Of a stretch of DNA of 55,816 nucleotides, positions 1 to 55,816 are shown piece after piece. The DNA lies in the IMG/VR virus record IMGVR_UViG_3300048849_000180, positions 1 to 55,816 of that record; one strand, written 5' to 3'. The notes below the pieces were generated by a model, which worked only from the letters and a program-made list of their open reading frames with translations, had not been told where the DNA came from and did not search any database. Position numbers and translations under genes: made by a program. Within the stretch, counting starts at the first letter, position 1, and each line of letters opens with the position of its first letter. The DNA comes from a virus. Taxonomy: Duplodnaviria > Caudoviricetes.

Positions 1-1203
1 ATGCTCAAGGATTATAAATACGCCAAAGGCTACAAGGGTAAAACCGGTGATCCAAATGAAGAATGGTTTGCATACTTTTCCTTTATCAATCCTAAAACAG
101 AAAAATTTGAGAGAATCAAGGTCAAAGAAGGCCTTAACTACATTCATTCCCTCAGGGAAAAGGAAGCATACCTAAAGGATCTTGTGGACGAGATAAATAA
201 GGAGCTGCGAGCAGGATACAATCCTTTTCTGGTAGAAGCTAAGAAAGATGAATTCATTCACAAGATTAAGGTAGACAAGATCCTGAAAGAAAATCCGAAG
301 GTTCCTACGCTTTTAGACGCATTCAAACAGTTCCTGAGAACTAAGTCTGAGAAGGATCTTTCCAGGGCAACAATACAGGCATATGAAGGGTATATCGGAA
401 GGTTCGAATATTACCTCTTCGAGAACAAGCTTGCTGATGTTAGGCTGGATGGAATTGACTCCAGGTTTATCGGCGAAATGCTGAACTGGCTTAAACCTGT
501 CCAAAAATGGAATGGCACTACCTACAACAATCACTTAAACTTCTGGGTAACGCTATTAAACTGGTTCGCAAGAAAGCCTAGATTATGGATAAAACGCGAG
601 GAGTTTGACATCGGAACCGACGGCGAGCTCGAACCAAAACTTACAAAGCCTATGAAGAATCAGTATTTCGGTGATACTGTTGCTGCTCAGGTTAAAAAGA
701 AAATGGAAGCTTACCCTAAGCTTTTGTTCTTTTCACAGTTCATATACTACAGCTGTATGCGTCCGGAAGAAATTCGTAGGTTACAGATTGAAAACGTAGA
801 CATATCGGGACGTTATATAAAGATTGTAGGAAAAACGAGCAGCCGTACAGTCCCTATTTGCGATGAGCTTGCTGAGATGCTTAATAGCCTTGATCTCCAT
901 AAGTATCCATCGAGCTACTATGTAGTGGGGTATCAAGGTAACGTAAGTAAGATGATGCATAGCGAAAACTTCTTTACTCGAGTGTTCCGGGAAGATGTTA
1001 GAATTCCGCTAGGTTTGTCGGAAAACTTCACGTTATATGGGTTTAAGCACACAAGGGTCCTCCATCTGCTGAATGCGGGGTATTCTGATGCTGAGATCAT
1101 GAACCTAACTGGGCACCGCGATACGTCAAGTTACGATAAATACAAACGGGATCTTGTAAATCACATGGAGACAAGGCTTCGCGGGAAAACTATTGGGTGG
1201 TAA
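1..1203 (+). CDS. int: Tyrosine recombinase / phage integrase
   Basis: CMRPEE (R), VGKT (K), YGFKHT (variant of HxxRH), LTGH and C-terminal Y; SAM-like domain LSRATIQAY. Confidence 0.93.
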   Translation: MLKDYKYAKGYKGKTGDPNEEWFAYFSFINPKTEKFERIKVKEGLNYIHSLREKEAYLKDLVDEINKELRAGYNPFLVEAKKDEFIHKIKVDKILKENPKVPTLLDAFKQFLRTKSEKDLSRATIQAYEGYIGRFEYYLFENKLADVRLDGIDSRFIGEMLNWLKPVQKWNGTTYNNHLNFWVTLLNWFARKPRLWIKREEFDIGTDGELEPKLTKPMKNQYFGDTVAAQVKKKMEAYPKLLFFSQFIYYSCMRPEEIRRLQIENVDISGRYIKIVGKTSSRTVPICDELAEMLNSLDLHKYPSSYYVVGYQGNVSKMMHSENFFTRVFREDVRIPLGLSENFTLYGFKHTRVLHLLNAGYSDAEIMNLTGHRDTSSYDKYKRDLVNHMETRLRGKTIGW

Positions 1204-1269
1204 ATATCGGATTTTTTTATTTTTTTGAATACTAATATTAATGTATTATTGCAACCCTTAACCAAATAA

Positions 1270-1860
1270 ATGGACGCTTTTCTCACCTGGCTCAAAGAAT
1301 CGAAAACAGTAGCCGACATAATTACGGGCCTGTATTCTTCTGGAATTTTTCTGATTGTCTTAAGCCTCTTGAAGCCTAGGCTTAAGATTTGCGATAGGAT
1401 TGCTTTTCAGCTAGACAAGAATGCACCTGAAGGTCAAAAACTTCAATACAGCATTAAGGTATCTAACAAGTCTATTTTCTTTAGGATTTACGATATACAA
1501 ATAAGAGCTTGGACGTCTAAAATTGAGTCGTCAACAAACGCCGATGATATCTCTTACCAGCAAATAAAGTTAAGAAAGGAATATCAGTGGGTGCTAAATC
1601 GACTTTATATAGGTCACCTATTTCAAGATGTTTTTCTTAAAGACAAGAGATTGACCTCTAGAACCGATTATGCTGTTCAGTTTTTAACCTATGATGATTT
1701 AAGAGCAAAAATTAGAAACGGGAATTTTATTACAATTGAAATTATAGCAAAACATTCATTAACCGGTTTTACAAGGGTTCTAAGCAAGAGATATAAACAT
1801 GTAGACGACATCATCAAAGGCCCCTACTATAGTGGTAATTCTTGTAAAATAAAGTCTTAA
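1270..1860 (+). CDS. Membrane-anchored hypothetical protein (moron, possible defence/exclusion)
   Basis: 196 aa AT-rich ORF with an N-terminal TM helix, oriented opposite to the late genes. Confidence 0.75.
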   Translation: MDAFLTWLKESKTVADIITGLYSSGIFLIVLSLLKPRLKICDRIAFQLDKNAPEGQKLQYSIKVSNKSIFFRIYDIQIRAWTSKIESSTNADDISYQQIKLRKEYQWVLNRLYIGHLFQDVFLKDKRLTSRTDYAVQFLTYDDLRAKIRNGNFITIEIIAKHSLTGFTRVLSKRYKHVDDIIKGPYYSGNSCKIKS

Positions 1861-1952
1861 ACTTTTATTACACTATTGTGTTGTACAATACAAATGCATA
1901 AATTACCTTTAGCTAACCAAAATCTTAACCAGATGGATATAATCGCAAAGTA

Positions 1953-2017
1953 AATTGGTGTCCTTTAGAAGGACACCAATTATTAATAACACTAAGCCCC
2001 ACTAATGGGGCTTTTTT
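1953..2017. terminator. Perfect 13-bp hairpin followed by an intrinsic terminator
   Basis: AATTGGTGTCCTT-tag-AAGGACACCAATT (1953-1981); AAGCCCCA-ctaa-TGGGGCTT-TTTT (1994-2017), between convergent genes. Confidence 0.8.
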
Positions 2018-2021
2018 CATT

Positions 2022-2816
2022 TTAAAACCTTAGTATATCGTAACTGGCATTTATGCTTGGCTTCCATTTCGGATCGTTCGGGTATTTAGTATACCTCCCC
2101 TGAAAGCTGAAGCGGCCAACATCAAACCTCGCTGCAGGCCCATACCCGAATAGCTTTGTATCGGCATTGTAGGATATGTTTGCCTGGATTCGCAGGCCAA
2201 ACGTTGGCTGCTTCTGTTCAATTTCAACAAAGTCGGCTCCGTTGATTTTAAACATCGGATTATTGGAAGAAACTGAAAGGATGCTTTTCTTCGCGCCCAA
2301 GAACCAATCACGCTTCCAGTACTGGGTCGCAGTGATGTTCAGGTTTGCTTTGAAGTCTGCTCGAGCCACGGAGTCGATATCGTTAGGGGGCGTAAATTTC
2401 AGCTCCAGGCCATTCCCTGAATAGGTGTAGAATGGTCGGTGAGATGGATCAAGCTGCTGTTTAAGCTTTAAATTTTCAGCTTCTAAAGACGATTTTACAA
2501 CAAGGATCTGCTTAAGCTGCTTTGTTCGGATATCAAGCGCCATGGCCGTCGTGTCTATGATACCTTTAGTACTGGCATTGGATGAAAGGACTTCAACGGG
2601 TGCTTTATGCCCGGTCACATCGAAAATCACCGTCTCGATACCTTTGTCATCTACCTTCCGCGCGATTTCTTTGGCTTCTTTTAGAACCTGAGATTTGACA
2701 AGCTTGTTGCTTTGCTTGAATTCAGCCAGTTCTCTCGTGTTTTTGATGTAGTTATAGATCAGTACTCCGGCCGCTACGACCAGGATTATTTCTATTATGA
2801 TTCTTGCGTTCCTCAT
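2022..2816 (-). CDS. Lysis-cassette membrane protein (spanin-like)
   Basis: N-terminal TM, coiled coil, beta-rich C-terminus ending in F; follows holin and endolysin. Confidence 0.6.
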   Translation of the reverse strand: MRNARIIIEIILVVAAGVLIYNYIKNTRELAEFKQSNKLVKSQVLKEAKEIARKVDDKGIETVIFDVTGHKAPVEVLSSNASTKGIIDTTAMALDIRTKQLKQILVVKSSLEAENLKLKQQLDPSHRPFYTYSGNGLELKFTPPNDIDSVARADFKANLNITATQYWKRDWFLGAKKSILSVSSNNPMFKINGADFVEIEQKQPTFGLRIQANISYNADTKLFGYGPAARFDVGRFSFQGRYTKYPNDPKWKPSINASYDILRF

Positions 2817-2817
2817 G

Positions 2818-3156
2818 CTATTTCTCTTTTACAATGCTTTTTGCTTTCTGCCCCACAGTCGTTCGAATGGTGCTATCCAGTTCTTTTTTATCTTGTGCTT
2901 GTTGCAGTATGATTCCATTTTTTATCAGCAAGGCAGTTGTTAGAGCGTCTTTGTCGGCACGCGATTGCGTGAGCTCCTTGCGCAGCTCAGCCTTTTCCGC
3001 TTCACAGTTTTTATTCACCTGGTCGGTACTTGTGCCAAACCGGTAAACGAAGAACCACATAAGCGACAAAGCGACCATGAGCATGTAGGTTACGGGAGCC
3101 TTGACAATCTGGCTGAACGTTATTTTATTGAGTTGGTCTTGTACTTCTTCAGGCAT
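2818..3156 (-). CDS. Putative holin / lysis membrane protein
   Basis: Single TM plus coiled coil; its ATG overlaps the endolysin stop. Confidence 0.55.
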   Translation of the reverse strand: MPEEVQDQLNKITFSQIVKAPVTYMLMVALSLMWFFVYRFGTSTDQVNKNCEAEKAELRKELTQSRADKDALTTALLIKNGIILQQAQDKKELDSTIRTTVGQKAKSIVKEK

Positions 3157-3725
3157 TACAGTAGGGTAATTGCGTTATAAAATAATTTGAAGTATCCCTC
3201 AATCTGCTGTGCCTTATCTATACCGTTGATGATCCGGCGGGCATTTAGTGCGTCCGACTTATCGGCATGGAAATAGCTATCGAGGGATTTGCCTGTGAAC
3301 ATTCCGCGGATCATGCCTTGAAATAAAGCTTGGATGGCTGGTTCTAACGTAAGCATGAGATCAGGGTGATTAAGTAAGTCCATCTTCAGGAACTTGCCCA
3401 TTGCTTCGTAGTTTTCATACCATGTGAGCTGAACGAAGCCCCGGCCATAATAAATTTGATTTGGTGTAGTATACACCTTGCCGCTCATTTTAACCTTTCG
3501 GGCGTACGGTCTGCTGCCACCCTTGCCATATTCAGCTATTGGCTGCATCGTCTGCGCAGTTTCATGAAATGCTGTAGCCAAGATATAGGCTAACTTGCGC
3601 GGATCATTTAAACAAAGCCGGGTATATTCGGCCAGAATAGCTTCTATGCCCTCAAATTGCTTCGCGGTCATAGATCCTTTAAAAATAGTACTGCGTATAC
3701 TGTCGTAGAAAGCTTTCACATTCAT
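3156..3725 (-). CDS. Endolysin, GH19/lysozyme-like
   Basis: AYILATAFHET, YYGRGFVQLTWYENY and ARRIING motifs. Confidence 0.88.
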   Translation of the reverse strand: MNVKAFYDSIRSTIFKGSMTAKQFEGIEAILAEYTRLCLNDPRKLAYILATAFHETAQTMQPIAEYGKGGSRPYARKVKMSGKVYTTPNQIYYGRGFVQLTWYENYEAMGKFLKMDLLNHPDLMLTLEPAIQALFQGMIRGMFTGKSLDSYFHADKSDALNARRIINGIDKAQQIEGYFKLFYNAITLL

Positions 3726-3877
3726 GTTCCCCTCACTTATTTGTCTTTCACAAATTTACCCCCGGAAACAGGCTGCTTGAACTGCAATGCTTTAACAAAC
3801 TGCCTTTCTAAGGCATTTATATCTTTTTCATTTTCAATTAAGTATAAAATCAAGAAAACGCAATGTCCAGTACGCAA

Positions 3878-3911
3878 AAGCTCCCACTACCTGTTAAGAT
3901 AATGGGAGCTT
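3878..3911 (-). terminator. Intrinsic terminator after the GH10 gene
   Basis: AAGCTCCCA...TGGGAGCTT inverted repeat with a short A-tract on the left. Confidence 0.55.
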
Positions 3912-3931
3912 CCATGCCTTTAATTTGCTTT

Positions 3932-5212
3932 TTAGCTTTCGCTCAATATATCGGGAAGTATCACCGGGCTTTTGTAATCCTTATCGAAGATCACCGGGGC
4001 ATATACCGCCGGCTTTAGTTTATAGTTGTAGTAATTACCCTCATTGGTGTGCGACCAGAAGGTAATACCATATTGGAGGTCTTGAGGCAGTGACCGGAAG
4101 CCCTTGATAATTTCTTGGAATTTAGCCGCACGCTGCTCCTCGGTGGCCTCGGTGAATTTTACTTTCAAATCTAATTCAGACAGGTGAACAAGCAGACCAG
4201 CGGCCGCCATGCGCTCCAGCTGCTTTTTAAAAGTCTTGTAGTCCATTTTAAGGTTGGTGTGCATCTGGGAGCTGATACCATGCACAAGGCCTTTCTTCTT
4301 TAGCTGCCCAGCATAATCGATTACAACACCAGCTTTTTTGCTTGCTGTTTCAAAGTCATAGTCACTGATAAAGTTGTTTGCATCGGGTTGTACTTCAAGA
4401 ACCCACTTTGCTATTTGCTCGATGTATGTCGGGCCGATATGGGTCAAGGCATAACACGGGCGCAACGTTCCATTATCCTCATATGCTTCGTTCACGATAT
4501 CCCAGCTTGTTATGTCGTTCTTAAAGGTGCGAACCGTGGTTTGAACGGAATTCTTTAGCAGAGCAACGTACTTTTCCTTATCTTTTGCCGCCTCATGCCA
4601 GAACGCTGGCAGGTTCTTTTCTTGTGATGGCCAGACGAAACAGGTATGAGCATGAACCCTCATGCCGTTGTCGCTTGCGATCTTTACCAAGGCATTTGCC
4701 TGGCTGAAATCGAATACACCCTCTTTAGGTTGAACGTGCCCCGGCTTCATGCTATTTTCGCCTGTGACTGACCGGAAGTGTTTCGCAGTCTCTTGAATGG
4801 CTATCTTGTTCTTCAAATCAGCCTCTTTGAATGCTACGCCAAACTTTACACGCGAATCCTTTAATGTCTTTGCTACGGCTGGAATTGGATTAGCAGTTGG
4901 TGGTTCTATTGGCGGCTTCACGGCTGGTGGCGCCTGAATGGGAACTTCAACCTTTACGGGCGGAACAGGCTCTTGCTTCACGGGCGTTGGCAATGGCTGT
5001 ACCTTAACAGGATCAGGCTCTATGACAGGATCCGGATACTTTATAGGGACAGGCATTGGCGTTGGCACTGGTATTGGTCGTGGAGGGTCTACTTTTGTAG
5101 GTGCCGGCACCGGATCTACGACGGGTACTGGCTTTACTTTTACCTCATCTCTTGATCCTTTGAAAAAGGACGTGATTGCTTGAATTAGTCTTTTAAAAAT
5201 GTTTGTTTTCAT
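3932..5212 (-). CDS. GH10 (endo-1,4-beta-xylanase family) glycoside hydrolase with Pro-rich N-terminal linker
   Basis: TGENSMKP, VHAHTCFVW, WDIVNEA (acid/base E), GISSQMH, HLSELD (nucleophile E), GITFW. Confidence 0.92.
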   Translation of the reverse strand: MKTNIFKRLIQAITSFFKGSRDEVKVKPVPVVDPVPAPTKVDPPRPIPVPTPMPVPIKYPDPVIEPDPVKVQPLPTPVKQEPVPPVKVEVPIQAPPAVKPPIEPPTANPIPAVAKTLKDSRVKFGVAFKEADLKNKIAIQETAKHFRSVTGENSMKPGHVQPKEGVFDFSQANALVKIASDNGMRVHAHTCFVWPSQEKNLPAFWHEAAKDKEKYVALLKNSVQTTVRTFKNDITSWDIVNEAYEDNGTLRPCYALTHIGPTYIEQIAKWVLEVQPDANNFISDYDFETASKKAGVVIDYAGQLKKKGLVHGISSQMHTNLKMDYKTFKKQLERMAAAGLLVHLSELDLKVKFTEATEEQRAAKFQEIIKGFRSLPQDLQYGITFWSHTNEGNYYNYKLKPAVYAPVIFDKDYKSPVILPDILSES

Positions 5213-5234
5213 AATCTTATGATGTAAATATTTG

Positions 5235-8200
5235 TTAAACTGCTCCGACTAAAGACGCCTTGGTGTACCATCGTGTACCGATGAAAATAAAAGTCAATCC
5301 TATCAGTGGTAGCCCGGATATTATTGCCTGGCCTAATTGGTAATTAGTTCCGCTTGCATTAACTGTCGGGTAATACCCTGATCCTCTAACTGTAACTTCG
5401 CGCCCGTTAGGAATGTCGGTAGTTGGTAATACGAATGTGTAACCGGCTGATCCCGATGTAAAAACAAGCGTATTATCGTCCGACTGTAAAGAATATGGCG
5501 CGGTTACCGTCTTAGCAGCAATAGTACCGGCGTTGGTGTTTGCTCCCCGTATTCCATTTTGATCTATGATCAATGGATTATTTCCGGCACCAATAGTTAG
5601 GGTTCCAGTCGTGTAAAAACCGAATGCGCTCATGGTGGATTTATCCCCCGCACCATTAGTCATGCCTAATCCCGCCGTGGTTTCGCGTAACGTAACACCA
5701 TTATTGATATCTGCCGGTGTAACCCTAACAGCCGAATCGTCATCTAACTCTGCTAAAATCAAATCGGATGCACTATACAACCTCAAATTATTTTGATCGC
5801 CATCAATAACCACCCTTTTATTTCCAGGTGTATTTGTAGATAAGTATCTCACCCCGAGATTATCGATGTATGCCAATTGTGCTAGGAGCAATCCTGTTGC
5901 TATGCTATCGAACTGGGCACCGGCCGCATTCCACTTAGTGGTATTTGTAGGTAGGATGTTTGAAAATGAACCAGCATCGCTACGTGTGAAATAATAGTTC
6001 CCATTGTAGTAGACCGCCTGCACTAAGTTGGCGTTACCCTGATATGTTTTAGTCGAACTATAAACACCGGTATAGGTTAAAGACGGACCGGGCCCTCCGT
6101 TGGTTCCGTTTGTTCCATTAGTACCATCACGGCCAGGTGTTCCAGGCAAGCCATTGACGCGAACTGGCGTTGACCATGTGCCGATCAAGGCGTTCGTGGT
6201 TCCGTTCTTCATTGCTGAAGTCATCCATAAATATTCTGCGGCGGCAAGAGTAGGTTGCGCAATCGTCCAGCCCGTAGGGGCTGTATCTGTGTTTACAAGT
6301 GATGGGGCCGCTGTTGTACTTCCGTTCTTTTGAAATCGGAATTCCATGTAATTACCGGCCGCCCCGGCGGATCCTGTGCCGTTGGTTCCGTTGGTGCCAT
6401 TCATGCGCGCTGGAACAGACCACGTACCTACAAGCGCCCCGGTTGCTCCAACCTTAGTAACTGAAGTGACCCACATAAACTCACCGGTGGCTAAAGTGGG
6501 CTGTGTTGTAGTCCAACCAGTAGGTGCGGTCGCGGTGTTTGTAAGTGTTGGCGCTGTTGTGGAACTGGTATTTTTCGCAAATCTAAATTCAGTATAGTTA
6601 CCGGCGGCACCCGGCGTTCCGGGCGTTCCCGGCGAACCGGGTGTTCCAGCAGCTGAAGTTATATCCCAAAACTCATTATCGGCCGGGGTCTGTCCGGCGG
6701 CTGGCTGATCATTTACATATAGAAATGTGGTGCCGTTGTAAGTAACACTATCTCCCTTGTAGTAGGTAGCAGTAGCATTATAAGGACCTCGATATACCGG
6801 CACTGGTGCGACTACTCCGCTACCGCTTTGAAACAGAGCTCCTCTAAGTGTTAAGGTGTTTGGCTTGGTCACATTGTAGTCCAGGCCATTTGCCGCCGTT
6901 CCCAGGTTGAATGAGTTGGTAGTCAGGTCAAAGTAGTTGTACCCGTCATTTGACACGATCCGGCCGGTCCTTATGTTGTCGCCGACAATGGCAGTATACC
7001 CCTTTGTAGATGAGAAAATACGGGTGCCTTCAATTATTGAGGAAATAATTCCAAAGGGTATGTAGTAAACATCCGGATCCGAGTTCGGTCCGATTTTAGA
7101 AGCAGACAATACGATTTGCCCGCCGAAGTCCGCTTTCCTTGCTTTGATGTATACATAGTAGGCCTGGTTATTTGCAAGTGAGGTTTGGTAAGCCGGAACG
7201 TTCCAGATACCATCGTGCTCGGTGAACTGCTCGTGATACACGGTGCCGGCAGAAGTAGAAAAAGTATCTTTAGTAGTTTTTGCTACAATGTCCGTGGTAT
7301 ACGCGCCGCCATCAACCATGATCAGAAGCATCTCCGCTCTCAAAGCATCCAATAGCGTAGCAAGCTCTTCAGTTGCTTTCCAGTTCTCCCTGGCAGATTT
7401 TAACCGGTTCTTATCTATAGTAATGACATCCTGCTTCGCCTTGTCAATCTCAACTATGACCTTTTCGGTTATCGAAAGCGGTATTACATCGGATAGAACG
7501 AATGTGATTTTATCAGGATTGACTAAGGGTAACTTGACTGATGAAACCCGGATATTCGCATCTATTTCTAAATCTTCGTCTTGCATGATCACCCGGTCAC
7601 CGGCATTTACCCGGATCCCGTTGTCGCGCATGTATTTTGGATCAACTTCAACACTGTAAGGCGGCGTTTTCCTTTTTACATCGTTGAGTATTTCTGATCC
7701 TCTTTCTTTAAGGTCAGCTTCAGCGGTTTCTACATAGGTCTGCGGCATATCGATGCCGGCTAAAAAATACTTATCGCCCGGATTGATGGAAAATGTATTA
7801 TTCGGCCGGACATATCCATCTGCCTCAACTATTGGCAAAAGCGTTATTGTCTTAGTTGAACTGTTGTAGCCCCCTATCTCGAACGACTGGCCACCGTTTT
7901 CCCCACTAAGAATCTCTACCGTTGCTTTTACCCCTTCAATGCGCTTTCCATTGATATCAAAATTGATGGAATCATCGGTGATGCTTAACCAGTCATCGCC
8001 CACAGATGTGATTGTACCGACGCGCTTAGGAAAAATATCATCGATCACAACCGACTTTGCTCGGCGTTTACTGCCGCCGGTTAATGGCAGCTCAAGATAT
8101 GGTACGTCGATCTGCAAGCGCTTGGCTCCATTCCTGTAACCATAAGGGATATTCTTATCTGATCCTTGGATATAAAGCCTGTTGAAGTAGTCTACATCAT

Positions 8201-8804
8201 CAATCTGTCCTCGACTTACTTTGTATAAGCCTCGCCCACGGCCGCATTCAAACTTAAGTCCGGTAAATCGCCCGGCCATAGCGGTTAAATTTATTGTTTT
8301 TCCGACCAGCCAGAACTCAAGCTTAAACGCTTCAGCAATTTTGATCAAGGCTCCTTTACACGAGTAACCTTTCCCGGATTCGAAGAAGTCCATAGCGACC
8401 TCATCTGCGTCGTCAACTTCACCGATGGTCCAGCCTGGATCAATGCTGTTCATGCAGTCAATCAATATCTGCAAGTACATTCTTGGTGTTCCAAAATAAG
8501 AGAACTCAAGTGACCCCAGGTGCATGTACGGCATATCCAGTAGATTGTAGATATAGCCTTCGAATGTTATATTATAGGTTAGGTCTGCGCTACTCTCCTT
8601 ATCAACTGGCGGCAGCGGCCTATTTATCGTAAAGCGCTCACCTCTGAATTCGATATAATCCCCTTCGTTAATGTCAAGGGCGGCATCACTGATGAAACTG
8701 CAGGTTATAATATGCTCCCCCATCACCGCCTGTGAGAAAACGGTATTCTCATCAATAGGCAGTAAAAGGTGTGCAGCTCCGTTTCTATATAATTGAATGT
8801 TCAT
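5235..8804 (-). CDS. Tail tip / host-specificity (Tal/central fibre-like) protein
   Basis: 1189 aa; baseplate-hub-like N-terminus, GxY...YxxGD modules, G-X-X collagen-like stretches, internal repeats. Confidence 0.85.
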   Translation of the reverse strand: MNIQLYRNGAAHLLLPIDENTVFSQAVMGEHIITCSFISDAALDINEGDYIEFRGERFTINRPLPPVDKESSADLTYNITFEGYIYNLLDMPYMHLGSLEFSYFGTPRMYLQILIDCMNSIDPGWTIGEVDDADEVAMDFFESGKGYSCKGALIKIAEAFKLEFWLVGKTINLTAMAGRFTGLKFECGRGRGLYKVSRGQIDDVDYFNRLYIQGSDKNIPYGYRNGAKRLQIDVPYLELPLTGGSKRRAKSVVIDDIFPKRVGTITSVGDDWLSITDDSINFDINGKRIEGVKATVEILSGENGGQSFEIGGYNSSTKTITLLPIVEADGYVRPNNTFSINPGDKYFLAGIDMPQTYVETAEADLKERGSEILNDVKRKTPPYSVEVDPKYMRDNGIRVNAGDRVIMQDEDLEIDANIRVSSVKLPLVNPDKITFVLSDVIPLSITEKVIVEIDKAKQDVITIDKNRLKSARENWKATEELATLLDALRAEMLLIMVDGGAYTTDIVAKTTKDTFSTSAGTVYHEQFTEHDGIWNVPAYQTSLANNQAYYVYIKARKADFGGQIVLSASKIGPNSDPDVYYIPFGIISSIIEGTRIFSSTKGYTAIVGDNIRTGRIVSNDGYNYFDLTTNSFNLGTAANGLDYNVTKPNTLTLRGALFQSGSGVVAPVPVYRGPYNATATYYKGDSVTYNGTTFLYVNDQPAAGQTPADNEFWDITSAAGTPGSPGTPGTPGAAGNYTEFRFAKNTSSTTAPTLTNTATAPTGWTTTQPTLATGEFMWVTSVTKVGATGALVGTWSVPARMNGTNGTNGTGSAGAAGNYMEFRFQKNGSTTAAPSLVNTDTAPTGWTIAQPTLAAAEYLWMTSAMKNGTTNALIGTWSTPVRVNGLPGTPGRDGTNGTNGTNGGPGPSLTYTGVYSSTKTYQGNANLVQAVYYNGNYYFTRSDAGSFSNILPTNTTKWNAAGAQFDSIATGLLLAQLAYIDNLGVRYLSTNTPGNKRVVIDGDQNNLRLYSASDLILAELDDDSAVRVTPADINNGVTLRETTAGLGMTNGAGDKSTMSAFGFYTTGTLTIGAGNNPLIIDQNGIRGANTNAGTIAAKTVTAPYSLQSDDNTLVFTSGSAGYTFVLPTTDIPNGREVTVRGSGYYPTVNASGTNYQLGQAIISGLPLIGLTFIFIGTRWYTKASLVGAV
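6150..6612 (-). repeat. Two tandem ~75 aa repeats in the tail protein
   Basis: GAAGNYxEFRFxKN...TAPTGWT..QPTLA..E..W.TS..K.G.T.AL.GTWS.P.R.NG occurs twice; bounds approximate. Confidence 0.8.
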
Positions 8805-8824
8805 ATTGCTTTTTTTGAAACGGT

Positions 8825-11317
8825 TTATAAATGGTGAACTCCAAATTCACCCCAGCGAGAAAACTTGTCATCGTAACCCCTGAATTTGAACCCACATTTG
8901 GTTGAAGTCATAAATGCTGAATCCGTGACCGTTGTCACGATCACCCCGTTGATGTATAGTGTAATCTGATCGCCATTGGAAATGACCTTGATCACATCAC
9001 CGATTTTAGGTACAATAGTGGATGCGTAAATTGTTATATCGTTGCTTTGAAAACGCTTCACTATTTGCCAAATATTCGATGTGTTGGTCGCTTGGATCGC
9101 GATGTAATTGTTTGCATCTACGTACCGGAATACGAGCAACGTTGTTCTGCTTCCCGGACTTACCATAGTATGTAATTGCGCTTTTACGGTTCTGTTCACG
9201 AAGGGATAATCTACCAACGCAAAGTTGTACACGTTATTCGAGTTCTGAGGGGAACCCAAACCATCATCATTCACGCTTATAACGTTGGCGCTGGTACCTA
9301 CCTTTTGCCATACAAGTGGTACCAGACCACCGGTCAATGTTCCGGTGATATCCGGGCCCTGATCAGTTACCATAAAGTCCTGGTACACGTCAAAGGTTAG
9401 TTCTTCACGGTCAGGAGCTTCAAGGATCCGCTGAAACGCCTTTTTTGGTTGACCATAGTAATCATGAGGTGCCGGGAATTCTTTGATCTGGTTGGTTGGT
9501 GCATCTGGAGCATTCTTACCTTGATTCTCCAAATAATATTTATCGTAAACGGTCCAGAAAACAACCCCACCACGCTGGGCAAGCGGAACTGCATTCTCGT
9601 AAGCCAGGAAAATATTATAGTAAGTGGTCGCCAGCTTTTCAGCTAGGGCTTCGGTGTATGGCTGTGGTGAAGAAGATCCGGAAGTAAGCGTAAGAACATC
9701 AAGCTCCGTGTACATCACCTTTAGGCCTCGACTGGACCAGTACCGCAGGCGTTTTTTCAAAACATCAATATCTATATTGACATTGGTGTGCATTTGAAAA
9801 CCCATGCCATCAACCATAATCTGCTTGCCACTGGTACTCATAATATTTTTAGCCTTTAAGCCATCAATCAGAGCTTTGTAAGCATCAGATTGTTTTTCGT
9901 TACTGGTTTCTTGATTATAGTCGTTAACATAAAGATCAATGTCAGGGTCAGCATTTCGCGCGATTGTAAAGCATAATTCAAAAAGTTCAGCTACATCGAA
10001 ATTATCATACCACATACCGCGCTTAAGAGTACCACCGCGAGATGGGTCACCCTCGCCTTGACCGTCGTAAATCCATTCATTTGTGACGTTCATTGATCGA
10101 ACAATACCCGGAAAGTTTGTTTTAAAGTGACTTAATACAGATGGTATGGTATCATTCAAAAACCCAGTCAAAATAGCTTTTCTGTTAGCTGCTGGTGCGG
10201 CAGCAACCTTTGTGACCAACCAAGATGGGCCGTCAGCAAGCCAAAGTGCGTGGGCCCAATGAGCTTTTAACCCCTTTGATTTGCAATAATTCAGAATCGC
10301 GTCCGCTTCTGTCCAATTCCAAGTTGTCTCTGAAGGTCGCAAGTGGCTCACATTCGTTCCGTTTTCGCAAGTGATCAATCTTGAAAGATCAATGATAGCT
10401 TGATAGGCGGCATTATTTTTTTTATCCAAGTCATAGGCGTACCCGATATCGTATGTAAATGACCCGAACGTGGAGTTGAGGGCATCCATAACCCATTGCC
10501 TGTTCCGGATGTAGACCTTCAACTGTTCCCCGGTTCCAAGGTCAGGCAGGTAAAACTTACCATCCCGGTACTCAGGAAATACGTCTGGCAACCTGTCAAG
10601 CTTATTCTTGTATGCTTCAGTAAAATTGTTGTCGGTCGTTCCGGATCCAGTACCTCCCCCAGTTCCACCGCCGGTGTTTACGCCACTGGTAAGCAGATCA
10701 TTTATTTTACCGTAAAGAAGATCTAGCGACTGTTCTACTGTTCCTGAATTCCTGATCGCCTTAATGCTCATCGGCACACCGTTGTTCGGTGAACTTAGGT
10801 TGACGTATTGAACGCCAGCCGGAACGGTCACCTTCTCGTTGTAGATATTTATGGGTCCCGATAAGTTGGTCTGGTGAGCCTGGTTGTATCGCTCAACACT
10901 CATCATGTTACCAGCCGGGTAGCTATTGATTAAGGTAGAAACAAAGCTTCCGTAGGAATTGGACGAATATCCTACAAGACCGGTTCCTACAATTGGAGGC
11001 GAAGTATTAAAGTCAGCAGTTGTAAAGCTCACGATAAGCTGCTCCCCCGGTTCCACTTTTAAGAACCCACTGTATTTGTCAACGTTACTGGCAGCAAAGG
11101 CACCCGTATAAACACTCACCTTTCCCGCAAGCGGGTTTGTAACAAGTTCAACTTCGATAGGTTGATCAGTTCCTCCGGATCCGTCTGGTATAGCTAAATC
11201 TCCAACTTCCAGATACTGGAATGCCTTGGTGACCGGGTTCACGATCAAAAGTCTATCTGTCGTCTGTACGTCGGTTCTTCGCTGTAGGTCGGTGGTTATA
11301 TTCTTTGTTCCAGCCAT
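8825..11317 (-). CDS. Putative virion-associated GH10 glycoside hydrolase (receptor-binding/depolymerase candidate)
   Basis: TCEN, KAHWAHALW, MNVTNEW, LYVNDYN, DGMGFQMH, MYTELDV, GVVFW; C-terminal beta-sandwich; lies between the Dit-like and Tal-like genes. Confidence 0.85.
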   Translation of the reverse strand: MAGTKNITTDLQRRTDVQTTDRLLIVNPVTKAFQYLEVGDLAIPDGSGGTDQPIEVELVTNPLAGKVSVYTGAFAASNVDKYSGFLKVEPGEQLIVSFTTADFNTSPPIVGTGLVGYSSNSYGSFVSTLINSYPAGNMMSVERYNQAHQTNLSGPINIYNEKVTVPAGVQYVNLSSPNNGVPMSIKAIRNSGTVEQSLDLLYGKINDLLTSGVNTGGGTGGGTGSGTTDNNFTEAYKNKLDRLPDVFPEYRDGKFYLPDLGTGEQLKVYIRNRQWVMDALNSTFGSFTYDIGYAYDLDKKNNAAYQAIIDLSRLITCENGTNVSHLRPSETTWNWTEADAILNYCKSKGLKAHWAHALWLADGPSWLVTKVAAAPAANRKAILTGFLNDTIPSVLSHFKTNFPGIVRSMNVTNEWIYDGQGEGDPSRGGTLKRGMWYDNFDVAELFELCFTIARNADPDIDLYVNDYNQETSNEKQSDAYKALIDGLKAKNIMSTSGKQIMVDGMGFQMHTNVNIDIDVLKKRLRYWSSRGLKVMYTELDVLTLTSGSSSPQPYTEALAEKLATTYYNIFLAYENAVPLAQRGGVVFWTVYDKYYLENQGKNAPDAPTNQIKEFPAPHDYYGQPKKAFQRILEAPDREELTFDVYQDFMVTDQGPDITGTLTGGLVPLVWQKVGTSANVISVNDDGLGSPQNSNNVYNFALVDYPFVNRTVKAQLHTMVSPGSRTTLLVFRYVDANNYIAIQATNTSNIWQIVKRFQSNDITIYASTIVPKIGDVIKVISNGDQITLYINGVIVTTVTDSAFMTSTKCGFKFRGYDDKFSRWGEFGVHHL

Positions 11318-11319
11318 CG

Positions 11320-12234
11320 TTAGTTAAATTTTAATAGTTCAGCAATCGGCACCCCGTTGCCATCGATTAATGTATTTCCTGAATTGTCGGTTAAGACATT
11401 CCAGGTATTCAGCGTGCGGATCTCGGTTAACTTCAAGTCTATTGCGCATACATATCGGGTCCCCTGCTTGTATAGCTTTGAAACTTTAAATCCGTCTTTC
11501 GCAAAGAATTCGCGCTCTACGCCATTGTAAATGAGTGTTCTTGAATTTGGCAAAGCAAGTAAAGCGGCCAGCGATCTAACCGAGGAGTTAAAAGCGGCGT
11601 AGGTGGTAAATGAACCCGCCAGGTTGAGGTTGAAAGTCCTCATGCCGCTCTTTGTTACTTTGCTGCCTTCAAAACCGTATGCCGTGACGTTGGCTTTTTT
11701 AGCCGCCGGCCTATTATATTGCCCTTCCGTTGATCTGATGACAAAGCCCATTTTTTTTAGGCTTATTCCGTCGATCGATGGGGTGACTGTGTCCGTGGTG
11801 AATGCTGCGCCTGTTAGATTTACAACCGGCTCTCGCATGACCAGTGTACCCTTGCAGTATCCGGAACCTAAGTATTTGATCTGAATCTCGTTATTGACTA
11901 ATACCTGATAGGTTCCGTACAAATCCGAGCTAAAAGGAACTGGACCAGTAAAAGCATCAATGTCGTCGTATAATGCGAAGCATTTACTTTGCGCTGTTTC
12001 CCGGTTAGTTGCCTTTACCAGAAACATGAAGGTAAGGTCGCGCCCTCCAAAGAATATTTCGTCAGCCCGCAAGTATGGTTCAATTCCTTTTTCATCAGGC
12101 CACTCGTAGTGAGTGTCTCCAATCCGAGAAGGCATATCCCATGCTCCGCTAAAAGCCAGGTTACTTGACGGAGACTTAGCCGGTAGTATGGAGTATGTCG
12201 ATACGTTCTACCCGTTTAAGTAGTAGTTGTTCAT
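11320..12234 (-). pseudogene. Distal tail (Dit-like) protein with an in-frame TAG at codon 9
   Basis: ATG at 12234 overlaps the TMP stop (ATGA) and reads MNNYYLNG*NVSTYSILPAKSPSSNLAFSGAWDMPSR, in frame with ORF 11320..12135; TAG at 12208-12210. Confidence 0.72.
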
Positions 12235-15200
12235 CGGCTGCCTGTTAATGATGCACTGCTTTGTGCCTGTGGTAATGGTTTGGTGTTGGTGATGATCTTT
12301 TCCAGATTGGCATTGGACGCCTTTAATTCAGCGACCGTATTGAATGTGTGCTGTTCAATCATTTCAAGGCTGTGGATCCCTATGGTCGCAATCTTTAGGT
12401 GATCAAGCGCGGTAAGGCTGATTTGCTTGGTGATATCATATTGAGCCCGGAACAGTCCTGTGAGCTCGGATGCCTGGTCTTGGGTGATCTTGTTTGCAAT
12501 CTCGGCTTGTATGCCCCCTTTTTCCGACTGGCTTGCCGAAGAACCTCCTGTGATCTTGTCCAGGTCTGCCAGCTTATCAAGTCCATTTTGGATAGCTGCG
12601 TTATACGCATCCCTTAGAACTTCAACATCATCATCCGTCAGTCCGTTAGAATCCCCGGATAAGCTCGCAAACCTCTTGTAGAAGTCAGAAATGGCGGCGT
12701 TCAGGTAATTGTCACGGAACAGGCTTAGGAACGAATCCTGCATCATGCCTTTGAAGTCATCAGCAAAATCTGAGGCGAAGCGCTTACCGTTTTTAAACCC
12801 GGAGATTATTGCGTCAGTGATGCTCGCGGCAGTTGTGCCGGTTACTCTTTGATCAATTTCATCAAAGGCGTCTTGCGCGCTTTGTCCGATGTCATCCATT
12901 TCGGATTTTATCTTTTGAAGTTCCTCAAACCAAGCTTTAGTAGAATCTGTTAACTTGTTTTCGTTATATAACTTTTCAAGTGATTTAAAGTCCGATCCCG
13001 CAACACCCGCAAGATCCTGTACGACCCTGCTCTTTTTACCAAAACCCAGAAAGCCCCCGTACTCCTCTGTGTGCTCACCGGTGATCTGTTGGCCTGTTGA
13101 TTTGATCATAGCTAACAGCCTGTCATAGTCTTGTTGCGCCTGGCTTTCTTGAGTGTTTAAGATTGCTTGTCTATTTCTTAACTCCGAAAGCGATAAATCA
13201 CCTATGCTCTTCAGTGTACGTTCACGTTCTCTTAGCAACTGGTTATAGGCAAGCTCGCCCTTGACCATGTTGTCCTGATATGCTTGAAGTTCGGCGGCTG
13301 CTTGTCTGGCACTCTCCTTTGCAGCCTTGAAGAAAGAAGTAATGCCTTTTACAACATTAACAACCGCACCGATAGCCTTACCTGCCGGTCCTGCAACTGA
13401 TAGTCCAGCCGTAAGAGTTCCAAGCAACCCGCCTCCGGCTTCAGCCTTTGTCTCTTTATAACTTTTCAAAGCGTCCATGGTATCGGCAACACCCTGCTTC
13501 ACATCTGCCGCTGCAGAAACCATGTCACCAAGAATATTAAGCACGTTCGTCAACCCAGAGGATAATCCATTAGACGACGATGCGAGATCTTTGAATATCT
13601 GAGCGAAACCGCGCAGTTGGCTTGGAATAGCATCGTTTAATGACGCCTTCGCATTGTTGATTGCTTTTATTACCAGGTCATACGCTTTTCGGGTGAGCAA
13701 GCCTGCCGCCAAGTCTGCATTCGCTTTCTGCTTTGCCTTTTGGATGTATTCAGTAATGGCATCAGTTGACATTCGTGTAAATCCATCGAATAGCTTTTTG
13801 TATCCTGCTATCTGCTGAATGGTGTTTTGATCAAAGCGCTCTAACTCTTCCTTCCCATTAGCGATGGCCTGTTCTGCCTGCAGGTTGTACCCTTTCGCAC
13901 GAAGGTCTGCGGCATCCTTGATCGCCTTCTCAATGATCAGATTGCGTGATTGCTCAAATGTTTGCGTATCGACCAATAACTTTTGAAACTGAAGTCTTTG
14001 ATTCTTGTCTTCTTCAACTTTAATCGGTGCCGCTACTTCATTCTTTTTAGTCGATAGGAGATCGGTTTTACCCTTTCGGCTTTCAATGTCTTTAGAGATA
14101 TAATCGGCAAACGACTTGTAGTCTAGAATTTCATTCTTGTACATCTCATCAGCGAGCTTTTCGCCCAAGTCTATCTTAGCCTGCTCGTACTCTTCATAAA
14201 GCTTTTTCTTTCTATCAAGCTCGTCTTTGTACCCGTTTTTGCCGTTGATGATGGCATCTACCCCGGCCACACCCAGTTCAATGTTTCGAGCAGACTCCAC
14301 CGGCGTCTTGCTCATCTGGTCTGACGCATTCAGTTTTGCGTTCAGCTTGTCTATGGCTGCGATTCTGTCATCGTACTTTTTATTTATGGCGGCGATCTGC
14401 TGCGCTTCATCATCCAGACCGCTTGCCCGGGCACCAGCGAGATCCTGGCTGATCTCACGCTCCAGGTCTTTACGCTTTTCAAGCAGGACGTTGTACTTTT
14501 TGGCGGCGGCTGCTTCTTTTGCAAGCTGTTCAGCTGTTTTCTGTGCTTGAAGTTCTTTGGCCTTTTGTTCCTCTGCAGCGGCTTTGGCAGCTTTCTGGGC
14601 ATCGACAAGCTTTTGAACTTCTGGATTAGATGATAGAATCTTGCTTTGGGCACTTTTAAGATCAGACACCTTGGTTTGAGCAAGTCTAGAATCGAACGTG
14701 TTGCTTATTTCGGAAATAGCACCCGATAGATTACCTTTTGCAATCTCCTTCATGGCTTTGAAAAAACCAGAAAAGCTGATTGCTAAGCGATCAAACGTTG
14801 TTATGGCTTCGATCCCTTTCTCATTGATTTTATCAATTTGATCTTGTAGGCCTTTATAGTCCGCGAACTCCTGTTCAGCTTCAGTAGCCTTGCGAACTGA
14901 CTCCTTGTATTGGTTAATTGCAGTAGCGCCTTTGCCAGCTGCAATTTCTTCTTGTGAATAGTGATCGAGCGCACCTTTAGTGGTTAACAGCAGCTCGTCA
15001 TACGCCTGTTTTTGCTCTCTTTTCGAGGTATTATGGTCTTTGATGGTCTTGATCAGACCGTCAATCTTTTCTGTTTCGTTCTCAACAGCCCGGGCACCTT
15101 TGTTCTTCGCTTCAGTAAGTGATTCTTCAGCAATCTCGGCAGCGTTCTGGTACTGGATGAGTGAATAGCCAACAGCAACCAGGCCCGCTAAGACAGCAGT

Positions 15201-16226
15201 GTAAGCAGCGGTACTGACAGCAAGAGCGGCCTGCTTACTCGTGAGAATGCCCATTAGCTTATCCTTCATTACAAGAATGTTGTAGTGAACAAGCTCAACG
15301 GCGGACATGCCGCCGGTGACAGTGGTAGTAAGTAGTAAAGCAGCCCGGTATGATCCGTAGGTGATAACCAGAAGCTCGATAACCTCGATCACCTTCTGAT
15401 AATTGTCGACAAGAGAAATGGCCGCCTGAATACCGTCGCCTATTATTCCTTCTTGGCTTTTACCCAGGGCATTAAGCATCCGGTCCCAAGCATCTTCAAG
15501 GTTGCTCAGCTGTCCGGTAAGTGATTTAGACTGCTCTTGCATCAGGTTGAAGAACTTCCCACCTTGGCCGGTCATATTCTGGAAAGCTTTTTCCACCTGA
15601 GGAAACCCAATTTTTCCGGCACTGACATAATTCCGTACCTCGGCTGTTGTGATGTTCAGAACCTTTGCAAGTTCCTCGTATATTGGAATACCACGGCCAG
15701 CAAACTGGTTGATATCTACCTGGGTTACTCTTCCAGATGCCCGTAAAGTTCCGTAAAGGTAGGTAAGGTCACCGAGTTGTGATCCGACACCAGCGGCCAC
15801 GTTACCCAGCATCGTCAAGTCTTTGGTTATGTCGTTTGCAGCAAAGCCATATGCAAGGAGCTGTTTGGCCCCTGATGCAACATCTTGAAGCGTAAAAGGG
15901 GTGATGGCTGCGAGCTTCACAGCCTCAGCCATCAGTTGGTCGGCCTTTTCTTTGCTTCCAAGCATAGTGTTAAAGGCGATTTCAATCTTCTGAAATTCAC
16001 CTCGGACGTCGACCATGGATTTTACAAAACCAAAGGCTGCCTGCGTAGAAAAGAACCCGGCTGCTGCAGCTGTTGCTTTGTTTGCAAACGACTCGATCTG
16101 CGCACCTTGTGTCTGCATGCTGCTGGTAAAGTTATTTAAGTCGCTACGCATGGCGCGTAATTCAGCATGGAACTGACTTCCGTCTATTGCTGCAATCCAA
16201 TCTAATTCACTACCTGCTACGTTCAT
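12231..16226 (-). CDS. Tail tape measure protein
   Basis: 1331 aa, helical and Ala-rich; tape-measure domain (AAITPFTLQDV...QFAGRGIPIYEELA). Confidence 0.95.
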   Translation of the reverse strand: MNVAGSELDWIAAIDGSQFHAELRAMRSDLNNFTSSMQTQGAQIESFANKATAAAAGFFSTQAAFGFVKSMVDVRGEFQKIEIAFNTMLGSKEKADQLMAEAVKLAAITPFTLQDVASGAKQLLAYGFAANDITKDLTMLGNVAAGVGSQLGDLTYLYGTLRASGRVTQVDINQFAGRGIPIYEELAKVLNITTAEVRNYVSAGKIGFPQVEKAFQNMTGQGGKFFNLMQEQSKSLTGQLSNLEDAWDRMLNALGKSQEGIIGDGIQAAISLVDNYQKVIEVIELLVITYGSYRAALLLTTTVTGGMSAVELVHYNILVMKDKLMGILTSKQAALAVSTAAYTAVLAGLVAVGYSLIQYQNAAEIAEESLTEAKNKGARAVENETEKIDGLIKTIKDHNTSKREQKQAYDELLLTTKGALDHYSQEEIAAGKGATAINQYKESVRKATEAEQEFADYKGLQDQIDKINEKGIEAITTFDRLAISFSGFFKAMKEIAKGNLSGAISEISNTFDSRLAQTKVSDLKSAQSKILSSNPEVQKLVDAQKAAKAAAEEQKAKELQAQKTAEQLAKEAAAAKKYNVLLEKRKDLEREISQDLAGARASGLDDEAQQIAAINKKYDDRIAAIDKLNAKLNASDQMSKTPVESARNIELGVAGVDAIINGKNGYKDELDRKKKLYEEYEQAKIDLGEKLADEMYKNEILDYKSFADYISKDIESRKGKTDLLSTKKNEVAAPIKVEEDKNQRLQFQKLLVDTQTFEQSRNLIIEKAIKDAADLRAKGYNLQAEQAIANGKEELERFDQNTIQQIAGYKKLFDGFTRMSTDAITEYIQKAKQKANADLAAGLLTRKAYDLVIKAINNAKASLNDAIPSQLRGFAQIFKDLASSSNGLSSGLTNVLNILGDMVSAAADVKQGVADTMDALKSYKETKAEAGGGLLGTLTAGLSVAGPAGKAIGAVVNVVKGITSFFKAAKESARQAAAELQAYQDNMVKGELAYNQLLRERERTLKSIGDLSLSELRNRQAILNTQESQAQQDYDRLLAMIKSTGQQITGEHTEEYGGFLGFGKKSRVVQDLAGVAGSDFKSLEKLYNENKLTDSTKAWFEELQKIKSEMDDIGQSAQDAFDEIDQRVTGTTAASITDAIISGFKNGKRFASDFADDFKGMMQDSFLSLFRDNYLNAAISDFYKRFASLSGDSNGLTDDDVEVLRDAYNAAIQNGLDKLADLDKITGGSSASQSEKGGIQAEIANKITQDQASELTGLFRAQYDITKQISLTALDHLKIATIGIHSLEMIEQHTFNTVAELKASNANLEKIITNTKPLPQAQSSASLTGSR

Positions 16227-16227
16227 G

Positions 16228-16973
16228 TTATAACCCTAGTTCTTTCCTTAGTTCAGCTTCTTCGTCTTCGGGCGATATGACCTTCGCCTCATCCCCTTTT
16301 TTCTTGTCGTCATAGTTTGGAATGGATGCTAGGTCCATATTGAAATTCACCCAGCTTGTTTTCCACAGCACCTGATTCCAGGTAGATTTATAGTACTTCC
16401 GGTATGATCCGATTATACTCCAAGGGCTATCACCTCCCTTGGTTCCTTGAGACTCATCTTTGACTATTCCGGTGTGATCGCAGGCGTTACATCCGCATCC
16501 TTGGCAGTGATCACATTTTGTCCGCCGATCAAGATGATAGATTTCGTAAAATTTACAACTCCCAGCATAGCCAGTGATGCATCGAGTAGCTCGAAAAACT
16601 TATCGTCGTCAATCCACCGCAGATAGTTCAACAATCCCTTGGATGGCTCCTTTTTATTGTTTTGAATGCAAACGGCAACCACATAGATCAGGTCATCGGT
16701 GTGCTCCTGGATGGCTTTCCATAGTTCTTCATTAGTGAAACCTGGAGAAAATATACCCGCCTTGATCTTTAATGCAACGCCTGATATTCTGTAGCGGTTA
16801 CCGACCAATATAGGGGCGATTTCAAACACTCTTTTCGACTTCAAAAAACCCTTTTTCATAAGGAGTTTCTGCAACCAGTTTGTTGGCTTGATATCGATCT
16901 CTATCGGCTTTCGCTGTTGAATAACCGCCTTGGAGGCTTGAGCAAGTATTGCTTTTAATTCGTTTTCTTGCAT
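16228..16973 (-). CDS. Tail assembly chaperone, long form via programmed -1 frameshift
   Basis: In-frame slippery heptamer A-AAT-TTT (16548-16554); the -1 frame stays open to TAA at 16228-16230, 1 nt before the TMP ATG. Confidence 0.8.
16464..16973 (-). CDS. Tail assembly chaperone, short form
   Basis: Position between major tail protein and tape measure; slippery site near the 3' end. Confidence 0.8.
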   Translation of the reverse strand: MQENELKAILAQASKAVIQQRKPIEIDIKPTNWLQKLLMKKGFLKSKRVFEIAPILVGNRYRISGVALKIKAGIFSPGFTNEELWKAIQEHTDDLIYVVAVCIQNNKKEPSKGLLNYLRWIDDDKFFELLDASLAMLGVVNFTKSIILIGGQNVITAKDADVTPAITPE

Positions 16974-16986
16974 GGGAATTTATAAG

Positions 16987-17007
16987 AGGGCACCGGTATG
17001 ATGCCCT
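16987..17007 (-). terminator. Hairpin after the major tail gene
   Basis: GAGGGCA-ccggtatga-TGCCCTC. Confidence 0.45.
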
Positions 17008-17017
17008 CGTAAAAGTG

Positions 17018-17524
17018 TTATACTCCGAAGTCGATAGAGAATGCAGGAGTTGCAGCTTTGTCAGCTTTCAACATTGTACCTGTCCAGTCAATCTGACCGA
17101 GCTTAGTTTTATCAAAAGCGAAGTTCGCAGTTGCGGTAAGCTTCATTTTAACGAAGTTGATCTTGATACCTGTTCTGGTTTCGACCTTTACCGATTGATA
17201 CACGGTTACCACAGCTCCACTCGGATCGGGTGACCATACACCAGCAGCAACAGTACCTCCAAAAAACTTTTGCATTGTAAGAGCAGACACATTGTATGTA
17301 CTTGCTTTTAATGCCCATGTACCGGCTTTGGTCGTAATTGAATCATAAAGATCATCGCTTTCCTCGATCTCTACATCTTCAGTTTCAGGATCGGAAGACG
17401 TCAAAGTTGCCGAACCCTTTACAGTTGCGCCTAAAACTTCAGTTAAGACGGTACCCATGCCACCGTCTCCTGCTGGGGCACCCATGGTGATGGCTTTTAG
17501 TCCATAAACTTTATTTGTTGCCAT
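17018..17524 (-). CDS. Major tail (tube) protein
   Basis: 168 aa, beta-rich, canonical position. Confidence 0.8.
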   Translation of the reverse strand: MATNKVYGLKAITMGAPAGDGGMGTVLTEVLGATVKGSATLTSSDPETEDVEIEESDDLYDSITTKAGTWALKASTYNVSALTMQKFFGGTVAAGVWSPDPSGAVVTVYQSVKVETRTGIKINFVKMKLTATANFAFDKTKLGQIDWTGTMLKADKAATPAFSIDFGV

Positions 17525-17534
17525 ATTATTGGAA

Positions 17535-17966
17535 TTAATTGTTTTGTGAATAAAATTCTACGCGAAAGCTCACGTAGTGTTGATTGTTCTCATCTTGCAT
17601 GACATTATCTTGCTGGATATTAAAAGTGTAGTTTCCGGTTTCATCCCAAATCTCTTCCCCTTCTCCAAGTGCGGTATTTCCAAGTGTAGACAGGTAAAGA
17701 AGACGAGCAGTATTTGGCTGGCTTCTGTCACTAGGATTAGATACAAGCTCCAGGTTAGGCACGTAGATATTCACGTTTAAAACCCCTTCCTGTACATCAT
17801 CCCTGCCCAGTGTCAATGAATTCACAACAACGTCCTCAAGAACAGAATTCTGCGGCCGCTCATACTTGCAAAGCTTTCCGTTTGGCTTTTTTGCATCAGT
17901 CATCAGAACCGAATGCTCAATATGTTGAAATAACATATTCAGAGCCGAAATTGAAGTAAAACTCAT
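17535..17966 (-). CDS. Tail terminator-like protein
   Basis: Synteny; GVLNVNIYVP motif. Confidence 0.65.
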   Translation of the reverse strand: MSFTSISALNMLFQHIEHSVLMTDAKKPNGKLCKYERPQNSVLEDVVVNSLTLGRDDVQEGVLNVNIYVPNLELVSNPSDRSQPNTARLLYLSTLGNTALGEGEEIWDETGNYTFNIQQDNVMQDENNQHYVSFRVEFYSQNN

Positions 17967-18385
17967 GTGTTCAGTCGCTGTTTAAAATTCTTGATTGCCG
18001 CTTTTAATTGTTTTTCAGCAATCTTAGAACTGCCGGTTAATACGTCTTTTCCCCTACTCTCAACAGCCGCCGCGTATTGCATACCAGCAACGACGATCAG
18101 CACATAACCCTGCAAGTGCCCCTGGATCAACTCGTCTATGTAATCTTTACTGTCAGCAGGTATCTGTCCTGGCGATTTCTTCACACCGTTCTTGGTTACC
18201 ACATAGCAGATTGAAGATCTTAGGTTACCGGTCTGGTCCTTGTATGTGCCGTTTGCCCGTGCGTTCGCTACGAATGTTTCACCGATGAAAATTAACCGGC
18301 TGATGATCGCGTCCTCAAACCTTTTGGCCTTCACCATGAAAGCTTTGTTGATATCGGACTCGGTGAACTTCGACCTGATACTCAT
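17963..18385 (-). CDS. HK97 gp10-like tail completion protein
   Basis: DQTGNLRSSI and YAAAVE motifs. Confidence 0.8.
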   Translation of the reverse strand: MSIRSKFTESDINKAFMVKAKRFEDAIISRLIFIGETFVANARANGTYKDQTGNLRSSICYVVTKNGVKKSPGQIPADSKDYIDELIQGHLQGYVLIVVAGMQYAAAVESRGKDVLTGSSKIAEKQLKAAIKNFKQRLNT

Positions 18386-18858
18386 ATCAAATTTTCGGCT
18401 CTAAATGGATGATACACTTTTTCTGCTTTTAACCTTGCGTTTATAGCTTCTTGAAGATCATTGAAACGGCCTATACGCATAGACTTGTAATTCAAGGTTA
18501 TGTATGCCGACCATTTGTTCCTTGATTTTTCAAAGCTAACCCCTTTTATTCCCGTTTTACTGTCCCTGTGAGCACGTATGTTTTGGCAGTTTTGCGCATT
18601 TGTAACGACTCTCAAGTTGCACTTTTGATTATTCAATCCATTCCTATCCTTATGATCAATAACCATTTTAGTGCTGAGTTTCATAATCTCTCTATGCATC
18701 TGAATTGAAGTTTTCTTACCATCACTAAGTTTTACATTTCTGGCCGCGTAATAGGTATTTTTGTCTTTCCTAGCGAACCAAGAAAATTGATTAAGATATT
18801 CAAAGTCATCATCATCAACTGTTGTAACCTGTCCTAATGTTAATTTGATTGTTCTCAT
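18382..18858 (-). CDS. HNH-AP2 homing endonuclease
   Basis: MHREIM, IDHKDRNGLNNQKCNLR, then AP2 domain GIKGVSF...KWSAYI...IGRF; likely start MRTIKL at 18858. Confidence 0.88.
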   Translation of the reverse strand: MRTIKLTLGQVTTVDDDDFEYLNQFSWFARKDKNTYYAARNVKLSDGKKTSIQMHREIMKLSTKMVIDHKDRNGLNNQKCNLRVVTNAQNCQNIRAHRDSKTGIKGVSFEKSRNKWSAYITLNYKSMRIGRFNDLQEAINARLKAEKVYHPFRAENLI

Positions 18859-18869
18859 AGATGTATAAA

Positions 18870-19199
18870 TTAAACCCATGCTCTGGTATTCATTGTACCT
18901 TCAAAGAACCGTTTAACCGTTCCGGATGCGATTAATGCTTCATTGTGATAACCTTCAATTTCTACACCTTCCGGTATATCAGAGTTTCCAAGTGGCATGT
19001 AAACGATCCAGCCGTAATCAAGCTTTAATCCGTCATTGCTTGGAATTTGCTCTCCGGATCCGTTAACCTCAAATCTGCACTTAATCTCGACGTTCGTAGT
19101 TGCACCGGGTACGATTACCGTATCGCCGTTCTCGTCAATTTCTTCCGAACCACCGGTAACGATGTCAAACTTTAGGATATGTGGGTATTGGATCACCAT
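18870..19199 (-). CDS. Head closure / neck protein
   Basis: Synteny, 109 aa. Confidence 0.6.
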   Translation of the reverse strand: MVIQYPHILKFDIVTGGSEEIDENGDTVIVPGATTNVEIKCRFEVNGSGEQIPSNDGLKLDYGWIVYMPLGNSDIPEGVEIEGYHNEALIASGTVKRFFEGTMNTRAWV

Positions 19200-19519
19200 A
19201 AGCCTTTTCCAGCGCTTACTGTCGCTTTTTCGCCGTCTAGATTTTCTTCCGGGTAAAGCGAAATGATCAATGAACGGGTTTTAAGTAATGAGGCTTTATC
19301 ACCTGTCGAAAGAGAATACCCGCCTTCGGAAACATTACCAGACGTGCAAACAATCAAAATAAGCCAAGCAGCACAGATATCTAAGGCTTTAACGTTGTCC
19401 TGACTGTATAGTGAATTCCCATCAAGTCCGAACCGGGTTAAAGCGGCATCAAAACTACCCTCGTCGAGAGGATAGTTTATCATGCTTTGCAGGGCCTTTT
19501 TGATCGTTTGAGTCCCCAT
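19193..19519 (-). CDS. Head-tail adaptor protein
   Basis: Follows the capsid gene; VSEGGYSLS motif. Confidence 0.7.
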   Translation of the reverse strand: MGTQTIKKALQSMINYPLDEGSFDAALTRFGLDGNSLYSQDNVKALDICAAWLILIVCTSGNVSEGGYSLSTGDKASLLKTRSLIISLYPEENLDGEKATVSAGKGLW

Positions 19520-19521
19520 CC

Positions 19522-20604
19522 TTAAACGTTTGTTTTTAGGTGGTAAATGCTTTCAACCGCCTCAAGACCTGGTACAGCGATACACTCGCCTGCAGTCTTT
19601 TCTGCCCATGGAGAACGCTCATGCCATTTGGAAATGAGGATCCTTTCAACAGTAGTATATTCTACGTTGTCGTTAGGCTCCATCTCCTCAATTGCAAAAG
19701 CATTATGGATAATACCAAGCTTACCAGCTGGGACAAAAACCAATGTCTCTTCGCTAAACGGCTTCAAGATCTTTTGCTTACCATCCTCCTCTGAACGAGA
19801 GATGGCATCAATAACCTGGAAGTTTGGCAGATCATTATCTGTCATGTACATGTTCAGGTTAGCTTCGGTAAATACCGCACGAGCGTTTGATCCAGGATTG
19901 AAATAGGCTTTCATCTCATCCAAGAACTCTTTGTTCTTTTTGATTTTGTTCCACAGGGTGCGGGATACCATGATCCTATCAATCTCATCACCGTTGCCGC
20001 GTGCTTTTTCGACAAGATCTTTGACGTTGGTGATGATTGGAGCCGTAGCGTCATCGATATTCTTTGAAGCTTCAACGATATTGTCTTCCAGAAACCCTAC
20101 CGGCACAACGTCAGTTACGATACCGTCCGGGTTGTTATCTACAGTCAGTTCCAGACCACCAGTTGAAAGCATTTGCAAGAACATGTAGTTGATACGAAAC
20201 TTTACAGCATCGGTAACATACTTCATGTCATCCAAAATGTATTTGGTGATTGCTTTCACCTTTTCAGCATCGCTCAAGGTCTTAATACCTTGAAGCATCC
20301 TGTAGTTACGATATTGCTTCTGCGTTAAGCTACGAGCAACCTTGATCGCTGGAACTTCGCCTTCAACTTTGTAAGCTGCAGAACGAGATCTTAGCGGGTG
20401 GTTGGAATCGATATCAACGACAGATGCCATTGATGCCAGCCTTTCTTTCCCGATTACCGTTGAAAAGTCTAATCCTACTGTAGGAGTAGCCCAATCCAGG
20501 TAATTGGTGTATAAAGGCTGAACCTTAGCTTTTTCGAGTGCCACAGCAAGTACACTCATGTTTTCCGTGTAGTCGCCGAATATGGACTTAAATTGTTCTG
20601 CCAT
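19522..20604 (-). CDS. Major capsid protein (lambda gpE-like family)
   Basis: 360 aa, follows scaffold and decoration genes; HK97-fold sequence style. Confidence 0.85.
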   Translation of the reverse strand: MAEQFKSIFGDYTENMSVLAVALEKAKVQPLYTNYLDWATPTVGLDFSTVIGKERLASMASVVDIDSNHPLRSRSAAYKVEGEVPAIKVARSLTQKQYRNYRMLQGIKTLSDAEKVKAITKYILDDMKYVTDAVKFRINYMFLQMLSTGGLELTVDNNPDGIVTDVVPVGFLEDNIVEASKNIDDATAPIITNVKDLVEKARGNGDEIDRIMVSRTLWNKIKKNKEFLDEMKAYFNPGSNARAVFTEANLNMYMTDNDLPNFQVIDAISRSEEDGKQKILKPFSEETLVFVPAGKLGIIHNAFAIEEMEPNDNVEYTTVERILISKWHERSPWAEKTAGECIAVPGLEAVESIYHLKTNV

Positions 20605-20611
20605 TTTCTAG

Positions 20612-21196
20612 TTATTTGCTTTGTGAAAAAATAATGAGCGGCAACAATGCTTTCACATCAGCCGATACCCCTGGAATTCTACGCGCGTACACCGTACCGC
20701 GTAATACAACTGTAATGGTCGCATTTGCTTCTATCAGAGTCGGCTCATATAGTGTTCCTGTTGGAGTAGCCGACAAAGCGGAATTGGTTGCACCTGTTGT
20801 AGATGATTGGAACAATGGAACACCAACCGCGGCCGCACCTAACGTAGTACCTACGGTTAGTGAATCATAGTTGGCGTTGCTTTTGTCGATTGCTGTGATA
20901 GGATAAGCTTTGCCTTTAAGGCCTAATGCGATGTTGTCACCAACACTTAATTGGCTTCCTTTGGCAACCCTGTACACCAGTGCGTCTGCAGCTGCTACTT
21001 CCACAACGTTGGCAGACTTTACAGCTTTAGCCTTGCGTGTTGAATCATCCGCGATGATCACCGTTCCGGCCGGAAGGATAGATCCAGCTACTAAACCGGT
21101 AGTTTCAAGCGTATAGCCACTTTGGGAAACCTCGTGGACTTGCTGATAAACCGGGATATCTCCGAACGTCTCCGTTTTCTTGAATTTTAAACCCAT
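20612..21196 (-). CDS. Head decoration protein
   Basis: LPAGTVI...G.LY...V.RG.VY motif, upstream of the major capsid gene. Confidence 0.7.
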   Translation of the reverse strand: MGLKFKKTETFGDIPVYQQVHEVSQSGYTLETTGLVAGSILPAGTVIIADDSTRKAKAVKSANVVEVAAADALVYRVAKGSQLSVGDNIALGLKGKAYPITAIDKSNANYDSLTVGTTLGAAAVGVPLFQSSTTGATNSALSATPTGTLYEPTLIEANATITVVLRGTVYARRIPGVSADVKALLPLIIFSQSK

Positions 21197-21206
21197 TTTT
21201 AGTTTT

Positions 21207-21860
21207 TTAAACTGTTTCTACTAAACCTTTTACAGCCTCTTCCATTTGCTTTGCAATGGCTGCTTTTGCAGCTGGGGTTCCGCTCGGTGCGCCTTCGCCA
21301 ATTATGACTTTGCCTTCCTTTACTTCGCCGTTCACTGCTAATTGTTTTGTTTCAGTCCAGTCAGTTACTAAGGCTGCAAGAGCAGTTTCCTGATCGTAGT
21401 TCTCCACCGACGTGTACACTGTTGCGTATTTGTCCAGGTACTTTTCAGGGATACCTTTTGCCTTTGCAGCAGCTTTGAAGTCGTTGATAGTTGATTTGCC
21501 TTTTTCACCAGCGAATTGAGTTTCCAGGGAAGTGATTTTGGTCATCAATCCTTTGGCCCATGCCGGCACGTTTTCGTCCTTACTGTCCTCTCCACCGTTT
21601 CCGCCTTGCTCAGCATCAGCTTTTGCTTTTGCGTCAGCCTCGTCCTTTGCTTTCTTGTTGTCCGCCTCACGTTGACGGTCGTCATTTTTAGCAATGTCCG
21701 CGAACGACATGAAATCGTTGTAGTCATTAAGCTTTTCGTCAATCTCGTCCTCGGTTGTGATTTTAGAAACCACATAGTCCGCGATCTTTTCTTTACGAGT
21801 CTTAGATAGGTTCACTCCTGGGAACAGCGCTCGCAGTCGTGCCAATACTTTGTCCTTCAT
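21207..21860 (-). CDS. Capsid scaffolding protein
   Basis: Charged coiled coil with VPAWAK motif; synteny. Confidence 0.7.
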   Translation of the reverse strand: MKDKVLARLRALFPGVNLSKTRKEKIADYVVSKITTEDEIDEKLNDYNDFMSFADIAKNDDRQREADNKKAKDEADAKAKADAEQGGNGGEDSKDENVPAWAKGLMTKITSLETQFAGEKGKSTINDFKAAAKAKGIPEKYLDKYATVYTSVENYDQETALAALVTDWTETKQLAVNGEVKEGKVIIGEGAPSGTPAAKAAIAKQMEEAVKGLVETV

Positions 21861-21984
21861 GTTTGTTTTTTAAGCTTTTTGAGAATAAGCCTAAAATTAA
21901 AGAGGATATTTTGCAGCGATTTTTTTTTAACCTTATCATTTGCAGTTGTTAAGGTTAAAGCTATATTAGAAAAAAATTTAACGC

Positions 21985-22359
21985 ATGGGACTAAAAGCCG
22001 ACTTCTCTTCATTTATAGCATTACAAAACAGAATTCAAGAAACAAAATCTAAAATTGATAGCTGGGAAAAGAGGGATATCGATGTTCGTGGTAAGGATAT
22101 ATCAATCGACGATGCAGAACATGTGTTGGATGCTAAGGCTATGATTAGCAAGGAAGAAAATGAACTTAAAAATTTAGAGCAGAAACTTGATAAGCTTAAA
22201 AAAGCAGTAACAACCAGTCTGTTAATTTTACGAGCCAATAGCGTTCAGATTTCATTGGACCATTTGGGTAATTTTAAGGTAAACGTGGACCACATAGAAA
22301 GTACTGATGAAGATGGTGATCCATTTACTGAACCCGAGTTAACATATACTAAATGCTAA
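21985..22359 (+). CDS. Hypothetical coiled-coil protein (moron in the head module)
   Basis: AT-rich 124 aa ORF opposite to the head genes. Confidence 0.65.
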   Translation: MGLKADFSSFIALQNRIQETKSKIDSWEKRDIDVRGKDISIDDAEHVLDAKAMISKEENELKNLEQKLDKLKKAVTTSLLILRANSVQISLDHLGNFKVNVDHIESTDEDGDPFTEPELTYTKC

Positions 22360-23389
22360 CTTTATTATCAGTTACCCAGTCCGGCTTCCGTTTCCAATTG
22401 TCCATAGATCCTTTTTTATCCTCGACATACTTCTCAAACTGATCAGGCAGCGCTTTTACTTCGCCCTGGAAACTGTACTTACCAGCAGTTCCTTTTAAAA
22501 TAGCCTCTTCGTATTTGTCATAATCTTCTGGACTTGCAAGTTTCGGAGTACAGTTACACATGCACTGGACATGCCAGGCCCGCCAAACGAACGTCTTCGG
22601 GTACGTTCCGGTTAGTGAATCGCAAATATCAAATCGCGGGTGATTGTTGGATAGATTCACGTTGTAGCCCAAAATGAAAGGAAGAGTTTGGTATCGAACC
22701 ATGTCCGCCTGCCTGTAGGTATCATTGATCGTATGCCTGGTCAGGCGCATCGCGTTCCGGTAGCTGGATCGGTATACACCGCGTCCGGGCTTGTATGCCT
22801 TTGCGGCTTTGGATAGCTGCAGTCTTCCTTTCGCATCTTTAACGCGGCGAAAGAGCTTGTGGGGATTCTGCAAGTATTTCATGTGATCCCGGGCCATTTC
22901 TGCAGCAGATTTACCCTCACTTAAGCCAGCAAACAAGTTTTGCTCGATTTCAGAGCGAAACTGGTCGGTATACCTCCATACTCTATCAGAAAGTTTCATA
23001 CCTCCACTTGACCGATTTAGAAAAGACTCAAGCGCTTCCTCATGCGGGTCATAGATCATCTTGTTTACGGCATCCGAGATCTTCTTTTTTGCGTAGGAGG
23101 TATTAATAATCTCGGCATTCTTTTCGGTGGATAGCTCCCATTCACCCTTTACCCCATTGATGAGCGTCACGTTAACCTGTTCGCGAAAGTCAACAAGTAC
23201 CTTATCGATCTCTTTGCTTAGCTCTGGGTAATCGGATAACCTGAAGGTTTCCCGTTTAAGCTTTGCTTGAGCTGCCGCCTTGTAGATTTTCCCTACTGCA
23301 ATTTCATACTGTGCCTTAACCTTCTTTTGAAGCCTTTGAATGTTGGCCTGGTGCCGGGCTTCGTACCGTTTGTTTATCGAATCTGCCAT
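22349..23389 (-). CDS. Minor head / head morphogenesis protein (Mu gpF / SPP1 gp7-like)
   Basis: LSDRVW, ICDSLTG...WHVQCMC; follows the portal gene. Confidence 0.82.
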   Translation of the reverse strand: MADSINKRYEARHQANIQRLQKKVKAQYEIAVGKIYKAAAQAKLKRETFRLSDYPELSKEIDKVLVDFREQVNVTLINGVKGEWELSTEKNAEIINTSYAKKKISDAVNKMIYDPHEEALESFLNRSSGGMKLSDRVWRYTDQFRSEIEQNLFAGLSEGKSAAEMARDHMKYLQNPHKLFRRVKDAKGRLQLSKAAKAYKPGRGVYRSSYRNAMRLTRHTINDTYRQADMVRYQTLPFILGYNVNLSNNHPRFDICDSLTGTYPKTFVWRAWHVQCMCNCTPKLASPEDYDKYEEAILKGTAGKYSFQGEVKALPDQFEKYVEDKKGSMDNWKRKPDWVTDNKVSI

Positions 23390-23431
23390 AATTATGTAGA
23401 CAAGTGTGGTTGTTCACAATCTAGAGAGTAC

Positions 23432-23510
23432 AAAAAAACCGGCGGGAACCACTCCGCCGGCCAAACCATCCTATAAACCAAATAAGAACTATGAAAATTA
23501 TTTCCTGTGA
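23432..23510 (-). ncRNA. Candidate ~75 nt small RNA
   Basis: Minus-strand TTTG-N20-TATATTTG promoter (23515-23546) and CCGGCGG hairpin + U7 terminator (23432-23460), with no ORF between. Confidence 0.5.
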
Positions 23511-23535
23511 AACTCAAATATAATCAATTATACTT

Positions 23536-23556
23536 GATATGTCAAAATACCATATT
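23536..23556. promoter_or_regulatory. AATATG-N9-CATATT box 1
   Basis: GATATG-tcaaaatac-CATATT, over the -33 element. Confidence 0.7.
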
Positions 23557-24926
23557 TAGTCCTCCAAAGTGGATATACTCTCATCATTTAACTGCTTGTT
23601 TTCTGCATCAGCATCTTTGACCAGTGGGTTATGTTCAACTGCGGTTTTCTGGCTCATGATCGGTTTACCACCTGCAGCGGTGCTTAACATTTCAATCATG
23701 TCCTTTATGTTATCAGGAAGTGGATTGCCGAACTGGTACCCGATCTTGAGATTCTTGATTTCCGAGGCCATTTCCGGGCTAACGTCAATGATATTGGTAA
23801 TCATGGCTTTTATTATGCTTACTTCTCGATCAATCATTTCTTCAAAGACTTCAAGCTTATCCATAGCTTTTAAAATTGCGGGAAAGAACTTCATCTCAAG
23901 AGCCTTTCCGCTATCCTGTCCCAAGCTTTTTAGTTGTTCGGAAGATAAATCGGGAGTATCTGTGAAATATAGTATGTAATCGTTGAGTGTCGTCCTTTCG
24001 TCCTTAACCATGTCCACTGCCATTGACGGAGAGAGATACTCCGCACCGGCACCATCGCCAGATAGTTTCACAACCTTTCCCGTTTCTTCTTTGCCTGGAA
24101 GAGATTCTACCGTACCTGTGAGAACTAAAATTGCATCTGCCGTGTAGTCGTTGTTGTCAGATCGTTTGGATATAAGCATTTCAAGCCTCTCTATCAAAGC
24201 CTGGACGCTATCCCACTCGGTAAACTCTTGCTCGTAATAACTGTATCTGATCTTTTTAGCCAGATTTATTTCACTTTCTATTCGCCAATTTCCGTCTACT
24301 TTCTTGCAGCTGATCACTATATCAGAGAACTCTGCATCAAAGTGTTCAACAACCTGAGTACCATTCTTGGATGTGTACCCGCGCGCAATACATTGCATCA
24401 CGCCGTACTGGTCCTTTTTGTAGTAGATATCGTTCCCGTTCTCTTTGTTGAACAGTATGCATTTGATGCTGTTAAAACTGTCTGTTCCGGTTGCATTTGG
24501 GTCTTTATATTCAACAAATAATTTTGCAGATACTGTCTGTGAAAACACTGCCCTGGCGTTTTTACGGTTTAAGGTGTCCATCCGCATTTCGGCCCAAAGA
24601 TCTTCGACCTTCTTGAAGGCATTATCCGTTCCCTCACTCAGCTGGATGAGCTTAACTGGTTTACCAAACAGGAAGGCAACTGCTGATTGCACAATCTTAC
24701 GCTGGTATGGTAATGGAAGCTTGGCTTGTGGCACCTCTTCACTTTCGACGTACTTCTTCGGGCGATCGTGGATCTTGTGCGTTGCGACATTCCACTGTTT
24801 CCATGCTTCTTCAACCTTGTCTTTACGTGTCGAGAACAATGCGCGTGCTTCATCAACCAGACCGGCTAAGAGGAGTTCTCGAACGTTTGTTTTGTCGATA
24901 TCCTTGTTTAATACTATCTCATCCAT
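23556..24926 (-). CDS. Portal protein (SPP1 gp6-like)
   Basis: KIVQSAVAFLFGKPV, TDTPDLS, SGKAL motifs. Confidence 0.92.
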   Translation of the reverse strand: MDEIVLNKDIDKTNVRELLLAGLVDEARALFSTRKDKVEEAWKQWNVATHKIHDRPKKYVESEEVPQAKLPLPYQRKIVQSAVAFLFGKPVKLIQLSEGTDNAFKKVEDLWAEMRMDTLNRKNARAVFSQTVSAKLFVEYKDPNATGTDSFNSIKCILFNKENGNDIYYKKDQYGVMQCIARGYTSKNGTQVVEHFDAEFSDIVISCKKVDGNWRIESEINLAKKIRYSYYEQEFTEWDSVQALIERLEMLISKRSDNNDYTADAILVLTGTVESLPGKEETGKVVKLSGDGAGAEYLSPSMAVDMVKDERTTLNDYILYFTDTPDLSSEQLKSLGQDSGKALEMKFFPAILKAMDKLEVFEEMIDREVSIIKAMITNIIDVSPEMASEIKNLKIGYQFGNPLPDNIKDMIEMLSTAAGGKPIMSQKTAVEHNPLVKDADAENKQLNDESISTLED

Positions 24927-24933
24927 ATAATTC

Positions 24934-26391
24934 TTAATAAAATCCTAATTTCGATTTGCTCTGTGCGACTACTATTATGTTTTTTCCGAAGTTCTCAACC
25001 ATCGCGGTTAATGTATCTTGAGCGTCGTCGTGCTCATTGTTCCCTTGAGCCATATATTCCGTCACATCCTTATAGAATTTTGGCCATAGCTGATCCCAGC
25101 CATCCGGCATAAATATCATGTTGGTTACGTCGGCCGACTTGGTGTAGATACGGACCTCTTTATTCTCCGACTGGTGATAGGTTGAAAAGCGTGTCTTTGT
25201 GTTACCTAACATTCGGGTTCCCTTCTCTACATTTCTTGCGAAACCTTCACCACCATTGTTACTTTCTACGTTAGCATGTTGTACCGATTGTTTCATCATC
25301 TGCATAGCAGTTTTCGGCTCTGTTTTTACCATCGGGTCTTGAGTATAAATCACATCGGTGATATACATACCAGTATCTATTTCGTCATAAGTAATAGAAC
25401 AGAGAAAATCGGTACCCTTATCAGCTGTATCGATTTGTGCTTTCCTTGTTACCTTAGTGGTATATGGTAAAAACCCAGGTGTATAGGTCCTAAAAGGCTC
25501 ATAGAGCAATCCAACCTTTGACGTGGGGTTTTGCTGGTAGAGACATTCAAAGACATGTGTATTCCTGTTTTTCGTCTTGAGCAGCTTCTCTATGTTGTGC
25601 TTTTCCGGATAGAGAGCCTCACCTTCCTGCCGTGGATCATACTCGTTAGGCTCACCTACTTTAATGGCTGGGTAAATGATCACTTCCCAGTCATCAGCTT
25701 CTTGCTTCAGCAGGTATCCCGCAAGATCATCCGGATGCCAGCGTGTAAATACAAGCAGCTGCTGGCTATCGTTGTGAAGCCTTGAATCAGCTACTGTGTC
25801 GTACCAGTCTTGTACGTTTTCCCTGACCTTTGGCGACCAGGCGGACATGGCGTCCTTGTACAAGTCGTCCATGATCAGGATATCAACCGGCTCACCGGTA
25901 AGTGCACCACCTACGCCGACAGACTTTAAGCCGCCACGATGATCAAGCATCTCAAACTCGTCGCTTGTACGAGCATATCCATCTGAACCGTTCGAGAGCT
26001 TTGCATCTGGAAATAATTCCTGATAGCTAGGCTCGTCCATGATCCGCTGAATCTCCCGGTTGAACTTTCTAGCCTTCGAAGAGTTGTAACAGGCGATCGC
26101 TACCTTTTTATCAGGATTTTTGCCCAGCATGTAAGGCGGAAGCCTTCTAGTAGATCCTTCGGACTTACCATGCTGTGGCGGAACAAATACCATCAGCTTT
26201 TTGATTCTGCCTTCTGCAAAGTCATCCAGCTTCTGATAATAGGAATTATGGAACCATGTCGTTTGAAATTTATGGCTAAAGGTGTATTTCGTAAAATTAA
26301 GAACGGTCTTTTTGGCGGCACGTTTGAATTTCTCCTGTTCCGCTATCATTTGCTCAATCAAAAGCTCTCTTGATGGAGCGGGTATTGTCAT
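24934..26391 (-). CDS. terL: Terminase large subunit
   Basis: VPPQHGKSE (Walker A), ILIMDD (Walker B), TRWH, YQQNP, HDDAQD nuclease motif. Confidence 0.95.
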   Translation of the reverse strand: MTIPAPSRELLIEQMIAEQEKFKRAAKKTVLNFTKYTFSHKFQTTWFHNSYYQKLDDFAEGRIKKLMVFVPPQHGKSEGSTRRLPPYMLGKNPDKKVAIACYNSSKARKFNREIQRIMDEPSYQELFPDAKLSNGSDGYARTSDEFEMLDHRGGLKSVGVGGALTGEPVDILIMDDLYKDAMSAWSPKVRENVQDWYDTVADSRLHNDSQQLLVFTRWHPDDLAGYLLKQEADDWEVIIYPAIKVGEPNEYDPRQEGEALYPEKHNIEKLLKTKNRNTHVFECLYQQNPTSKVGLLYEPFRTYTPGFLPYTTKVTRKAQIDTADKGTDFLCSITYDEIDTGMYITDVIYTQDPMVKTEPKTAMQMMKQSVQHANVESNNGGEGFARNVEKGTRMLGNTKTRFSTYHQSENKEVRIYTKSADVTNMIFMPDGWDQLWPKFYKDVTEYMAQGNNEHDDAQDTLTAMVENFGKNIIVVAQSKSKLGFY

Positions 26392-26780
26392 TGCATTTTT
26401 TCCCTAAGTTCCTTGATCTTATTTTCAAGCTCTTCATCGGTAAGCTTCTCATAGCCCTTATTCAAGCTTTCGCCTTTGGTTGTATGGTCTACCTCGGATT
26501 TCTCAATATAGCCGCGAGTTTTACCTTTTGTTTTTAGAAAAAAGATGGTCGCAGTATCGCTTCCGTTGTTGATAGATGTCAACAACTTACTCTCGGCGAA
26601 GTCAATTAATGATTCCGTCTGGTCTTCTATGGCTTGCCTAAATTCCGGATCCGTATCCTTCCACAGATATACTGTTCGCCTGTCTACCTTCAGCGCTTTA
26701 GCTGTTTCCGAAATGTTTCCCGCTTTAGCCTTTAAGACTCTAATGAACTTTGCTAGGTCAGGTTTTTTATATGCCTCCAT
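26388..26780 (-). CDS. terS: Terminase small subunit
   Basis: N-terminal HTH, TATIFFLKTKGK.RGY motif; overlaps the terL start. Confidence 0.85.
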   Translation of the reverse strand: MEAYKKPDLAKFIRVLKAKAGNISETAKALKVDRRTVYLWKDTDPEFRQAIEDQTESLIDFAESKLLTSINNGSDTATIFFLKTKGKTRGYIEKSEVDHTTKGESLNKGYEKLTDEELENKIKELREKMQ

Positions 26781-26815
26781 TATCTATGATTAAAACGGTG
26801 ATGAGTTACTCACTC

Positions 26816-27607
26816 CTAACCTTCTGTTAAACCTATATCTTGCAGCTCGCTGCCTTGCTGCACTTGCTCTTCCGGTCCCGGCTCTGCCTGAACTGGATTT
26901 ACCATTTGATCCTGATGCCATGATTCTTTTCCTCTTACGCTTTTATTGATTGTTCTAAATTTCTTGATTATGAAGTCTTGGTAATGATCATTGAATTCGT
27001 ATAATTCCTTTGATTCCTCTATTACAAACTGCTCAATATTGCTGCTGGATCTTAGATTGGCAGATCCGTGAATGACGACGTAGTGGCCGCAATGCGTTTC
27101 GAATATGCATAGCTTGCAATGGGTGCTGGCTGCAGCTAGTTGAAATTTATTTTCCTTGTCAAGTTCTTTGTATAGGTATGGAACCAGGTTACCGCGCTCG
27201 TGCGAGTAGAAGTAATCTGAAACTATAAGATTCAGCTGATCTACGTATTCCCCATTTAAAAGTATAGCAAGGCTATCGACGTTATTTTCTGAAAGTGACA
27301 AAGTCGATATTGTCATCTTCTTTACATGTAAGTTATGTTCGACGATAAAAGCTTCGATAAAGTCACCGAAAATGAAGCTTCCGTTTACTATGATAAAGTA
27401 CCTGTGATCTTTCAATTTCTTGATATCGGTTGCAAGTTTTGCGGCGTTGCTGTACTTCAGGTTCTTTTCGGTGATCTCGTTTGATTTGGGTGGCTTAATG
27501 TACCTGGTTTTGAATTCCCGCTTAATATCCAGCACCCCAGAAAAGTCATCAAGGGAGAAGTCGGCAGCAAAATCGAAATTCGGCATATTTAAGGCTAGTT
27601 TCTTCAT
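26816..27607 (-). CDS. Phospholipase D-like (HKD) nuclease-fold protein
   Basis: THCKLCIF...HGSANLRSSSNIEQ. Confidence 0.65.
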   Translation of the reverse strand: MKKLALNMPNFDFAADFSLDDFSGVLDIKREFKTRYIKPPKSNEITEKNLKYSNAAKLATDIKKLKDHRYFIIVNGSFIFGDFIEAFIVEHNLHVKKMTISTLSLSENNVDSLAILLNGEYVDQLNLIVSDYFYSHERGNLVPYLYKELDKENKFQLAAASTHCKLCIFETHCGHYVVIHGSANLRSSSNIEQFVIEESKELYEFNDHYQDFIIKKFRTINKSVRGKESWHQDQMVNPVQAEPGPEEQVQQGSELQDIGLTEG

Positions 27608-27632
27608 AAAGTAAAATTACAAATTTATACTC

Positions 27633-27653
27633 ATTATGTTATATTAACATATT
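27633..27653. promoter_or_regulatory. AATATG-N9-CATATT box 2
   Basis: ATTATG-ttatattaa-CATATT upstream of the packaging operon. Confidence 0.7.
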
Positions 27654-27801
27654 TTCATCAAATTAGAAAGAGTTGACTGGGTATTCTGTTGAGAAAATTC
27701 GTGAAACCAGATACACGAGGTTTCCCGTTTCGGTAAACAGACAGCAGCGGTCTACATTGAATTGATCTGCTTGAAATTATATTGCCACAAAACCATAACC
27801 T

Positions 27802-28575
27802 ATGAACAAATCTTATTTTCGCTTTCTTATTGCGGCGGCCGTGTCGTGTACGATCATCAGCTGCTCCAAAGATGACAAATCAACATTGGATACTCAGGCA
27901 GAAATGGCCGTGAGCCGCGCAAACTCAAATCCTTTTACAACCCAGTTTACAAAAGAGGCCGCAGTTGGTGTCGAGCCTACCCCTACTATCTATGCTCCTG
28001 CGGTTCCGGATAATGCCTATAGCGAACCCGTGAGCCCATCGGTTAACATCCTGACTCCCACAAATGAATACATCAACGAAACGTGCAAATTTGACTTTTC
28101 ACATCTGCCAACTGGAACAACGTACACCCAGGTCAACAACAAGAACCTGAATATGGCATTTATAGGCTCTACTGTAATGAGAATGAAACCTATTATGGAT
28201 CCTTTCGGCTGGTCGGCGCACTGGGGCTACTCTCCAAACGTTGAGAATGAGGTGCCGGAAGTTTTGTTCTGCAGCAATAGTGAAATAGTGTTGCTGGTAC
28301 TTTCAAAGCCTGTTACTGAATTTGGTTTTGAGATCGCACCAAATCAGCAGAATATCGATTTCATTTTTAGTGCATATGCAGGTAACTACCGGTATGATGA
28401 CTCAAAAGGCCATCCTGCTGTTACAGTGAAAACACCGTCAGGCGCAAAGTTGCTTGCAGTTAAATCCACCAAGCCGTTTACAGTACTGACTATTAACCAA
28501 ACTCGTACAAGTAGCACGGATCCGCATGCCGGAGGTTTTGCTATGGCAAACATCCGGTATAAGCTTGCAAAATAA
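27802..28575 (+). CDS. Lipoprotein (moron)
   Basis: Signal peptide ...CTIISC followed by SKDDK (Bacteroidota surface-export-like signal); own terminator. Confidence 0.8.
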   Translation: MNKSYFRFLIAAAVSCTIISCSKDDKSTLDTQAEMAVSRANSNPFTTQFTKEAAVGVEPTPTIYAPAVPDNAYSEPVSPSVNILTPTNEYINETCKFDFSHLPTGTTYTQVNNKNLNMAFIGSTVMRMKPIMDPFGWSAHWGYSPNVENEVPEVLFCSNSEIVLLVLSKPVTEFGFEIAPNQQNIDFIFSAYAGNYRYDDSKGHPAVTVKTPSGAKLLAVKSTKPFTVLTINQTRTSSTDPHAGGFAMANIRYKLAK

Positions 28576-28597
28576 TTACTGAATCGATGAAAACAAG

Positions 28598-28626
28598 AAA
28601 AGCCCCGGAAATATCTGGGGCTTTTT
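28598..28626. terminator. Bidirectional intrinsic terminator
   Basis: AAAAGCCCCGG-aaatat-CTGGGGCTTTTT. Confidence 0.85.
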
Positions 28627-28658
28627 GTTCTATAATACTTCGGTATTAGTTATGAGTA

Positions 28659-28982
28659 TTACAGGTTAAGGCCGGTGCATATTCGTTCCTGTTCGCGTCT
28701 ATCGTTAATCAACCCGTTGATCCTTGTGTTTTCAGGCTTTGGATCATTACCAGCACTCAGGTACTGGACCTTGTTTGAAAACACCACCTGATTTTCAGGC
28801 AAGACGAAATTCAATAGGTCATACGCTGGAGCGTGAAACGTGAAAGCGGCAACAGAAGTTGCTGGCTTCAACGTGTAATCCTTGGTTTCTTTTCGATAAT
28901 CAGCGGCTCGTGCCGTGACCAACGTGCATGATAGCATTACTCCAAGTAATCCTACTGCAATGAATTTTAAACGATTCGACAT
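28659..28982 (-). CDS. Hypothetical secreted protein
   Basis: N-terminal signal-peptide-like segment. Confidence 0.6.
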   Translation of the reverse strand: MSNRLKFIAVGLLGVMLSCTLVTARAADYRKETKDYTLKPATSVAAFTFHAPAYDLLNFVLPENQVVFSNKVQYLSAGNDPKPENTRINGLINDRREQERICTGLNL

Positions 28983-29017
28983 ATTTCAGTTTTAGTGAAA
29001 TCAAATTTTAGAACTCC

Positions 29018-29215
29018 CTACTTCCCGTGGTGGTGTAGGACATCATCAATTGCGCTCTGAAGATCCGCGACCACCTCGTTGCTGTGTTCGCCGCCAATGG
29101 TGATGATCACGCGCGGATGGGTTGTCATTACGTCAGTATGAACTTCACTGTTCGCGAATGCCTGACTTTGTTTTTCCCGGTCGGCCGGGTACTTTGGTTT
29201 AATTTGATTTGCCAT
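29018..29215 (-). CDS. Hypothetical protein
   Basis: 65 aa ORF in operon context. Confidence 0.55.
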   Translation of the reverse strand: MANQIKPKYPADREKQSQAFANSEVHTDVMTTHPRVIITIGGEHSNEVVADLQSAIDDVLHHHGK

Positions 29216-29216
29216 A

Positions 29217-29390
29217 TTATTTGAATAGTGGGTTGAAAAATCCTCCGAAGTATAGAATAGTTCCGGTAACGATAATTGCCACCACGGTTACCCATGCATT
29301 TTGATTGCCTGTTTTTGGTTTGCCGTGATCGTTTATCATCAGGCCAAGATTGAGTGACCATAGTACAATAAGAATCAGTTGTGGGATCAT
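29217..29390 (-). CDS. Small two-TM membrane protein (not in the ORF track)
   Basis: MIPQLILIVLWSLNLGLMINDHGKPKTGNQNAWVTVVAIIVTGTILYFGGFFNPLFK; fills the gap exactly. Confidence 0.7.
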   Translation of the reverse strand: MIPQLILIVLWSLNLGLMINDHGKPKTGNQNAWVTVVAIIVTGTILYFGGFFNPLFK

Positions 29391-29395
29391 ATTAT

Positions 29396-29854
29396 TTAAA
29401 AAAATTGGTTTTCAGTTTTAATGAGCTCATACAGCCGGTACACTTCAGTTCTAAAATCCTCGTATACCCGGAAGGCTATCGTTGTACTTGGAATAGTCTG
29501 GCTTAATATGACCCTGGACGTGCCCAGATTATCAGATAGCGTTTGGATAATGCCATTCTTCACTCTCACAGGGGCATGGTATATGATCTTTTCCGGATGA
29601 TAGAACAACAGTACGACCGCAAGTAGCAATTCCCGATCCCTAGTAATACTCACTTGTGACTTTCTCCAGGTCCAGCTATGATGTTCTATTCCCTTTTCTT
29701 TTTTGAAGGAAATAACGATCTGCTCAATCATCGAGAGGTCTTCCAAAGTCTGCTCCGGCATGCTCCTACTTATCTTTTCAGAAATAGACTCTGCAATCTC
29801 AGGGTAATCCCTTCGCAGAACAGTGATCATAAGTGCTGAATGCTGGTCAATCAT
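29396..29854 (-). CDS. Hypothetical protein, possible transcriptional regulator
   Basis: Likely start MIDQHS at 29854, just after the promoter; C-terminal HTH-like segment IIQTLSDNLGTSRVILSQ. Confidence 0.6.
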   Translation of the reverse strand: MIDQHSALMITVLRRDYPEIAESISEKISRSMPEQTLEDLSMIEQIVISFKKEKGIEHHSWTWRKSQVSITRDRELLLAVVLLFYHPEKIIYHAPVRVKNGIIQTLSDNLGTSRVILSQTIPSTTIAFRVYEDFRTEVYRLYELIKTENQFF

Positions 29855-29879
29855 TGAGTTAAAGGTAGAGAATATACTC

Positions 29880-29900
29880 AATATGTCAAAAAAACATTTT
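29880..29900. promoter_or_regulatory. AATATG-N9-CATATT box 3
   Basis: AATATG-tcaaaaaaa-CATTTT; minus-strand TTTG-N19-TACCTTTA promoter. Confidence 0.7.
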
Positions 29901-29949
29901 ATGACCAAGTAGCGGTTTATATGAGTAATTCTTTTAAATTAGTCGGATT

Positions 29950-30531
29950 ATGGATTTGACAGACGAACAAATAATAATTCAGCTGCAAGCAGTAAAACAA
30001 AAAAGCGAGGAGATGTATGAAAAAAGCGTCTACTTAATCTCATCTGGAACTCTACTTTTGTCTATAACTTTCATAGAAAAAATCGTCAAACTTGCAACGT
30101 CAATTATTCTATGGACGCTAATAACAAGTTGGGTATTGTTAGTCATCACTCTTTTGTTAAATCTGATTTCACATCAGGTATCTAGCCATTTCCACGGAAA
30201 AACAGTTTCGGATTTTCAGGCTAAAAATGAAAACACGATTCGTAATGTCCAGAAGCGAAATCTATGGATTTACGGTATTAACATTGCAACAAGCTCATGT
30301 TTGATTTTCGGTATTGGTTTTTTAGTATTATTTTGTTCAATAAATGTAAATAAAATGAACAGAGACACAGAACCAATTAGACCGCAGACAATCGAACCAG
30401 ATCAACAGAAAGGCATGCCTATCAATATTCCGCGAGGGCCAATTCCAAGTAGTCCTTCACTCCCGCCTTCACAGCCCAGTACAAACCCGACGCCACCCAG
30501 TACTCAACCGCCAACAGTTCCAAGTAGATAG
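29950..30531 (+). CDS. Three-TM membrane protein with a Pro-rich tail (moron)
   Basis: Hydrophobic helices and a P/S/T-rich C-terminus; opposite orientation to neighbours. Confidence 0.75.
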   Translation: MDLTDEQIIIQLQAVKQKSEEMYEKSVYLISSGTLLLSITFIEKIVKLATSIILWTLITSWVLLVITLLLNLISHQVSSHFHGKTVSDFQAKNENTIRNVQKRNLWIYGINIATSSCLIFGIGFLVLFCSINVNKMNRDTEPIRPQTIEPDQQKGMPINIPRGPIPSSPSLPPSQPSTNPTPPSTQPPTVPSR

Positions 30532-30630
30532 TTCGACATTTTACCTGGCATTTAGCCAGGTAAAATCGTTTCAGATGTGATAGTTCGCAACTCATCAACG
30601 ATTATATAGGGCCATGAGTTGCGACAGCAA

Positions 30631-31194
30631 TTAGCTTATATCCAAAGCAGACTTCCAGTTTACATTGTTCACTATACTTCGTATGGTGGCTCTACTAACA
30701 TTATAAATTTTAGACACCTTTGTTTGGTTCTTAAAGTCGCCTGACGCAAATTTTCGTTTTATTTCAATTACATCATTAAGGCTTAATTTTGCTTGTACAT
30801 GCTTTTCACCATAAACCTGATGAGATAATCCATTTACAAACGCATGGCTTTTGTTTTCCTTAGAAGTGCACCATTCGAGGTTAGAGATATCATTATTCTC
30901 TTTGTTTCCATCTATGTGGTTGACCTCTGGTTTATTACTTGGATTTGAGATAAAGGCGATCGCAACGAGTCTATGAATCACAAACTTTTTCGCGCTTCCT
31001 TTCAGGTTTAGTTCTACTCTTTTATATCCACGATGAGTAATTGTCTGTTTTAACAGGATATCAGCTCTATGAGAAATTCTTCCTCTTGATCTAACCCGAT
31101 TCCAGCCTAAGGATTTAACTCGTCCCTTACTGCTGATTTGGTAAACACCTTCATATCCTAAAATATCCTTCCAAATTTCATTTTGATTTTCCAT
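30631..31194 (-). CDS. NUMOD4-HNH homing endonuclease
   Basis: EIWKDILGYEGVYQISSKGRVKS; HRLVAIAF; VNHIDGNKENNDISNLEW. Confidence 0.93.
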   Translation of the reverse strand: MENQNEIWKDILGYEGVYQISSKGRVKSLGWNRVRSRGRISHRADILLKQTITHRGYKRVELNLKGSAKKFVIHRLVAIAFISNPSNKPEVNHIDGNKENNDISNLEWCTSKENKSHAFVNGLSHQVYGEKHVQAKLSLNDVIEIKRKFASGDFKNQTKVSKIYNVSRATIRSIVNNVNWKSALDIS

Positions 31195-31204
31195 AACGAT
31201 TTTA

Positions 31205-31305
31205 AACGAACAAAGCCAATCAGCATTTCCCAGCTTGCGATCCGGTACTCTGCCAATTGGCTTATGAATGTCTTTAGATAGCTAATCAAGGTCGCAAGTC
31301 GCTAG
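31205..31305 (-). ncRNA. Structured RNA leader copy B (AAGACAUUC motif)
   Basis: 13-bp stem 31213-31225/31251-31263 (two G-U pairs on the minus strand); loop segment 31234-31240 complementary to 31292-31298; motif at 31266-31274. Confidence 0.7.
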
Positions 31306-31334
31306 CTGAACCTAAATATAACCTAAATATTCTT

Positions 31335-31355
31335 AATATGTTATTTTAACATATT
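31335..31355. promoter_or_regulatory. AATATG-N9-CATATT box 4
   Basis: AATATG-ttattttaa-CATATT (perfect). Confidence 0.75.
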
Positions 31356-31865
31356 TTTTTTGCCGAAAATTGATTTCTTAATCAAATCAAGAGTCTTAAT
31401 TGTGAAAAGATCAGATGGTGTTACACGCAGTGTCCTCCAACCTAAAGATGCGGACATTGATATTTTATCCATATCTCTCTTAATTCCTACCCCTGAAGAG
31501 TGACCGCTATTGCCTTTCAAATGAATTCCTCCTTCAACTTCCAGGCATAGCTTGTATTCTGGCCAAGCGTAATCCATTGCATACTTACGATCAGGCATAA
31601 ACAGGAATTCCGGCCAACACGGGATACCCTCTTTTTCCATAAGCATCGTGAACATATCTTTGATCTCCGTTTTATGCTTTATGTTCAGATCATCATCCAT
31701 GCTTCCTGTGCGCCTGTACTTCTTCCTCGGTTTACGTTTTGAGCGGGCATCGGTAAACGCGATAGCCGCCGGATGGTTCGGCGGGTACAGGTTATCTCCT
31801 ACTTGCACGTAACCCCGATCCAAACAGTCCTTATAGACTGCCTTCAAAAGTGCAACTGATTTCAT
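31341..31865 (-). CDS. PD-(D/E)XK endonuclease (DUF559/Vsr-like)
   Basis: EFLF...MDYAWPEYKLCLEVEGG...DMDK...LGWRTLRVT. Confidence 0.8.
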   Translation of the reverse strand: MKSVALLKAVYKDCLDRGYVQVGDNLYPPNHPAAIAFTDARSKRKPRKKYRRTGSMDDDLNIKHKTEIKDMFTMLMEKEGIPCWPEFLFMPDRKYAMDYAWPEYKLCLEVEGGIHLKGNSGHSSGVGIKRDMDKISMSASLGWRTLRVTPSDLFTIKTLDLIKKSIFGKKNMLK

Positions 31866-31870
31866 TGCTA

Positions 31871-32128
31871 TTAATCTGCAATTATGTGTTGATAGACCTT
31901 AAATCCGGCAGCGTTTGCTTCAGGCGCGGATCTCTCAACCCAGTTAAAGTTTATAGCACGTTCGGCCGGAGCTTCAGGGAGCAGATCTCCATCAGCAACG
32001 CAGCAAACCATACCCTTGATTGTGTTATAAACAGGTCCATTAGACACGCGGGCCGCGGTCCAAGTACTCTCGTTTAGTTCTGATAGGTCCATCTCTAAGA
32101 AAGACGCTAAAGCCTCATTTTTCTCCAT
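31871..32128 (-). CDS. Hypothetical protein
   Basis: 85 aa ORF in operon context. Confidence 0.6.
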   Translation of the reverse strand: MEKNEALASFLEMDLSELNESTWTAARVSNGPVYNTIKGMVCCVADGDLLPEAPAERAINFNWVERSAPEANAAGFKVYQHIIAD

Positions 32129-32142
32129 AAAAAGTATCTTTT

Positions 32143-32586
32143 TTAATATGTTGTGAATCGTGATGGTCGATTGAAAAAGGTGAATTTTAAGAAACGAAGA
32201 TCGCTTCGATCAACCTCAACGCTGCATCCGAGCCTTTTGGCATGCAAAACGACGCTGTTTGTTACTAAGGTATCATCCATATTGTCGTTTAAATCAGCTT
32301 GGATGGTATCGCCTACCCGTTTAAATTGCAACTCCTCATAAAAGTCAGCCATTGCAACTTCAAGCCCCTCGTAAGATATAGAATCTAATCTCCATACCTT
32401 CTCTTGCTTTACAGTAGCACCGCCTTTGATCAGCATCTCTTCCATCTTGTCTAAAGATATGCTTTTTCCCTCTTTCAGGTAAATTTTCCATCCCGCAACG
32501 GTACGCCGATCGACACCAAGCGTCTTGTATATCCCGCGCCGATTGATTAAAGCTGCAAATGCCTGCTGTGTACCCTCTACTTCCAT
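32143..32586 (-). CDS. HTH-containing protein
   Basis: Likely start MEVEGT at 32586; IYKTLGVDRRTVAGWK HTH. Confidence 0.65.
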   Translation of the reverse strand: MEVEGTQQAFAALINRRGIYKTLGVDRRTVAGWKIYLKEGKSISLDKMEEMLIKGGATVKQEKVWRLDSISYEGLEVAMADFYEELQFKRVGDTIQADLNDNMDDTLVTNSVVLHAKRLGCSVEVDRSDLRFLKFTFFNRPSRFTTY

Positions 32587-32726
32587 ATCCAATAGATAAT
32601 AATCCCCGCAATAATCAGAAGTGGAAGTAGTTCCCACCAGCTGAAATGCCATGTCTTGTCAATGTCGAGTTCTGCGTCCTCTCCATTAATCCAGGCTTTT
32701 AAATACATCCAAATTCTTTTCATCAT
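32577..32726 (-). CDS. 49 aa membrane peptide (not in the ORF track)
   Basis: MMKRIWMYLKAWINGEDAELDIDKTWHFSWWELLPLLIIAGIIIYWIWK; stop overlaps the next start. Confidence 0.65.
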   Translation of the reverse strand: MMKRIWMYLKAWINGEDAELDIDKTWHFSWWELLPLLIIAGIIIYWIWK

Positions 32727-32789
32727 AATCTGTACATTTGTTTATCAGAACAAGAGGAAGAACCGGGAGCCTAGCCCCCGGTTGGTTTT

Positions 32790-32885
32790 TTAGAAGATTA
32801 CCCATCTAATGAGTCTTCTTACCGACTTGAATTTGCACTTGACCTGCACTTCAAATCCTTTCTTTGTTATGATGATTTTTATCAT
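32790..32885 (-). CDS. 31 aa basic peptide
   Basis: MIKIIITKKGFEVQVKCKFKSVRRLIRWVIF, directly after a promoter-like TATCTTTA and followed by a hairpin. Confidence 0.5.
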   Translation of the reverse strand: MIKIIITKKGFEVQVKCKFKSVRRLIRWVIF

Positions 32886-32889
32886 ACTT

Positions 32890-32934
32890 AAAGATACAAA
32901 TATGTCTTGAAATATCAAGTCTTTTTGTATCTTT
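32890..32934. promoter_or_regulatory. Palindromic operator of the small-ORF module
   Basis: AAAGATACAAA...CTTGA-aata-TCAAG...TTTGTATCTTT nested inverted repeat. Confidence 0.55.
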
Positions 32935-32990
32935 TTTTTGTTTTTTTGTAGCTTATTAAACTTTGTCTCCGACGGGAACGTTATATTACC

Positions 32991-33221
32991 ATGGAATACC
33001 ACCTTATTGACATCGAATACGATGGACAGCCCATACACATAAAGGTGAAGCGCCGGGAGTTGGGTCACGATCTCGTCTATGATTGCTATACTGGCGATGT
33101 TTTTCTTGGAGCCATCTCACCTACCTGCTGCGAGGATCCTTCGACATATTGGATAAGCAATGATATCCCGATGGAGCTGGTCCGGTTGATAGGCGACAAA
33201 ATTGACAAGCAGGACCAATGA
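32991..33221 (+). CDS. Hypothetical protein
   Basis: 76 aa ORF. Confidence 0.6.
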   Translation: MEYHLIDIEYDGQPIHIKVKRRELGHDLVYDCYTGDVFLGAISPTCCEDPSTYWISNDIPMELVRLIGDKIDKQDQ

Positions 33222-33502
33222 TATTAACCCCACCCTTTCATGCGGTGATCAGACAAAAGCTTTGCACATAAATGATCCTGGAACGCTTGTAATTAGAGCA
33301 ACATCATTATAGTGAATACACCACAAAGTTTGGAGTCGGAAAATTATTTTCCTATCTTCAGAAGAAAGCCTCTTCAATGCGAATGGCAAAACATTTATTT
33401 TTTTCGGTTAGAACGCAAATCTGGTTGCCCAAAATGAAAAATTACCTGGTAACGACAACAGGGATAGCTTTAAACAAATAGATTGCGCCTAAATTTTCTT
33501 CC

Positions 33503-33862
33503 ATGGAAAACAAGATGGTCGTTATCATAGATAGCGACGAAAGCGTACTTGAATTGTTCTCCCTAATCCTCCAAGAGGCAGGCTATGATGTCATGGCGAT
33601 CCTAAATGCAGTTCCTTATCCTTTCTCAAGTTCTCAAGCAGACCTTTTTTTAATGGACATTAGCCTGGATAATCCTACTACTAAAGAATTTTATCAGATC
33701 ATGAAGTCTGATCCAACCACTGCATCAATTCCGATCATTGTTACGAGTACCAGTACAGACCTTGAACAGAAAGCCGCGGCATTGAAAGTTCAAGGATACA
33801 TCTCTAAACCGTTTGACATTGAAGATCTCCTCCGAAAAGTTGGGGAACTAGTAGATTTATAG
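33503..33862 (+). CDS. Stand-alone response regulator receiver (CheY-like)
   Basis: VVIIDSD, DLFLMDI (phospho-Asp), IPIIVTS, YISKPFD. Confidence 0.9.
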   Translation: MENKMVVIIDSDESVLELFSLILQEAGYDVMAILNAVPYPFSSSQADLFLMDISLDNPTTKEFYQIMKSDPTTASIPIIVTSTSTDLEQKAAALKVQGYISKPFDIEDLLRKVGELVDL

Positions 33863-34072
33863 CTCGGACACCTTCCTAGGATCTATTCAGAAAATAATGG
33901 CTTGCATCACGGAGCATGTAACAGTTCCAACTTTTAGACATTCTCACATTTCCAGCATCAATATAAAACGACCTCGATTTCTTATATTCGATAGCACGCT
34001 TTCATAAATTACAAGTTATTTCTCTTCTTAAAGCCTTTTTTGTTGCATCTTTGCTTCTGAGAGCGTTAATTG

Positions 34073-34104
34073 GGGTTCAGTTGTTAGCAGCTGGGCCCTT
34101 TTTT
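34073..34104 (+). terminator. Intrinsic terminator
   Basis: GGGTTCAGTTG-ttag-CAGCTGGGCCC-TTTTTT. Confidence 0.7.
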
Positions 34105-34230
34105 ATGCTGAATTTTCCGAAACAAATTCTGTTTAAAACCTTCTAAAGCCTAAGTATTATTTTTTTATTTCAGGTATTTTCAACTTTGGTCAGACCTACC
34201 TGCCTGTTTTATTTTTGTTAAAAAAAGATC

Positions 34231-34461
34231 ATGCTAAGATTAATATATATAAGCCCAACTTTAGATTATCAACATGTTGATGCGGATAGTATCCATAAAA
34301 TTGCTGATACGGAGGCAAAACTTAAACACCAGGGTGCAGACATCGTTTGCTTAGTCGACTACCAACGCCAGTTTATCTTTAAAAAGAACGATCAATACTC
34401 CTATCATCGCGATTTCATTGAAGACTTAATATTTGGTCCTATATACGGCACGGGTAACTAA
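34231..34461 (+). CDS. Hypothetical protein
   Basis: 76 aa ORF. Confidence 0.55.
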   Translation: MLRLIYISPTLDYQHVDADSIHKIADTEAKLKHQGADIVCLVDYQRQFIFKKNDQYSYHRDFIEDLIFGPIYGTGN

Positions 34462-34620
34462 TATACTTATCAAGGAGGTAAGACGGGCTGTTTTCCTTCA
34501 TCTACAGCAGTATCTACACGGTGGCAGGGGATTGGTAAATCCCACTCGGCTTTGGTTTGTATTTAATCGTTTTCAATTGTATTTGTACCCGTCCAATGTT
34601 GGACTATAAAATCTCAATCG

Positions 34621-34821
34621 ATGAGACACTTTTTTATTTCTGCAATTGGTACTGGTCCGACTGGATTAAATATCACAAACTTTGGATTGTCTTATCATGA
34701 ATTTCCGACATTGAAAGTTCTTAGTGTATATGCAATTGATAATGGTTGTGCTGATCCAACTATTATGGGGGTTACTGAGCTTTCAAAAAAAGATTTTGAT
34801 AAACTTCTTTCTGAAAAGTAA
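34621..34821 (+). CDS. Hypothetical protein
   Basis: 66 aa ORF. Confidence 0.55.
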   Translation: MRHFFISAIGTGPTGLNITNFGLSYHEFPTLKVLSVYAIDNGCADPTIMGVTELSKKDFDKLLSEK

Positions 34822-34824
34822 CCG

Positions 34825-35268
34825 TTATCGTTTATATTCCCAAAAACTAAGCTTCCCTTTGACATTCTCGATCGGCTTGTCATAGAGCACCGGATTTGCA
34901 AGTACCCAGTTCCAAATCACTGGCACGTGCTCATGGATATCAGGATCATATTCCTCCGGTCTTTCTGCCCACACGCTCGGATGATCTTTAATGCAATCAA
35001 TAATATCAACCTCACCAACAATGCATGCATTCGGATACTTGCTCATGTGATCCGGATACCGTTCGGGAAGATTCAGTTTAAAAACATCCTTGAGCTGAGC
35101 TTGAGTAAAGCTCATTCCATTTAGCATTCCGTTAAACGGCACCGGCTTCAAAGCAGCATGAATGTATATACGACCTCTGAAGTTAGTTCTCCAGGTTCGG
35201 TTTTCAATGTCCTTAACTCCCAAGGCAATTAGCATAGCCCATGGGTTTTTGATGGTTAACGCTTTCAT
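34825..35268 (-). CDS. ASCH domain protein
   Basis: MKALTIKNPWA...GVKDIENRTW...RGRIYIHA...KGKLSFW. Confidence 0.92.
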   Translation of the reverse strand: MKALTIKNPWAMLIALGVKDIENRTWRTNFRGRIYIHAALKPVPFNGMLNGMSFTQAQLKDVFKLNLPERYPDHMSKYPNACIVGEVDIIDCIKDHPSVWAERPEEYDPDIHEHVPVIWNWVLANPVLYDKPIENVKGKLSFWEYKR

Positions 35269-35270
35269 GG

Positions 35271-35510
35271 CTAATCGAATGGATTTGTAACAGACATTCT
35301 GATCGGTTGCACGGGGCCGCCAAAGGTCAGCTGCGTGTGATAGATCCTGCCGGTTCGTACGATCTCCTCGACTTCTTCAGGGCTTAGCTCTAAGCAACAG
35401 GTCATAGGTGTTGTTGGATCTTCTGCGACGACGTGCACTGGCAGCGTTTCGTATTCCGGCTGATCCTCTGCGAGCATCAGGTTTACTTGTGGAAATGTGA
35501 TAGCTTTCAT
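35271..35510 (-). CDS. Hypothetical phage protein
   Basis: 79 aa; EDQPEYETLP...G.PVQP. Confidence 0.7.
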   Translation of the reverse strand: MKAITFPQVNLMLAEDQPEYETLPVHVVAEDPTTPMTCCLELSPEEVEEIVRTGRIYHTQLTFGGPVQPIRMSVTNPFD

Positions 35511-35521
35511 TTGGGATTGGT

Positions 35522-35620
35522 TTAAAAGTTTTCGTCGTTGTCTTCGAGTTGAACTGATCCGAAGATTGTGAATATGCCGGCGAACACACCGAGCACAACA
35601 AGGGTTGCTAAGAATATCAT
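35522..35620 (-). CDS. 32 aa single-TM peptide (not in the ORF track)
   Basis: MIFLATLVVLGVFAGIFTIFGSVQLEDNDENF, directly downstream of RNA leader A. Confidence 0.55.
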   Translation of the reverse strand: MIFLATLVVLGVFAGIFTIFGSVQLEDNDENF

Positions 35621-35645
35621 ATTATCAGGTTTAAATTGGTTGCAA

Positions 35646-35768
35646 AGCAAAAAAGAGTTCATCCCCGTTTCACTGCATCTGACCTCAGCTACTTTAGGGA
35701 AAAACTCTCTCTCGAATGTCTTTAAACCGGATTACCTACACGTAATGTCAGATGCTGCAGGTGATTGT
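35646..35768 (-). ncRNA. Structured RNA leader copy A (AAGACAUUC motif) with terminator U-tract
   Basis: Stem 35654-35665/35697-35708; loop segment 35675-35683 complementary to 35747-35755; motif at 35714-35722. Confidence 0.7.
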
Positions 35769-35793
35769 ATAACCAAACTTACAAAAAATACTC

Positions 35794-35814
35794 AACATGT
35801 CAATACTTCATATT
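35794..35814. promoter_or_regulatory. AATATG-N9-CATATT box 5
   Basis: AACATG-tcaatactt-CATATT; minus-strand -7 element TAAGTTTG at 35774-35781. Confidence 0.7.
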
Positions 35815-35822
35815 TTTTATTT

Positions 35823-36434
35823 TTAGTGAAGCCTTTCTATGATCTTTTTAAGCTCTTGATCCTGCTGATCTGTTAGGTCGTTGCGTCTCCGGAAATACTT
35901 CAGCAGCTGAGATACCTCGTTGCTCCGATGGTAGTACTTATCAAGCAGAATAGCGTCGAAACATTTCTTGTTCTTGTGAAGGAATGGAGCTTGCTTTACA
36001 ATCGTCGAATAAAATGGGGTGGTATAGATCAGGCCGGCGTAGGCTGGCACCTCTTCAGGTTTAATCAATCCTTCAGGGCAGGCGTAAAAGAATTTGTTTG
36101 GCAGGCACTCGCAAGGCTTGGTCCACTTGATCATTGATGACTTTGGGTGGATCCATTCACCATCGTGGACAAATGCATGCTCGGTGGCATCATATATTTT
36201 CTTACAAAATGCATACTCTTTGTGCCTGGTGAACAGTGCATGCTTTTCCGTCTTGTGAGTAAAGTCTTTCTTGAAATCGGCCTTACTGATCTTCACCTCT
36301 ACCTCTACGCTATATCCGGATTTGCTGATAGCAAAGAAGTCGGATTCCCAAGCGAAAACGAAAGTGTTAAGCAGAGGGTATTCGTAATTTCTAAAGAAGG
36401 CTCTAACAGCCTCGTGTACTTCGCGTGTTGTCAT
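35823..36434 (-). CDS. MmcB-like PD-(D/E)XK nuclease
   Basis: ESD...EVEVKISKADFKKD...PNKFFYACP...EVPAYAGLI. Confidence 0.75.
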   Translation of the reverse strand: MTTREVHEAVRAFFRNYEYPLLNTFVFAWESDFFAISKSGYSVEVEVKISKADFKKDFTHKTEKHALFTRHKEYAFCKKIYDATEHAFVHDGEWIHPKSSMIKWTKPCECLPNKFFYACPEGLIKPEEVPAYAGLIYTTPFYSTIVKQAPFLHKNKKCFDAILLDKYYHRSNEVSQLLKYFRRRNDLTDQQDQELKKIIERLH

Positions 36435-36850
36435 TAGCAGCCGAATTTATCGAAGTAGTCAAGGAAGAAAATGTACCTACCTTTGGTGAAGAAACCCCAC
36501 CTGAAGTTATCTTTGAACCGAATCACTAACGTGTAGGCTGGCTTGCCATCAATTAACATCACTCTGTGTGCATGTGATGCTTTAAGGAAAATAATTGTTC
36601 CAGGTAAAACCCGTTTAATGTTGTACATTTTGCCTTCACCCGCTTTAGCAAAGGTCTGCTCGTGGTATCCACGCCAAAGAATGATGGATATAAAGTTCCA
36701 CGGATGGTTATGTAGATCATCAGCATCGCTTCGATGGAATTTATGGAAGTATATTGCAAGCATCCTTGTTTTAAACAGGATCCATCTCGTAAGATATGGC
36801 AGATGGGCGTCTCCGCGGCCCTCACATCCGGTAATTATCAGCTTTTTCAT
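36434..36850 (-). CDS. Cupin-like His-rich phage protein
   Basis: HKFHRSDADDLHNHPW...GYHE...HRV. Confidence 0.65.
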   Translation of the reverse strand: MKKLIITGCEGRGDAHLPYLTRWILFKTRMLAIYFHKFHRSDADDLHNHPWNFISIILWRGYHEQTFAKAGEGKMYNIKRVLPGTIIFLKASHAHRVMLIDGKPAYTLVIRFKDNFRWGFFTKGRYIFFLDYFDKFGC

Positions 36851-37140
36851 CGCTTGCGCTTTTTAATTTGTGAATGATTTTTGAATTCTTCGATCCGCCT
36901 AGCTTGCAACTCTACCAGGATATCTTCTACCTTCCGGTAGTCTTCGCGCATCTTCGTCATCAGGGAATCAAAACTGTGATCATCGATGGCAGCTGCAGTG
37001 TCCAGGCCTTCAGAAAATCCATTCAATCGACCGCTGGAATAACCCTGCTCATAGCCAGCCTGTTTGCCACCGAAGAAAACGGCGATTGTAACCACCCACC
37101 CCAAAAGGAAGGGCCATGTTGATTTTAAAATCTTTTTCAT
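36847..37140 (-). CDS. Hypothetical membrane protein
   Basis: Likely start MKKILK; TM plus GYxxG repeats. Confidence 0.6.
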   Translation of the reverse strand: MKKILKSTWPFLLGWVVTIAVFFGGKQAGYEQGYSSGRLNGFSEGLDTAAAIDDHSFDSLMTKMREDYRKVEDILVELQARRIEEFKNHSQIKKRKR

Positions 37141-37141
37141 T

Positions 37142-37423
37142 TTAAACCTCCTGTAGTTCGTTTTCCAAAATAGACTCAAGTTCGATCGACGTCGGCGGCA
37201 TGAGTTCACGGAAGCGTTCAATAGCAAATCTGCATTCAGCCCAACCGTCTGCATACTCCAGCACTGGATTTAAGATCTCTTCGAGTCTAATGCCATTGTC
37301 GATATCCCGTATCGTATATATCTTGTTTTTAACAGGATATACGACACCGCATTGCTCATTGCACATTTTGTCCTCTATGTCCCAGTCATCATCAACCAGT
37401 TCAACCAATGATCCTACTCTCAT
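37142..37423 (-). CDS. Hypothetical protein
   Basis: 93 aa, operonic. Confidence 0.65.
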   Translation of the reverse strand: MRVGSLVELVDDDWDIEDKMCNEQCGVVYPVKNKIYTIRDIDNGIRLEEILNPVLEYADGWAECRFAIERFRELMPPTSIELESILENELQEV

Positions 37424-37602
37424 GATTTATGTTTTAAGTCGTCCAGGTAAAAAATAGCTAATAGTAGCAGCGCTGCGATTCCCCCGATGCCAATATATAT
37501 CACTTGCTCAACGTCAATAAATAAACTACAGATCTCTAGAATTGCGATCACAGCCGCACCGAACCCAATCATCAAAAGGGTTGTTATTTTATTTTCACTC
37601 AT
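37420..37602 (-). CDS. Small two-TM protein
   Basis: ATGA overlaps at both ends. Confidence 0.6.
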   Translation of the reverse strand: MSENKITTLLMIGFGAAVIAILEICSLFIDVEQVIYIGIGGIAALLLLAIFYLDDLKHKS

Positions 37603-37832
37603 GCTACTACCTCCTTCACCTCAAAGCAGCCCCTACAAGCCGCGTCCGCATCCCGAACGACCACTAACCCCAACGCAAGGCTTTTTATCAATCCTGCGGC
37701 TTTATTCGATGCTTTTTCGACATCCACGACACTGCGCACCTCGATGCTATTTTTTAATTTCTTGAATTTTGAAGGATCGTACTTCTCTATGAAGATTTCC
37801 AGATCCGATTTTTGGTTGTTTAAATCGCTCAT
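37599..37832 (-). CDS. Hypothetical protein
   Basis: 77 aa, operonic. Confidence 0.6.
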   Translation of the reverse strand: MSDLNNQKSDLEIFIEKYDPSKFKKLKNSIEVRSVVDVEKASNKAAGLIKSLALGLVVVRDADAACRGCFEVKEVVA

Positions 37833-37886
37833 AATGTGCGTTTTTCTTTTAGTTTGTGAATTTTGGGAATTAGGATTTTCTGTATA

Positions 37887-38696
37887 TCAGGATAAGATCT
37901 CCTCTTTTTTAACTTGTAAGAGTTGCTTTAGGTCGGCATCTTCCATAATCAAGGTTTGAAAGTAGGCGTACAGGCCAAGGCGTTGTGCATGGATGATGAT
38001 CTTATCTTCCATCTTCTGGCTGTTGTTTAGGGTTCTTCCAATATCGATTCGCTTGAACTTATCCAGCGTATTGGCTTGTTCGGTGGTCAGTTCATTTATG
38101 ACCTCATTGGTGGCTTCAGAGATAAATACCCTCTGCTCTTGCTCTGAATACGAAAAGCACTTGATTCCACGAAGGAAGCGGTAAACGACCGGAGCGATCA
38201 ATGAAATGTCTTTGCGAAGCTTGTAGGTCTCAAAGGCATTTACGGCATTGGAAGCGGCAAGATCAAACCTTTCCTCCTGGGTTGGTTCGGGTTTAACCTC
38301 TTGTGCAGGCTTAGTGAGGTTTATCCTGTCTTCCTCCTTCATGTAGCTTTTGATCCACTCAACGAAGGTGACGAAGCTAAGGCCCATGTAATCGCCATAC
38401 TCTTTTGCAAGCCCCCTGGTGAAGGCGATGCTGATCTCCTCTACTCGCAGGTTGCCAAATCTTGACTTTGCCATCTTCATGGTTTCATCGACGATAACTG
38501 TCAGCTCGATCCCTTCCGGCGCTGCGAACCTGGATATCACGTAACACTTGGAAATGTTCGATTTAAAGATTTCAAAAAGTTCAGGCTCGGAAAGATCTTT
38601 GATCATTTTGCTTGATAGCGCCACTTTTATTTCAGATACCCTTTGTGGAAGACCTGACAGACTGTTTGGCTGCTGGTATAGTTGAATTTCACTCAT
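37887..38696 (-). CDS. Replication-associated protein (helicase-loader position)
   Basis: Coupled to the initiator gene by an ATGA overlap. Confidence 0.6.
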   Translation of the reverse strand: MSEIQLYQQPNSLSGLPQRVSEIKVALSSKMIKDLSEPELFEIFKSNISKCYVISRFAAPEGIELTVIVDETMKMAKSRFGNLRVEEISIAFTRGLAKEYGDYMGLSFVTFVEWIKSYMKEEDRINLTKPAQEVKPEPTQEERFDLAASNAVNAFETYKLRKDISLIAPVVYRFLRGIKCFSYSEQEQRVFISEATNEVINELTTEQANTLDKFKRIDIGRTLNNSQKMEDKIIIHAQRLGLYAYFQTLIMEDADLKQLLQVKKEEILS

Positions 38697-39553
38697 GGTT
38701 TTGGTAGATAAGGGTTGACGACTTCGTTGTATGATTTCTGTAGTTTTTCGAACTTGGATAGTTGAGTATTATGGTGGCCAAGCTTGGATTTTTCAATTTC
38801 AAGTTTTGCCGCCCAGTTTTCTTGGTTCCAGGCTCCATCGGTGAACAGTTTGCTAGCAGATCCGAGGAACTTTGAAAACGAATGAATGAAAGCAGTCCCA
38901 TTGGTTATTTTTTTGTATTCGAAGTAGGCGTCCATTTGATCTTCGAAATATTTCAGTTTGTCTGCTATTGCAATGCATTTGAGAAAATCAGACGTGTCGC
39001 GAAATTTATCAAAGTTGGCCACCTCATTGAAGTTGAAATATCTCATGGTTTTTTCTAGAAGATTTTCATCTACCTGAGGAGTGAGTGAGCCTCCTTCCCT
39101 ATCCCCTTCCATTCCCTGTTCTATTTCCTCTTCCCTTTCCTTTCCCTTCCCTTCCGGCAGTGAGTCCTCAGTGAGTCCTCCATGAGCATTCACTGAATCT
39201 GCATTTAATATGCTTTCAAGTATGTTTTTTGGTATTTTTGAAGGTGTTGGACGATTTATTTTCTGATGGGCTTTAAAAGTTCTAACCAATAAGAACTTCT
39301 CGGAATTATACTCGAATGGAATGAGCATTTTCTTTGAAATAAGAGCTTCAATCCAGGTTCGAACATCAGCAATTGAAAGGTCTTCATCATAGGCAAATAT
39401 CTGCCCTTTGATGAATGCTGGAGTAGCTTTCAATACTCCCTCGTCATCTGCCAAATTCAATAGCCCAAGGAAGAGTAACCGCTCATCACGCTTAAGCTCC
39501 CCGACCTTTTCATCAGTCCAGAATTCAGGTTTAATTGTTCGTATTCTTCCCAT
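38693..39553 (-). CDS. Phage replication initiator
   Basis: MGRIRTIKPEFWTDEK...ADDEG...HQKINRPTPS; central low-complexity linker. Confidence 0.85.
   Translation of the reverse strand: MGRIRTIKPEFWTDEKVGELKRDERLLFLGLLNLADDEGVLKATPAFIKGQIFAYDEDLSIADVRTWIEALISKKMLIPFEYNSEKFLLVRTFKAHQKINRPTPSKIPKNILESILNADSVNAHGGLTEDSLPEGKGKEREEEIEQGMEGDREGGSLTPQVDENLLEKTMRYFNFNEVANFDKFRDTSDFLKCIAIADKLKYFEDQMDAYFEYKKITNGTAFIHSFSKFLGSASKLFTDGAWNQENWAAKLEIEKSKLGHHNTQLSKFEKLQKSYNEVVNPYLPKP
39075..39196. repeat. Putative replication origin (iterons and polypyrimidine tract)
   Basis: CAGTGAGTCCT x2 plus CCATGAGCATT at 11-bp period (39158-39190); GAGTGAGTGAG; C/T-rich tract 39090-39155 inside the initiator gene. Confidence 0.6.
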
Positions 39554-39570
39554 GGGGACTATTGATTAGG

Positions 39571-39675
39571 AAACATTACCCTGCACACCAAAGGTTGGTA
39601 GCTTGGATCGAATGCAGAACGCATAAGATGGTGTACAGGGTAATGTTTGAATGTCTTACGGCTACCAACCGAACC
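39571..39675 (-). ncRNA. Structured RNA leader copy C (AAGACAUUC motif)
   Basis: 20-bp stem 39571-39590/39629-39648 (one G-U pair on the minus strand); loop segment 39593-39602 complementary to 39661-39670; motif at 39649-39657. Confidence 0.75.
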
Positions 39676-39708
39676 GCTAATTTAATTACTTATTTCCAAA
39701 TTATACTT

Positions 39709-39729
39709 AATATGTTTTTATAACATATT
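39709..39729. promoter_or_regulatory. AATATG-N9-CATATT box 6
   Basis: AATATG-tttttataa-CATATT (perfect). Confidence 0.75.
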
Positions 39730-39734
39730 ATTAG

Positions 39735-40237
39735 TCAAAAAGGGGGTATATTCCTGTTCATTTTAGATGGCAAAACTATTGTCACAGCATTGGATCCGGT
39801 GTAAGGTCGATACCGTTTTACGATCTTACACCGGATCCTTTATGCATACCTATTCGGTTGCCAATCTCTTGTAGCGTTAGTCCTTGACTATATAATTCGC
39901 ATATGACGCCATATTTCGGCTGCAGCTTTCGCTTTCTTGGCAACCGATGCTTCAAGAGTCTGTGATTATTGCTGATCTCCATTATCCTTGCTTTGGTCTG
40001 CTCAGGTAGTTTCCCGGTATTAAGGAATAGCACCAATGCCCTGAGCTCAACATTCAGGGTCCTTGCTTTTGAAACCTTATCCTTACGGTGCCGCTTATTT
40101 AGCTTCATCTCTCTCCTTCTTGTTTCGATACCTTTTACTGTCCTTCCCAGATGCCTTGCGATCTCCTGGTCGGTTAAGATGGAATGATTATCAATGATAA
40201 ATTCAATCTCCCTCTGCGAATACTTATTTGCCATCAT
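39735..40237 (-). CDS. Double-HTH protein, probably frameshifted near the C-terminus
   Basis: Two HTH-like segments; the second breaks at GMHKGS, and an alternate frame continues CKIVKRY...VLPSKMN to TGA at 39735. Confidence 0.6.
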
Positions 40238-40252
40238 ACAAACATTTAAGAT

Positions 40253-40483
40253 TTACAAAATTTCAGATGTGAAAGGCCGCAAGTCTCGAGGATTGCAGTA
40301 AAACACCCTCCTCTCGCTATCTCTGACCTTCGCGTTGCCCGTACTATTCTGCAGGCTGATGATCGTTACTTCTTCAGTCATCGACTTGAATACTTCATTG
40401 ACCCGGCACACAGTTGCTGGCGTACCTGTAATGTTTGCCTTGCTTCTACCTGGTATAAGGAAGGCTTTGTCTCCGTTTTTCAT
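40253..40483 (-). CDS. Hypothetical SH3-like protein
   Basis: 76 aa, operonic. Confidence 0.55.
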   Translation of the reverse strand: MKNGDKAFLIPGRSKANITGTPATVCRVNEVFKSMTEEVTIISLQNSTGNAKVRDSERRVFYCNPRDLRPFTSEIL

Positions 40484-40827
40484 ATATGGTTTTTTACTAA
40501 TTTGACTTTACTTCGAAAGGATCTGCTTGTGTCCATGCATTGTTGAAAGGAATCACGAGCATGAATAACTGTTGCATAATGCCTGTTGAATATCTTCCCT
40601 ACTTTCTTGAGTGTTATAGATGTGTTGGTTGATAAAATGAGTGATATCGCAATACATCTTGCCTCGACGATATCGGCTAACCTTGATGAGCTGTATAATT
40701 GTTCCTCAGTCACTTCAAGAGCCTCGCATACGGCTTTGATTATGACTTGGGGTTCGACTTTCTTAATAGACTGCACGATCATATGCTTTTTTCGCTCAGG
40801 CAAACCTGCGAAGATGATTGGATCCAT
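40480..40827 (-). CDS. DnaA C-terminal-like HTH protein
   Basis: SSSRLADIVEARCIA...TLKKVGKIFNRHYATVIHA. Confidence 0.85.
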   Translation of the reverse strand: MDPIIFAGLPERKKHMIVQSIKKVEPQVIIKAVCEALEVTEEQLYSSSRLADIVEARCIAISLILSTNTSITLKKVGKIFNRHYATVIHARDSFQQCMDTSRSFRSKVKLVKNHI

Positions 40828-40866
40828 AATTCTGAGTTTTAGTATTGGAACCTGTTAATTGAGTGA

Positions 40867-42246
40867 TTACTCCCCGAACTTGATCAGCGGCTGAATGGAT
40901 CCGTCTGGATAAACAGTATCCATTGGGGTGTCAGCAGTCGGCTCTTCACCGGTCCACTTGTTTGGCCACAGGTTCTCGGCCCAACACTTTCTTATGAAAG
41001 CCTGCTCTTCGTCGTTCAAAAGGGATATGGTTGGCATACCTAACTTGATAGCCTGTTCATTTATTTCATTTTGAATCTTGATAATTTCATTGAAGGCCCA
41101 TTCCCTGGCGCCCATGGTCAGTGGTCCCATACGTTGCTTGTTTTTTTCGTTAGATTGTTCAAAGCCTGTTTTACGGAGTCGGTTCTGAGCTTTACGTAGC
41201 TCCCGGAATATAGGGCGAAGACGTTTGATCGGCGCCAGATACTTCCATTTCGGCTTTGTCAAGATGTTATCGATGGCTGTATCCTTGTCGGTAAGTGGGC
41301 AGCCGGAACATCCGGTGCGAGCATTTATCTCTTCAGCCTCATCGCCACCGTACACTTCAGCAATTAGCTCTGTTGAGAAGTCCCCATATTTGGGAAGCGG
41401 TGCCCAGTGCTTTAACCATTCCCAAACATGGCATACCCTCCAGTGTAGGATCGGCGCGAGCGTGTCACATAATGATTTTGGCAGCGTCTCCTGGTACCAA
41501 CCCTGGCCACACTCAGCTCCATTCTTACCGCAACTCATAATGATTCGCTGATCACGGATAGCAGACTCACCCTGGCGAACACCAGTTAGCATCAAAACCT
41601 TTTCCCCGAGTTCACCAACAAGATTTTCAAGCGCCTTCTCCATAGGTTCAATCTTGATCCTGGACGTACACCATCTGAAAGTAGCGTTGTTAGGCGGAGG
41701 CACACCACGGCCGAGCATGTAGGTCAGGAATCTGTTTTCAAGCGAGGCCATTACGACTTCCACTTCAAACCCATGCTCAGCGAGCTCTTCCATGATCGTC
41801 TGAGCGGCAACATACAGTGGCAGCATCTCCAACCTGGTATCAGCGTACATGATGTAGATCTTCTTTGGCGGCTCGATCTGTTTTGAGATGATCAAGTAAA
41901 CGATAAGTGTAACCAGGGTGGTGCTATCCTTACCACCTGACCAGGCCATACACCAGTAGTTGTATTTTGGTCCGTATGCCTTTAGCGACTGAATGGTAAG
42001 TTCAATACTTTCATTCATTTGTAAGCGCTTGGTGCCGGCGAACATATTCGATTGTTCGTATTTAACCCTAACCGCCTGAATCTCGGATTTTAAGATCATG
42101 ACTGTCTTATTCTCCCTTTCACGTCCTTTTAAGTCAAATTTCACACGGCAATAGTCCGGGAACACGGAAGAGCAATTCTTCAGGAATTCTCCGGTTCGGC
42201 CTTCATGTTTGCCGGCAACAACTTTGATCTTGTCTCCTGTTTTCAT
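40867..42246 (-). CDS. PAPS-reductase family (DndC-like) protein with an N-terminal KOW-like domain
   Basis: WSGGKDS PP-loop, RWCT..IKI.P, LTGVRQGES, RTGCSGCP; start MKTGDK overlaps the upstream stop (TAATG). Confidence 0.85.
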   Translation of the reverse strand: MKTGDKIKVVAGKHEGRTGEFLKNCSSVFPDYCRVKFDLKGRERENKTVMILKSEIQAVRVKYEQSNMFAGTKRLQMNESIELTIQSLKAYGPKYNYWCMAWSGGKDSTTLVTLIVYLIISKQIEPPKKIYIMYADTRLEMLPLYVAAQTIMEELAEHGFEVEVVMASLENRFLTYMLGRGVPPPNNATFRWCTSRIKIEPMEKALENLVGELGEKVLMLTGVRQGESAIRDQRIIMSCGKNGAECGQGWYQETLPKSLCDTLAPILHWRVCHVWEWLKHWAPLPKYGDFSTELIAEVYGGDEAEEINARTGCSGCPLTDKDTAIDNILTKPKWKYLAPIKRLRPIFRELRKAQNRLRKTGFEQSNEKNKQRMGPLTMGAREWAFNEIIKIQNEINEQAIKLGMPTISLLNDEEQAFIRKCWAENLWPNKWTGEEPTADTPMDTVYPDGSIQPLIKFGE

Positions 42247-43538
42247 TACGCGACCTCCCATTTTTGTGTTTTTCGCCGAGCCGCGATGGCCTGTATGTTC
42301 TTATTGATCAGGTTAGCGATGCGCTTGTTGTATTCCGAAGCCTTGTTCTGCAACCCCCTTGACTGAATGACCTCCATATTCAAAAGAGAAACTTCGACGG
42401 TTTCAACTGACTTACCATCTACCCGAGCAGAAAACACAAGAGAATCTTCCTTTTTGTAATACGAATTGGTAAATACACAGTGCTTATGCGCGTCACCCTC
42501 CTCCATAAATTCCTGAACGGATTCGAGAACCTTTACTGTGAGTTCCCCGTCTGTAAATGCCAGGCCGAAATATGCACCTTTATCTTCCACATACCATTTC
42601 TGGTCGGCTTCGGCCTGCAGGCGCTTATGTTCTAAGTCACATTTCTTCTGGATCTCACGTTTTTTAACGACTAGCTTGTCATGATCATGCTTAAGGTCTT
42701 TAGGGCATACGTACTTGGCGCTGCGCAGATCCTTTCCGAAATAGTGAAGTAGATCAAGGTAATCTAACCAGGTGATCGCATCCTTAACATTGTAGCCCTG
42801 ACGTATGCAGATCTTAACAGACGGCCAGAACCTGTAAACAGCAGATCCTTTGTCGCCTAAGTGAGCTCCTAGCAGGCTCATTTGGCCAGTCTTGAGCAAC
42901 GTTTCGGTTTTAGCATCATGAGGAAGATATTTGAGTAGATCAAACGGCTTTATGTTCTCCAGCTTTGAAGTAAGGCCATTCCGCTTGTATACCGGTAAAA
43001 GCTTCATTTCGGGGTGAACCTTATACACTGATATGTTGTACTTCCAAAGATCCTTTTTATCCTTAAGGGTAATCTCTCCGCCACAGAAATGATCGTACGC
43101 GATCCCCAATCCACCAACCTGAACGCTCATGATCTCAAATTTGCCATCAGGCAAAATCCAATGTTGCATAATTTCCCTGGTAAAGTAGTAAGGCTTTTCT
43201 TTCGCTTTCATCAGACAATTGATATCAAAGAATCGTACCACCTGAAAGTCCTCGACCACATCGAAAACTGCAAACCGAGCCCAGTCACGAGATTTTAGTT
43301 TTCTTGTGGTTGTAAGGTTCAATTTGTATTTACACGCTTCACAAACCTCAGTCTTGATACGCATCGACGTGGTTGGCCACACATGACCACAACTCAAACA
43401 GCTAGTCCACATCTTATTCCTGTAGCCGATATGATCAATGCAATTCTTGAATGCCCATGGCTCCAGCTTTTTCTCTACAGGGGAAAGCGTTTTACTAAGC
43501 GCATCTACCCTGACCTGAAATTTATTCCTTGGTTTCAT
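42246..43538 (-). CDS. PcfJ-like protein
   Basis: N-terminal CxxC pairs; WLDYLDLL...CPKDLK..HD; EEGDAHKHCV; ETVEV...QSRG..N. Confidence 0.85.
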   Translation of the reverse strand: MKPRNKFQVRVDALSKTLSPVEKKLEPWAFKNCIDHIGYRNKMWTSCLSCGHVWPTTSMRIKTEVCEACKYKLNLTTTRKLKSRDWARFAVFDVVEDFQVVRFFDINCLMKAKEKPYYFTREIMQHWILPDGKFEIMSVQVGGLGIAYDHFCGGEITLKDKKDLWKYNISVYKVHPEMKLLPVYKRNGLTSKLENIKPFDLLKYLPHDAKTETLLKTGQMSLLGAHLGDKGSAVYRFWPSVKICIRQGYNVKDAITWLDYLDLLHYFGKDLRSAKYVCPKDLKHDHDKLVVKKREIQKKCDLEHKRLQAEADQKWYVEDKGAYFGLAFTDGELTVKVLESVQEFMEEGDAHKHCVFTNSYYKKEDSLVFSARVDGKSVETVEVSLLNMEVIQSRGLQNKASEYNKRIANLINKNIQAIAARRKTQKWEVA

Positions 43539-43539
43539 A

Positions 43540-43917
43540 TCAAAACAGTGAAATTTGGTTAACGAGATCCCGGTCTACTGCCGCAACCTTCTTGGCTGCT
43601 TTCTTTTGCTCAGCGACAACCTGCGTAGGCGATTGTTTCTTCTCTCCTTTAATGGAATGGTTTACTACGACGGTAGCTTTAACTGGAGCGCCAGGCTGGA
43701 TATCATCTTCATCATAGTAGTGAACAGCCATCCCAAAGATCTCCTCATCAGCGAAGCCGTTGCGCCCGCTCTTCTTTACTTCATTTAGGATATAGGTGAC
43801 ACAATCTTTGAGATTTTTATTTGGCTTTTTTAATGTTGTCGCAAACAGTGGATCGGCTTGCGCCACACTTTGCAGGTGAGCGTCAATGACGCTGGTGAAC
43901 ATGTCTGTAGCTTGCAT
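43540..43917 (-). CDS. PcfK-like protein (AcrIIA9-related family)
   Basis: DPLFA...KPNKNLKDCVTYILNEVKKSG.NGF.DEEIFGMAVHYYDED. Confidence 0.85.
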   Translation of the reverse strand: MQATDMFTSVIDAHLQSVAQADPLFATTLKKPNKNLKDCVTYILNEVKKSGRNGFADEEIFGMAVHYYDEDDIQPGAPVKATVVVNHSIKGEKKQSPTQVVAEQKKAAKKVAAVDRDLVNQISLF

Positions 43918-43937
43918 GGTTGGTTAGTTTTTGTTTG

Positions 43938-45629
43938 TTATTTACTAAAAAGGGTCATCACGCTGTCGATAATAGTCTCCTCTGTTTGATCTTCGGCTCC
44001 AGTGATTGTGTTTGCTATTTCCCGCTTACTGTTGATCAGCTTGTAATTCCACTCGTCGATAGTGTTCTTTCCGAGGAAGTATGTACACATGACGTTTGCA
44101 TGCTGCCCGGTACGATAAAGCCTGTCTTCTGCCTGGTCCATGATCGCAGCGTGCCAGCCAAACTCAATAAAACAGATTTGAGTGGCCACGTTCTGCAGTC
44201 CATTGATTCCGACACCGCCGGCTTTTAGGTTAAGAACTATCACCTGGATCTTTGGATCATTCTGAAAGGCCTCAACTGCAGCTTGCTTTTGTTTTCCATC
44301 TTCTGCGCCGGTGACACGAACAGAGCGAGGGAACTTCTCTTGGACTTTAGCAATTACATCTTTCAGTGACGCAAATACCACGATCTTCTGACCGTTGTCG
44401 ATGATATCCTGGATGAAGGAGAATGCATCTTTGAGTTTCCCCCGGGCGCTGATGTTCTTCAGAATTCCGATACGCACCATCACCTCTCCTTTCATGGACT
44501 TGGCCACCTGTTCATCTGATTGCTTTTTGATGTTGATCATGTAGCTTTCAAGATCAGCCTGTGCATGGCCGTATTCCCGGCGGTGTTCCGGATCAAGCTC
44601 ACACTGGATAACCTGCCGCGCTTTGTCCGGAAGAAACTTCTTGATATCCGGATCCGTTTTGTTCCGGCGGTAAAAGCAGATGAGGTTGAGCTTGTAGTTA
44701 AGCTCTTTCATATTCGATGCCTCTTTTGGCCCCGAACAGTACCGCTTCTCAAAGAACTTGTAACCCCCAAAATCACCCAGGCGGTTGAGAATTCCAAGCT
44801 GAGAAACAAGATCCTTTGGCTTGTTTACGATCGGCGTACCTGTCAGCAGGAAAATGGTTTCCTTGCCAGTGCAGATGCCTTTGGTGAACTTTGTATTCTG
44901 AGAGGTCAAGGCCTTAACTTTGTGACTCTCATCAACGATCACGGCTTTAAAGAAGTCAAGGTATTTCTGCTTGAAATGGATATTGTTGATGCGAAGTTTC
45001 TTTCCGGGCTCAGGTGTATCGATGCGATCTACGAAATACTTTTTAAGGCTCTCGAAGTTGCAGATGAAGTACTGACTCATGCCAACACGAAAGAACTCAG
45101 GGTACGTGTTTTTAACGCTATCCTTTAGAACGATCCCGGTACGTTTCACATTTGCTTTGATCTCGAGTACCCAGTTCTCTTTCACAGCCGACGGGCAAAT
45201 GATCAGACAAGGGTAAGCAGCTTTTCCGACCTGGTGCAAACCTTCCATAGCAATGATAGCTTGGCTGGTCTTACCTAATCCCATATCGTCTCCCATGATC
45301 AGGCGCTGCTTCTCCATGGCATAAGCTACACCACCAGGTTGCCACGGTAACATCGGTCTGTTTGTAGGGATATTGATGGTTAATTCAGGCAGAGGTGGAA
45401 TTACAAAATCTGTTTCAGGCTCAATCCCGTTTTCATCACTAAAGTCCAAGTTGTGCTTTTGAGCAAAGGCTTTGACGGCTGTTTTGTACATGACTGGAAC
45501 GGTCCAGTACTTCTCGGCATAAATAAACTTCCGCTCAGGTAGTTGTTTCACGGCATCGTTAATTGATGGTCTGTAGGAAAACTCTATCTTATAGACTGAT
45601 CCTATTTGCATGATGGTTCCTAAACTCAT
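43938..45629 (-). CDS. SNF2-family (HARP-like) helicase
   Basis: GDDMGLGKT, VDESH, LLTGTP, QAEDRLYRTGQ. Confidence 0.93.
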   Translation of the reverse strand: MSLGTIMQIGSVYKIEFSYRPSINDAVKQLPERKFIYAEKYWTVPVMYKTAVKAFAQKHNLDFSDENGIEPETDFVIPPLPELTINIPTNRPMLPWQPGGVAYAMEKQRLIMGDDMGLGKTSQAIIAMEGLHQVGKAAYPCLIICPSAVKENWVLEIKANVKRTGIVLKDSVKNTYPEFFRVGMSQYFICNFESLKKYFVDRIDTPEPGKKLRINNIHFKQKYLDFFKAVIVDESHKVKALTSQNTKFTKGICTGKETIFLLTGTPIVNKPKDLVSQLGILNRLGDFGGYKFFEKRYCSGPKEASNMKELNYKLNLICFYRRNKTDPDIKKFLPDKARQVIQCELDPEHRREYGHAQADLESYMINIKKQSDEQVAKSMKGEVMVRIGILKNISARGKLKDAFSFIQDIIDNGQKIVVFASLKDVIAKVQEKFPRSVRVTGAEDGKQKQAAVEAFQNDPKIQVIVLNLKAGGVGINGLQNVATQICFIEFGWHAAIMDQAEDRLYRTGQHANVMCTYFLGKNTIDEWNYKLINSKREIANTITGAEDQTEETIIDSVMTLFSK

Positions 45630-45913
45630 GAGTTAAGCCTGTTTTTCAATCTGGTAATGTGAGACTTATATCCGCTTATCTTATGATTCAGATTAGCAAC
45701 TTCGGCCTGTGATTTCTCGAAAGCATCCTTGTAATACTTTAGACTTTTTTCCATCTGGATACGATCTTTCGCGACAGTTTCAACAGCATCAGCGATCCTA
45801 AGCAGCGCACCTGTTTTGATCTGATCTGCGTTTAAAGTTTCTAATTCCGGGTCCAGACTTGTACCCCAATTAGCTTTGCTGGCATCTCTCCAGTTCTTGA
45901 ATACTTTAGGCAT
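45626..45913 (-). CDS. Hypothetical coiled-coil protein
   Basis: Likely start MPKVFK. Confidence 0.6.
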   Translation of the reverse strand: MPKVFKNWRDASKANWGTSLDPELETLNADQIKTGALLRIADAVETVAKDRIQMEKSLKYYKDAFEKSQAEVANLNHKISGYKSHITRLKNRLNS

Positions 45914-46136
45914 TTGGCACCTCCTTTTCTTTAATAGGGTGGCCCGGGCAGCCATTGACTGGATCGAACCCGTCGCAGTTTTCCGACGGAATCAACAAAT
46001 GTCCATTAGTTTTCCTTCTATTTAATTCAATCCTAATAGCCCGCCCATCAGCACAAAACAATCTGCTTAGGTAAGCATCATCTAATTTCAATAAGCCCTC
46101 AATGGAACTTGAAAGGTGATGTTGTGTCTTACCCAT
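45906..46136 (-). CDS. Hypothetical protein with a C-terminal Cys/His motif
   Basis: CDGFDPVNGCPGH. Confidence 0.65.
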   Translation of the reverse strand: MGKTQHHLSSSIEGLLKLDDAYLSRLFCADGRAIRIELNRRKTNGHLLIPSENCDGFDPVNGCPGHPIKEKEVPNA

Positions 46137-46464
46137 TATCAATACTCCTTTCTTCGAAGTACTCGATAATGTCGGGATGAGAATGCGCTTTTTCAGTAGC
46201 AGCCATGTTCTTCAAGAATCGGATGGTTGTAGCTGCAGTATGGATCGCTTTCGTTTTAATTTCTTCGAACGTTCCTTTGCCTTCATCCAGTAAGTTTCCA
46301 GCACGCACCAGCTCTCCGGCTTCTTCAGCTACAAATGCAATTTGCTTTACATGACAGCCTGGCCACACTGGGTGCTTCTTTTCTGCACGCTCCACCTCCA
46401 TTAAGATCGAGATGATAATGGCTGCAGTTTCCGGTGATTCGGATTTTATTTTAAGTTCAGTCAT
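46129..46464 (-). CDS. MazG-like nucleotide pyrophosphatase-fold protein
   Basis: VAEEAGELVRA...EIKTKAIHTAAT..RF. Confidence 0.55.
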   Translation of the reverse strand: MTELKIKSESPETAAIIISILMEVERAEKKHPVWPGCHVKQIAFVAEEAGELVRAGNLLDEGKGTFEEIKTKAIHTAATTIRFLKNMAATEKAHSHPDIIEYFEERSIDNG

Positions 46465-46740
46465 TTAGATAAGTTTTAATTGGTTAGGATCATTTTCCGG
46501 CGGCCATGTTGAAATATCATCGATATCCACGGGCTTCGGTGAGTATTTGATGACTGTTGGTTCATATGTCTCAAAATCGTATTCTACAAGCACCTTGCAT
46601 TCAACAGAGAACTCACATCCACATTGACATTCCACAGTAACTTCCTTGATATCACCATCATCAGGACTGTAGAAGTCGAAATCTACATCATGAAACTAGC
46701 CGCATTCAGGGCATTTATATTCTTCTGTCCAAGATTCCAT
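46465..46740 (-). pseudogene. Zinc-ribbon protein with an in-frame TAG at codon 15
   Basis: MESWTEEYKCPECG*FHDVDF...VECQCGCEF...DPNQLKLI; TAG at 46696-46698; stop abuts the next ATG. Confidence 0.7.
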
Positions 46741-46766
46741 TTGGTTTTACAATTAGGAATATGCGT

Positions 46767-46787
46767 AATATGTTAAAAACGCATATT
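46767..46787. promoter_or_regulatory. AATATG-N9-CATATT box 7
   Basis: AATATG-ttaaaaacg-CATATT, nested in the inverted repeat GGAATATGCGT...ACGCATATTCC. Confidence 0.7.
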
Positions 46788-46804
46788 CCAGGTTAAAAAA
46801 AGGG

Positions 46805-47455
46805 TTACTCCATATCAGAAGCAGCCTCGTCGAAGTCAAGCGAGTACTGGGAATCCGGTGCAACTTTACCATTGTAGTAAAGCAGCACTTCATTACGAGC
46901 ATGCTTGATGCAATGGTAGAGCTCGTCGCCGAACTCGTAAGCATCTTCGCCGCCGAAAAAGTCAGCATATTGAGACAATGGCAAGGTGGAACTTCCACGA
47001 GTTTTCTTGTGGCCGGTAAGCGTCACTCCTGTTTCACTGTCATTGATTGCAAAGCCGGTCACTTTAAACTTACTCAGCGGGTTATCTTGATCTTCACCTT
47101 GGAAGCTTTCGAACGTTACAGGGCTGATGAAATCACCATAAGCATCATATGCTTCTTTTTGTTGGCAGGCAATAATCAGGTGGCTACGAAGCAAGTCAAA
47201 TGCAAGGTATAGATCAGGGTGCGGAAGAAAAGGCAACTTTTCAGCACCTGGGTTCTCGAACTCGCGAAGCTCTATCTGGCCGTTTGCATTTGGAAAATCG
47301 CGGGTTACCACCTTCCAGTACTTGACGTTTACACCACTTTTACCAACGGCTGCTTCGGTAACCTTAATCTTGGTGCCAGCCTTTAGCTCATGAGCTTCCT
47401 CAGCTGCTTCGATTTTATCGTTCAGCTCTTCTTTTGAAATCGATTTTGTACGCAT
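46805..47455 (-). CDS. Hypothetical phage protein
   Basis: 216 aa; PHPDL motif, acidic tail. Confidence 0.7.
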   Translation of the reverse strand: MRTKSISKEELNDKIEAAEEAHELKAGTKIKVTEAAVGKSGVNVKYWKVVTRDFPNANGQIELREFENPGAEKLPFLPHPDLYLAFDLLRSHLIIACQQKEAYDAYGDFISPVTFESFQGEDQDNPLSKFKVTGFAINDSETGVTLTGHKKTRGSSTLPLSQYADFFGGEDAYEFGDELYHCIKHARNEVLLYYNGKVAPDSQYSLDFDEAASDME

Positions 47456-47467
47456 ATAGTGATTAAA

Positions 47468-47878
47468 TTAAAATGTAGGTTCATCGAGATCGTCGAAGAT
47501 TGATTTTCCATGTGCAGCCATCGACTGACTGATCATTTCATTATCTCTTTTCTGGTTCTCGTAATCTTCCTGGGTGTATAATGGCTCCAGACATTTCTTA
47601 ACCATCGCCTTTTCCATCTTTTCACTTGGAAACTTCTTAACCACCTGTGAGTTGATGAACTTGCCGATACTATCAACTGCACTTACAGCAGAAAGCGTGT
47701 CCAGGTCAACTTCAGAATACATGTAGCCAGAGCTATTCTTGAACTGAACGTACATCTGATTTGTGATCATGCAGGTGGCGACAAAGGCTACATTGCTAGA
47801 TGGTTTCTCGATGATGTCGAAGCCTTGCAGCGCATCATCTACGGCATAGGTGCCGGATTGTAGTATTACTTTATGCAT
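47468..47878 (-). CDS. KTSC domain protein
   Basis: SSNVA...MYVQFKNSSGYMYSEV...SIGKFINSQV. Confidence 0.8.
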   Translation of the reverse strand: MHKVILQSGTYAVDDALQGFDIIEKPSSNVAFVATCMITNQMYVQFKNSSGYMYSEVDLDTLSAVSAVDSIGKFINSQVVKKFPSEKMEKAMVKKCLEPLYTQEDYENQKRDNEMISQSMAAHGKSIFDDLDEPTF

Positions 47879-47880
47879 GG

Positions 47881-48312
47881 TTAAATTGTTACTCCAAAGC
47901 GGTTCAACTTTCTGATCAGCTTGGCACGTTCCTCCATTTTGATACTCAGGAGCACAGCAAGAATGTTAAGGCTCATATTTTCCGAAAGCTTCGATTTCAA
48001 TGTTGTTGCTGGCTGCTTTTCCTCTTTTAGCTGTGATAATCCGCTTAAATGTTTAGTGTACATTTCGAATGGGTTGAACATTTCCACCCTAAATCCAAGC
48101 TGACCGCTTTTCATTAACGAGCCGTCTTCGTCAAAATTCACCTTGCTTTTAGGTTCCTTTACCGACGTGTCTTTTACATTGAGGCTTAGGTTTACCTCAG
48201 TATCACCATTGGCAACAAGCATCGCTACTTTCTCTATTTCCAAGATTTCGGCATCTAGAGCCTTGAATTCATTGTAGACCTTCTGAGAGATTTCTAATTG
48301 TTTAAGAATCAT
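47881..48312 (-). CDS. Hypothetical protein
   Basis: 143 aa, operonic. Confidence 0.65.
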   Translation of the reverse strand: MILKQLEISQKVYNEFKALDAEILEIEKVAMLVANGDTEVNLSLNVKDTSVKEPKSKVNFDEDGSLMKSGQLGFRVEMFNPFEMYTKHLSGLSQLKEEKQPATTLKSKLSENMSLNILAVLLSIKMEERAKLIRKLNRFGVTI

Positions 48313-48314
48313 GA

Positions 48315-48497
48315 TTAAAATAATGAAGTTTGGTTTTTAATTCTGTCCGGTCCGAGGATTGTTTCAGTGGCCTCGTCCACATCTTTTTCGAGTTTCTTAG
48401 ATATGTTTAGGGCTAAGATGGCCCGGGTTCGGAAATACTCCTGTTGTGCTTTCCGCATCTGCTCTACTAAAGCAGCGTATTCATTAATGGCTTCCAT
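48315..48497 (-). CDS. Small hypothetical protein ending QTSLF
   Basis: MRKAQQEYFRTR...SKKLEKDVD. Confidence 0.7.
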   Translation of the reverse strand: MEAINEYAALVEQMRKAQQEYFRTRAILALNISKKLEKDVDEATETILGPDRIKNQTSLF

Positions 48498-49180
48498 TAT
48501 GCTGATATTTTAAGTCCGTCAAAAAGCATCCAGTACTTGAATGCGAGCTCTTCGTATTGAGCCTTCCCATGCTCGTAAAGCTTATCTCCACGGTTGATAG
48601 CGATTTTGAAAACCTTCTGGTTCACTTTGCTGATGCCGATGAGCATATCTTTGTCAGTTCCTTCAATGTCCATATACCAAGACCTTGAGCGGAAGTACCC
48701 GAAGTGCTCGCAAGCAGCTTCGAACTGGCTCTGTGTCTCTGCTGCAGTTGACTTAATATCGCCACCCATCTTCCATTTGCGGATGAGTAAATCCCACTTA
48801 CAACGGGTGCCGGCGCTAAGCACAAACCCAAAGCCGTTGTAATCCATCACCCAGTTGTACCTGGTGGATATCGCTTGGAAGTCTGAGTTGTCATTGAACA
48901 TCTTGCCGATTGGATCCTTCAGGTAAGCGCGCTTCATGGCCCGGGCTAAATCAAAATCAGCTTGCGTGTATGGATAAGTCTGGTACTTCACTGTAAGCTT
49001 GAATAAATCGACCTTGTCAGGTTCGGTGATCAGATTGTCCAGAAGCGTACCGAACGCATAAGCTTTTTCCTTATCGCCGAACTCAGGTCTTGGATAAAGC
49101 ATGTTCTGCAAAGCAGAAAGGTCTGAGTTAGAAACTTCGGGACGTCCGAAATATGGATCTTGTATTTTATTTAGTTCCAT
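48497..49180 (-). CDS. PD-(D/E)XK exonuclease (RecE/DUF3799-like)
   Basis: VSNSDLS, FGTLLD, RCKWD, DIKST, Y..SRSWY. Confidence 0.8.
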   Translation of the reverse strand: MELNKIQDPYFGRPEVSNSDLSALQNMLYPRPEFGDKEKAYAFGTLLDNLITEPDKVDLFKLTVKYQTYPYTQADFDLARAMKRAYLKDPIGKMFNDNSDFQAISTRYNWVMDYNGFGFVLSAGTRCKWDLLIRKWKMGGDIKSTAAETQSQFEAACEHFGYFRSRSWYMDIEGTDKDMLIGISKVNQKVFKIAINRGDKLYEHGKAQYEELAFKYWMLFDGLKISA

Positions 49181-49658
49181 GTGACTTTAAATAAGCTTGT
49201 CTACAATATTTCTTGGATTCCTTATCGCACCAGTCATTCACGTATGATCTGGAATCTTTTTTGCCGGAATGTGCCTTTACGTGCCTAAACTCAAATACAT
49301 GCTTTACTTCTCTGATTGATTTACCATATTTCAAGCAGACCTCAAGCATGTTGAAATAAGTCTCATCAACGACATTCGATATTGTTGATCCATGCTTTGG
49401 GCGTGATCTGCCGCTTAGATAATCAATAGAAATCTGGCTATCAGTGTTGATGATTACCTTCTCGATCTCTTTAAACTTGCTGTGTTTTAAAGTGTGTATA
49501 GTATTGGCTATACACATCATTTCAGCATCATTGATTCCAGCTACCTTGAGTTTTATCTCACCTGCTTTCTGGATTTTGCCAGCATTGCAAACGATCCAAA
49601 AAGCATATCCGGCAGAACCAGACCGGAAAGAAGCATCAGTATTTATTGTTACAAGCAC
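49167..49658 (-). CDS. Ribonuclease H-like protein
   Basis: INTDASF, DAEM, INTDSQ, HVKAHSG, NDWCD: all four RNase HI acidic residues; likely GTG start at 49658. Confidence 0.88.
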   Translation of the reverse strand: MLVTINTDASFRSGSAGYAFWIVCNAGKIQKAGEIKLKVAGINDAEMMCIANTIHTLKHSKFKEIEKVIINTDSQISIDYLSGRSRPKHGSTISNVVDETYFNMLEVCLKYGKSIREVKHVFEFRHVKAHSGKKDSRSYVNDWCDKESKKYCRQAYLKSHGTK

Positions 49659-49662
49659 GTTC

Positions 49663-50889
49663 TTACCCTTTAGTAGCAACTGCCTTGAAATCTTCCTCGT
49701 AGAAAAGATGATCACTGTCAATCTTCTCCCCTGTTTTGTGCGCATGCTTCTCGCAGAAAGCTTTCATCTGGTTCATGGTCTTTTTACCGAAAGTCTCCAC
49801 GTCAAGCTTCTGTCCTTCTTTTTCGAAATAGAACAAGAAGAGTGCTCCCCACCCTGCAGCATTGTGCACAGTGATCTTGTATCCCTCACGAACGCGGGCA
49901 GGAGAATCGTTTTTGATCTCTGCCATTGCAGCTGCTGAATTGAATAAGGTGCCGGCGGTAGCCATTTCAGATTCAGACTTGATCTTTTGCCTATCGCGTT
50001 CTTCCTGATCGAGCTTGTCTTGCTTTAATTTGGCTTCCGCTTCTTCCTTACGCTTCTGAGCAGCCTCTTCGAGTTTGCGCTTTTCTTCAGCACCAGCTTT
50101 GGCGATCTCATTGAGCTCATTGATCCTTGATGGAATTAAGTCCAGGTAAGTAAGCTTTTCAGCCTCCAGGTTCTCGCGGAAGTTTGCAGACAATTCATCA
50201 TACAGCTTCTCCCGCTCATCATAAACCAGCTTCTCAACTTCGGCTTTATCCAGGTACTCCGGGAACACCGCAGGTTGAATTTCCCGGAACTTGTCAAGCG
50301 GATATACCACTCCTCGCTGATTGATGTAAGCTTTTACCTCTTCGACGTTTTCAAGCGTAAGCGAGTTGTATTTATTGATGATCGCCTTTTTAAAAGCCAT
50401 AAGCTTTTCGCCATACACGGAGCGGATGCTGGTCTGGATGTCTGCAACGATCGAGATTCTTTCTTTCTCAATGTTCTGCTGTTTAAGGATCGCAGCCTCT
50501 TTTGCTTTTTGCTCCTCTGCTTTCTTCCGGGCCCACTCGTTTCGCTTTAATTGAACTTTGGAGTAGATGCTGTCGGCTTTCGCTGGATCTAGCTTTCCTT
50601 CCTGCTCGGTGAAGTACTTCGCCATTTTAGTCATAATCTGCGTGATCGGTGATCTGCGCGTATTCATGAGCTTAGCGGCATCTTTAGCCTTCACCTGCCA
50701 TGTATTCAGTGCAGCGTCAAGCTCATCGCTCATTCCTTCTGCTTCAATGGTATCAAGAAGCTGTTGAGCGCCGTTTACTGCTTTTAATGCAAGGTTCTCG
50801 TTTTTAGTAAGCACTTCTGGTGCCCCGGTCATTGTTGATGCGACTTCGTTTACATCAATTCTTTGTATTTCTGTGGTCGTAGTTGACAT
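49663..50889 (-). CDS. Coiled-coil protein of the recombination module
   Basis: 408 aa, helical, between the RecT-like and exonuclease genes. Confidence 0.7.
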   Translation of the reverse strand: MSTTTTEIQRIDVNEVASTMTGAPEVLTKNENLALKAVNGAQQLLDTIEAEGMSDELDAALNTWQVKAKDAAKLMNTRRSPITQIMTKMAKYFTEQEGKLDPAKADSIYSKVQLKRNEWARKKAEEQKAKEAAILKQQNIEKERISIVADIQTSIRSVYGEKLMAFKKAIINKYNSLTLENVEEVKAYINQRGVVYPLDKFREIQPAVFPEYLDKAEVEKLVYDEREKLYDELSANFRENLEAEKLTYLDLIPSRINELNEIAKAGAEEKRKLEEAAQKRKEEAEAKLKQDKLDQEERDRQKIKSESEMATAGTLFNSAAAMAEIKNDSPARVREGYKITVHNAAGWGALFLFYFEKEGQKLDVETFGKKTMNQMKAFCEKHAHKTGEKIDSDHLFYEEDFKAVATKG

Positions 50890-50913
50890 TTGATTTAAGG
50901 ATTAGAAAGGTAA

Positions 50914-50959
50914 AGGCGGCCGTTGCATGACAAAATGGGTTTAACTATGGCGGCCGCCT
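50914..50959 (-). terminator. GC-rich intergenic hairpin
   Basis: AGGCGGCCG...CGGCCGCCT. Confidence 0.5.
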
Positions 50960-50978
50960 GGTTTATGAAACGGGTTAA

Positions 50979-51950
50979 TTAAAATTTTGGTTCGTCATCA
51001 TCATCGTCACCGGCTGCCACAAACTGCTTTGTTTCCACGTGCTCTGGTTTAGATTCTTCTTCAAGGGCCTGTGTGAATTCATCTGGCTGCTGATCGGGTA
51101 GCTGCTCGTAAGTAGCCTCCTCCGTGAACTCCGTTACATCAAAGCCTTGACGAATAGCATCGCTGCCGGCCGGAACAAATGTTTCGGGAAGCTTTGGAGC
51201 ATTTACGACTTTAGGATATGACTTGAAGGCATGCTTCAGGGTTTTACCTTCAAAGAACATCTTATCAATCTGGCCGTTGTTGGACGTATAAAGTGCGTTT
51301 GCACCTTTATCCTTGTTCTTTTTGGCGGATGATGATTTCCATTTTTCCACATCCGACATATCGAACGTTTTGATTTCAAAGGATCCGTCTGGCTTTTCTA
51401 TCCGGATAAACGACCCGATGATCACTGGCTTTTCGCCACGATCACCTTTTGCCCACTTCACACGCAGGTTGCCGTTTTCGTCCAGGTACTCTTCATATAT
51501 GTCTCCTTTACAGACAATGATCGGTTTTGCAACGTCTTTGACTTGTCCGTTCTGAATGCGGATCTTCTTTTCTCCCCATGGTGTAGGCTGTGCAACGACT
51601 TCTTTAATCCACTGCGGTGCCTGGTTCTTTGGCGCTATGTTTCGGTTACCTGGTATAAGGTAAACTTCACTTTGGTTTCCCGGCTCAAAGCTCAACTGCC
51701 AGCCGCCAACCTGCATGAAAGCAAGGAATATCGACATCGGCGTACAAGCCTGCAGATCTTCGCTATCGCTTATCCGCTTAAGAAAATTGTCCTTTTCGCG
51801 CTCATAGAAGGCTGTAGCCTGTACTTTAGGAACCCGGTACATTGCCATGAACTTATTTACAAAGTGTTCGCCTATGGCTTTATCTGTAGCTACTGCGGCA
51901 GGCGAGAGACTTTTTACATACTTTGCTGTTACTTCGATTTGATTTGACAT
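50979..51950 (-). CDS. RecT-like single-strand annealing protein
   Basis: LQACTPMSI...LSF...VYLIP...MFFEGKTLKHAFK; acidic tail; likely start MSNQIE. Confidence 0.78.
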   Translation of the reverse strand: MSNQIEVTAKYVKSLSPAAVATDKAIGEHFVNKFMAMYRVPKVQATAFYEREKDNFLKRISDSEDLQACTPMSIFLAFMQVGGWQLSFEPGNQSEVYLIPGNRNIAPKNQAPQWIKEVVAQPTPWGEKKIRIQNGQVKDVAKPIIVCKGDIYEEYLDENGNLRVKWAKGDRGEKPVIIGSFIRIEKPDGSFEIKTFDMSDVEKWKSSSAKKNKDKGANALYTSNNGQIDKMFFEGKTLKHAFKSYPKVVNAPKLPETFVPAGSDAIRQGFDVTEFTEEATYEQLPDQQPDEFTQALEEESKPEHVETKQFVAAGDDDDDEPKF

Positions 51951-52049
51951 AATATTTTGTTGTGAATGGTTAATTATTGACGAAAAATGCGCTAAGTATG
52001 GCGGCAGCCATAAGTACGGCGTAAAGGATGCGCTCAAACCTTACCCATG

Positions 52050-52286
52050 CTACCCTATCCATCTTGCAGCTATTATTAAAACCAGAACTGCAGCAACAAT
52101 AAATAGCAGCCATATTGAAAGATCTCTAATGGCTATTCTGAGAGCCGCATTGAATGCACGTTGCTGTTCAGTCTCAAACTGATGTGCATCGCTTCTAAGT
52201 TTGTTCTCCCAAAGTTTGCGGTAGTTGGATGCCACCCTATCCTTCTCTGTGAAGTCATGAACGGCGTTGTAGACTTGATTTCTCAT
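52050..52286 (-). CDS. Hypothetical protein with a C-terminal TM
   Basis: Likely start MRNQVY. Confidence 0.55.
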   Translation of the reverse strand: MRNQVYNAVHDFTEKDRVASNYRKLWENKLRSDAHQFETEQQRAFNAALRIAIRDLSIWLLFIVAAVLVLIIAARWIG

Positions 52287-52288
52287 GG

Positions 52289-52459
52289 CTAACTGAATTT
52301 GCGTGTAAAATCTTCCAGGCATTCCGTGTTGCAGAATTGGAACCTGTAATAACGGCGACGCTCGGTAGAATCCTTGTCTATTTTAGCGTTACATGAAAAG
52401 CAGTGAACAGCCTGTTCGACCACTTTTGTGGATTCGGGTTTTTCGAATACTTTTGCCAT
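52289..52459 (-). CDS. 56 aa TRASH/YHS-like zinc-binding peptide (not in the ORF track)
   Basis: MAKVFEKP...HCFSCNAKI...FQFCNTECLEDF. Confidence 0.65.
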   Translation of the reverse strand: MAKVFEKPESTKVVEQAVHCFSCNAKIDKDSTERRRYYRFQFCNTECLEDFTRKFS

Positions 52460-52531
52460 ACGTTTGGTTTTTGGTTACTTGATGTGGCTGGAAACTTAAG
52501 GAGGGTGTCTATTACGAGTAGATGCCCTTTT

Positions 52532-52714
52532 TTATGCGTTGAGCATTTCCTTCATCTTGGCTACGAATTCGTGTTCTGTGATACCGAGAGCTGTTAATTC
52601 CTTTTCGTTCTTTAGGTAGCACTTGTGAATGTCTTTGTTGTAGCGTCTTTCAAGCATCTGCTCAATTTGGGGCTTAGCCTTAATCTTCCCCTTGTTTAAA
52701 TAGGCTATTTGCAT
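52532..52714 (-). CDS. Hypothetical protein
   Basis: 60 aa, operonic. Confidence 0.55.
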   Translation of the reverse strand: MQIAYLNKGKIKAKPQIEQMLERRYNKDIHKCYLKNEKELTALGITEHEFVAKMKEMLNA

Positions 52715-52715
52715 C

Positions 52716-52925
52716 TTAACTGGCTTTTAAAGCATATTTGCTTTCGGTGTCCCTTAATTCTTTTTGGAAGTCCTGGAAAGGCTCGATATTGACAGGCTTC
52801 ACGATAGGTTTATATACTTGTGAGTCGTAGCCAACAAACTCCATGAAGCCACTCAATAATACCCGTAATGTCATTACTTCATATTGTAGTGCTTTTAACT
52901 TCTTCTTTTTAGATTGCTTTCCCAT
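52716..52925 (-). CDS. Hypothetical protein
   Basis: 69 aa, operonic. Confidence 0.55.
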   Translation of the reverse strand: MGKQSKKKKLKALQYEVMTLRVLLSGFMEFVGYDSQVYKPIVKPVNIEPFQDFQKELRDTESKYALKAS

Positions 52926-52948
52926 TTCGATTAGTTATTTATATTCGG

Positions 52949-53725
52949 TTACATAGATAATTCTCCAGGTCTCATCCCGCTTTCAAGCATTGCTTTGAAG
53001 AGTGGTGCCGCGTACTTTTTTCCGATCTCGACAAACTTCTCGAAGCTCTGGCCTTGTTTTACTGCATTGTCAATAAATGACATCGTGCAAGCTAATTCTG
53101 GTCTTATATGACGAAGCACTTCTTTTGAGCTGGAGCACTCCGCGGATTTCAACCCCATGTCGCGTCCTAAGGCTTTGATCTCTTTCGGTTTTTTGCCTGT
53201 CATCGCAACGCAACTCTTAGTATTGTACTCGACTATCTCCGGAACACCCCCGTTCTTATAGTTGACCCTATTCACATCCCTGCTGTTGTTTTTTTGAACT
53301 GGAATACTGCTGTGCTCACCGATGCTCGTTACGGTGTTTTGCATCACGAACTTTCCGGTTTGCCGTAAGGCAGGAAGAACTTCTGTAGCTATCCAGTGTT
53401 TAAGTTGATCCGCTTCTGCTTTCTTGCTGTTGAGAGCAAGCTTGTAAAGTCCGGATTCACTAACAAGTTGAACACTTGATGACCTACGACCGACTAAGTT
53501 CAACTTACTCAGTTCTACAAAGAACTGAACGTTAGTGCTTTTCTTTATTAATAAAAGCTCAGCCTCTACCAGTTTCGCATCCTTGATTGCTTGGGTTGAG
53601 TTCTTGTGACCCCAAAGATCACATACCTCTTTAGCAATAAACATAACCTTTCCAGTCTTTTCGCTTTTAAGCGAAGTAAGGTGGCCGAACTGCCCGTTTT
53701 CAAAATTTTTAATTGTTAGCATCAT
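52949..53725 (-). CDS. BRO-N domain protein (antirepressor-like)
   Basis: MFIAKEVCDLWG...VSESGLYKLALNSKK.EA...KHWIATEVLPALRQTG. Confidence 0.88.
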   Translation of the reverse strand: MMLTIKNFENGQFGHLTSLKSEKTGKVMFIAKEVCDLWGHKNSTQAIKDAKLVEAELLLIKKSTNVQFFVELSKLNLVGRRSSSVQLVSESGLYKLALNSKKAEADQLKHWIATEVLPALRQTGKFVMQNTVTSIGEHSSIPVQKNNSRDVNRVNYKNGGVPEIVEYNTKSCVAMTGKKPKEIKALGRDMGLKSAECSSSKEVLRHIRPELACTMSFIDNAVKQGQSFEKFVEIGKKYAAPLFKAMLESGMRPGELSM

Positions 53726-53758
53726 TGTTAATTATTTAAGGTGAATTAACCCGGTTGT

Positions 53759-53899
53759 CTAATTCTGAAGATGCAGTCTCAATGACTTAGCGCAAAGAGT
53801 TTGGACGATGATCTGAGATTCCTTTTTAATCTGATTATCGTATTCGTTTCTAAAATTATTAGCTGCTTCTTTCTTCGATTGTTTGGTTACTTTTTTCAT
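53759..53899 (-). CDS. 46 aa hypothetical peptide (not in the ORF track)
   Basis: MKKVTKQSKKEAANNF...RLHLQN; fills the gap. Confidence 0.45.
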   Translation of the reverse strand: MKKVTKQSKKEAANNFRNEYDNQIKKESQIIVQTLCAKSLRLHLQN

Positions 53900-53932
53900 T
53901 TTTCGGTGGTTTTATAGGGTGGTTTTGAATGG

Positions 53933-54142
53933 TTATTTCTCTCTAATGACTGTAATTGCGTTATTCACCTTCTTAGTTGAAGTCTTATACACTCTTTCTG
54001 GATGGTCAATCTTAACGTCGCTTACGATCGGTCTGACTGAGTTCCGGTGTTTGATTGGAAATGATAACTCCCCTACTTCCATAGCTAGAATCATTTTTTT
54101 AATCCCTACCCCAGGCGTGGGTGTTGCTAATTCTGTCTGCAT
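53933..54142 (-). CDS. Small DNA-binding protein (early regulator)
   Basis: AMEVGELSFP...SVR...ITVIR winged-helix-like pattern. Confidence 0.6.
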   Translation of the reverse strand: MQTELATPTPGVGIKKMILAMEVGELSFPIKHRNSVRPIVSDVKIDHPERVYKTSTKKVNNAITVIREK

Positions 54143-54148
54143 ATTGCT

Positions 54149-54406
54149 TTAGTTTTTATTAAGTATATGGGTAATCCAATATGCTGTCATTTCAGCTTTG
54201 GATTTTAGCCCCGTTTTCTTTCGGATGTTTACCGAGTGGTTTACAACTGTCCTTACACTGATATGCAGTTTGTCTGCTATGATCTTATCGGGATAAGTTA
54301 TATGACTCAGTATCTCTCACTCCCTTAATGTTATTTGAGGACCCGGCAACGCTTCGGGTTTCTCTGGTATTCCAATCACTAGTGGTTCGTAGCTTTTAGT
54401 TTTCAT
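54149..54406 (-). pseudogene. LuxR-type HTH regulator with an in-frame TGA
   Basis: ITLRE*EILSHI...DKIIADKLHISVRTVVNHSVNIRKKTGLKSKAEM; TGA at 54317-54319. Confidence 0.8.
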
Positions 54407-54439
54407 CGTTTTGGTAATTAGTTACTATATGTACAGGGT

Positions 54440-54520
54440 TTGTTTTTTAGTACCTTTGTGTTATTGTGTACAACAAATATAAATAGATATAGTTTCTAAT
54501 ACAATAGAAATATTAGATTT
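54440..54520. promoter_or_regulatory. Lysis/lysogeny switch with face-to-face promoters
   Basis: + strand TACCTTTG (54451-54458) and - strand TATATTTG (54474-54481) -7 elements; TAGA/TCTA half-sites nearby. Confidence 0.55.
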
Positions 54521-54575
54521 ATTTTCATACACATCGTAACTACCTGTAAGCCAACTAAATTAATTCAATATACCA

Positions 54576-55235
54576 ATGAACTTAAAGGACCGTCTTAAAA
54601 CGTTTATCTCTCACTTGAATATCGATACTAAGGCTTTTGAGAAAAACGCTAACTTATCCAATGGCTTCGTGAACAACATCGGTGACGGAATCCGGAAGAG
54701 ATCATTAGATAATATTTCTATTGCATATCCTTCATTAAACACTAGTTGGCTTCTTACAGGTGAAGGGAATATGTTAAAAGATAAAAATGGATCTACAACC
54801 GTACCTATAACACAGAATTTTGTCGAGGGATCTATACCGCTTTATGACATAGAAATAAACGCTGGGACTGTAACCAGAATCATTGATGATAATAACACAG
54901 TTCCGCTTGCGGGCTGGTTATATCTGAAAGATAACCCTAACACTACTGGACTGATTGGAGTCAGAGCTAAGGGTGATAGTATGTCGACTTTTATAGACGG
55001 CGGAGATATAATGCTTATCAGACGACTACGAAACTTTGACTTCATCCCACCGGGACACGCCTATGTAGTGATCTCTGATGAATTGTCTATTGTTAAGTAT
55101 TTGAGAAATGGAAAGGATGAGAATCATTGGACCTTAAGAAGTCATAATAAAAATTATGAAGACTTCACAGTTAAAAGGTCTTCCATCAAGCATTTATTTA
55201 TTGTGGTAAAAGTATTAAAGGAATTAAGTTATTAA
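54576..55235 (+). CDS. cI: CI-like repressor (HTH + S24 peptidase)
   Basis: N-terminal HTH, WLLTGEG, AG cleavage site, GDSM (Ser), VKYL (Lys). Confidence 0.92.
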   Translation: MNLKDRLKTFISHLNIDTKAFEKNANLSNGFVNNIGDGIRKRSLDNISIAYPSLNTSWLLTGEGNMLKDKNGSTTVPITQNFVEGSIPLYDIEINAGTVTRIIDDNNTVPLAGWLYLKDNPNTTGLIGVRAKGDSMSTFIDGGDIMLIRRLRNFDFIPPGHAYVVISDELSIVKYLRNGKDENHWTLRSHNKNYEDFTVKRSSIKHLFIVVKVLKELSY

Positions 55236-55255
55236 CCCATAATAAAATTAAAAAC

Positions 55256-55816
55256 ATGAAAAAACACTTATTAACGGTCTCTTTCCTAATTATAGTTTTA
55301 GGATCGTACGCACAATCTTTCAAGGAAGATCCAAGTTATATAAAGCAAGCACCGAATGCCAAAGGATATATGCTGGATACTGTATCTTCATCAAAATTAA
55401 CCAAGCAGCAATTATATAGTAACGCACTTAACTATATAAGTAATTCCTCGAAGGATATTAGAAATGTAGTCGAGATGAAAGATGTTGAGTTGGGCGAGAT
55501 ATCTTATAAAGGAAATACATTTACAAACGTCAGCGTCTCGGATACCACTAAAAAAGGCAAGATCACTTCTCATTACGAAACGATAAGGTTAATGTTTAGA
55601 TGTAAGATATATTTGAAAGACAACAAGTTTAAGATAGTGTTGAATTCTTTGGAAAAACCTTTCATGGCACTGATGTCCGGCGGTATTACCGTACCTGTAG
55701 ATCCTTACTATAAAGGTGTAGGTGCACACGAATACAAGGTTGCCTCAGAACTAGCATTGTCAATGATTAAACAAATAGCTGCCGCCCTTAATCAATCCCC
55801 TGAAAACGACTTCTAA
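55256..55816 (+). CDS. Secreted DUF4468-like protein, probably co-transcribed with cI
   Basis: Signal peptide; QLYSNALNY...D.ELGEI..KG...I.LKDNKFKI. Confidence 0.65.
   Translation: MKKHLLTVSFLIIVLGSYAQSFKEDPSYIKQAPNAKGYMLDTVSSSKLTKQQLYSNALNYISNSSKDIRNVVEMKDVELGEISYKGNTFTNVSVSDTTKKGKITSHYETIRLMFRCKIYLKDNKFKIVLNSLEKPFMALMSGGITVPVDPYYKGVGAHEYKVASELALSMIKQIAAALNQSPENDF

Follow-up and report, generated by a model that had tools for sequence, protein, structure and literature searches.

Why would a phage place a glycoside hydrolase of family 10 (GH10), whose members are normally monomeric plant-xylan hydrolases, among the genes of its tail tip? The question is raised by P0001, a protein encoded in the window, that is, the whole stretch of 55,816 nucleotides analysed herein. 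A reading made previously from the letters alone (the sequence-only reading) had proposed a virion-borne enzyme that cuts either a host capsule or exopolysaccharide (EPS) or environmental xylan. In the present study, the gene, its neighbours and its relatives were compared, and the competing explanations were weighed.

Gene order and state of the provirus

The window is a siphovirus-type provirus from soil, of the Sphingobacteriaceae type. The relatives of its TerL are prophages of Pedobacter and Mucilaginibacter, and CheckV completeness of the element is 95%. A single DNA run is listed as containing the sequence, and no RNA sequencing run is listed; the DNA run is labelled soil metagenome, and its contig, identical over 8800-12300, is non-independent and possibly comes from the source sample. 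P0001 is encoded on the minus strand with an ATG start, and the plus-strand reading of 8825-11317 contains stops throughout. The order of the tail module is TMP, Dit-like, P0001 and Tal-like, all on the minus strand (Table 1), with the P0001 ATG immediately after the Dit stop and the Tal start 20 nt past the P0001 stop. P0001 lies next to the baseplate genes, as does its counterpart in the L028 provirus, which has the same order, and its GC content of 0.43-0.46 is like that of the remainder of the tail module. The ORF between Dit-like and Tal-like genes that the sequence-only reading had described is real, the strand being the part left unstated; a second GH10 gene (3932-5212) and a nonsense codon in the Dit-like gene had also been missed.

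Table 1. Features of the tail and lysis region (positions in the window; all on the minus strand)
Feature	Position	Strand	Basis
GH19-like endolysin, 189 aa	3156..3725	-	Pfam Glyco_hydro_19 E 5.6e-8; PHROG 181 endolysin E 2.1e-29
P0004, second GH10 gene, 426 aa, between Tal-like gene and endolysin	3932..5212	-	Pfam GH10 E 5.5e-55
Tal-like tail-tip protein, 1189 aa	5235..8804	-	Prophage_tail sub-threshold; PHROG matches; similarity to G001 Tal-like protein
P0001 tail-slot protein, 830 aa (N-terminal anchor, beta domain, Gly-rich linker, GH10 barrel, ConA-like domain)	8825..11317	-	ORF and translation, Pfam, AlphaFold2
P0001 residues 641-830, ConA-like/DUF1080-like beta-sandwich	8828..9397	-	AlphaFold2, Atlas, BFVD
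P0001 residues 289-633, GH10 (beta/alpha)8 catalytic domain	9419..10453	-	Pfam PF00331; PDB sequence matches; Foldseek
Codon of E538, predicted nucleophile Glu (YTELD)	9704..9706	-	Aligned with TELD of 4w8l, 3w24; invariant 23/23
Codon of E414, predicted acid/base Glu (VTNE)	10076..10078	-	Aligned with NE of 4w8l, 3w24; invariant 23/23
P0001 residues 206-235, helix and Gly-rich linker (GGGTGGGTGSG at 216-226)	10613..10702	-	Sequence; pLDDT <50
P0001 residues 51-205, beta-rich domain without known family, moving with the GH10 cassette	10703..11167	-	Alignments of P0007-P0011; model
P0001 N-terminal ~45 residues, conserved anchor module (contains ITTDL..TDRLLIVNPVTKAFQY)	11183..11317	-	BLASTP; match to G001 798-aa protein
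Dit-like gene, true ATG at 12234 overlapping the TMP stop (ATGA)	11320..12234	-	Homologues of ~300-308 aa; PF05709 in 13/37
Tape measure protein (TMP), 1331 aa	12231..16226	-	Pfam TMP_3 E 2.3e-24; PHROG 9959 E 1.6e-161

The Tal-like protein scored 28.7 bits against Prophage_tail, under the cut-off of 31.3, and its orthologues in G002 and G003 (31-32% identity) reached 42.9 and 38.5 bits; it also shares 55% identity over 628 aa with the Tal-like protein of G001, which carries a GH10 domain at its C-terminus. P0001, P0004 and the Dit-like protein could not be placed in any PHROG family. The Dit-like protein (P0005) is itself without a Pfam match, the matches of its homologues to PF05709 (Sipho_tail) reaching E 4.9e-8 at best. 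With its model (pLDDT 89.5), Foldseek found baseplate hubs, among them SPP1 Dit and TP901-1, as weak matches (E 3e-3 to 2e-2), and the Dit-family profile found one irrelevant weak match among PDB sequences. The Dit-like gene carries an in-frame TAG at codon 9 (12208-12210), where the homologues have Lys, and its longest open ORF restarts at Met36 (12135) and encodes 271 aa (11320-12135). A second, non-independent assembly from the run that is probably the source has the identical base, at depth 112. A change of genetic code in which TAG is read as sense was rejected, the other ORFs being open under table 11. Because of this codon, the present prophage copy may be defective, perhaps making no tails; all structural ORFs inspected other than the Dit-like one are open.

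The GH10 barrel and its flanking domains

The complete GH10 barrel announced by the sequence-only reading was recovered by several approaches. First, P0001 matched Pfam PF00331 with 149 bits (cut-off 22.1; E 2.3e-43) over profile positions 11-310 of 311, and the match was confirmed on the DNA. Second, phmmer against PDB sequences gave 134 distinct matches at E <= 0.01 (best 4w8l, E 4.9e-23), and the best 60 of these 134 were all GH10-type xylanases or glycanases. Third, an AlphaFold2 model was obtained (mean pLDDT 75.4), in which most 10-residue blocks of the barrel (residues 290-640) exceeded pLDDT 85, and Foldseek matched it to GH10 xylanases in the PDB (E 4e-22; target TM 0.85-0.88). P0001 thus has the family profile, the (beta/alpha)8 fold and the two catalytic glutamates of GH10. 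The members of its sequence cluster carry just the automatic label "GH35 family endo-1,4-beta-xylanase".

In GH10 enzymes, the acid/base lies in an NE motif and the nucleophile in a TELD-type motif, and the Lys of ENxxK bears on the glycone subsite. Both glutamates named beforehand are present, in VTNE (residues 411-414) and YTELD (536-540); the motifs aligned with them in 4w8l and 3w24 are wdvvNE and qvTELD. The family alignment covers 23 sequences, with identity as low as 22%, and E414 and E538 do not vary in it, nor do E318, N413, Q508, H510 and W588. The canonical ENxxK is incomplete in P0001, E318-N319 being kept and the Lys position being Asn. This Lys is absent from 13 of the 23 aligned relatives, the nearest to P0001, and is kept in the other 10 and in P0004; in 10 of the 13, a His is found ~5 residues after the Lys position, and the P0001 clade has this His. 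The loss of the Lys bears on substrate specificity, not on GH10 membership, and, with the nearby His, suggests that the glycone subsite of this clade may be altered.

The N-terminal 83 residues had pLDDT <50 in the monomer model. The motifs described there, ITTDL (residues 7-11) and TDRLLI (20-25), are present as written, as is LTDNSGNTLIDGNG at residues 248-261 of the 271-aa Dit-like protein. In a BLASTP comparison against a small database, 5 of 46 proteins encoded downstream of Dit resembled P0001 at their N-termini while carrying payloads of another kind (34-83 aa aligned at 35-53% identity; E 2e-8 to 3e-3). A word-index search of residues 1-100 against 5.8 billion sequences returned the query alone, the region being too short for significance. 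Residues 51-205 are mostly strands (pLDDT 50-80). An Atlas search with residues 1-235 gave weak leads to the N-terminal parts of phage SGNH, deacetylase and phosphoesterase proteins (feature scores 0.82-0.84); at TM 0.40-0.47, these were too weak and were set aside as evidence. The C-terminal beta-sandwich of the sequence-only reading corresponds to residues 641-830, which are all-beta in the model (most blocks about pLDDT 75-96). They match PF06439-type Atlas models (DUF1080/3-keto-disaccharide-hydrolase-type ConA-like; TM 0.77-0.82) and, in BFVD, resemble the ConA-like/LamG ends of phage minor tail proteins; judged from the model, this domain is a probable carbohydrate-binding module. The ORF, domains and motifs confirmed above are not explicable by chance.

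A variable tail-tip slot and a paired GH10 gene

Proteins in the position of P0001 differ among related phages. Among 24 slot proteins scanned, GH10 was found in 2 (the window and L028), Beta_helix or Pect-lyase_RHGA_epim above the cut-off in 5, esterase families above the cut-off in 2, and no or sub-threshold matches in 15, a survey in line with the earlier statement that most phage depolymerases have a beta-helix. In G001, whose TerL is 94% identical, the syntenic gene encodes a pectate-lyase-like protein of 798 aa that has residues 3-84 alone in common with P0001 (35%); the slot protein of G003 is a SASA acetylesterase. The L028/G453 provirus contains TMP, a 304-aa Dit, an 821-aa GH10 protein, Tal, a small GH10 and an endolysin, and the 821-aa protein is a full-length P0001 orthologue (42% identity). 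The GH10 cassette (residues ~40-830) is also found behind other tail-fibre-type N-termini, Mtd_N in P0007 and a beta-helix in P0008, and P0007-P0011 align with P0001 from query residues 17-51 through the end, with differing N-termini. In other words, a conserved N-terminal attachment module (~40 aa shared) is combined with an exchangeable C-terminal enzymatic part; by analogy, receptor-binding enzymes attached to virions are usually built in this way. Judged by these comparisons, the position of P0001 is a swappable, variable enzyme slot in the tail tip. The slot is not proven to hold enzymes generally, because in one set of 10 slot proteins, including those with the P0001 N-terminal motif, 9 were without a recognisable enzyme family.

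How the slot protein might be held was also addressed. Docking of the short P0001 N-terminus on the C-terminal tail of Dit had been suggested, and a complex prediction with the Dit-like protein and P0001 residues 1-100 scored 0.00 in both runs, the partner fold being uncertain, so that this score speaks neither for nor against binding. All 22 loci with a non-Tal gene after Dit have the C-terminal extension of Dit; among the other 24, where Tal directly follows, the extension went undetected in 21. This distribution, which is phylogenetically confounded, hints that such docking may occur.

A single-sequence search with P0001 for related loci in viral and genome contigs found none, and a search of viral contigs with the family alignment found two viral loci. 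Megablast found no GenBank phage that matches the tail region; tblastn against 50,697 GenBank phage records matched no cultured phage, the matches being 3 (P0001) and 6 (P0004) uncultured faecal "Bacteriophage sp." contigs at 22-27% identity.

P0004 consists of a short N-terminal helix, a proline-rich linker of ~90 aa and a canonical GH10 domain. Its orthologues in G001, L028 and L029 are 60-62% identical, a similar gene of 440 aa is present in G409, and identity to the ordinary ~360-aa GH10 genes of Sphingobacteriaceae genomes is 36-38%. GH10 was observed in the window and in 4 of 48 related virus records, with two GH10 genes in every one: a structural gene (in the slot in 2, as a C-terminal fusion to Tal in 3) and a small proline-linker gene after the Tal-like gene. 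The small GH10 of two of the five phages starts with what reads as a lipoprotein-like signal ending in Cys. The GH10 classes are <=28% identical to one another, except for the slot type and a 727-aa soluble form in G387 (33-36%). The latter, in which the ConA-like domain is duplicated, is without the anchor and lies directly beside a phage lysozyme; thus, GH10 and ConA-like units also exist as soluble proteins. Since the GH10-bearing records are closely related, the pairing appears partly inherited rather than the result of five independent events, and GH10 itself seems to have been recruited repeatedly among these phages. The pairing of a structural with a small GH10 suggests that labour may be divided between entry and exit.

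A proposed tail-tip glycanase, its alternatives and known systems

Given the slot position, GH10 integrity and swapped payloads, P0001 is best read as a glycanase attached to the virion and directed at a polymer of the host surface. Herein, we propose, with a probability of roughly 0.6, that P0001 is the tail-tip counterpart of a tailspike depolymerase on a GH10 TIM barrel, used by a temperate siphovirus of a Sphingobacteriaceae-like host to cut a polymer of the host surface. The putative virion-borne enzyme of the sequence-only reading is partly supported by comparison (tail-tip slot, swapped payloads, ~40 shared residues). First, the initial ~45 residues would attach P0001 to the baseplate beside Dit and Tal. 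Second, the beta-rich domain and the flexible Gly-rich linker would hold out the catalytic unit, and the ConA-like domain would bind a surface glycan. Third, the GH10 domain would hydrolyse a beta-linked backbone, probably of 1,4-linked xylose or glucose type, by retaining double displacement, in which, according to the alignment, E414 is the acid/base and E538 the nucleophile. Through this hydrolysis, the phage may get past capsule or EPS and reach the outer membrane. P0004 would most likely attack that polymer too, from the side of the producer cell, either during release or on the surface of the lysogen. A bolder form, which we regard as doubtful, is a two-enzyme, influenza-like strategy against one host glycan, an undescribed xylan-like, GH10-cleavable capsule or EPS: the anchored GH10 would act at entry, and the proline-tethered GH10 would destroy the receptor polymer, freeing progeny and excluding superinfection. 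A literature search found no xylan-like surface polymer of Pedobacter or its relatives.

A nutritional or environmental substrate must be weighed, because GH10 enzymes are normally plant-xylan hydrolases and the host family has many ordinary GH10 genes in its genomes. Accordingly, what the tail enzyme clears might not be a polymer made by the host but environmental plant xylan around a xylan-degrading host, or xylan attached to the surface of that host. This is consistent with a bona fide GH10 domain nearest to endo-1,4-beta-xylanases, with the canonical ENxMK of P0004 and its resemblance to host-family GH10, and with the soil label of the sole DNA run. However, close relatives (TerL 78-94%) carry pectate-lyase-like and acetylesterase payloads, the pattern of a serotype-specific receptor enzyme and not of a habitat enzyme, and the altered ENxxK region of the P0001 clade also argues against it; we consider this explanation unlikely. 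Next in rank, and unlikely as well, P0001 may be an intact gene in a relic, a prophage made defective by the Dit-like nonsense codon, so that the protein is idle or just released at lysis. The TAG, repeated in the second assembly, and the persistence of GH10, lysozyme and 265-aa cassettes in G387 without nearby tail genes favour this view, whereas the other open structural ORFs and the estimated completeness do not, and restart at Met36 would give a Dit-like protein that is confidently folded in the model. Moreover, the relic view applies to the present copy rather than to the function that evolved, and it can stand alongside the tail-tip glycanase.

It is improbable that P0001 is an auxiliary metabolic or lysogenic-conversion gene, in which case prophage xylanases would nourish the lysogen and their place in the tail module would be a coincidence. 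Xylanase (GH10) is entered among the viral auxiliary CAZymes of a mangrove soil virome (PMC6460857, Table 1), and the lipoprotein-like signal of two small GH10 proteins resembles Bacteroidota surface xylanases. Nevertheless, P0001 lacks a signal peptide, has an N-terminus that recurs in other tail-slot proteins and is packed tightly between Dit and Tal, and in three relatives GH10 is fused to a structural protein. Finally, phage receptor-binding proteins derived from enzymes exist, and the replaced ENxxK Lys would fit a lectin-like barrel that binds without turnover, but the invariance of catalytic and -1 subsite residues across 23 relatives argues for purifying selection on catalysis and makes this very improbable.

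The literature search found no characterised GH10 tail enzyme, although supplementary tables may name viral GH10 genes; two apparent matches to GH10 were GH101 or GH108. In the available text of two sources, xylanases are among the predicted phage hydrolase depolymerases, one of them predicted in Caulobacter phage Cr30 (PMC5380687; PMC13385381), and one published selection scheme for depolymerases demands a beta-helix (PMC13385381). As far as these texts extend, published phage xylanases and viral GH10 "AMGs" are described at the level of annotation, without tail context, whereas a tail slot, an anchor and a paired second GH10 are documented for P0001. P0001 stands as a documented example of a putative non-beta-helix, GH10-based tail enzyme, whose attachment module and slot are defined by comparison, and it widens the fold repertoire for depolymerase prediction. 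The preferred reading also implies a GH10-cleavable surface polymer on some Pedobacter-like soil bacteria. A preprint (10.1101/2024.12.20.629349), in whose accessible text GH10 is absent as a whole word, bears on whether soil viral glycoside hydrolases are auxiliary or serve infection and lysis. The GH10 genes described here, in tail and lysis modules, are relevant to that question; if the two-enzyme strategy were true, many soil-virome "viral xylanase AMGs" would be infection machinery and not carbon-cycling genes.

Compared with known systems, P0001 shares the fold, Pfam family and NE, TELD, QxH and EN motifs of GH10 endo-beta-1,4-xylanases (4w8l, 3w24, 2dep, 1us2), but is just 20-25% identical to the solved enzymes, has the ENxxK Lys replaced, as in its clade, and embeds the domain in a phage tail protein with an N-terminal anchor. 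Clan GH-A barrels in phages are not unheard of, since BFVD matches include GH5 TIM-barrel proteins of uncultured Caudovirales and Pseudomonas phage POR1; these belong to another family and match less strongly than the ConA-like domain does (E 5e-8 to 2e-7). Like P0001, tailspike depolymerases are encoded in the tail module, beside Dit and Tal, and join a short conserved N-terminal attachment module to a swappable carbohydrate-active payload, and the classic beta-helix/pectate-lyase-like payload occupies the same slot in relatives of P0001. Tailspikes are trimeric right-handed beta-helices, whereas the catalytic body of P0001 is, in the model, a GH10 (beta/alpha)8 barrel with a ConA-like module. 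With this TIM-barrel body, P0001 would be tailspike-like in its working and outside the beta-helix fold class of tailspikes.

Identity and genomic setting of the tail-module GH10 protein

Several features of P0001, the 830-aa protein encoded in the tail module, have been established. First, the GH10 domain proposed in the sequence-only reading was upheld by a Pfam match (E 2.3e-43), by phmmer, which returned 134 PDB sequences at E <= 0.01 (all GH10-type enzymes among the 60 matches listed), and by a structure model with a confident GH10 barrel, to which solved xylanases were matched by Foldseek with target TM values of 0.85-0.88. The coordinates first proposed hold a real gene with an ATG start, once read on the minus strand, the plus strand being full of stops. 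Second, both catalytic Glu residues named in that reading were recovered, as E414 (VTNE) aligns with the NE motif, and E538 (YTELD) with the TELD motif, of 4w8l and 3w24, and none of the residues E318, N413, E414, Q508, H510, E538 and W588 varies among 23 aligned relatives, whose identity goes down to 22%; the enzyme is thus very probably active. The Lys of the canonical ENxxK motif, which contacts glycone sugars in GH10, is replaced by Asn in P0001 and is absent in 13 of the 23 aligned sequences, the nearest relatives of P0001, with a His about 5 residues beyond this position in 10 of the 13; the Lys is kept in the other 10 sequences and in P0004, the second GH10 protein of the window. This loss might be a hint, and only a hint, of altered specificity. 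Third, the predicted C-terminal beta-sandwich is present and resembles DUF1080/PF06439-type ConA-like modules (TM 0.77-0.82), which are companions of GH43 and pectate lyases, as well as the ConA-like/LamG ends of phage minor tail proteins, and the ITTDL and TDRLLI motifs were located at the N-terminus.

The placement of the gene between Dit-like and Tal-like genes was also correct, with the tape measure (TMP) and Dit-like genes upstream and the gene of a 1189-aa Tal-like protein downstream. The Dit-like protein, P0005, has no Pfam match itself, PF05709 matches were obtained for 13 of 37 homologues, and its confident model (pLDDT 89.5) has a weak structural resemblance to baseplate hubs, among them SPP1 Dit and TP901-1. 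This minus-strand gene begins with an ATG (12234-12232) that overlaps the stop of TMP in the sequence ATGA, and its codon 9 (12208-12210) is an in-frame TAG, where the homologues P0158 and P0160 carry Lys; with a restart at 12135 (Met36), the longest open ORF encodes 271 aa, compared with ~300-308 aa in homologues. Another assembly of the probable source run has the same base at the TAG, at depth 112. Unless translation resumes at Met36, this prophage copy may therefore be defective.

Positions of the features discussed (residues of P0001, or nucleotides of the window or of the related locus named)
Feature	Position	Strand	Remarks
P0001 gene	8825-11317	minus	830 aa
Short segment	P0001 1-45		ITTDL and TDRLLI motifs; AlphaFold2 pLDDT < 50
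Beta-rich domain	P0001 51-205		no known family
Helix and Gly-rich linker	P0001 206-235
GH10 barrel	P0001 ~280-640
Beta-sandwich	P0001 641-830		ConA-like
Integrase	1-1203
Lysis-cassette genes, last two	2022-2816 and 2818-3156	minus	without Pfam or PHROG family
GH19-like endolysin	3156-3725
P0004, second GH10	3932-5212	minus	426 aa; Pfam E 5.5e-55; between Tal-like gene and endolysin
HNH endonuclease	18382-18879	minus	within head-tail connector block; PHROG 99, E 2.9e-38
Minor head/head morphogenesis protein	22349-23389	minus	second match PHROG 16625, E 7.8e-67, residues 194-343
Tal-like protein with GH10 C-terminus, G001	L011 9724-13491
PF11860 muramidase, G001	L011 14975-15622
Tal-like protein with GH10 C-terminus, G410	L029 5283-9035
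Endolysin, G453	L028 17283-17915		GH108 with PG_binding_3
Cassette, G387:C13	L027 9726-15486		HTH protein, two small ORFs, 727-aa GH10, phage lysozyme, 151-aa ORF, 265-aa protein

Exchange of proteins in the slot after Dit

Relatives were gathered via TerL and via the Dit family, the latter giving 46 viral loci, in which the gene directly after Dit is Tal-like in 21 and another gene in 25. The slot proteins scanned against Pfam (n=24: 19 from the 25 non-Tal loci, together with those of the window, L028, G001, G002 and G003) comprise GH10 in two cases (the window and its L028 orthologue, 42% identity), Beta_helix or Pect-lyase_RHGA_epim above cut-off in five, esterase families (SASA, alpha/beta-hydrolase) above cut-off in two, and no match or sub-threshold matches only in 15. 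In the closest relative, G001 (TerL 94%), the slot holds a 798-aa pectate-lyase-like protein, the similarity of which to P0001 is confined to residues 3-84, and BLASTP detected the ~40 N-terminal residues of P0001 on 5 of the 46 downstream-of-Dit proteins (192-825 aa). Virion-attached receptor enzymes are characterised by a short conserved N-terminus followed by a carbohydrate-active body that can be exchanged, and the usual body of tail-attached depolymerases is a beta-helix. From this common N-terminus and the swapped payloads, P0001 is read as a putative virion-attached receptor enzyme, in which a TIM barrel would replace the usual beta-helix; what it cuts, its place on the virion and its oligomeric state are inferred. 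In metagenomic proteins, the GH10 cassette (residues ~40-830) was also seen joined to different N-terminal regions, among them Mtd_N and beta-helix ones. The slot proteins of L037-L039, L043, L045, L047, L056 and L057 form a second class, mostly beta-helix or pectate-lyase-like, with another conserved N-terminus; their genes begin ~200 nt past the Dit stop, so that an unannotated small ORF, perhaps encoding an adaptor, would fit in between.

The sequence-only reading had further proposed that the N-terminal segment may dock on the Dit-like tail. A C-terminal extension of Dit, homologous to residues 225-271 of P0005, contains the LTDNSGNTLIDGNG motif; a non-Tal gene is next in 22/22 loci with the extension, and Tal is next in 21 of the 24 in which it was undetected, although many loci are near-duplicates and the signal is confounded by relatedness. 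This distribution fits a possible platform for side proteins, but the extension is common to phages whose slot proteins differ in N-terminus.

The paired GH10 gene and the lysis region

P0004 consists of a short N-terminal helix, a ~90-residue proline-rich linker and a canonical GH10 domain. GH10 was observed in 4 of 48 related virus records, with exactly two matches in each, as in the window. In the window and G453 the structural GH10 occupies the slot, and in G001, G410 and G409 (L081) it is fused to the C-terminus of the Tal-like protein; in the G001 fusion, the TELD-type nucleophile motif reads SEVA, which retains the Glu but not the Asp. The other GH10 of each pair is a small gene (405-453 aa) with orthologues in all four GH10-bearing relatives (61-85% identity), whereas structural GH10s share just 21-23% across types and 23% between the two Tal-fused ones compared. 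Within one subclade, therefore, the structural GH10 was exchanged or acquired anew at two positions while the small one was kept, which suggests that both members of a pair act on the same target. A lipoprotein-like N-terminus (a hydrophobic stretch ending in Cys) was seen by eye in two of five small GH10s (G001, L029/G410) and is absent in three.

A search of 401 Sphingobacteriaceae genomes gave a single strong match, a 727-aa GH10 of G387 that lacks the anchor and has two ConA-like domains; its gene immediately precedes those of a phage lysozyme and of a homologue of the 264-aa lysis-cassette protein of the window. This cassette adjoins capsule genes (Wzi, ManC-like, UDP-glucose dehydrogenase), and no tail genes were found within 20 kb on the side inspected. 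In the 264-aa protein, which is kept in G001 (66%), G002 (42%) and G387 (41%), a transmembrane helix at the N-terminus is followed by a coiled-coil-like middle and a beta-rich C-terminus with RF as its last residues; the other of the last two lysis-cassette genes encodes a 112-aa protein with one hydrophobic helix. The two proteins are possible holin- or spanin-like components of a lysis system of Bacteroidota. The endolysin is exchanged among close relatives, L029 having the same type as L028.

Host, rarity and standing

On the minus strand of the 55.8 kb IMG/VR provirus record (completeness estimate 95%), genes for lysis, tail, head and packaging extend to ~26.4 kb; replication and recombination genes follow beyond this point. 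PHROG 16625 is labelled Bxa ADP-ribosyl transferase, and the head-protein domain may be the sole part in common with the window product. TerL relatives are found in prophages of Pedobacter antarcticus (83%), P. metabolipauper (78%), Desertivirga (67%), Mucilaginibacter (65%) and Chitinophaga (60%); therefore, the host is most likely a member of Sphingobacteriaceae. Only one public run, with the label soil metagenome, contains the stretch, and this run may be the source.

A word-index search returned one close homologue of P0001, and an exhaustive search 22 proteins at E <= 1e-30. Using tblastn against 50,697 GenBank phage records, matches were limited to uncultured faecal contigs (three for P0001, six for P0004; 22-27% identity), with no cultured phage among them. 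"Xylanases" figure among the predicted depolymerases of phages in passages of two reviews (PMC5380687, PMC13385381), and part of a soil virome study counts GH10 as an auxiliary CAZyme (PMC6460857); no characterised GH10 tail enzyme was found in the main-text literature searched. The reading of P0001 is supported in its main point, that of a probable tail-borne depolymerase on a GH10 scaffold, with a paired second GH10.

What the first reader, a model, noticed from the sequence alone, without database searches (positions are those of the whole stretch)
31205..39675. Three divergent copies of an apparently undescribed structured RNA leader (5' segment / AAGACAUUC / hairpin with complementary loop)
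Seen: three minus-strand intergenic elements (B 31205-31305, A 35646-35768, C 39571-39675) share little primary sequence except AAGACATTC, yet have the same layout. First comes a 5' segment (B CUUGCGA, A GCAUCUGAC, C GGUUGGUAGC), then AAGACAUUC 0-5 nt before a 12-20 bp hairpin, whose loop holds the exact complement of the 5' segment (UCGCAAG, GUCAGAUGC, GCUACCAACC). Four of the five non-Watson-Crick stem positions are G-U on the minus strand, which points to RNA and to that strand. Each element lies just downstream of an AATATG-N9-CATATT box and upstream of a gene harmful in a lysogen: the replication initiator, an HNH nuclease, and a small TM peptide. Established: P4 CI RNA and P1 C4 RNA use loop-to-leader pairing (seqA/seqB) to attenuate lytic transcription. 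Inference: this is an analogous Bacteroidota phage RNA switch with three orthogonal address codes and a shared protein-binding or processing motif.
Basis: partly seen in the sequence, partly recalled or inferred. Interest (0 to 1): 0.92.

Follow-up and report, generated by a model that had tools for sequence, protein, structure and literature searches.

The report
New pseudoknotted leader RNA in Pedobacter phages
Three operons of this temperate soil phage begin with copies of an uncatalogued folded RNA leader, in which the 5' segment pairs with the loop of a long hairpin; relatives occur only in a few Pedobacter prophages, and its function is still unknown.

Summary
All three minus-strand elements have the stated layout, and I found 11 more copies in 7 related phages or prophages, giving 14 copies in 8 genomes. 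Pairing is well supported. In 10 replication-leader (C-type) copies, 91% of 272 cells pair and 22 of 29 pairs change on both sides. With partners slid out of register, only 34-45% pair. The 5'-segment/loop helix was not part of the search models. It still reappears with unrelated sequences in four new hits.

Rfam 15 has no match. The window is a whole 55.8 kb temperate phage genome. Its relatives are Pedobacter prophages, found in 6 of 151 genus genomes sampled and in none of 150 other Bacteroidota.

- In A and B the 5' segment sits in the loop of its own upstream hairpin, so the contact is loop-loop.
- The A/B hairpin carries an AGUA/GAAA internal loop.
- The shared linker is really AAGAMAUUY.

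The "address codes" are most simply structural covariation of a fold that forms in cis, not orthogonal trans codes. The P4/P1 analogy is neither shown nor excluded. The function is inferred only. I favour control of transcript elongation or read-through (about 0.4). This is an interesting new RNA family with a narrow distribution.

The parts
39709..39729 (-). AATATG-N9-CATATT box (promoter/operator element) upstream of leader C
   Evidence: Exact match. It ends 36-39 nt before the 5' segment in all 8 box-type copies.
39661..39670 (-). Leader C, 5' segment 'a' (GGUUGGUAGC), strand 1 of the pseudoknot helix P1
   Evidence: Perfectly complementary to 39593-39602. Compensatory changes in relatives.
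39649..39657 (-). Leader C, conserved single-stranded linker AAGACAUUC
   Evidence: Present as AAGAMAUUY in all 14 copies.
39571..39648 (-). Leader C, long hairpin P2. Arms 39648-39630 and 39589-39571 (19 bp). Loop holds mini-hairpin P3 (39624-39612) and the complement a' (39602-39593).
   Evidence: RNA fold z = -4.9. P2 covaries at 17 of 19 pairs over 10 copies. P3 is present with different sequences in all 10 by my reading of the alignment.
38693..39553 (-). Replication-initiator-like gene served by leader C
   Evidence: PHROG replication initiation families, E 2e-29 to 2.5e-30.
35794..35814 (-). Box (one mismatch) upstream of leader A
35734..35762 (-). Leader A, hairpin HP1 (stem ACCUGCA/UGUAGGU). 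The 5' segment GCAUCUGAC (35755-35747) lies in its loop.
   Evidence: The same arrangement occurs in the A-type copy of contig G153.
35714..35722 (-). Leader A, linker AAGACAUUC
35649..35713 (-). Leader A, composite hairpin P2: outer stem, AAAGUA/GAAAC internal loop, 4-bp inner stem GCUG/CAGU, apical loop with a' GUCAGAUGC (35683-35675), U-rich tail
35522..35620 (-). Small hydrophobic peptide ORF (32 aa from the ATG at 35620) behind leader A, followed by 79-aa and ASCH-domain ORFs
   Evidence: A homologous 35-aa peptide follows the A-type leader of G153.
31335..31355 (-). Box upstream of leader B; it overlaps the stop codon of the upstream 174-aa gene
31281..31306 (-). Leader B, hairpin HP1 (GCUAG/UUAGC) with the 5' segment CUUGCGA (31298-31292) in its loop
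   Evidence: The Pedobacter metabolipauper copy has GCUAAC/GUUAGU and GUUGCGA.
31266..31274 (-). Leader B, linker AAGACAUUC
31213..31263 (-). Leader B, composite hairpin P2: 13-bp outer stem, GAGUA/GAAA internal loop, inner stem CCGG/CUGG, apical loop with a' UCGCAAG (31240-31234), U-rich tail
30631..31194 (-). NUMOD4/HNH_3 homing-type endonuclease gene behind leader B
   Evidence: Pfam E 2e-13 and 9e-10; PHROG 59 E 1e-52.

Best explanation
Layer 1, about 0.9 likely. The three elements are paralogues of one uncatalogued family of structured 5'-leader RNAs of temperate Pedobacter phages. The RNA is read from the gene-sense strand. It starts at or shortly after the transcription start.

The fold has these parts:
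- A 5' segment (a) pairs over 7-11 bp with a complementary stretch (a') in the loop of a long hairpin P2, which is about two helical turns high. This makes a pseudoknot.
- In the A/B subtype, a sits in the loop of its own hairpin, so the contact is a loop-loop kiss.
- Between a and P2 lies an unpaired linker, AAGAMAUUY. It is almost the only primary sequence kept in all copies.
- The differing "codes" are compensated substitutions in this helix.

Layer 2, mechanism, inferred, about 0.4. The fold works in cis on the transcript that carries it, after initiation, as a gate on elongation or read-through.
- The nascent compact RNA, through the invariant linker, engages the elongating RNA polymerase or a host elongation factor. 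The general logic is that of HK022 put or lambda nut boxA-plus-hairpin.
- In the A/B subtype, P2 followed by a U-rich tail also doubles as a terminator or attenuator at an operon junction.

Shown: the anatomy, the covariation, the strand, the position behind promoters, and the gene context. Inferred: everything about what the fold does.
For: Structure.
- A/B alignment, 4 copies: 94.7% of 95 cells pair and 12 of 24 pairs change on both sides. With partners slid, 35-44% pair.
- C-type, 4 copies: 97.3% of 113 cells pair, 10 of 29 pairs change on both sides.
- C-type, 10 copies: 91.2% of 272 cells pair, 22 of 29 pairs change on both sides, and 0 of 500 shuffles reach any of the five measures. With partners slid, 34-45% pair. 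The pseudoknot helix alone is 90.5% paired with 5 of 10 pairs compensated, although two rows are out of register.

Independent prediction.
- Models R2 and R3 contained no a:a' pairs.
- The four hits whose 5' segments differ from the training set still have Watson-Crick runs of 7-10 to the loop: AAGAUUGACA, GUUCGCC, GGCCGUCA and UUGCGAUC.
- Shuffles reach these in 1, 370, 60 and 130 of 5000.

Cis rather than trans.
- No other copy of any code exists in the phage genome.
- P2 is 17-20 bp in all 10 C-type copies despite different sequences. That fits a geometric constraint on a single fold.

Strand. 19 G-U against 3 A-C cells.

Promoter proximity.
- The 5' segment begins 36-39 nt after the box in all 8 box-type copies, whatever the subtype.
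- It begins 4-12 nt after a TAnnTTTG motif in 4 of the 6 other prophages. That this motif is the Bacteroidota -7 promoter element is recalled.

Context.
- The C-type always precedes the first gene of a replication module.
- A/B copies sit at operon junctions with no other terminator before them. All 4 have at least 5 U in the 8 nt after P2 by my reading.

The linker is kept across phages that have different operators. That points to a shared host partner or an RNA-intrinsic role.

Known precedent. HK022 put RNAs are about 70 nt and have two stem-loops. They lie behind the early promoters, putL right at the start of the transcript. They occur as two diverged copies per phage and act without a phage protein (passages of PMC9378689).
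Against: - There are no expression data. The single run holding this DNA is a DNA library.
- No terminator that would need to be overridden has been shown inside the operons. The simple terminator scan of 28000-41000 found 15 sites against 9.5 expected, and none is convincing inside the C operon.
- Only 2 of 10 C-type copies have a U-run after P2, so attenuation cannot be the common function.
- Leader B serves a single-gene operon, where processive antitermination has little to do.
- No NusG-like or known antiterminator protein was seen among the 40 phage proteins scanned. That is neutral for a protein-free model.
- The family is small and closely related (14 copies, 8 genomes), so part of the covariation statistic reflects shared descent.
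- The P2 columns of the 10-copy alignment were fitted to the model.
Confidence: 0.4

Rival explanations
1. The fold buries the 5' end of the mRNA, or presents a processing site. It hides the 5' terminus from the host's 5'-end-dependent RNase E/G-type nuclease and so stabilises the operon mRNA. Alternatively the exposed linker is the cleavage site that removes the leader.
For: - In 4 of the 6 non-box prophages the 5' segment starts 4-12 nt after a TAnnTTTG motif, so it is at or near the RNA 5' end.
- The host Pedobacter metabolipauper encodes an RNase E/G family protein (E 1e-98) and gave no RNase J C-terminal domain match.
- The linker ...AC/AUU... fits the RNase E preference RN/WUU. That motif is recalled and is a weak one.
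- Stabilisation by 5' stem-loops is an established principle in E. coli (recalled).
Against: - A plain 5' hairpin would be enough. The model does not explain the invariant linker, the AGUA/GAAA loop, P3 or the two-turn P2.
- In the window phage the 5' segment lies 36-39 nt after the box, probably 10-25 nt into the RNA, so it is not at the very end there.
- No transcript ends are known.
Confidence: 0.2
2. The fold is a sensor. It could be a riboswitch for a small molecule or ion, or the binding site of a host or phage protein that sets translation or transcription of the operon behind it.
For: - It is a compact multi-helix fold with a conserved unpaired strand.
- It has a loop-E-like AGUA/GAAA internal loop and a loop-loop contact, building blocks also used by known riboswitches (recalled).
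- It sits in a 5' UTR.
- Three copies in one phage could give a coordinated response.
Against: - Very few positions are conserved apart from the 9-nt linker, which is fewer than in most ligand pockets.
- The start codon lies 15-35 nt beyond P2 in open AU-rich sequence and is not sequestered.
- No expression platform common to both subtypes was found.
- No candidate RNA-binding protein was found among the 40 proteins scanned.
Confidence: 0.15
3. This is a P4 CI / P1-P7 C4-like RNA immunity device. The hairpin is cut out as a stable small RNA. Its loop pairs in trans with the 5' segment of new transcripts of the same operon and shuts them off. The different codes set the specificity (heteroimmunity).
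For: - The complementary 5' segment and loop are real and differ between operons and between phages.
- In A/B both partners are presented in hairpin loops, as in fast antisense pairs.
- A/B hairpins end in U-rich tails, so a discrete RNA of about 100 nt could be released.
- The phage is temperate: integrase 1-1203 and an S24 repressor at 54576-55235.
- In P1/P7, compensated differences of this kind do define heteroimmunity (recalled).
Against: - No match to any Rfam family, including the C4-type ones, even at E up to 10.
- There is one complementary pair per element, not the two target sites of C4.
- The partners are 60-90 nt apart on the same RNA, so pairing in cis should win.
- Three separate self-directed repressors in one genome are not parsimonious.
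- The constant P2 height fits a single fold.
- C-type copies lack a terminator-like 3' end.
- No RNase P-like processing signal was identified.
Confidence: 0.1
4. It is a self-cleaving ribozyme. The order of helices in the C-type (a, P2 5' strand, P3 hairpin, a', P2 3' strand) is the same as P1-P2-P3-P1'-P2' of HDV-like ribozymes.
For: Same nested pseudoknot order. Self-cleaving ribozymes are common in phage genomes (recalled).
Against: - No Rfam HDV-type hit.
- There is no P4 and no conserved C between a' and the P2 3' strand. That spacer is UUU, UUUC, UUAAC, UUUA, AUUU and so on.
- A 12-nt conserved strand occupies the place of the normally short J1/2.
- Cleavage 5' of a would remove only a few nucleotides.
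- The A/B subtype does not fit the topology.
Confidence: 0.04

Closest known systems
HK022 put RNAs (putL, putR), cis-acting processive antitermination RNAs
   Same: - Encoded directly behind early phage promoters.
- Present as several diverged copies per phage that keep the structure rather than the sequence.
- Built from two helical arms with a tertiary element.
- Need no phage protein (PMC9378689, passages).
   Different: - put is about 70 nt, V-shaped, has no loop/5'-segment pseudoknot, and is from lambdoid coliphages.
- The present RNA is about 100-115 nt, pseudoknotted or kissing, with an invariant 9-nt linker.
- Binding to RNA polymerase is untested here.
P4 CI RNA and P1/P7 C4 antisense RNAs (Rfam C4 family and the c4-a1b1 motif)
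   Same: - A leader of a temperate phage in which a hairpin loop is complementary to an upstream segment of the same transcript.
- Compensated differences between related phages.
- In P4, a position in front of replication genes (all recalled).
   Different: - No covariance-model match.
- One pair of sites instead of two.
- No evidence of excision or action in trans.
- Bacteroidota host rather than Proteobacteria.
Lambda nut sites (boxA plus boxB)
   Same: A short conserved linear element next to a hairpin, in early-operon leaders upstream of replication genes (recalled).
   Different: - No sequence likeness to boxA.
- The hairpin is about 19 bp with a large structured loop, not a 5-bp stem with a pentaloop.
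- No N-like protein was identified.
Pseudoknot activators of rep translation in IncI-alpha/IncB plasmids (repZ/repA leader with Inc antisense RNA)
   Same: A hairpin loop in the leader of a replication-initiator gene pairs with a distant complementary stretch of the same mRNA (recalled).
   Different: - There the distal partner abuts the rep ribosome-binding site, and a leader peptide and an antisense RNA are essential.
- Here both partners lie upstream of the hairpin's 3' arm.
- The start codon is free.
- No leader peptide is conserved.
HDV-like ribozymes
   Same: Order of the three helices in the C-type.
   Different: No P4, no catalytic C, a long conserved J1/2, and no Rfam match.

Membership tests
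Any Rfam 15 family (4227 models) | Covariance-model score at or above the gathering threshold | tested here: not met
   0 matches in the whole window at gathering thresholds. In 31000-40000 at E up to 10 there were only 4 chance-level hits, none overlapping the elements.
C4 / CI antisense RNA (P1, P7, P4) | Match to the C4-type covariance models | tested here: not met
   no hit.
C4 / CI antisense RNA (P1, P7, P4) | Two loop sequences complementary to two target sites repeated upstream and downstream in the same operon | tested here: not met
   One a/a' pair per element. No further copy of any code in the genome.
C4 / CI antisense RNA (P1, P7, P4) | Excision of a stable small RNA (RNase P dependent) that acts in trans | not testable with these tools
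   No RNA run holds the sequence.
HK022 put RNA | About 70-nt two-stem RNA directly behind an early promoter, present in more than one copy per phage | tested here: inconclusive
   The position and copy number fit. The size (about 100-115 nt) and the pseudoknot do not fit the description in PMC9378689.
HK022 put RNA | Binds the RNA polymerase beta' zinc-binding domain and suppresses termination without protein factors | not testable with these tools
   Needs in-vitro transcription.
HDV-like ribozyme | P1-P2-P3-P1.1-P4 double pseudoknot with a catalytic C in J4/2 | tested here: not met
   The helix order matches only in part. There is no P4 and no conserved C between a' and the P2 3' strand in 10 of 10 C-type copies. 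No Rfam hit.
Intrinsic terminator / attenuator | G+C-rich hairpin immediately followed by a U tract | tested here: inconclusive
   Met in 4 of 4 A/B copies and in 2 of 10 C-type copies, by my reading. The loops are far larger (25-46 nt) than in ordinary terminators. The simple scan did not list them because its loop limit is 8.
Pseudoknot / kissing-loop tertiary pairing (structural class) | Two helices in a-b-a'-b' order, both supported by compensatory change | tested here: met

The most novel reading that the evidence does not exclude
The fold is a new protein-independent class of nascent-RNA regulator of Bacteroidota RNA polymerase, a functional counterpart of put with an unrelated architecture. 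Its 5' end threads into the loop of a two-turn hairpin, and the invariant AAGAMAUUY strand contacts the polymerase. The phage places it at the head of each operon that must be read through or held back. A bolder variant is also not excluded: the variable a/a' helices double as phage-specific and operon-specific RNA immunity codes, as in P1/P7.
Probability: 0.2. Interest if true: 0.85.

Novelty: new variant of a known kind. Interest (0 to 1): 0.6.

Why it matters
- Structured cis-acting RNAs that control phage early operons are known almost only from coliphages (nut, put, P4 CI, P1 C4). Little is known about post-initiation control in Bacteroidota, which do not rely on Shine-Dalgarno pairing and use unusual promoters (recalled).
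- This is a compact, well-covarying, pseudoknotted leader with an invariant 9-nt strand. It always sits in front of replication modules. It is a concrete, experimentally tractable entry point, because one carrier is a prophage in a cultured type strain, Pedobacter metabolipauper DSM 19035.
- Three diverged paralogues in one genome are natural compensatory mutants.
- If the function is polymerase modification or RNA immunity, it would be the first example of that kind in this phylum. If it is only an mRNA stabiliser, it is a modest addition to the list of RNA motifs.

Tried and rejected
- Rfam. Gathering thresholds on the whole window and E up to 10 on 31000-40000: nothing relevant.
- BLAST against 50,697 phage records. 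megablast of 31000-40000 and blastn of leader C: no match.
- Exact-pattern scans of IMG/VR.
  - Box plus linker: 12 stretches, of which only 2 are real (L085, and L088 which is the L003 contig).
After structural filtering only the two already known copies remained, so that scan is incomplete.
- Model R1 (A/B type).
  - Over 18 held loci: only the known copies plus one weak hit in L103 (E 0.74).
  - Over 151 Pedobacter genomes: 2 hits. One is G001 itself. The other, G047, is an ordinary terminator.
- Hits judged false after reading them: G161/L278 and G215/L279, G075/L281, G253/L282, and one descriptor hit at L285 7867 in coding sequence.
- Relatives without the element.
  - Pedobacter sp. PAMC26386 prophage: Rep 65% identical, nothing upstream.
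  - L255 and L256: only the stretch after the 203-aa homologue was read.
  - G152 has no A/B copy after its 203-aa homologue.
  - Of the 80 Rep-related IMG/VR loci kept (of 286 relatives), only L001 and L003 carry AAGACATTC upstream of the gene.
- Other occurrences of AAGACATTC in the window (11393 +, 52627 -) are coding sequence with no structure.
- Search for second targets of the codes in the genome: none.
- Sequencing runs: no RNA holder listed. The only holder is a DNA run of a soil metagenome that may be the source.
- Literature.
  - A full-text search for the 9-mer gave 420 papers. The 15 listed were unrelated primers or viral sequences, seen as a search listing only.
  - A search on put/antitermination gave PMC9378689. 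I read passages of it by term search, not the whole text.
  - I ran no search aimed at showing that the motif is unpublished. "Uncatalogued" rests on Rfam alone.
  - Supplementary files were not consulted.
- I considered a DNA-level reading, with inverted repeats as protein sites, and rejected it. Three different pairs in one phage would need three proteins, and the G-U excess is strand-specific.
- P3 could not be counted with the pair-counting tool because its columns are in four different registers in alignment A8. Its presence in 10 of 10 copies is my reading.
- The stem finder stops at the second mismatch, so its bracketed "(2)" is not a mismatch count.
- The predicted-structure, complex and protein-atlas tools were not used.

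Full report
**What the window is.** The window is the whole record, a 55,816-base virus genome. It is temperate. A tyrosine integrase lies at 1-1203 (+) and an S24-peptidase (CI/LexA-type) repressor at 54576-55235 (+). Almost all other genes are on the minus strand, including a T4-type large terminase at 24934-26391. The only sequencing run that holds the DNA is a soil metagenome DNA run, possibly its source. The closest relatives are Pedobacter prophages.

**Check of the observation.** The three elements are as described (coordinates).
- Each has a 5' segment, then AAGACAUUC, then a long hairpin whose loop contains the exact complement of the 5' segment.
- After 20000 shuffles of the 60 nt upstream of each linker, a Watson-Crick run as long as the observed one (7, 9 or 10 nt) appears in 505, 55 and 30 shuffles for B, A and C.
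- The 9-mer occurs five times in the window. The two other occurrences are in coding sequence and lack the structure.
- The AATATG-N9-CATATT box is real, with 8 copies at no more than one mismatch against 0.30 expected. It is a general element of this phage.
- On the minus strand every box is followed by a (G/A)(A/C)G(T/C)ATA-like motif.
- In four of the five boxes without a leader, a start codon follows within about 15-26 nt.
- So the leaders are inserts of about 130-150 nt between one promoter type and three particular operons.

- In A and B the 5' segment lies in the loop of a separate upstream hairpin, HP1 (A: ACCUGCA/UGUAGGU; B: GCUAG/UUAGC).
- The downstream hairpin of A and B is composite. 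It has an outer stem, an internal loop with AGUA on the 5' side and GAAA on the 3' side, a 4-bp inner stem, and an apical loop that carries the complement. That the internal loop resembles the loop-E or S-turn signature is a recalled comparison.
- The contact in A and B is therefore a loop-loop kiss.
- A and B align with each other in one register.
- C is a second subtype. Its 5' segment is followed after 3 nt by the linker. P2 is an uninterrupted helix of 19 bp. Its loop of about 38 nt holds a mini-hairpin (P3), a purine-rich stretch, the complement a', and then UUU before the 3' arm of P2.

**Relatives.**
- Protein-guided searches with the Rep-like protein and with the 203-aa protein that lies between leaders C and A found three close relatives.
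  - A prophage of Pedobacter metabolipauper DSM 19035 has one C-type and one B-type copy.
  - IMG/VR contig G153, a 22.9 kb fragment, has one C-type and one A-type copy.
  - Provirus G152 has a C-type copy only.
  - These were read.
- Covariance models then found further C-type copies.
  - R2 was built from 4 copies and R3 from 9, with P2 and a short 5' stem only and no pseudoknot.
  - New copies were in Pedobacter genomes G024, G038, G073, G079 and G104, and in G294 of the same family.
- Tallies:

| Search | Genomes with a hit at E <= 0.01 | Judged real |
|---|---|---|
| R3, genus sample | 7 of 151 | 6 (one false) |
| R3, family sample | 4 of 151 | 3 |
| R3, phylum sample | 1 of 151 | the centre genome only |
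| R1 (A/B model), genus sample | 2 of 151 | G001 only |

- A descriptor scan of up to 10 kb on each side, as far as the contigs reach, in the six new prophages found no second copy.
- The total is 14 copies in 8 genomes: C x10, A x2, B x2.
- Some close relatives lack the element, for example the Pedobacter sp. PAMC26386 prophage.

**Covariation.**
- A/B alignment: 94.7% of 95 cells pair. 12 of 24 pairs change on both sides. In the kissing helix 3 of 7 pairs differ between A and B, all compensated. Slid controls give 35-44%.
- Four C-type copies: 97.3% of cells pair, 10 of 29 pairs change on both sides.
- Ten C-type copies: 91.2% of 272 cells pair. 22 of 29 pairs change on both sides. No shuffle of 500 reaches any measure. 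Slid controls give 34-45%. The pseudoknot helix is 90.5% paired, with 5 of 10 pairs compensated, although the rows for G038 and G073 are out of register.
- The P2 columns of that alignment were fitted to the model, so they lean towards P2. The pseudoknot columns were not modelled.
- The cleanest test is predictive. Four new hits have 5' segments unlike the training set (AAGAUUGACA, GUUCGCC, GGCCGUCA, UUGCGAUC). Each has its exact complement in the loop. Shuffles reach these runs in 1, 370, 60 and 130 of 5000.
- P3 is present in all ten copies with unrelated stem sequences. That is my reading, because the registers differ.
- G-U cells outnumber A-C cells 19 to 3, which sets the strand.

**Conserved features and context.**
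- The linker reads AAGACAUU(C/U/A) in 13 copies and AAGAAAUUU in one.
- P2 is 17-20 bp in all ten C-type copies.
- The 5' segment begins 36-39 nt after the box in all eight box-type copies, whatever the subtype. It begins 4-12 nt after a TAnnTTTG motif in four of the six others. That this motif is the Bacteroidota -7 promoter element is recalled.
- The six distant prophages have other palindromes in place of the box.
- Downstream of the C-type is always the first gene of a replication module.
  - A Rep-like initiator follows in four copies (window, P. metabolipauper, G153, G024).
  - A 485-aa helicase with an RPYQ motif follows in two (G038, G294).
  - A P-loop helicase-like protein follows in G079.
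  - Other proteins follow in G104, G152 and G073. The helicase labels are my reading of the translations, not family searches.
- A/B copies precede a small hydrophobic peptide in three of four cases and the HNH endonuclease in the fourth.
- A/B copies sit directly after the stop codon of the preceding operon. All four have a U-rich tail after P2.

**Interpretation.**
- The data establish a cis-encoded, sense-strand, pseudoknotted leader family.
- The different "codes" are what one expects of a structural helix. They are compensated and unique in the genome, and A and B are in register.
- Covariation alone cannot tell a structural helix from a specificity-determining one, as in P1/P7 C4 (recalled).
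- Against the trans model:
  - The partners lie close together on one RNA.
  - The height of P2 is constant.
  - There is only a single pair of sites.
  - C-type copies lack a 3' end signal.
  - There is no Rfam C4-type match.
- A topological point, which is inference. A helix of 19 bp cannot easily form inside a loop already closed by a:a'. A short free 5' end, by contrast, can wind into the loop of a preformed P2. This fits the position of the 5' segment close to the RNA start.

**Mechanism.** None is shown.
- I favour control of elongation or read-through, at about 0.4. The reasons are these:
  - The position sits immediately behind promoters of early or replication operons.
  - One phage carries several diverged copies.
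  - The invariant single strand is shared by phages with different operators, which implies a common host partner or the polymerase itself.
  - The A/B copies look like terminators at operon junctions.
  - put RNA is a precedent (PMC9378689, passages).
- Weaknesses of this view:
  - No downstream terminators have been demonstrated.
  - Leader B serves a single-gene operon.
  - C-type copies are not terminator-like.
- Second choice, about 0.2: sequestration of the 5' end or processing. The host has an RNase E/G homologue and gave no RNase J C-terminal domain match.
- A ligand or protein sensor is at about 0.15, trans immunity at about 0.1 and a ribozyme at about 0.04.

**Novelty and value.**
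- The element matches no Rfam 15 family and no record among 50,697 phage genomes. I did not search the literature specifically for this motif. The 9-mer search returned nothing relevant among the 15 papers listed of 420.
- Its distribution is narrow: Pedobacter and one family relative.
- It is a solid new RNA family with unusually clear covariation for its size and a cultured host for experiments. Its interest depends on the function, which remains open.

Noticed in passing
window 17919, 23536, 27633, 29880, 31335, 35794, 39709, 46767 (21-nt boxes): A palindromic AATATG-N9-CATATT box occurs 8 times against 0.3 expected. On the minus strand it is always followed by a (G/A)(A/C)G(T/C)ATA-like motif. 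In four of the five copies without a leader, a start codon follows within about 15-26 nt. It looks like a phage-specific promoter/operator class that drives most lytic operons, possibly with near-leaderless mRNAs. The canonical early promoter region next to the repressor gene (about 54480) lacks the box.
   Followed up: partly
window 32793-34825: A roughly 2 kb island without minus-strand ORFs lies inside the otherwise minus-strand genome. It carries plus-strand ORFs, including a stand-alone response-regulator receiver domain protein (33503-33862, Pfam E 8e-12). A bidirectional terminator-like hairpin at 32761-32785 flanks it. It may be a moron cassette.
   Followed up: no
window 39792-39838 (minus strand): A perfect 14-bp inverted repeat (arms 39838-39825 and 39805-39792) spans the stop codon of the 139-aa HTH gene, just upstream of the box of leader C. 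It is probably the terminator of the preceding operon, although no U tract follows.
   Followed up: no
window 40480-45629: This cluster holds an SNF2-family helicase, PcfK-like and PcfJ-like proteins, a 464-aa PAPS-reductase-domain protein (PHROG 12882, E 3e-174) and a small protein with a DnaA C-terminal HTH domain. It lies upstream of the replication leader. PcfJ/PcfK are better known from conjugative elements (recalled).
   Followed up: no
window 30631-31194 with 31205-31355: A free-standing NUMOD4/HNH_3 homing-type endonuclease has its own box promoter and its own copy of the leader. In the Pedobacter metabolipauper prophage the same leader subtype instead precedes a small membrane peptide. 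The promoter-leader unit therefore seems to move independently of the gene behind it.
   Followed up: partly
window 35522-35620; L101 about 4674-4781; L095 about 7819-7932: Small single-pass hydrophobic peptides (32-37 aa) follow three of the four A/B-type leaders. The window and G153 peptides share a ...(L)(E/D)DND(E/V)NF C-terminus. Their role is unknown; a holin-like, exclusion or type I toxin-like function is possible.
   Followed up: no
window 54150-54330 (minus strand): By eye, the first early ORF after the canonical promoter translates to a sequence ending like a LuxR/GerE-type helix-turn-helix. It would be a candidate for the factor that reads the AATATG boxes. This was not checked with any family search.
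   Followed up: no
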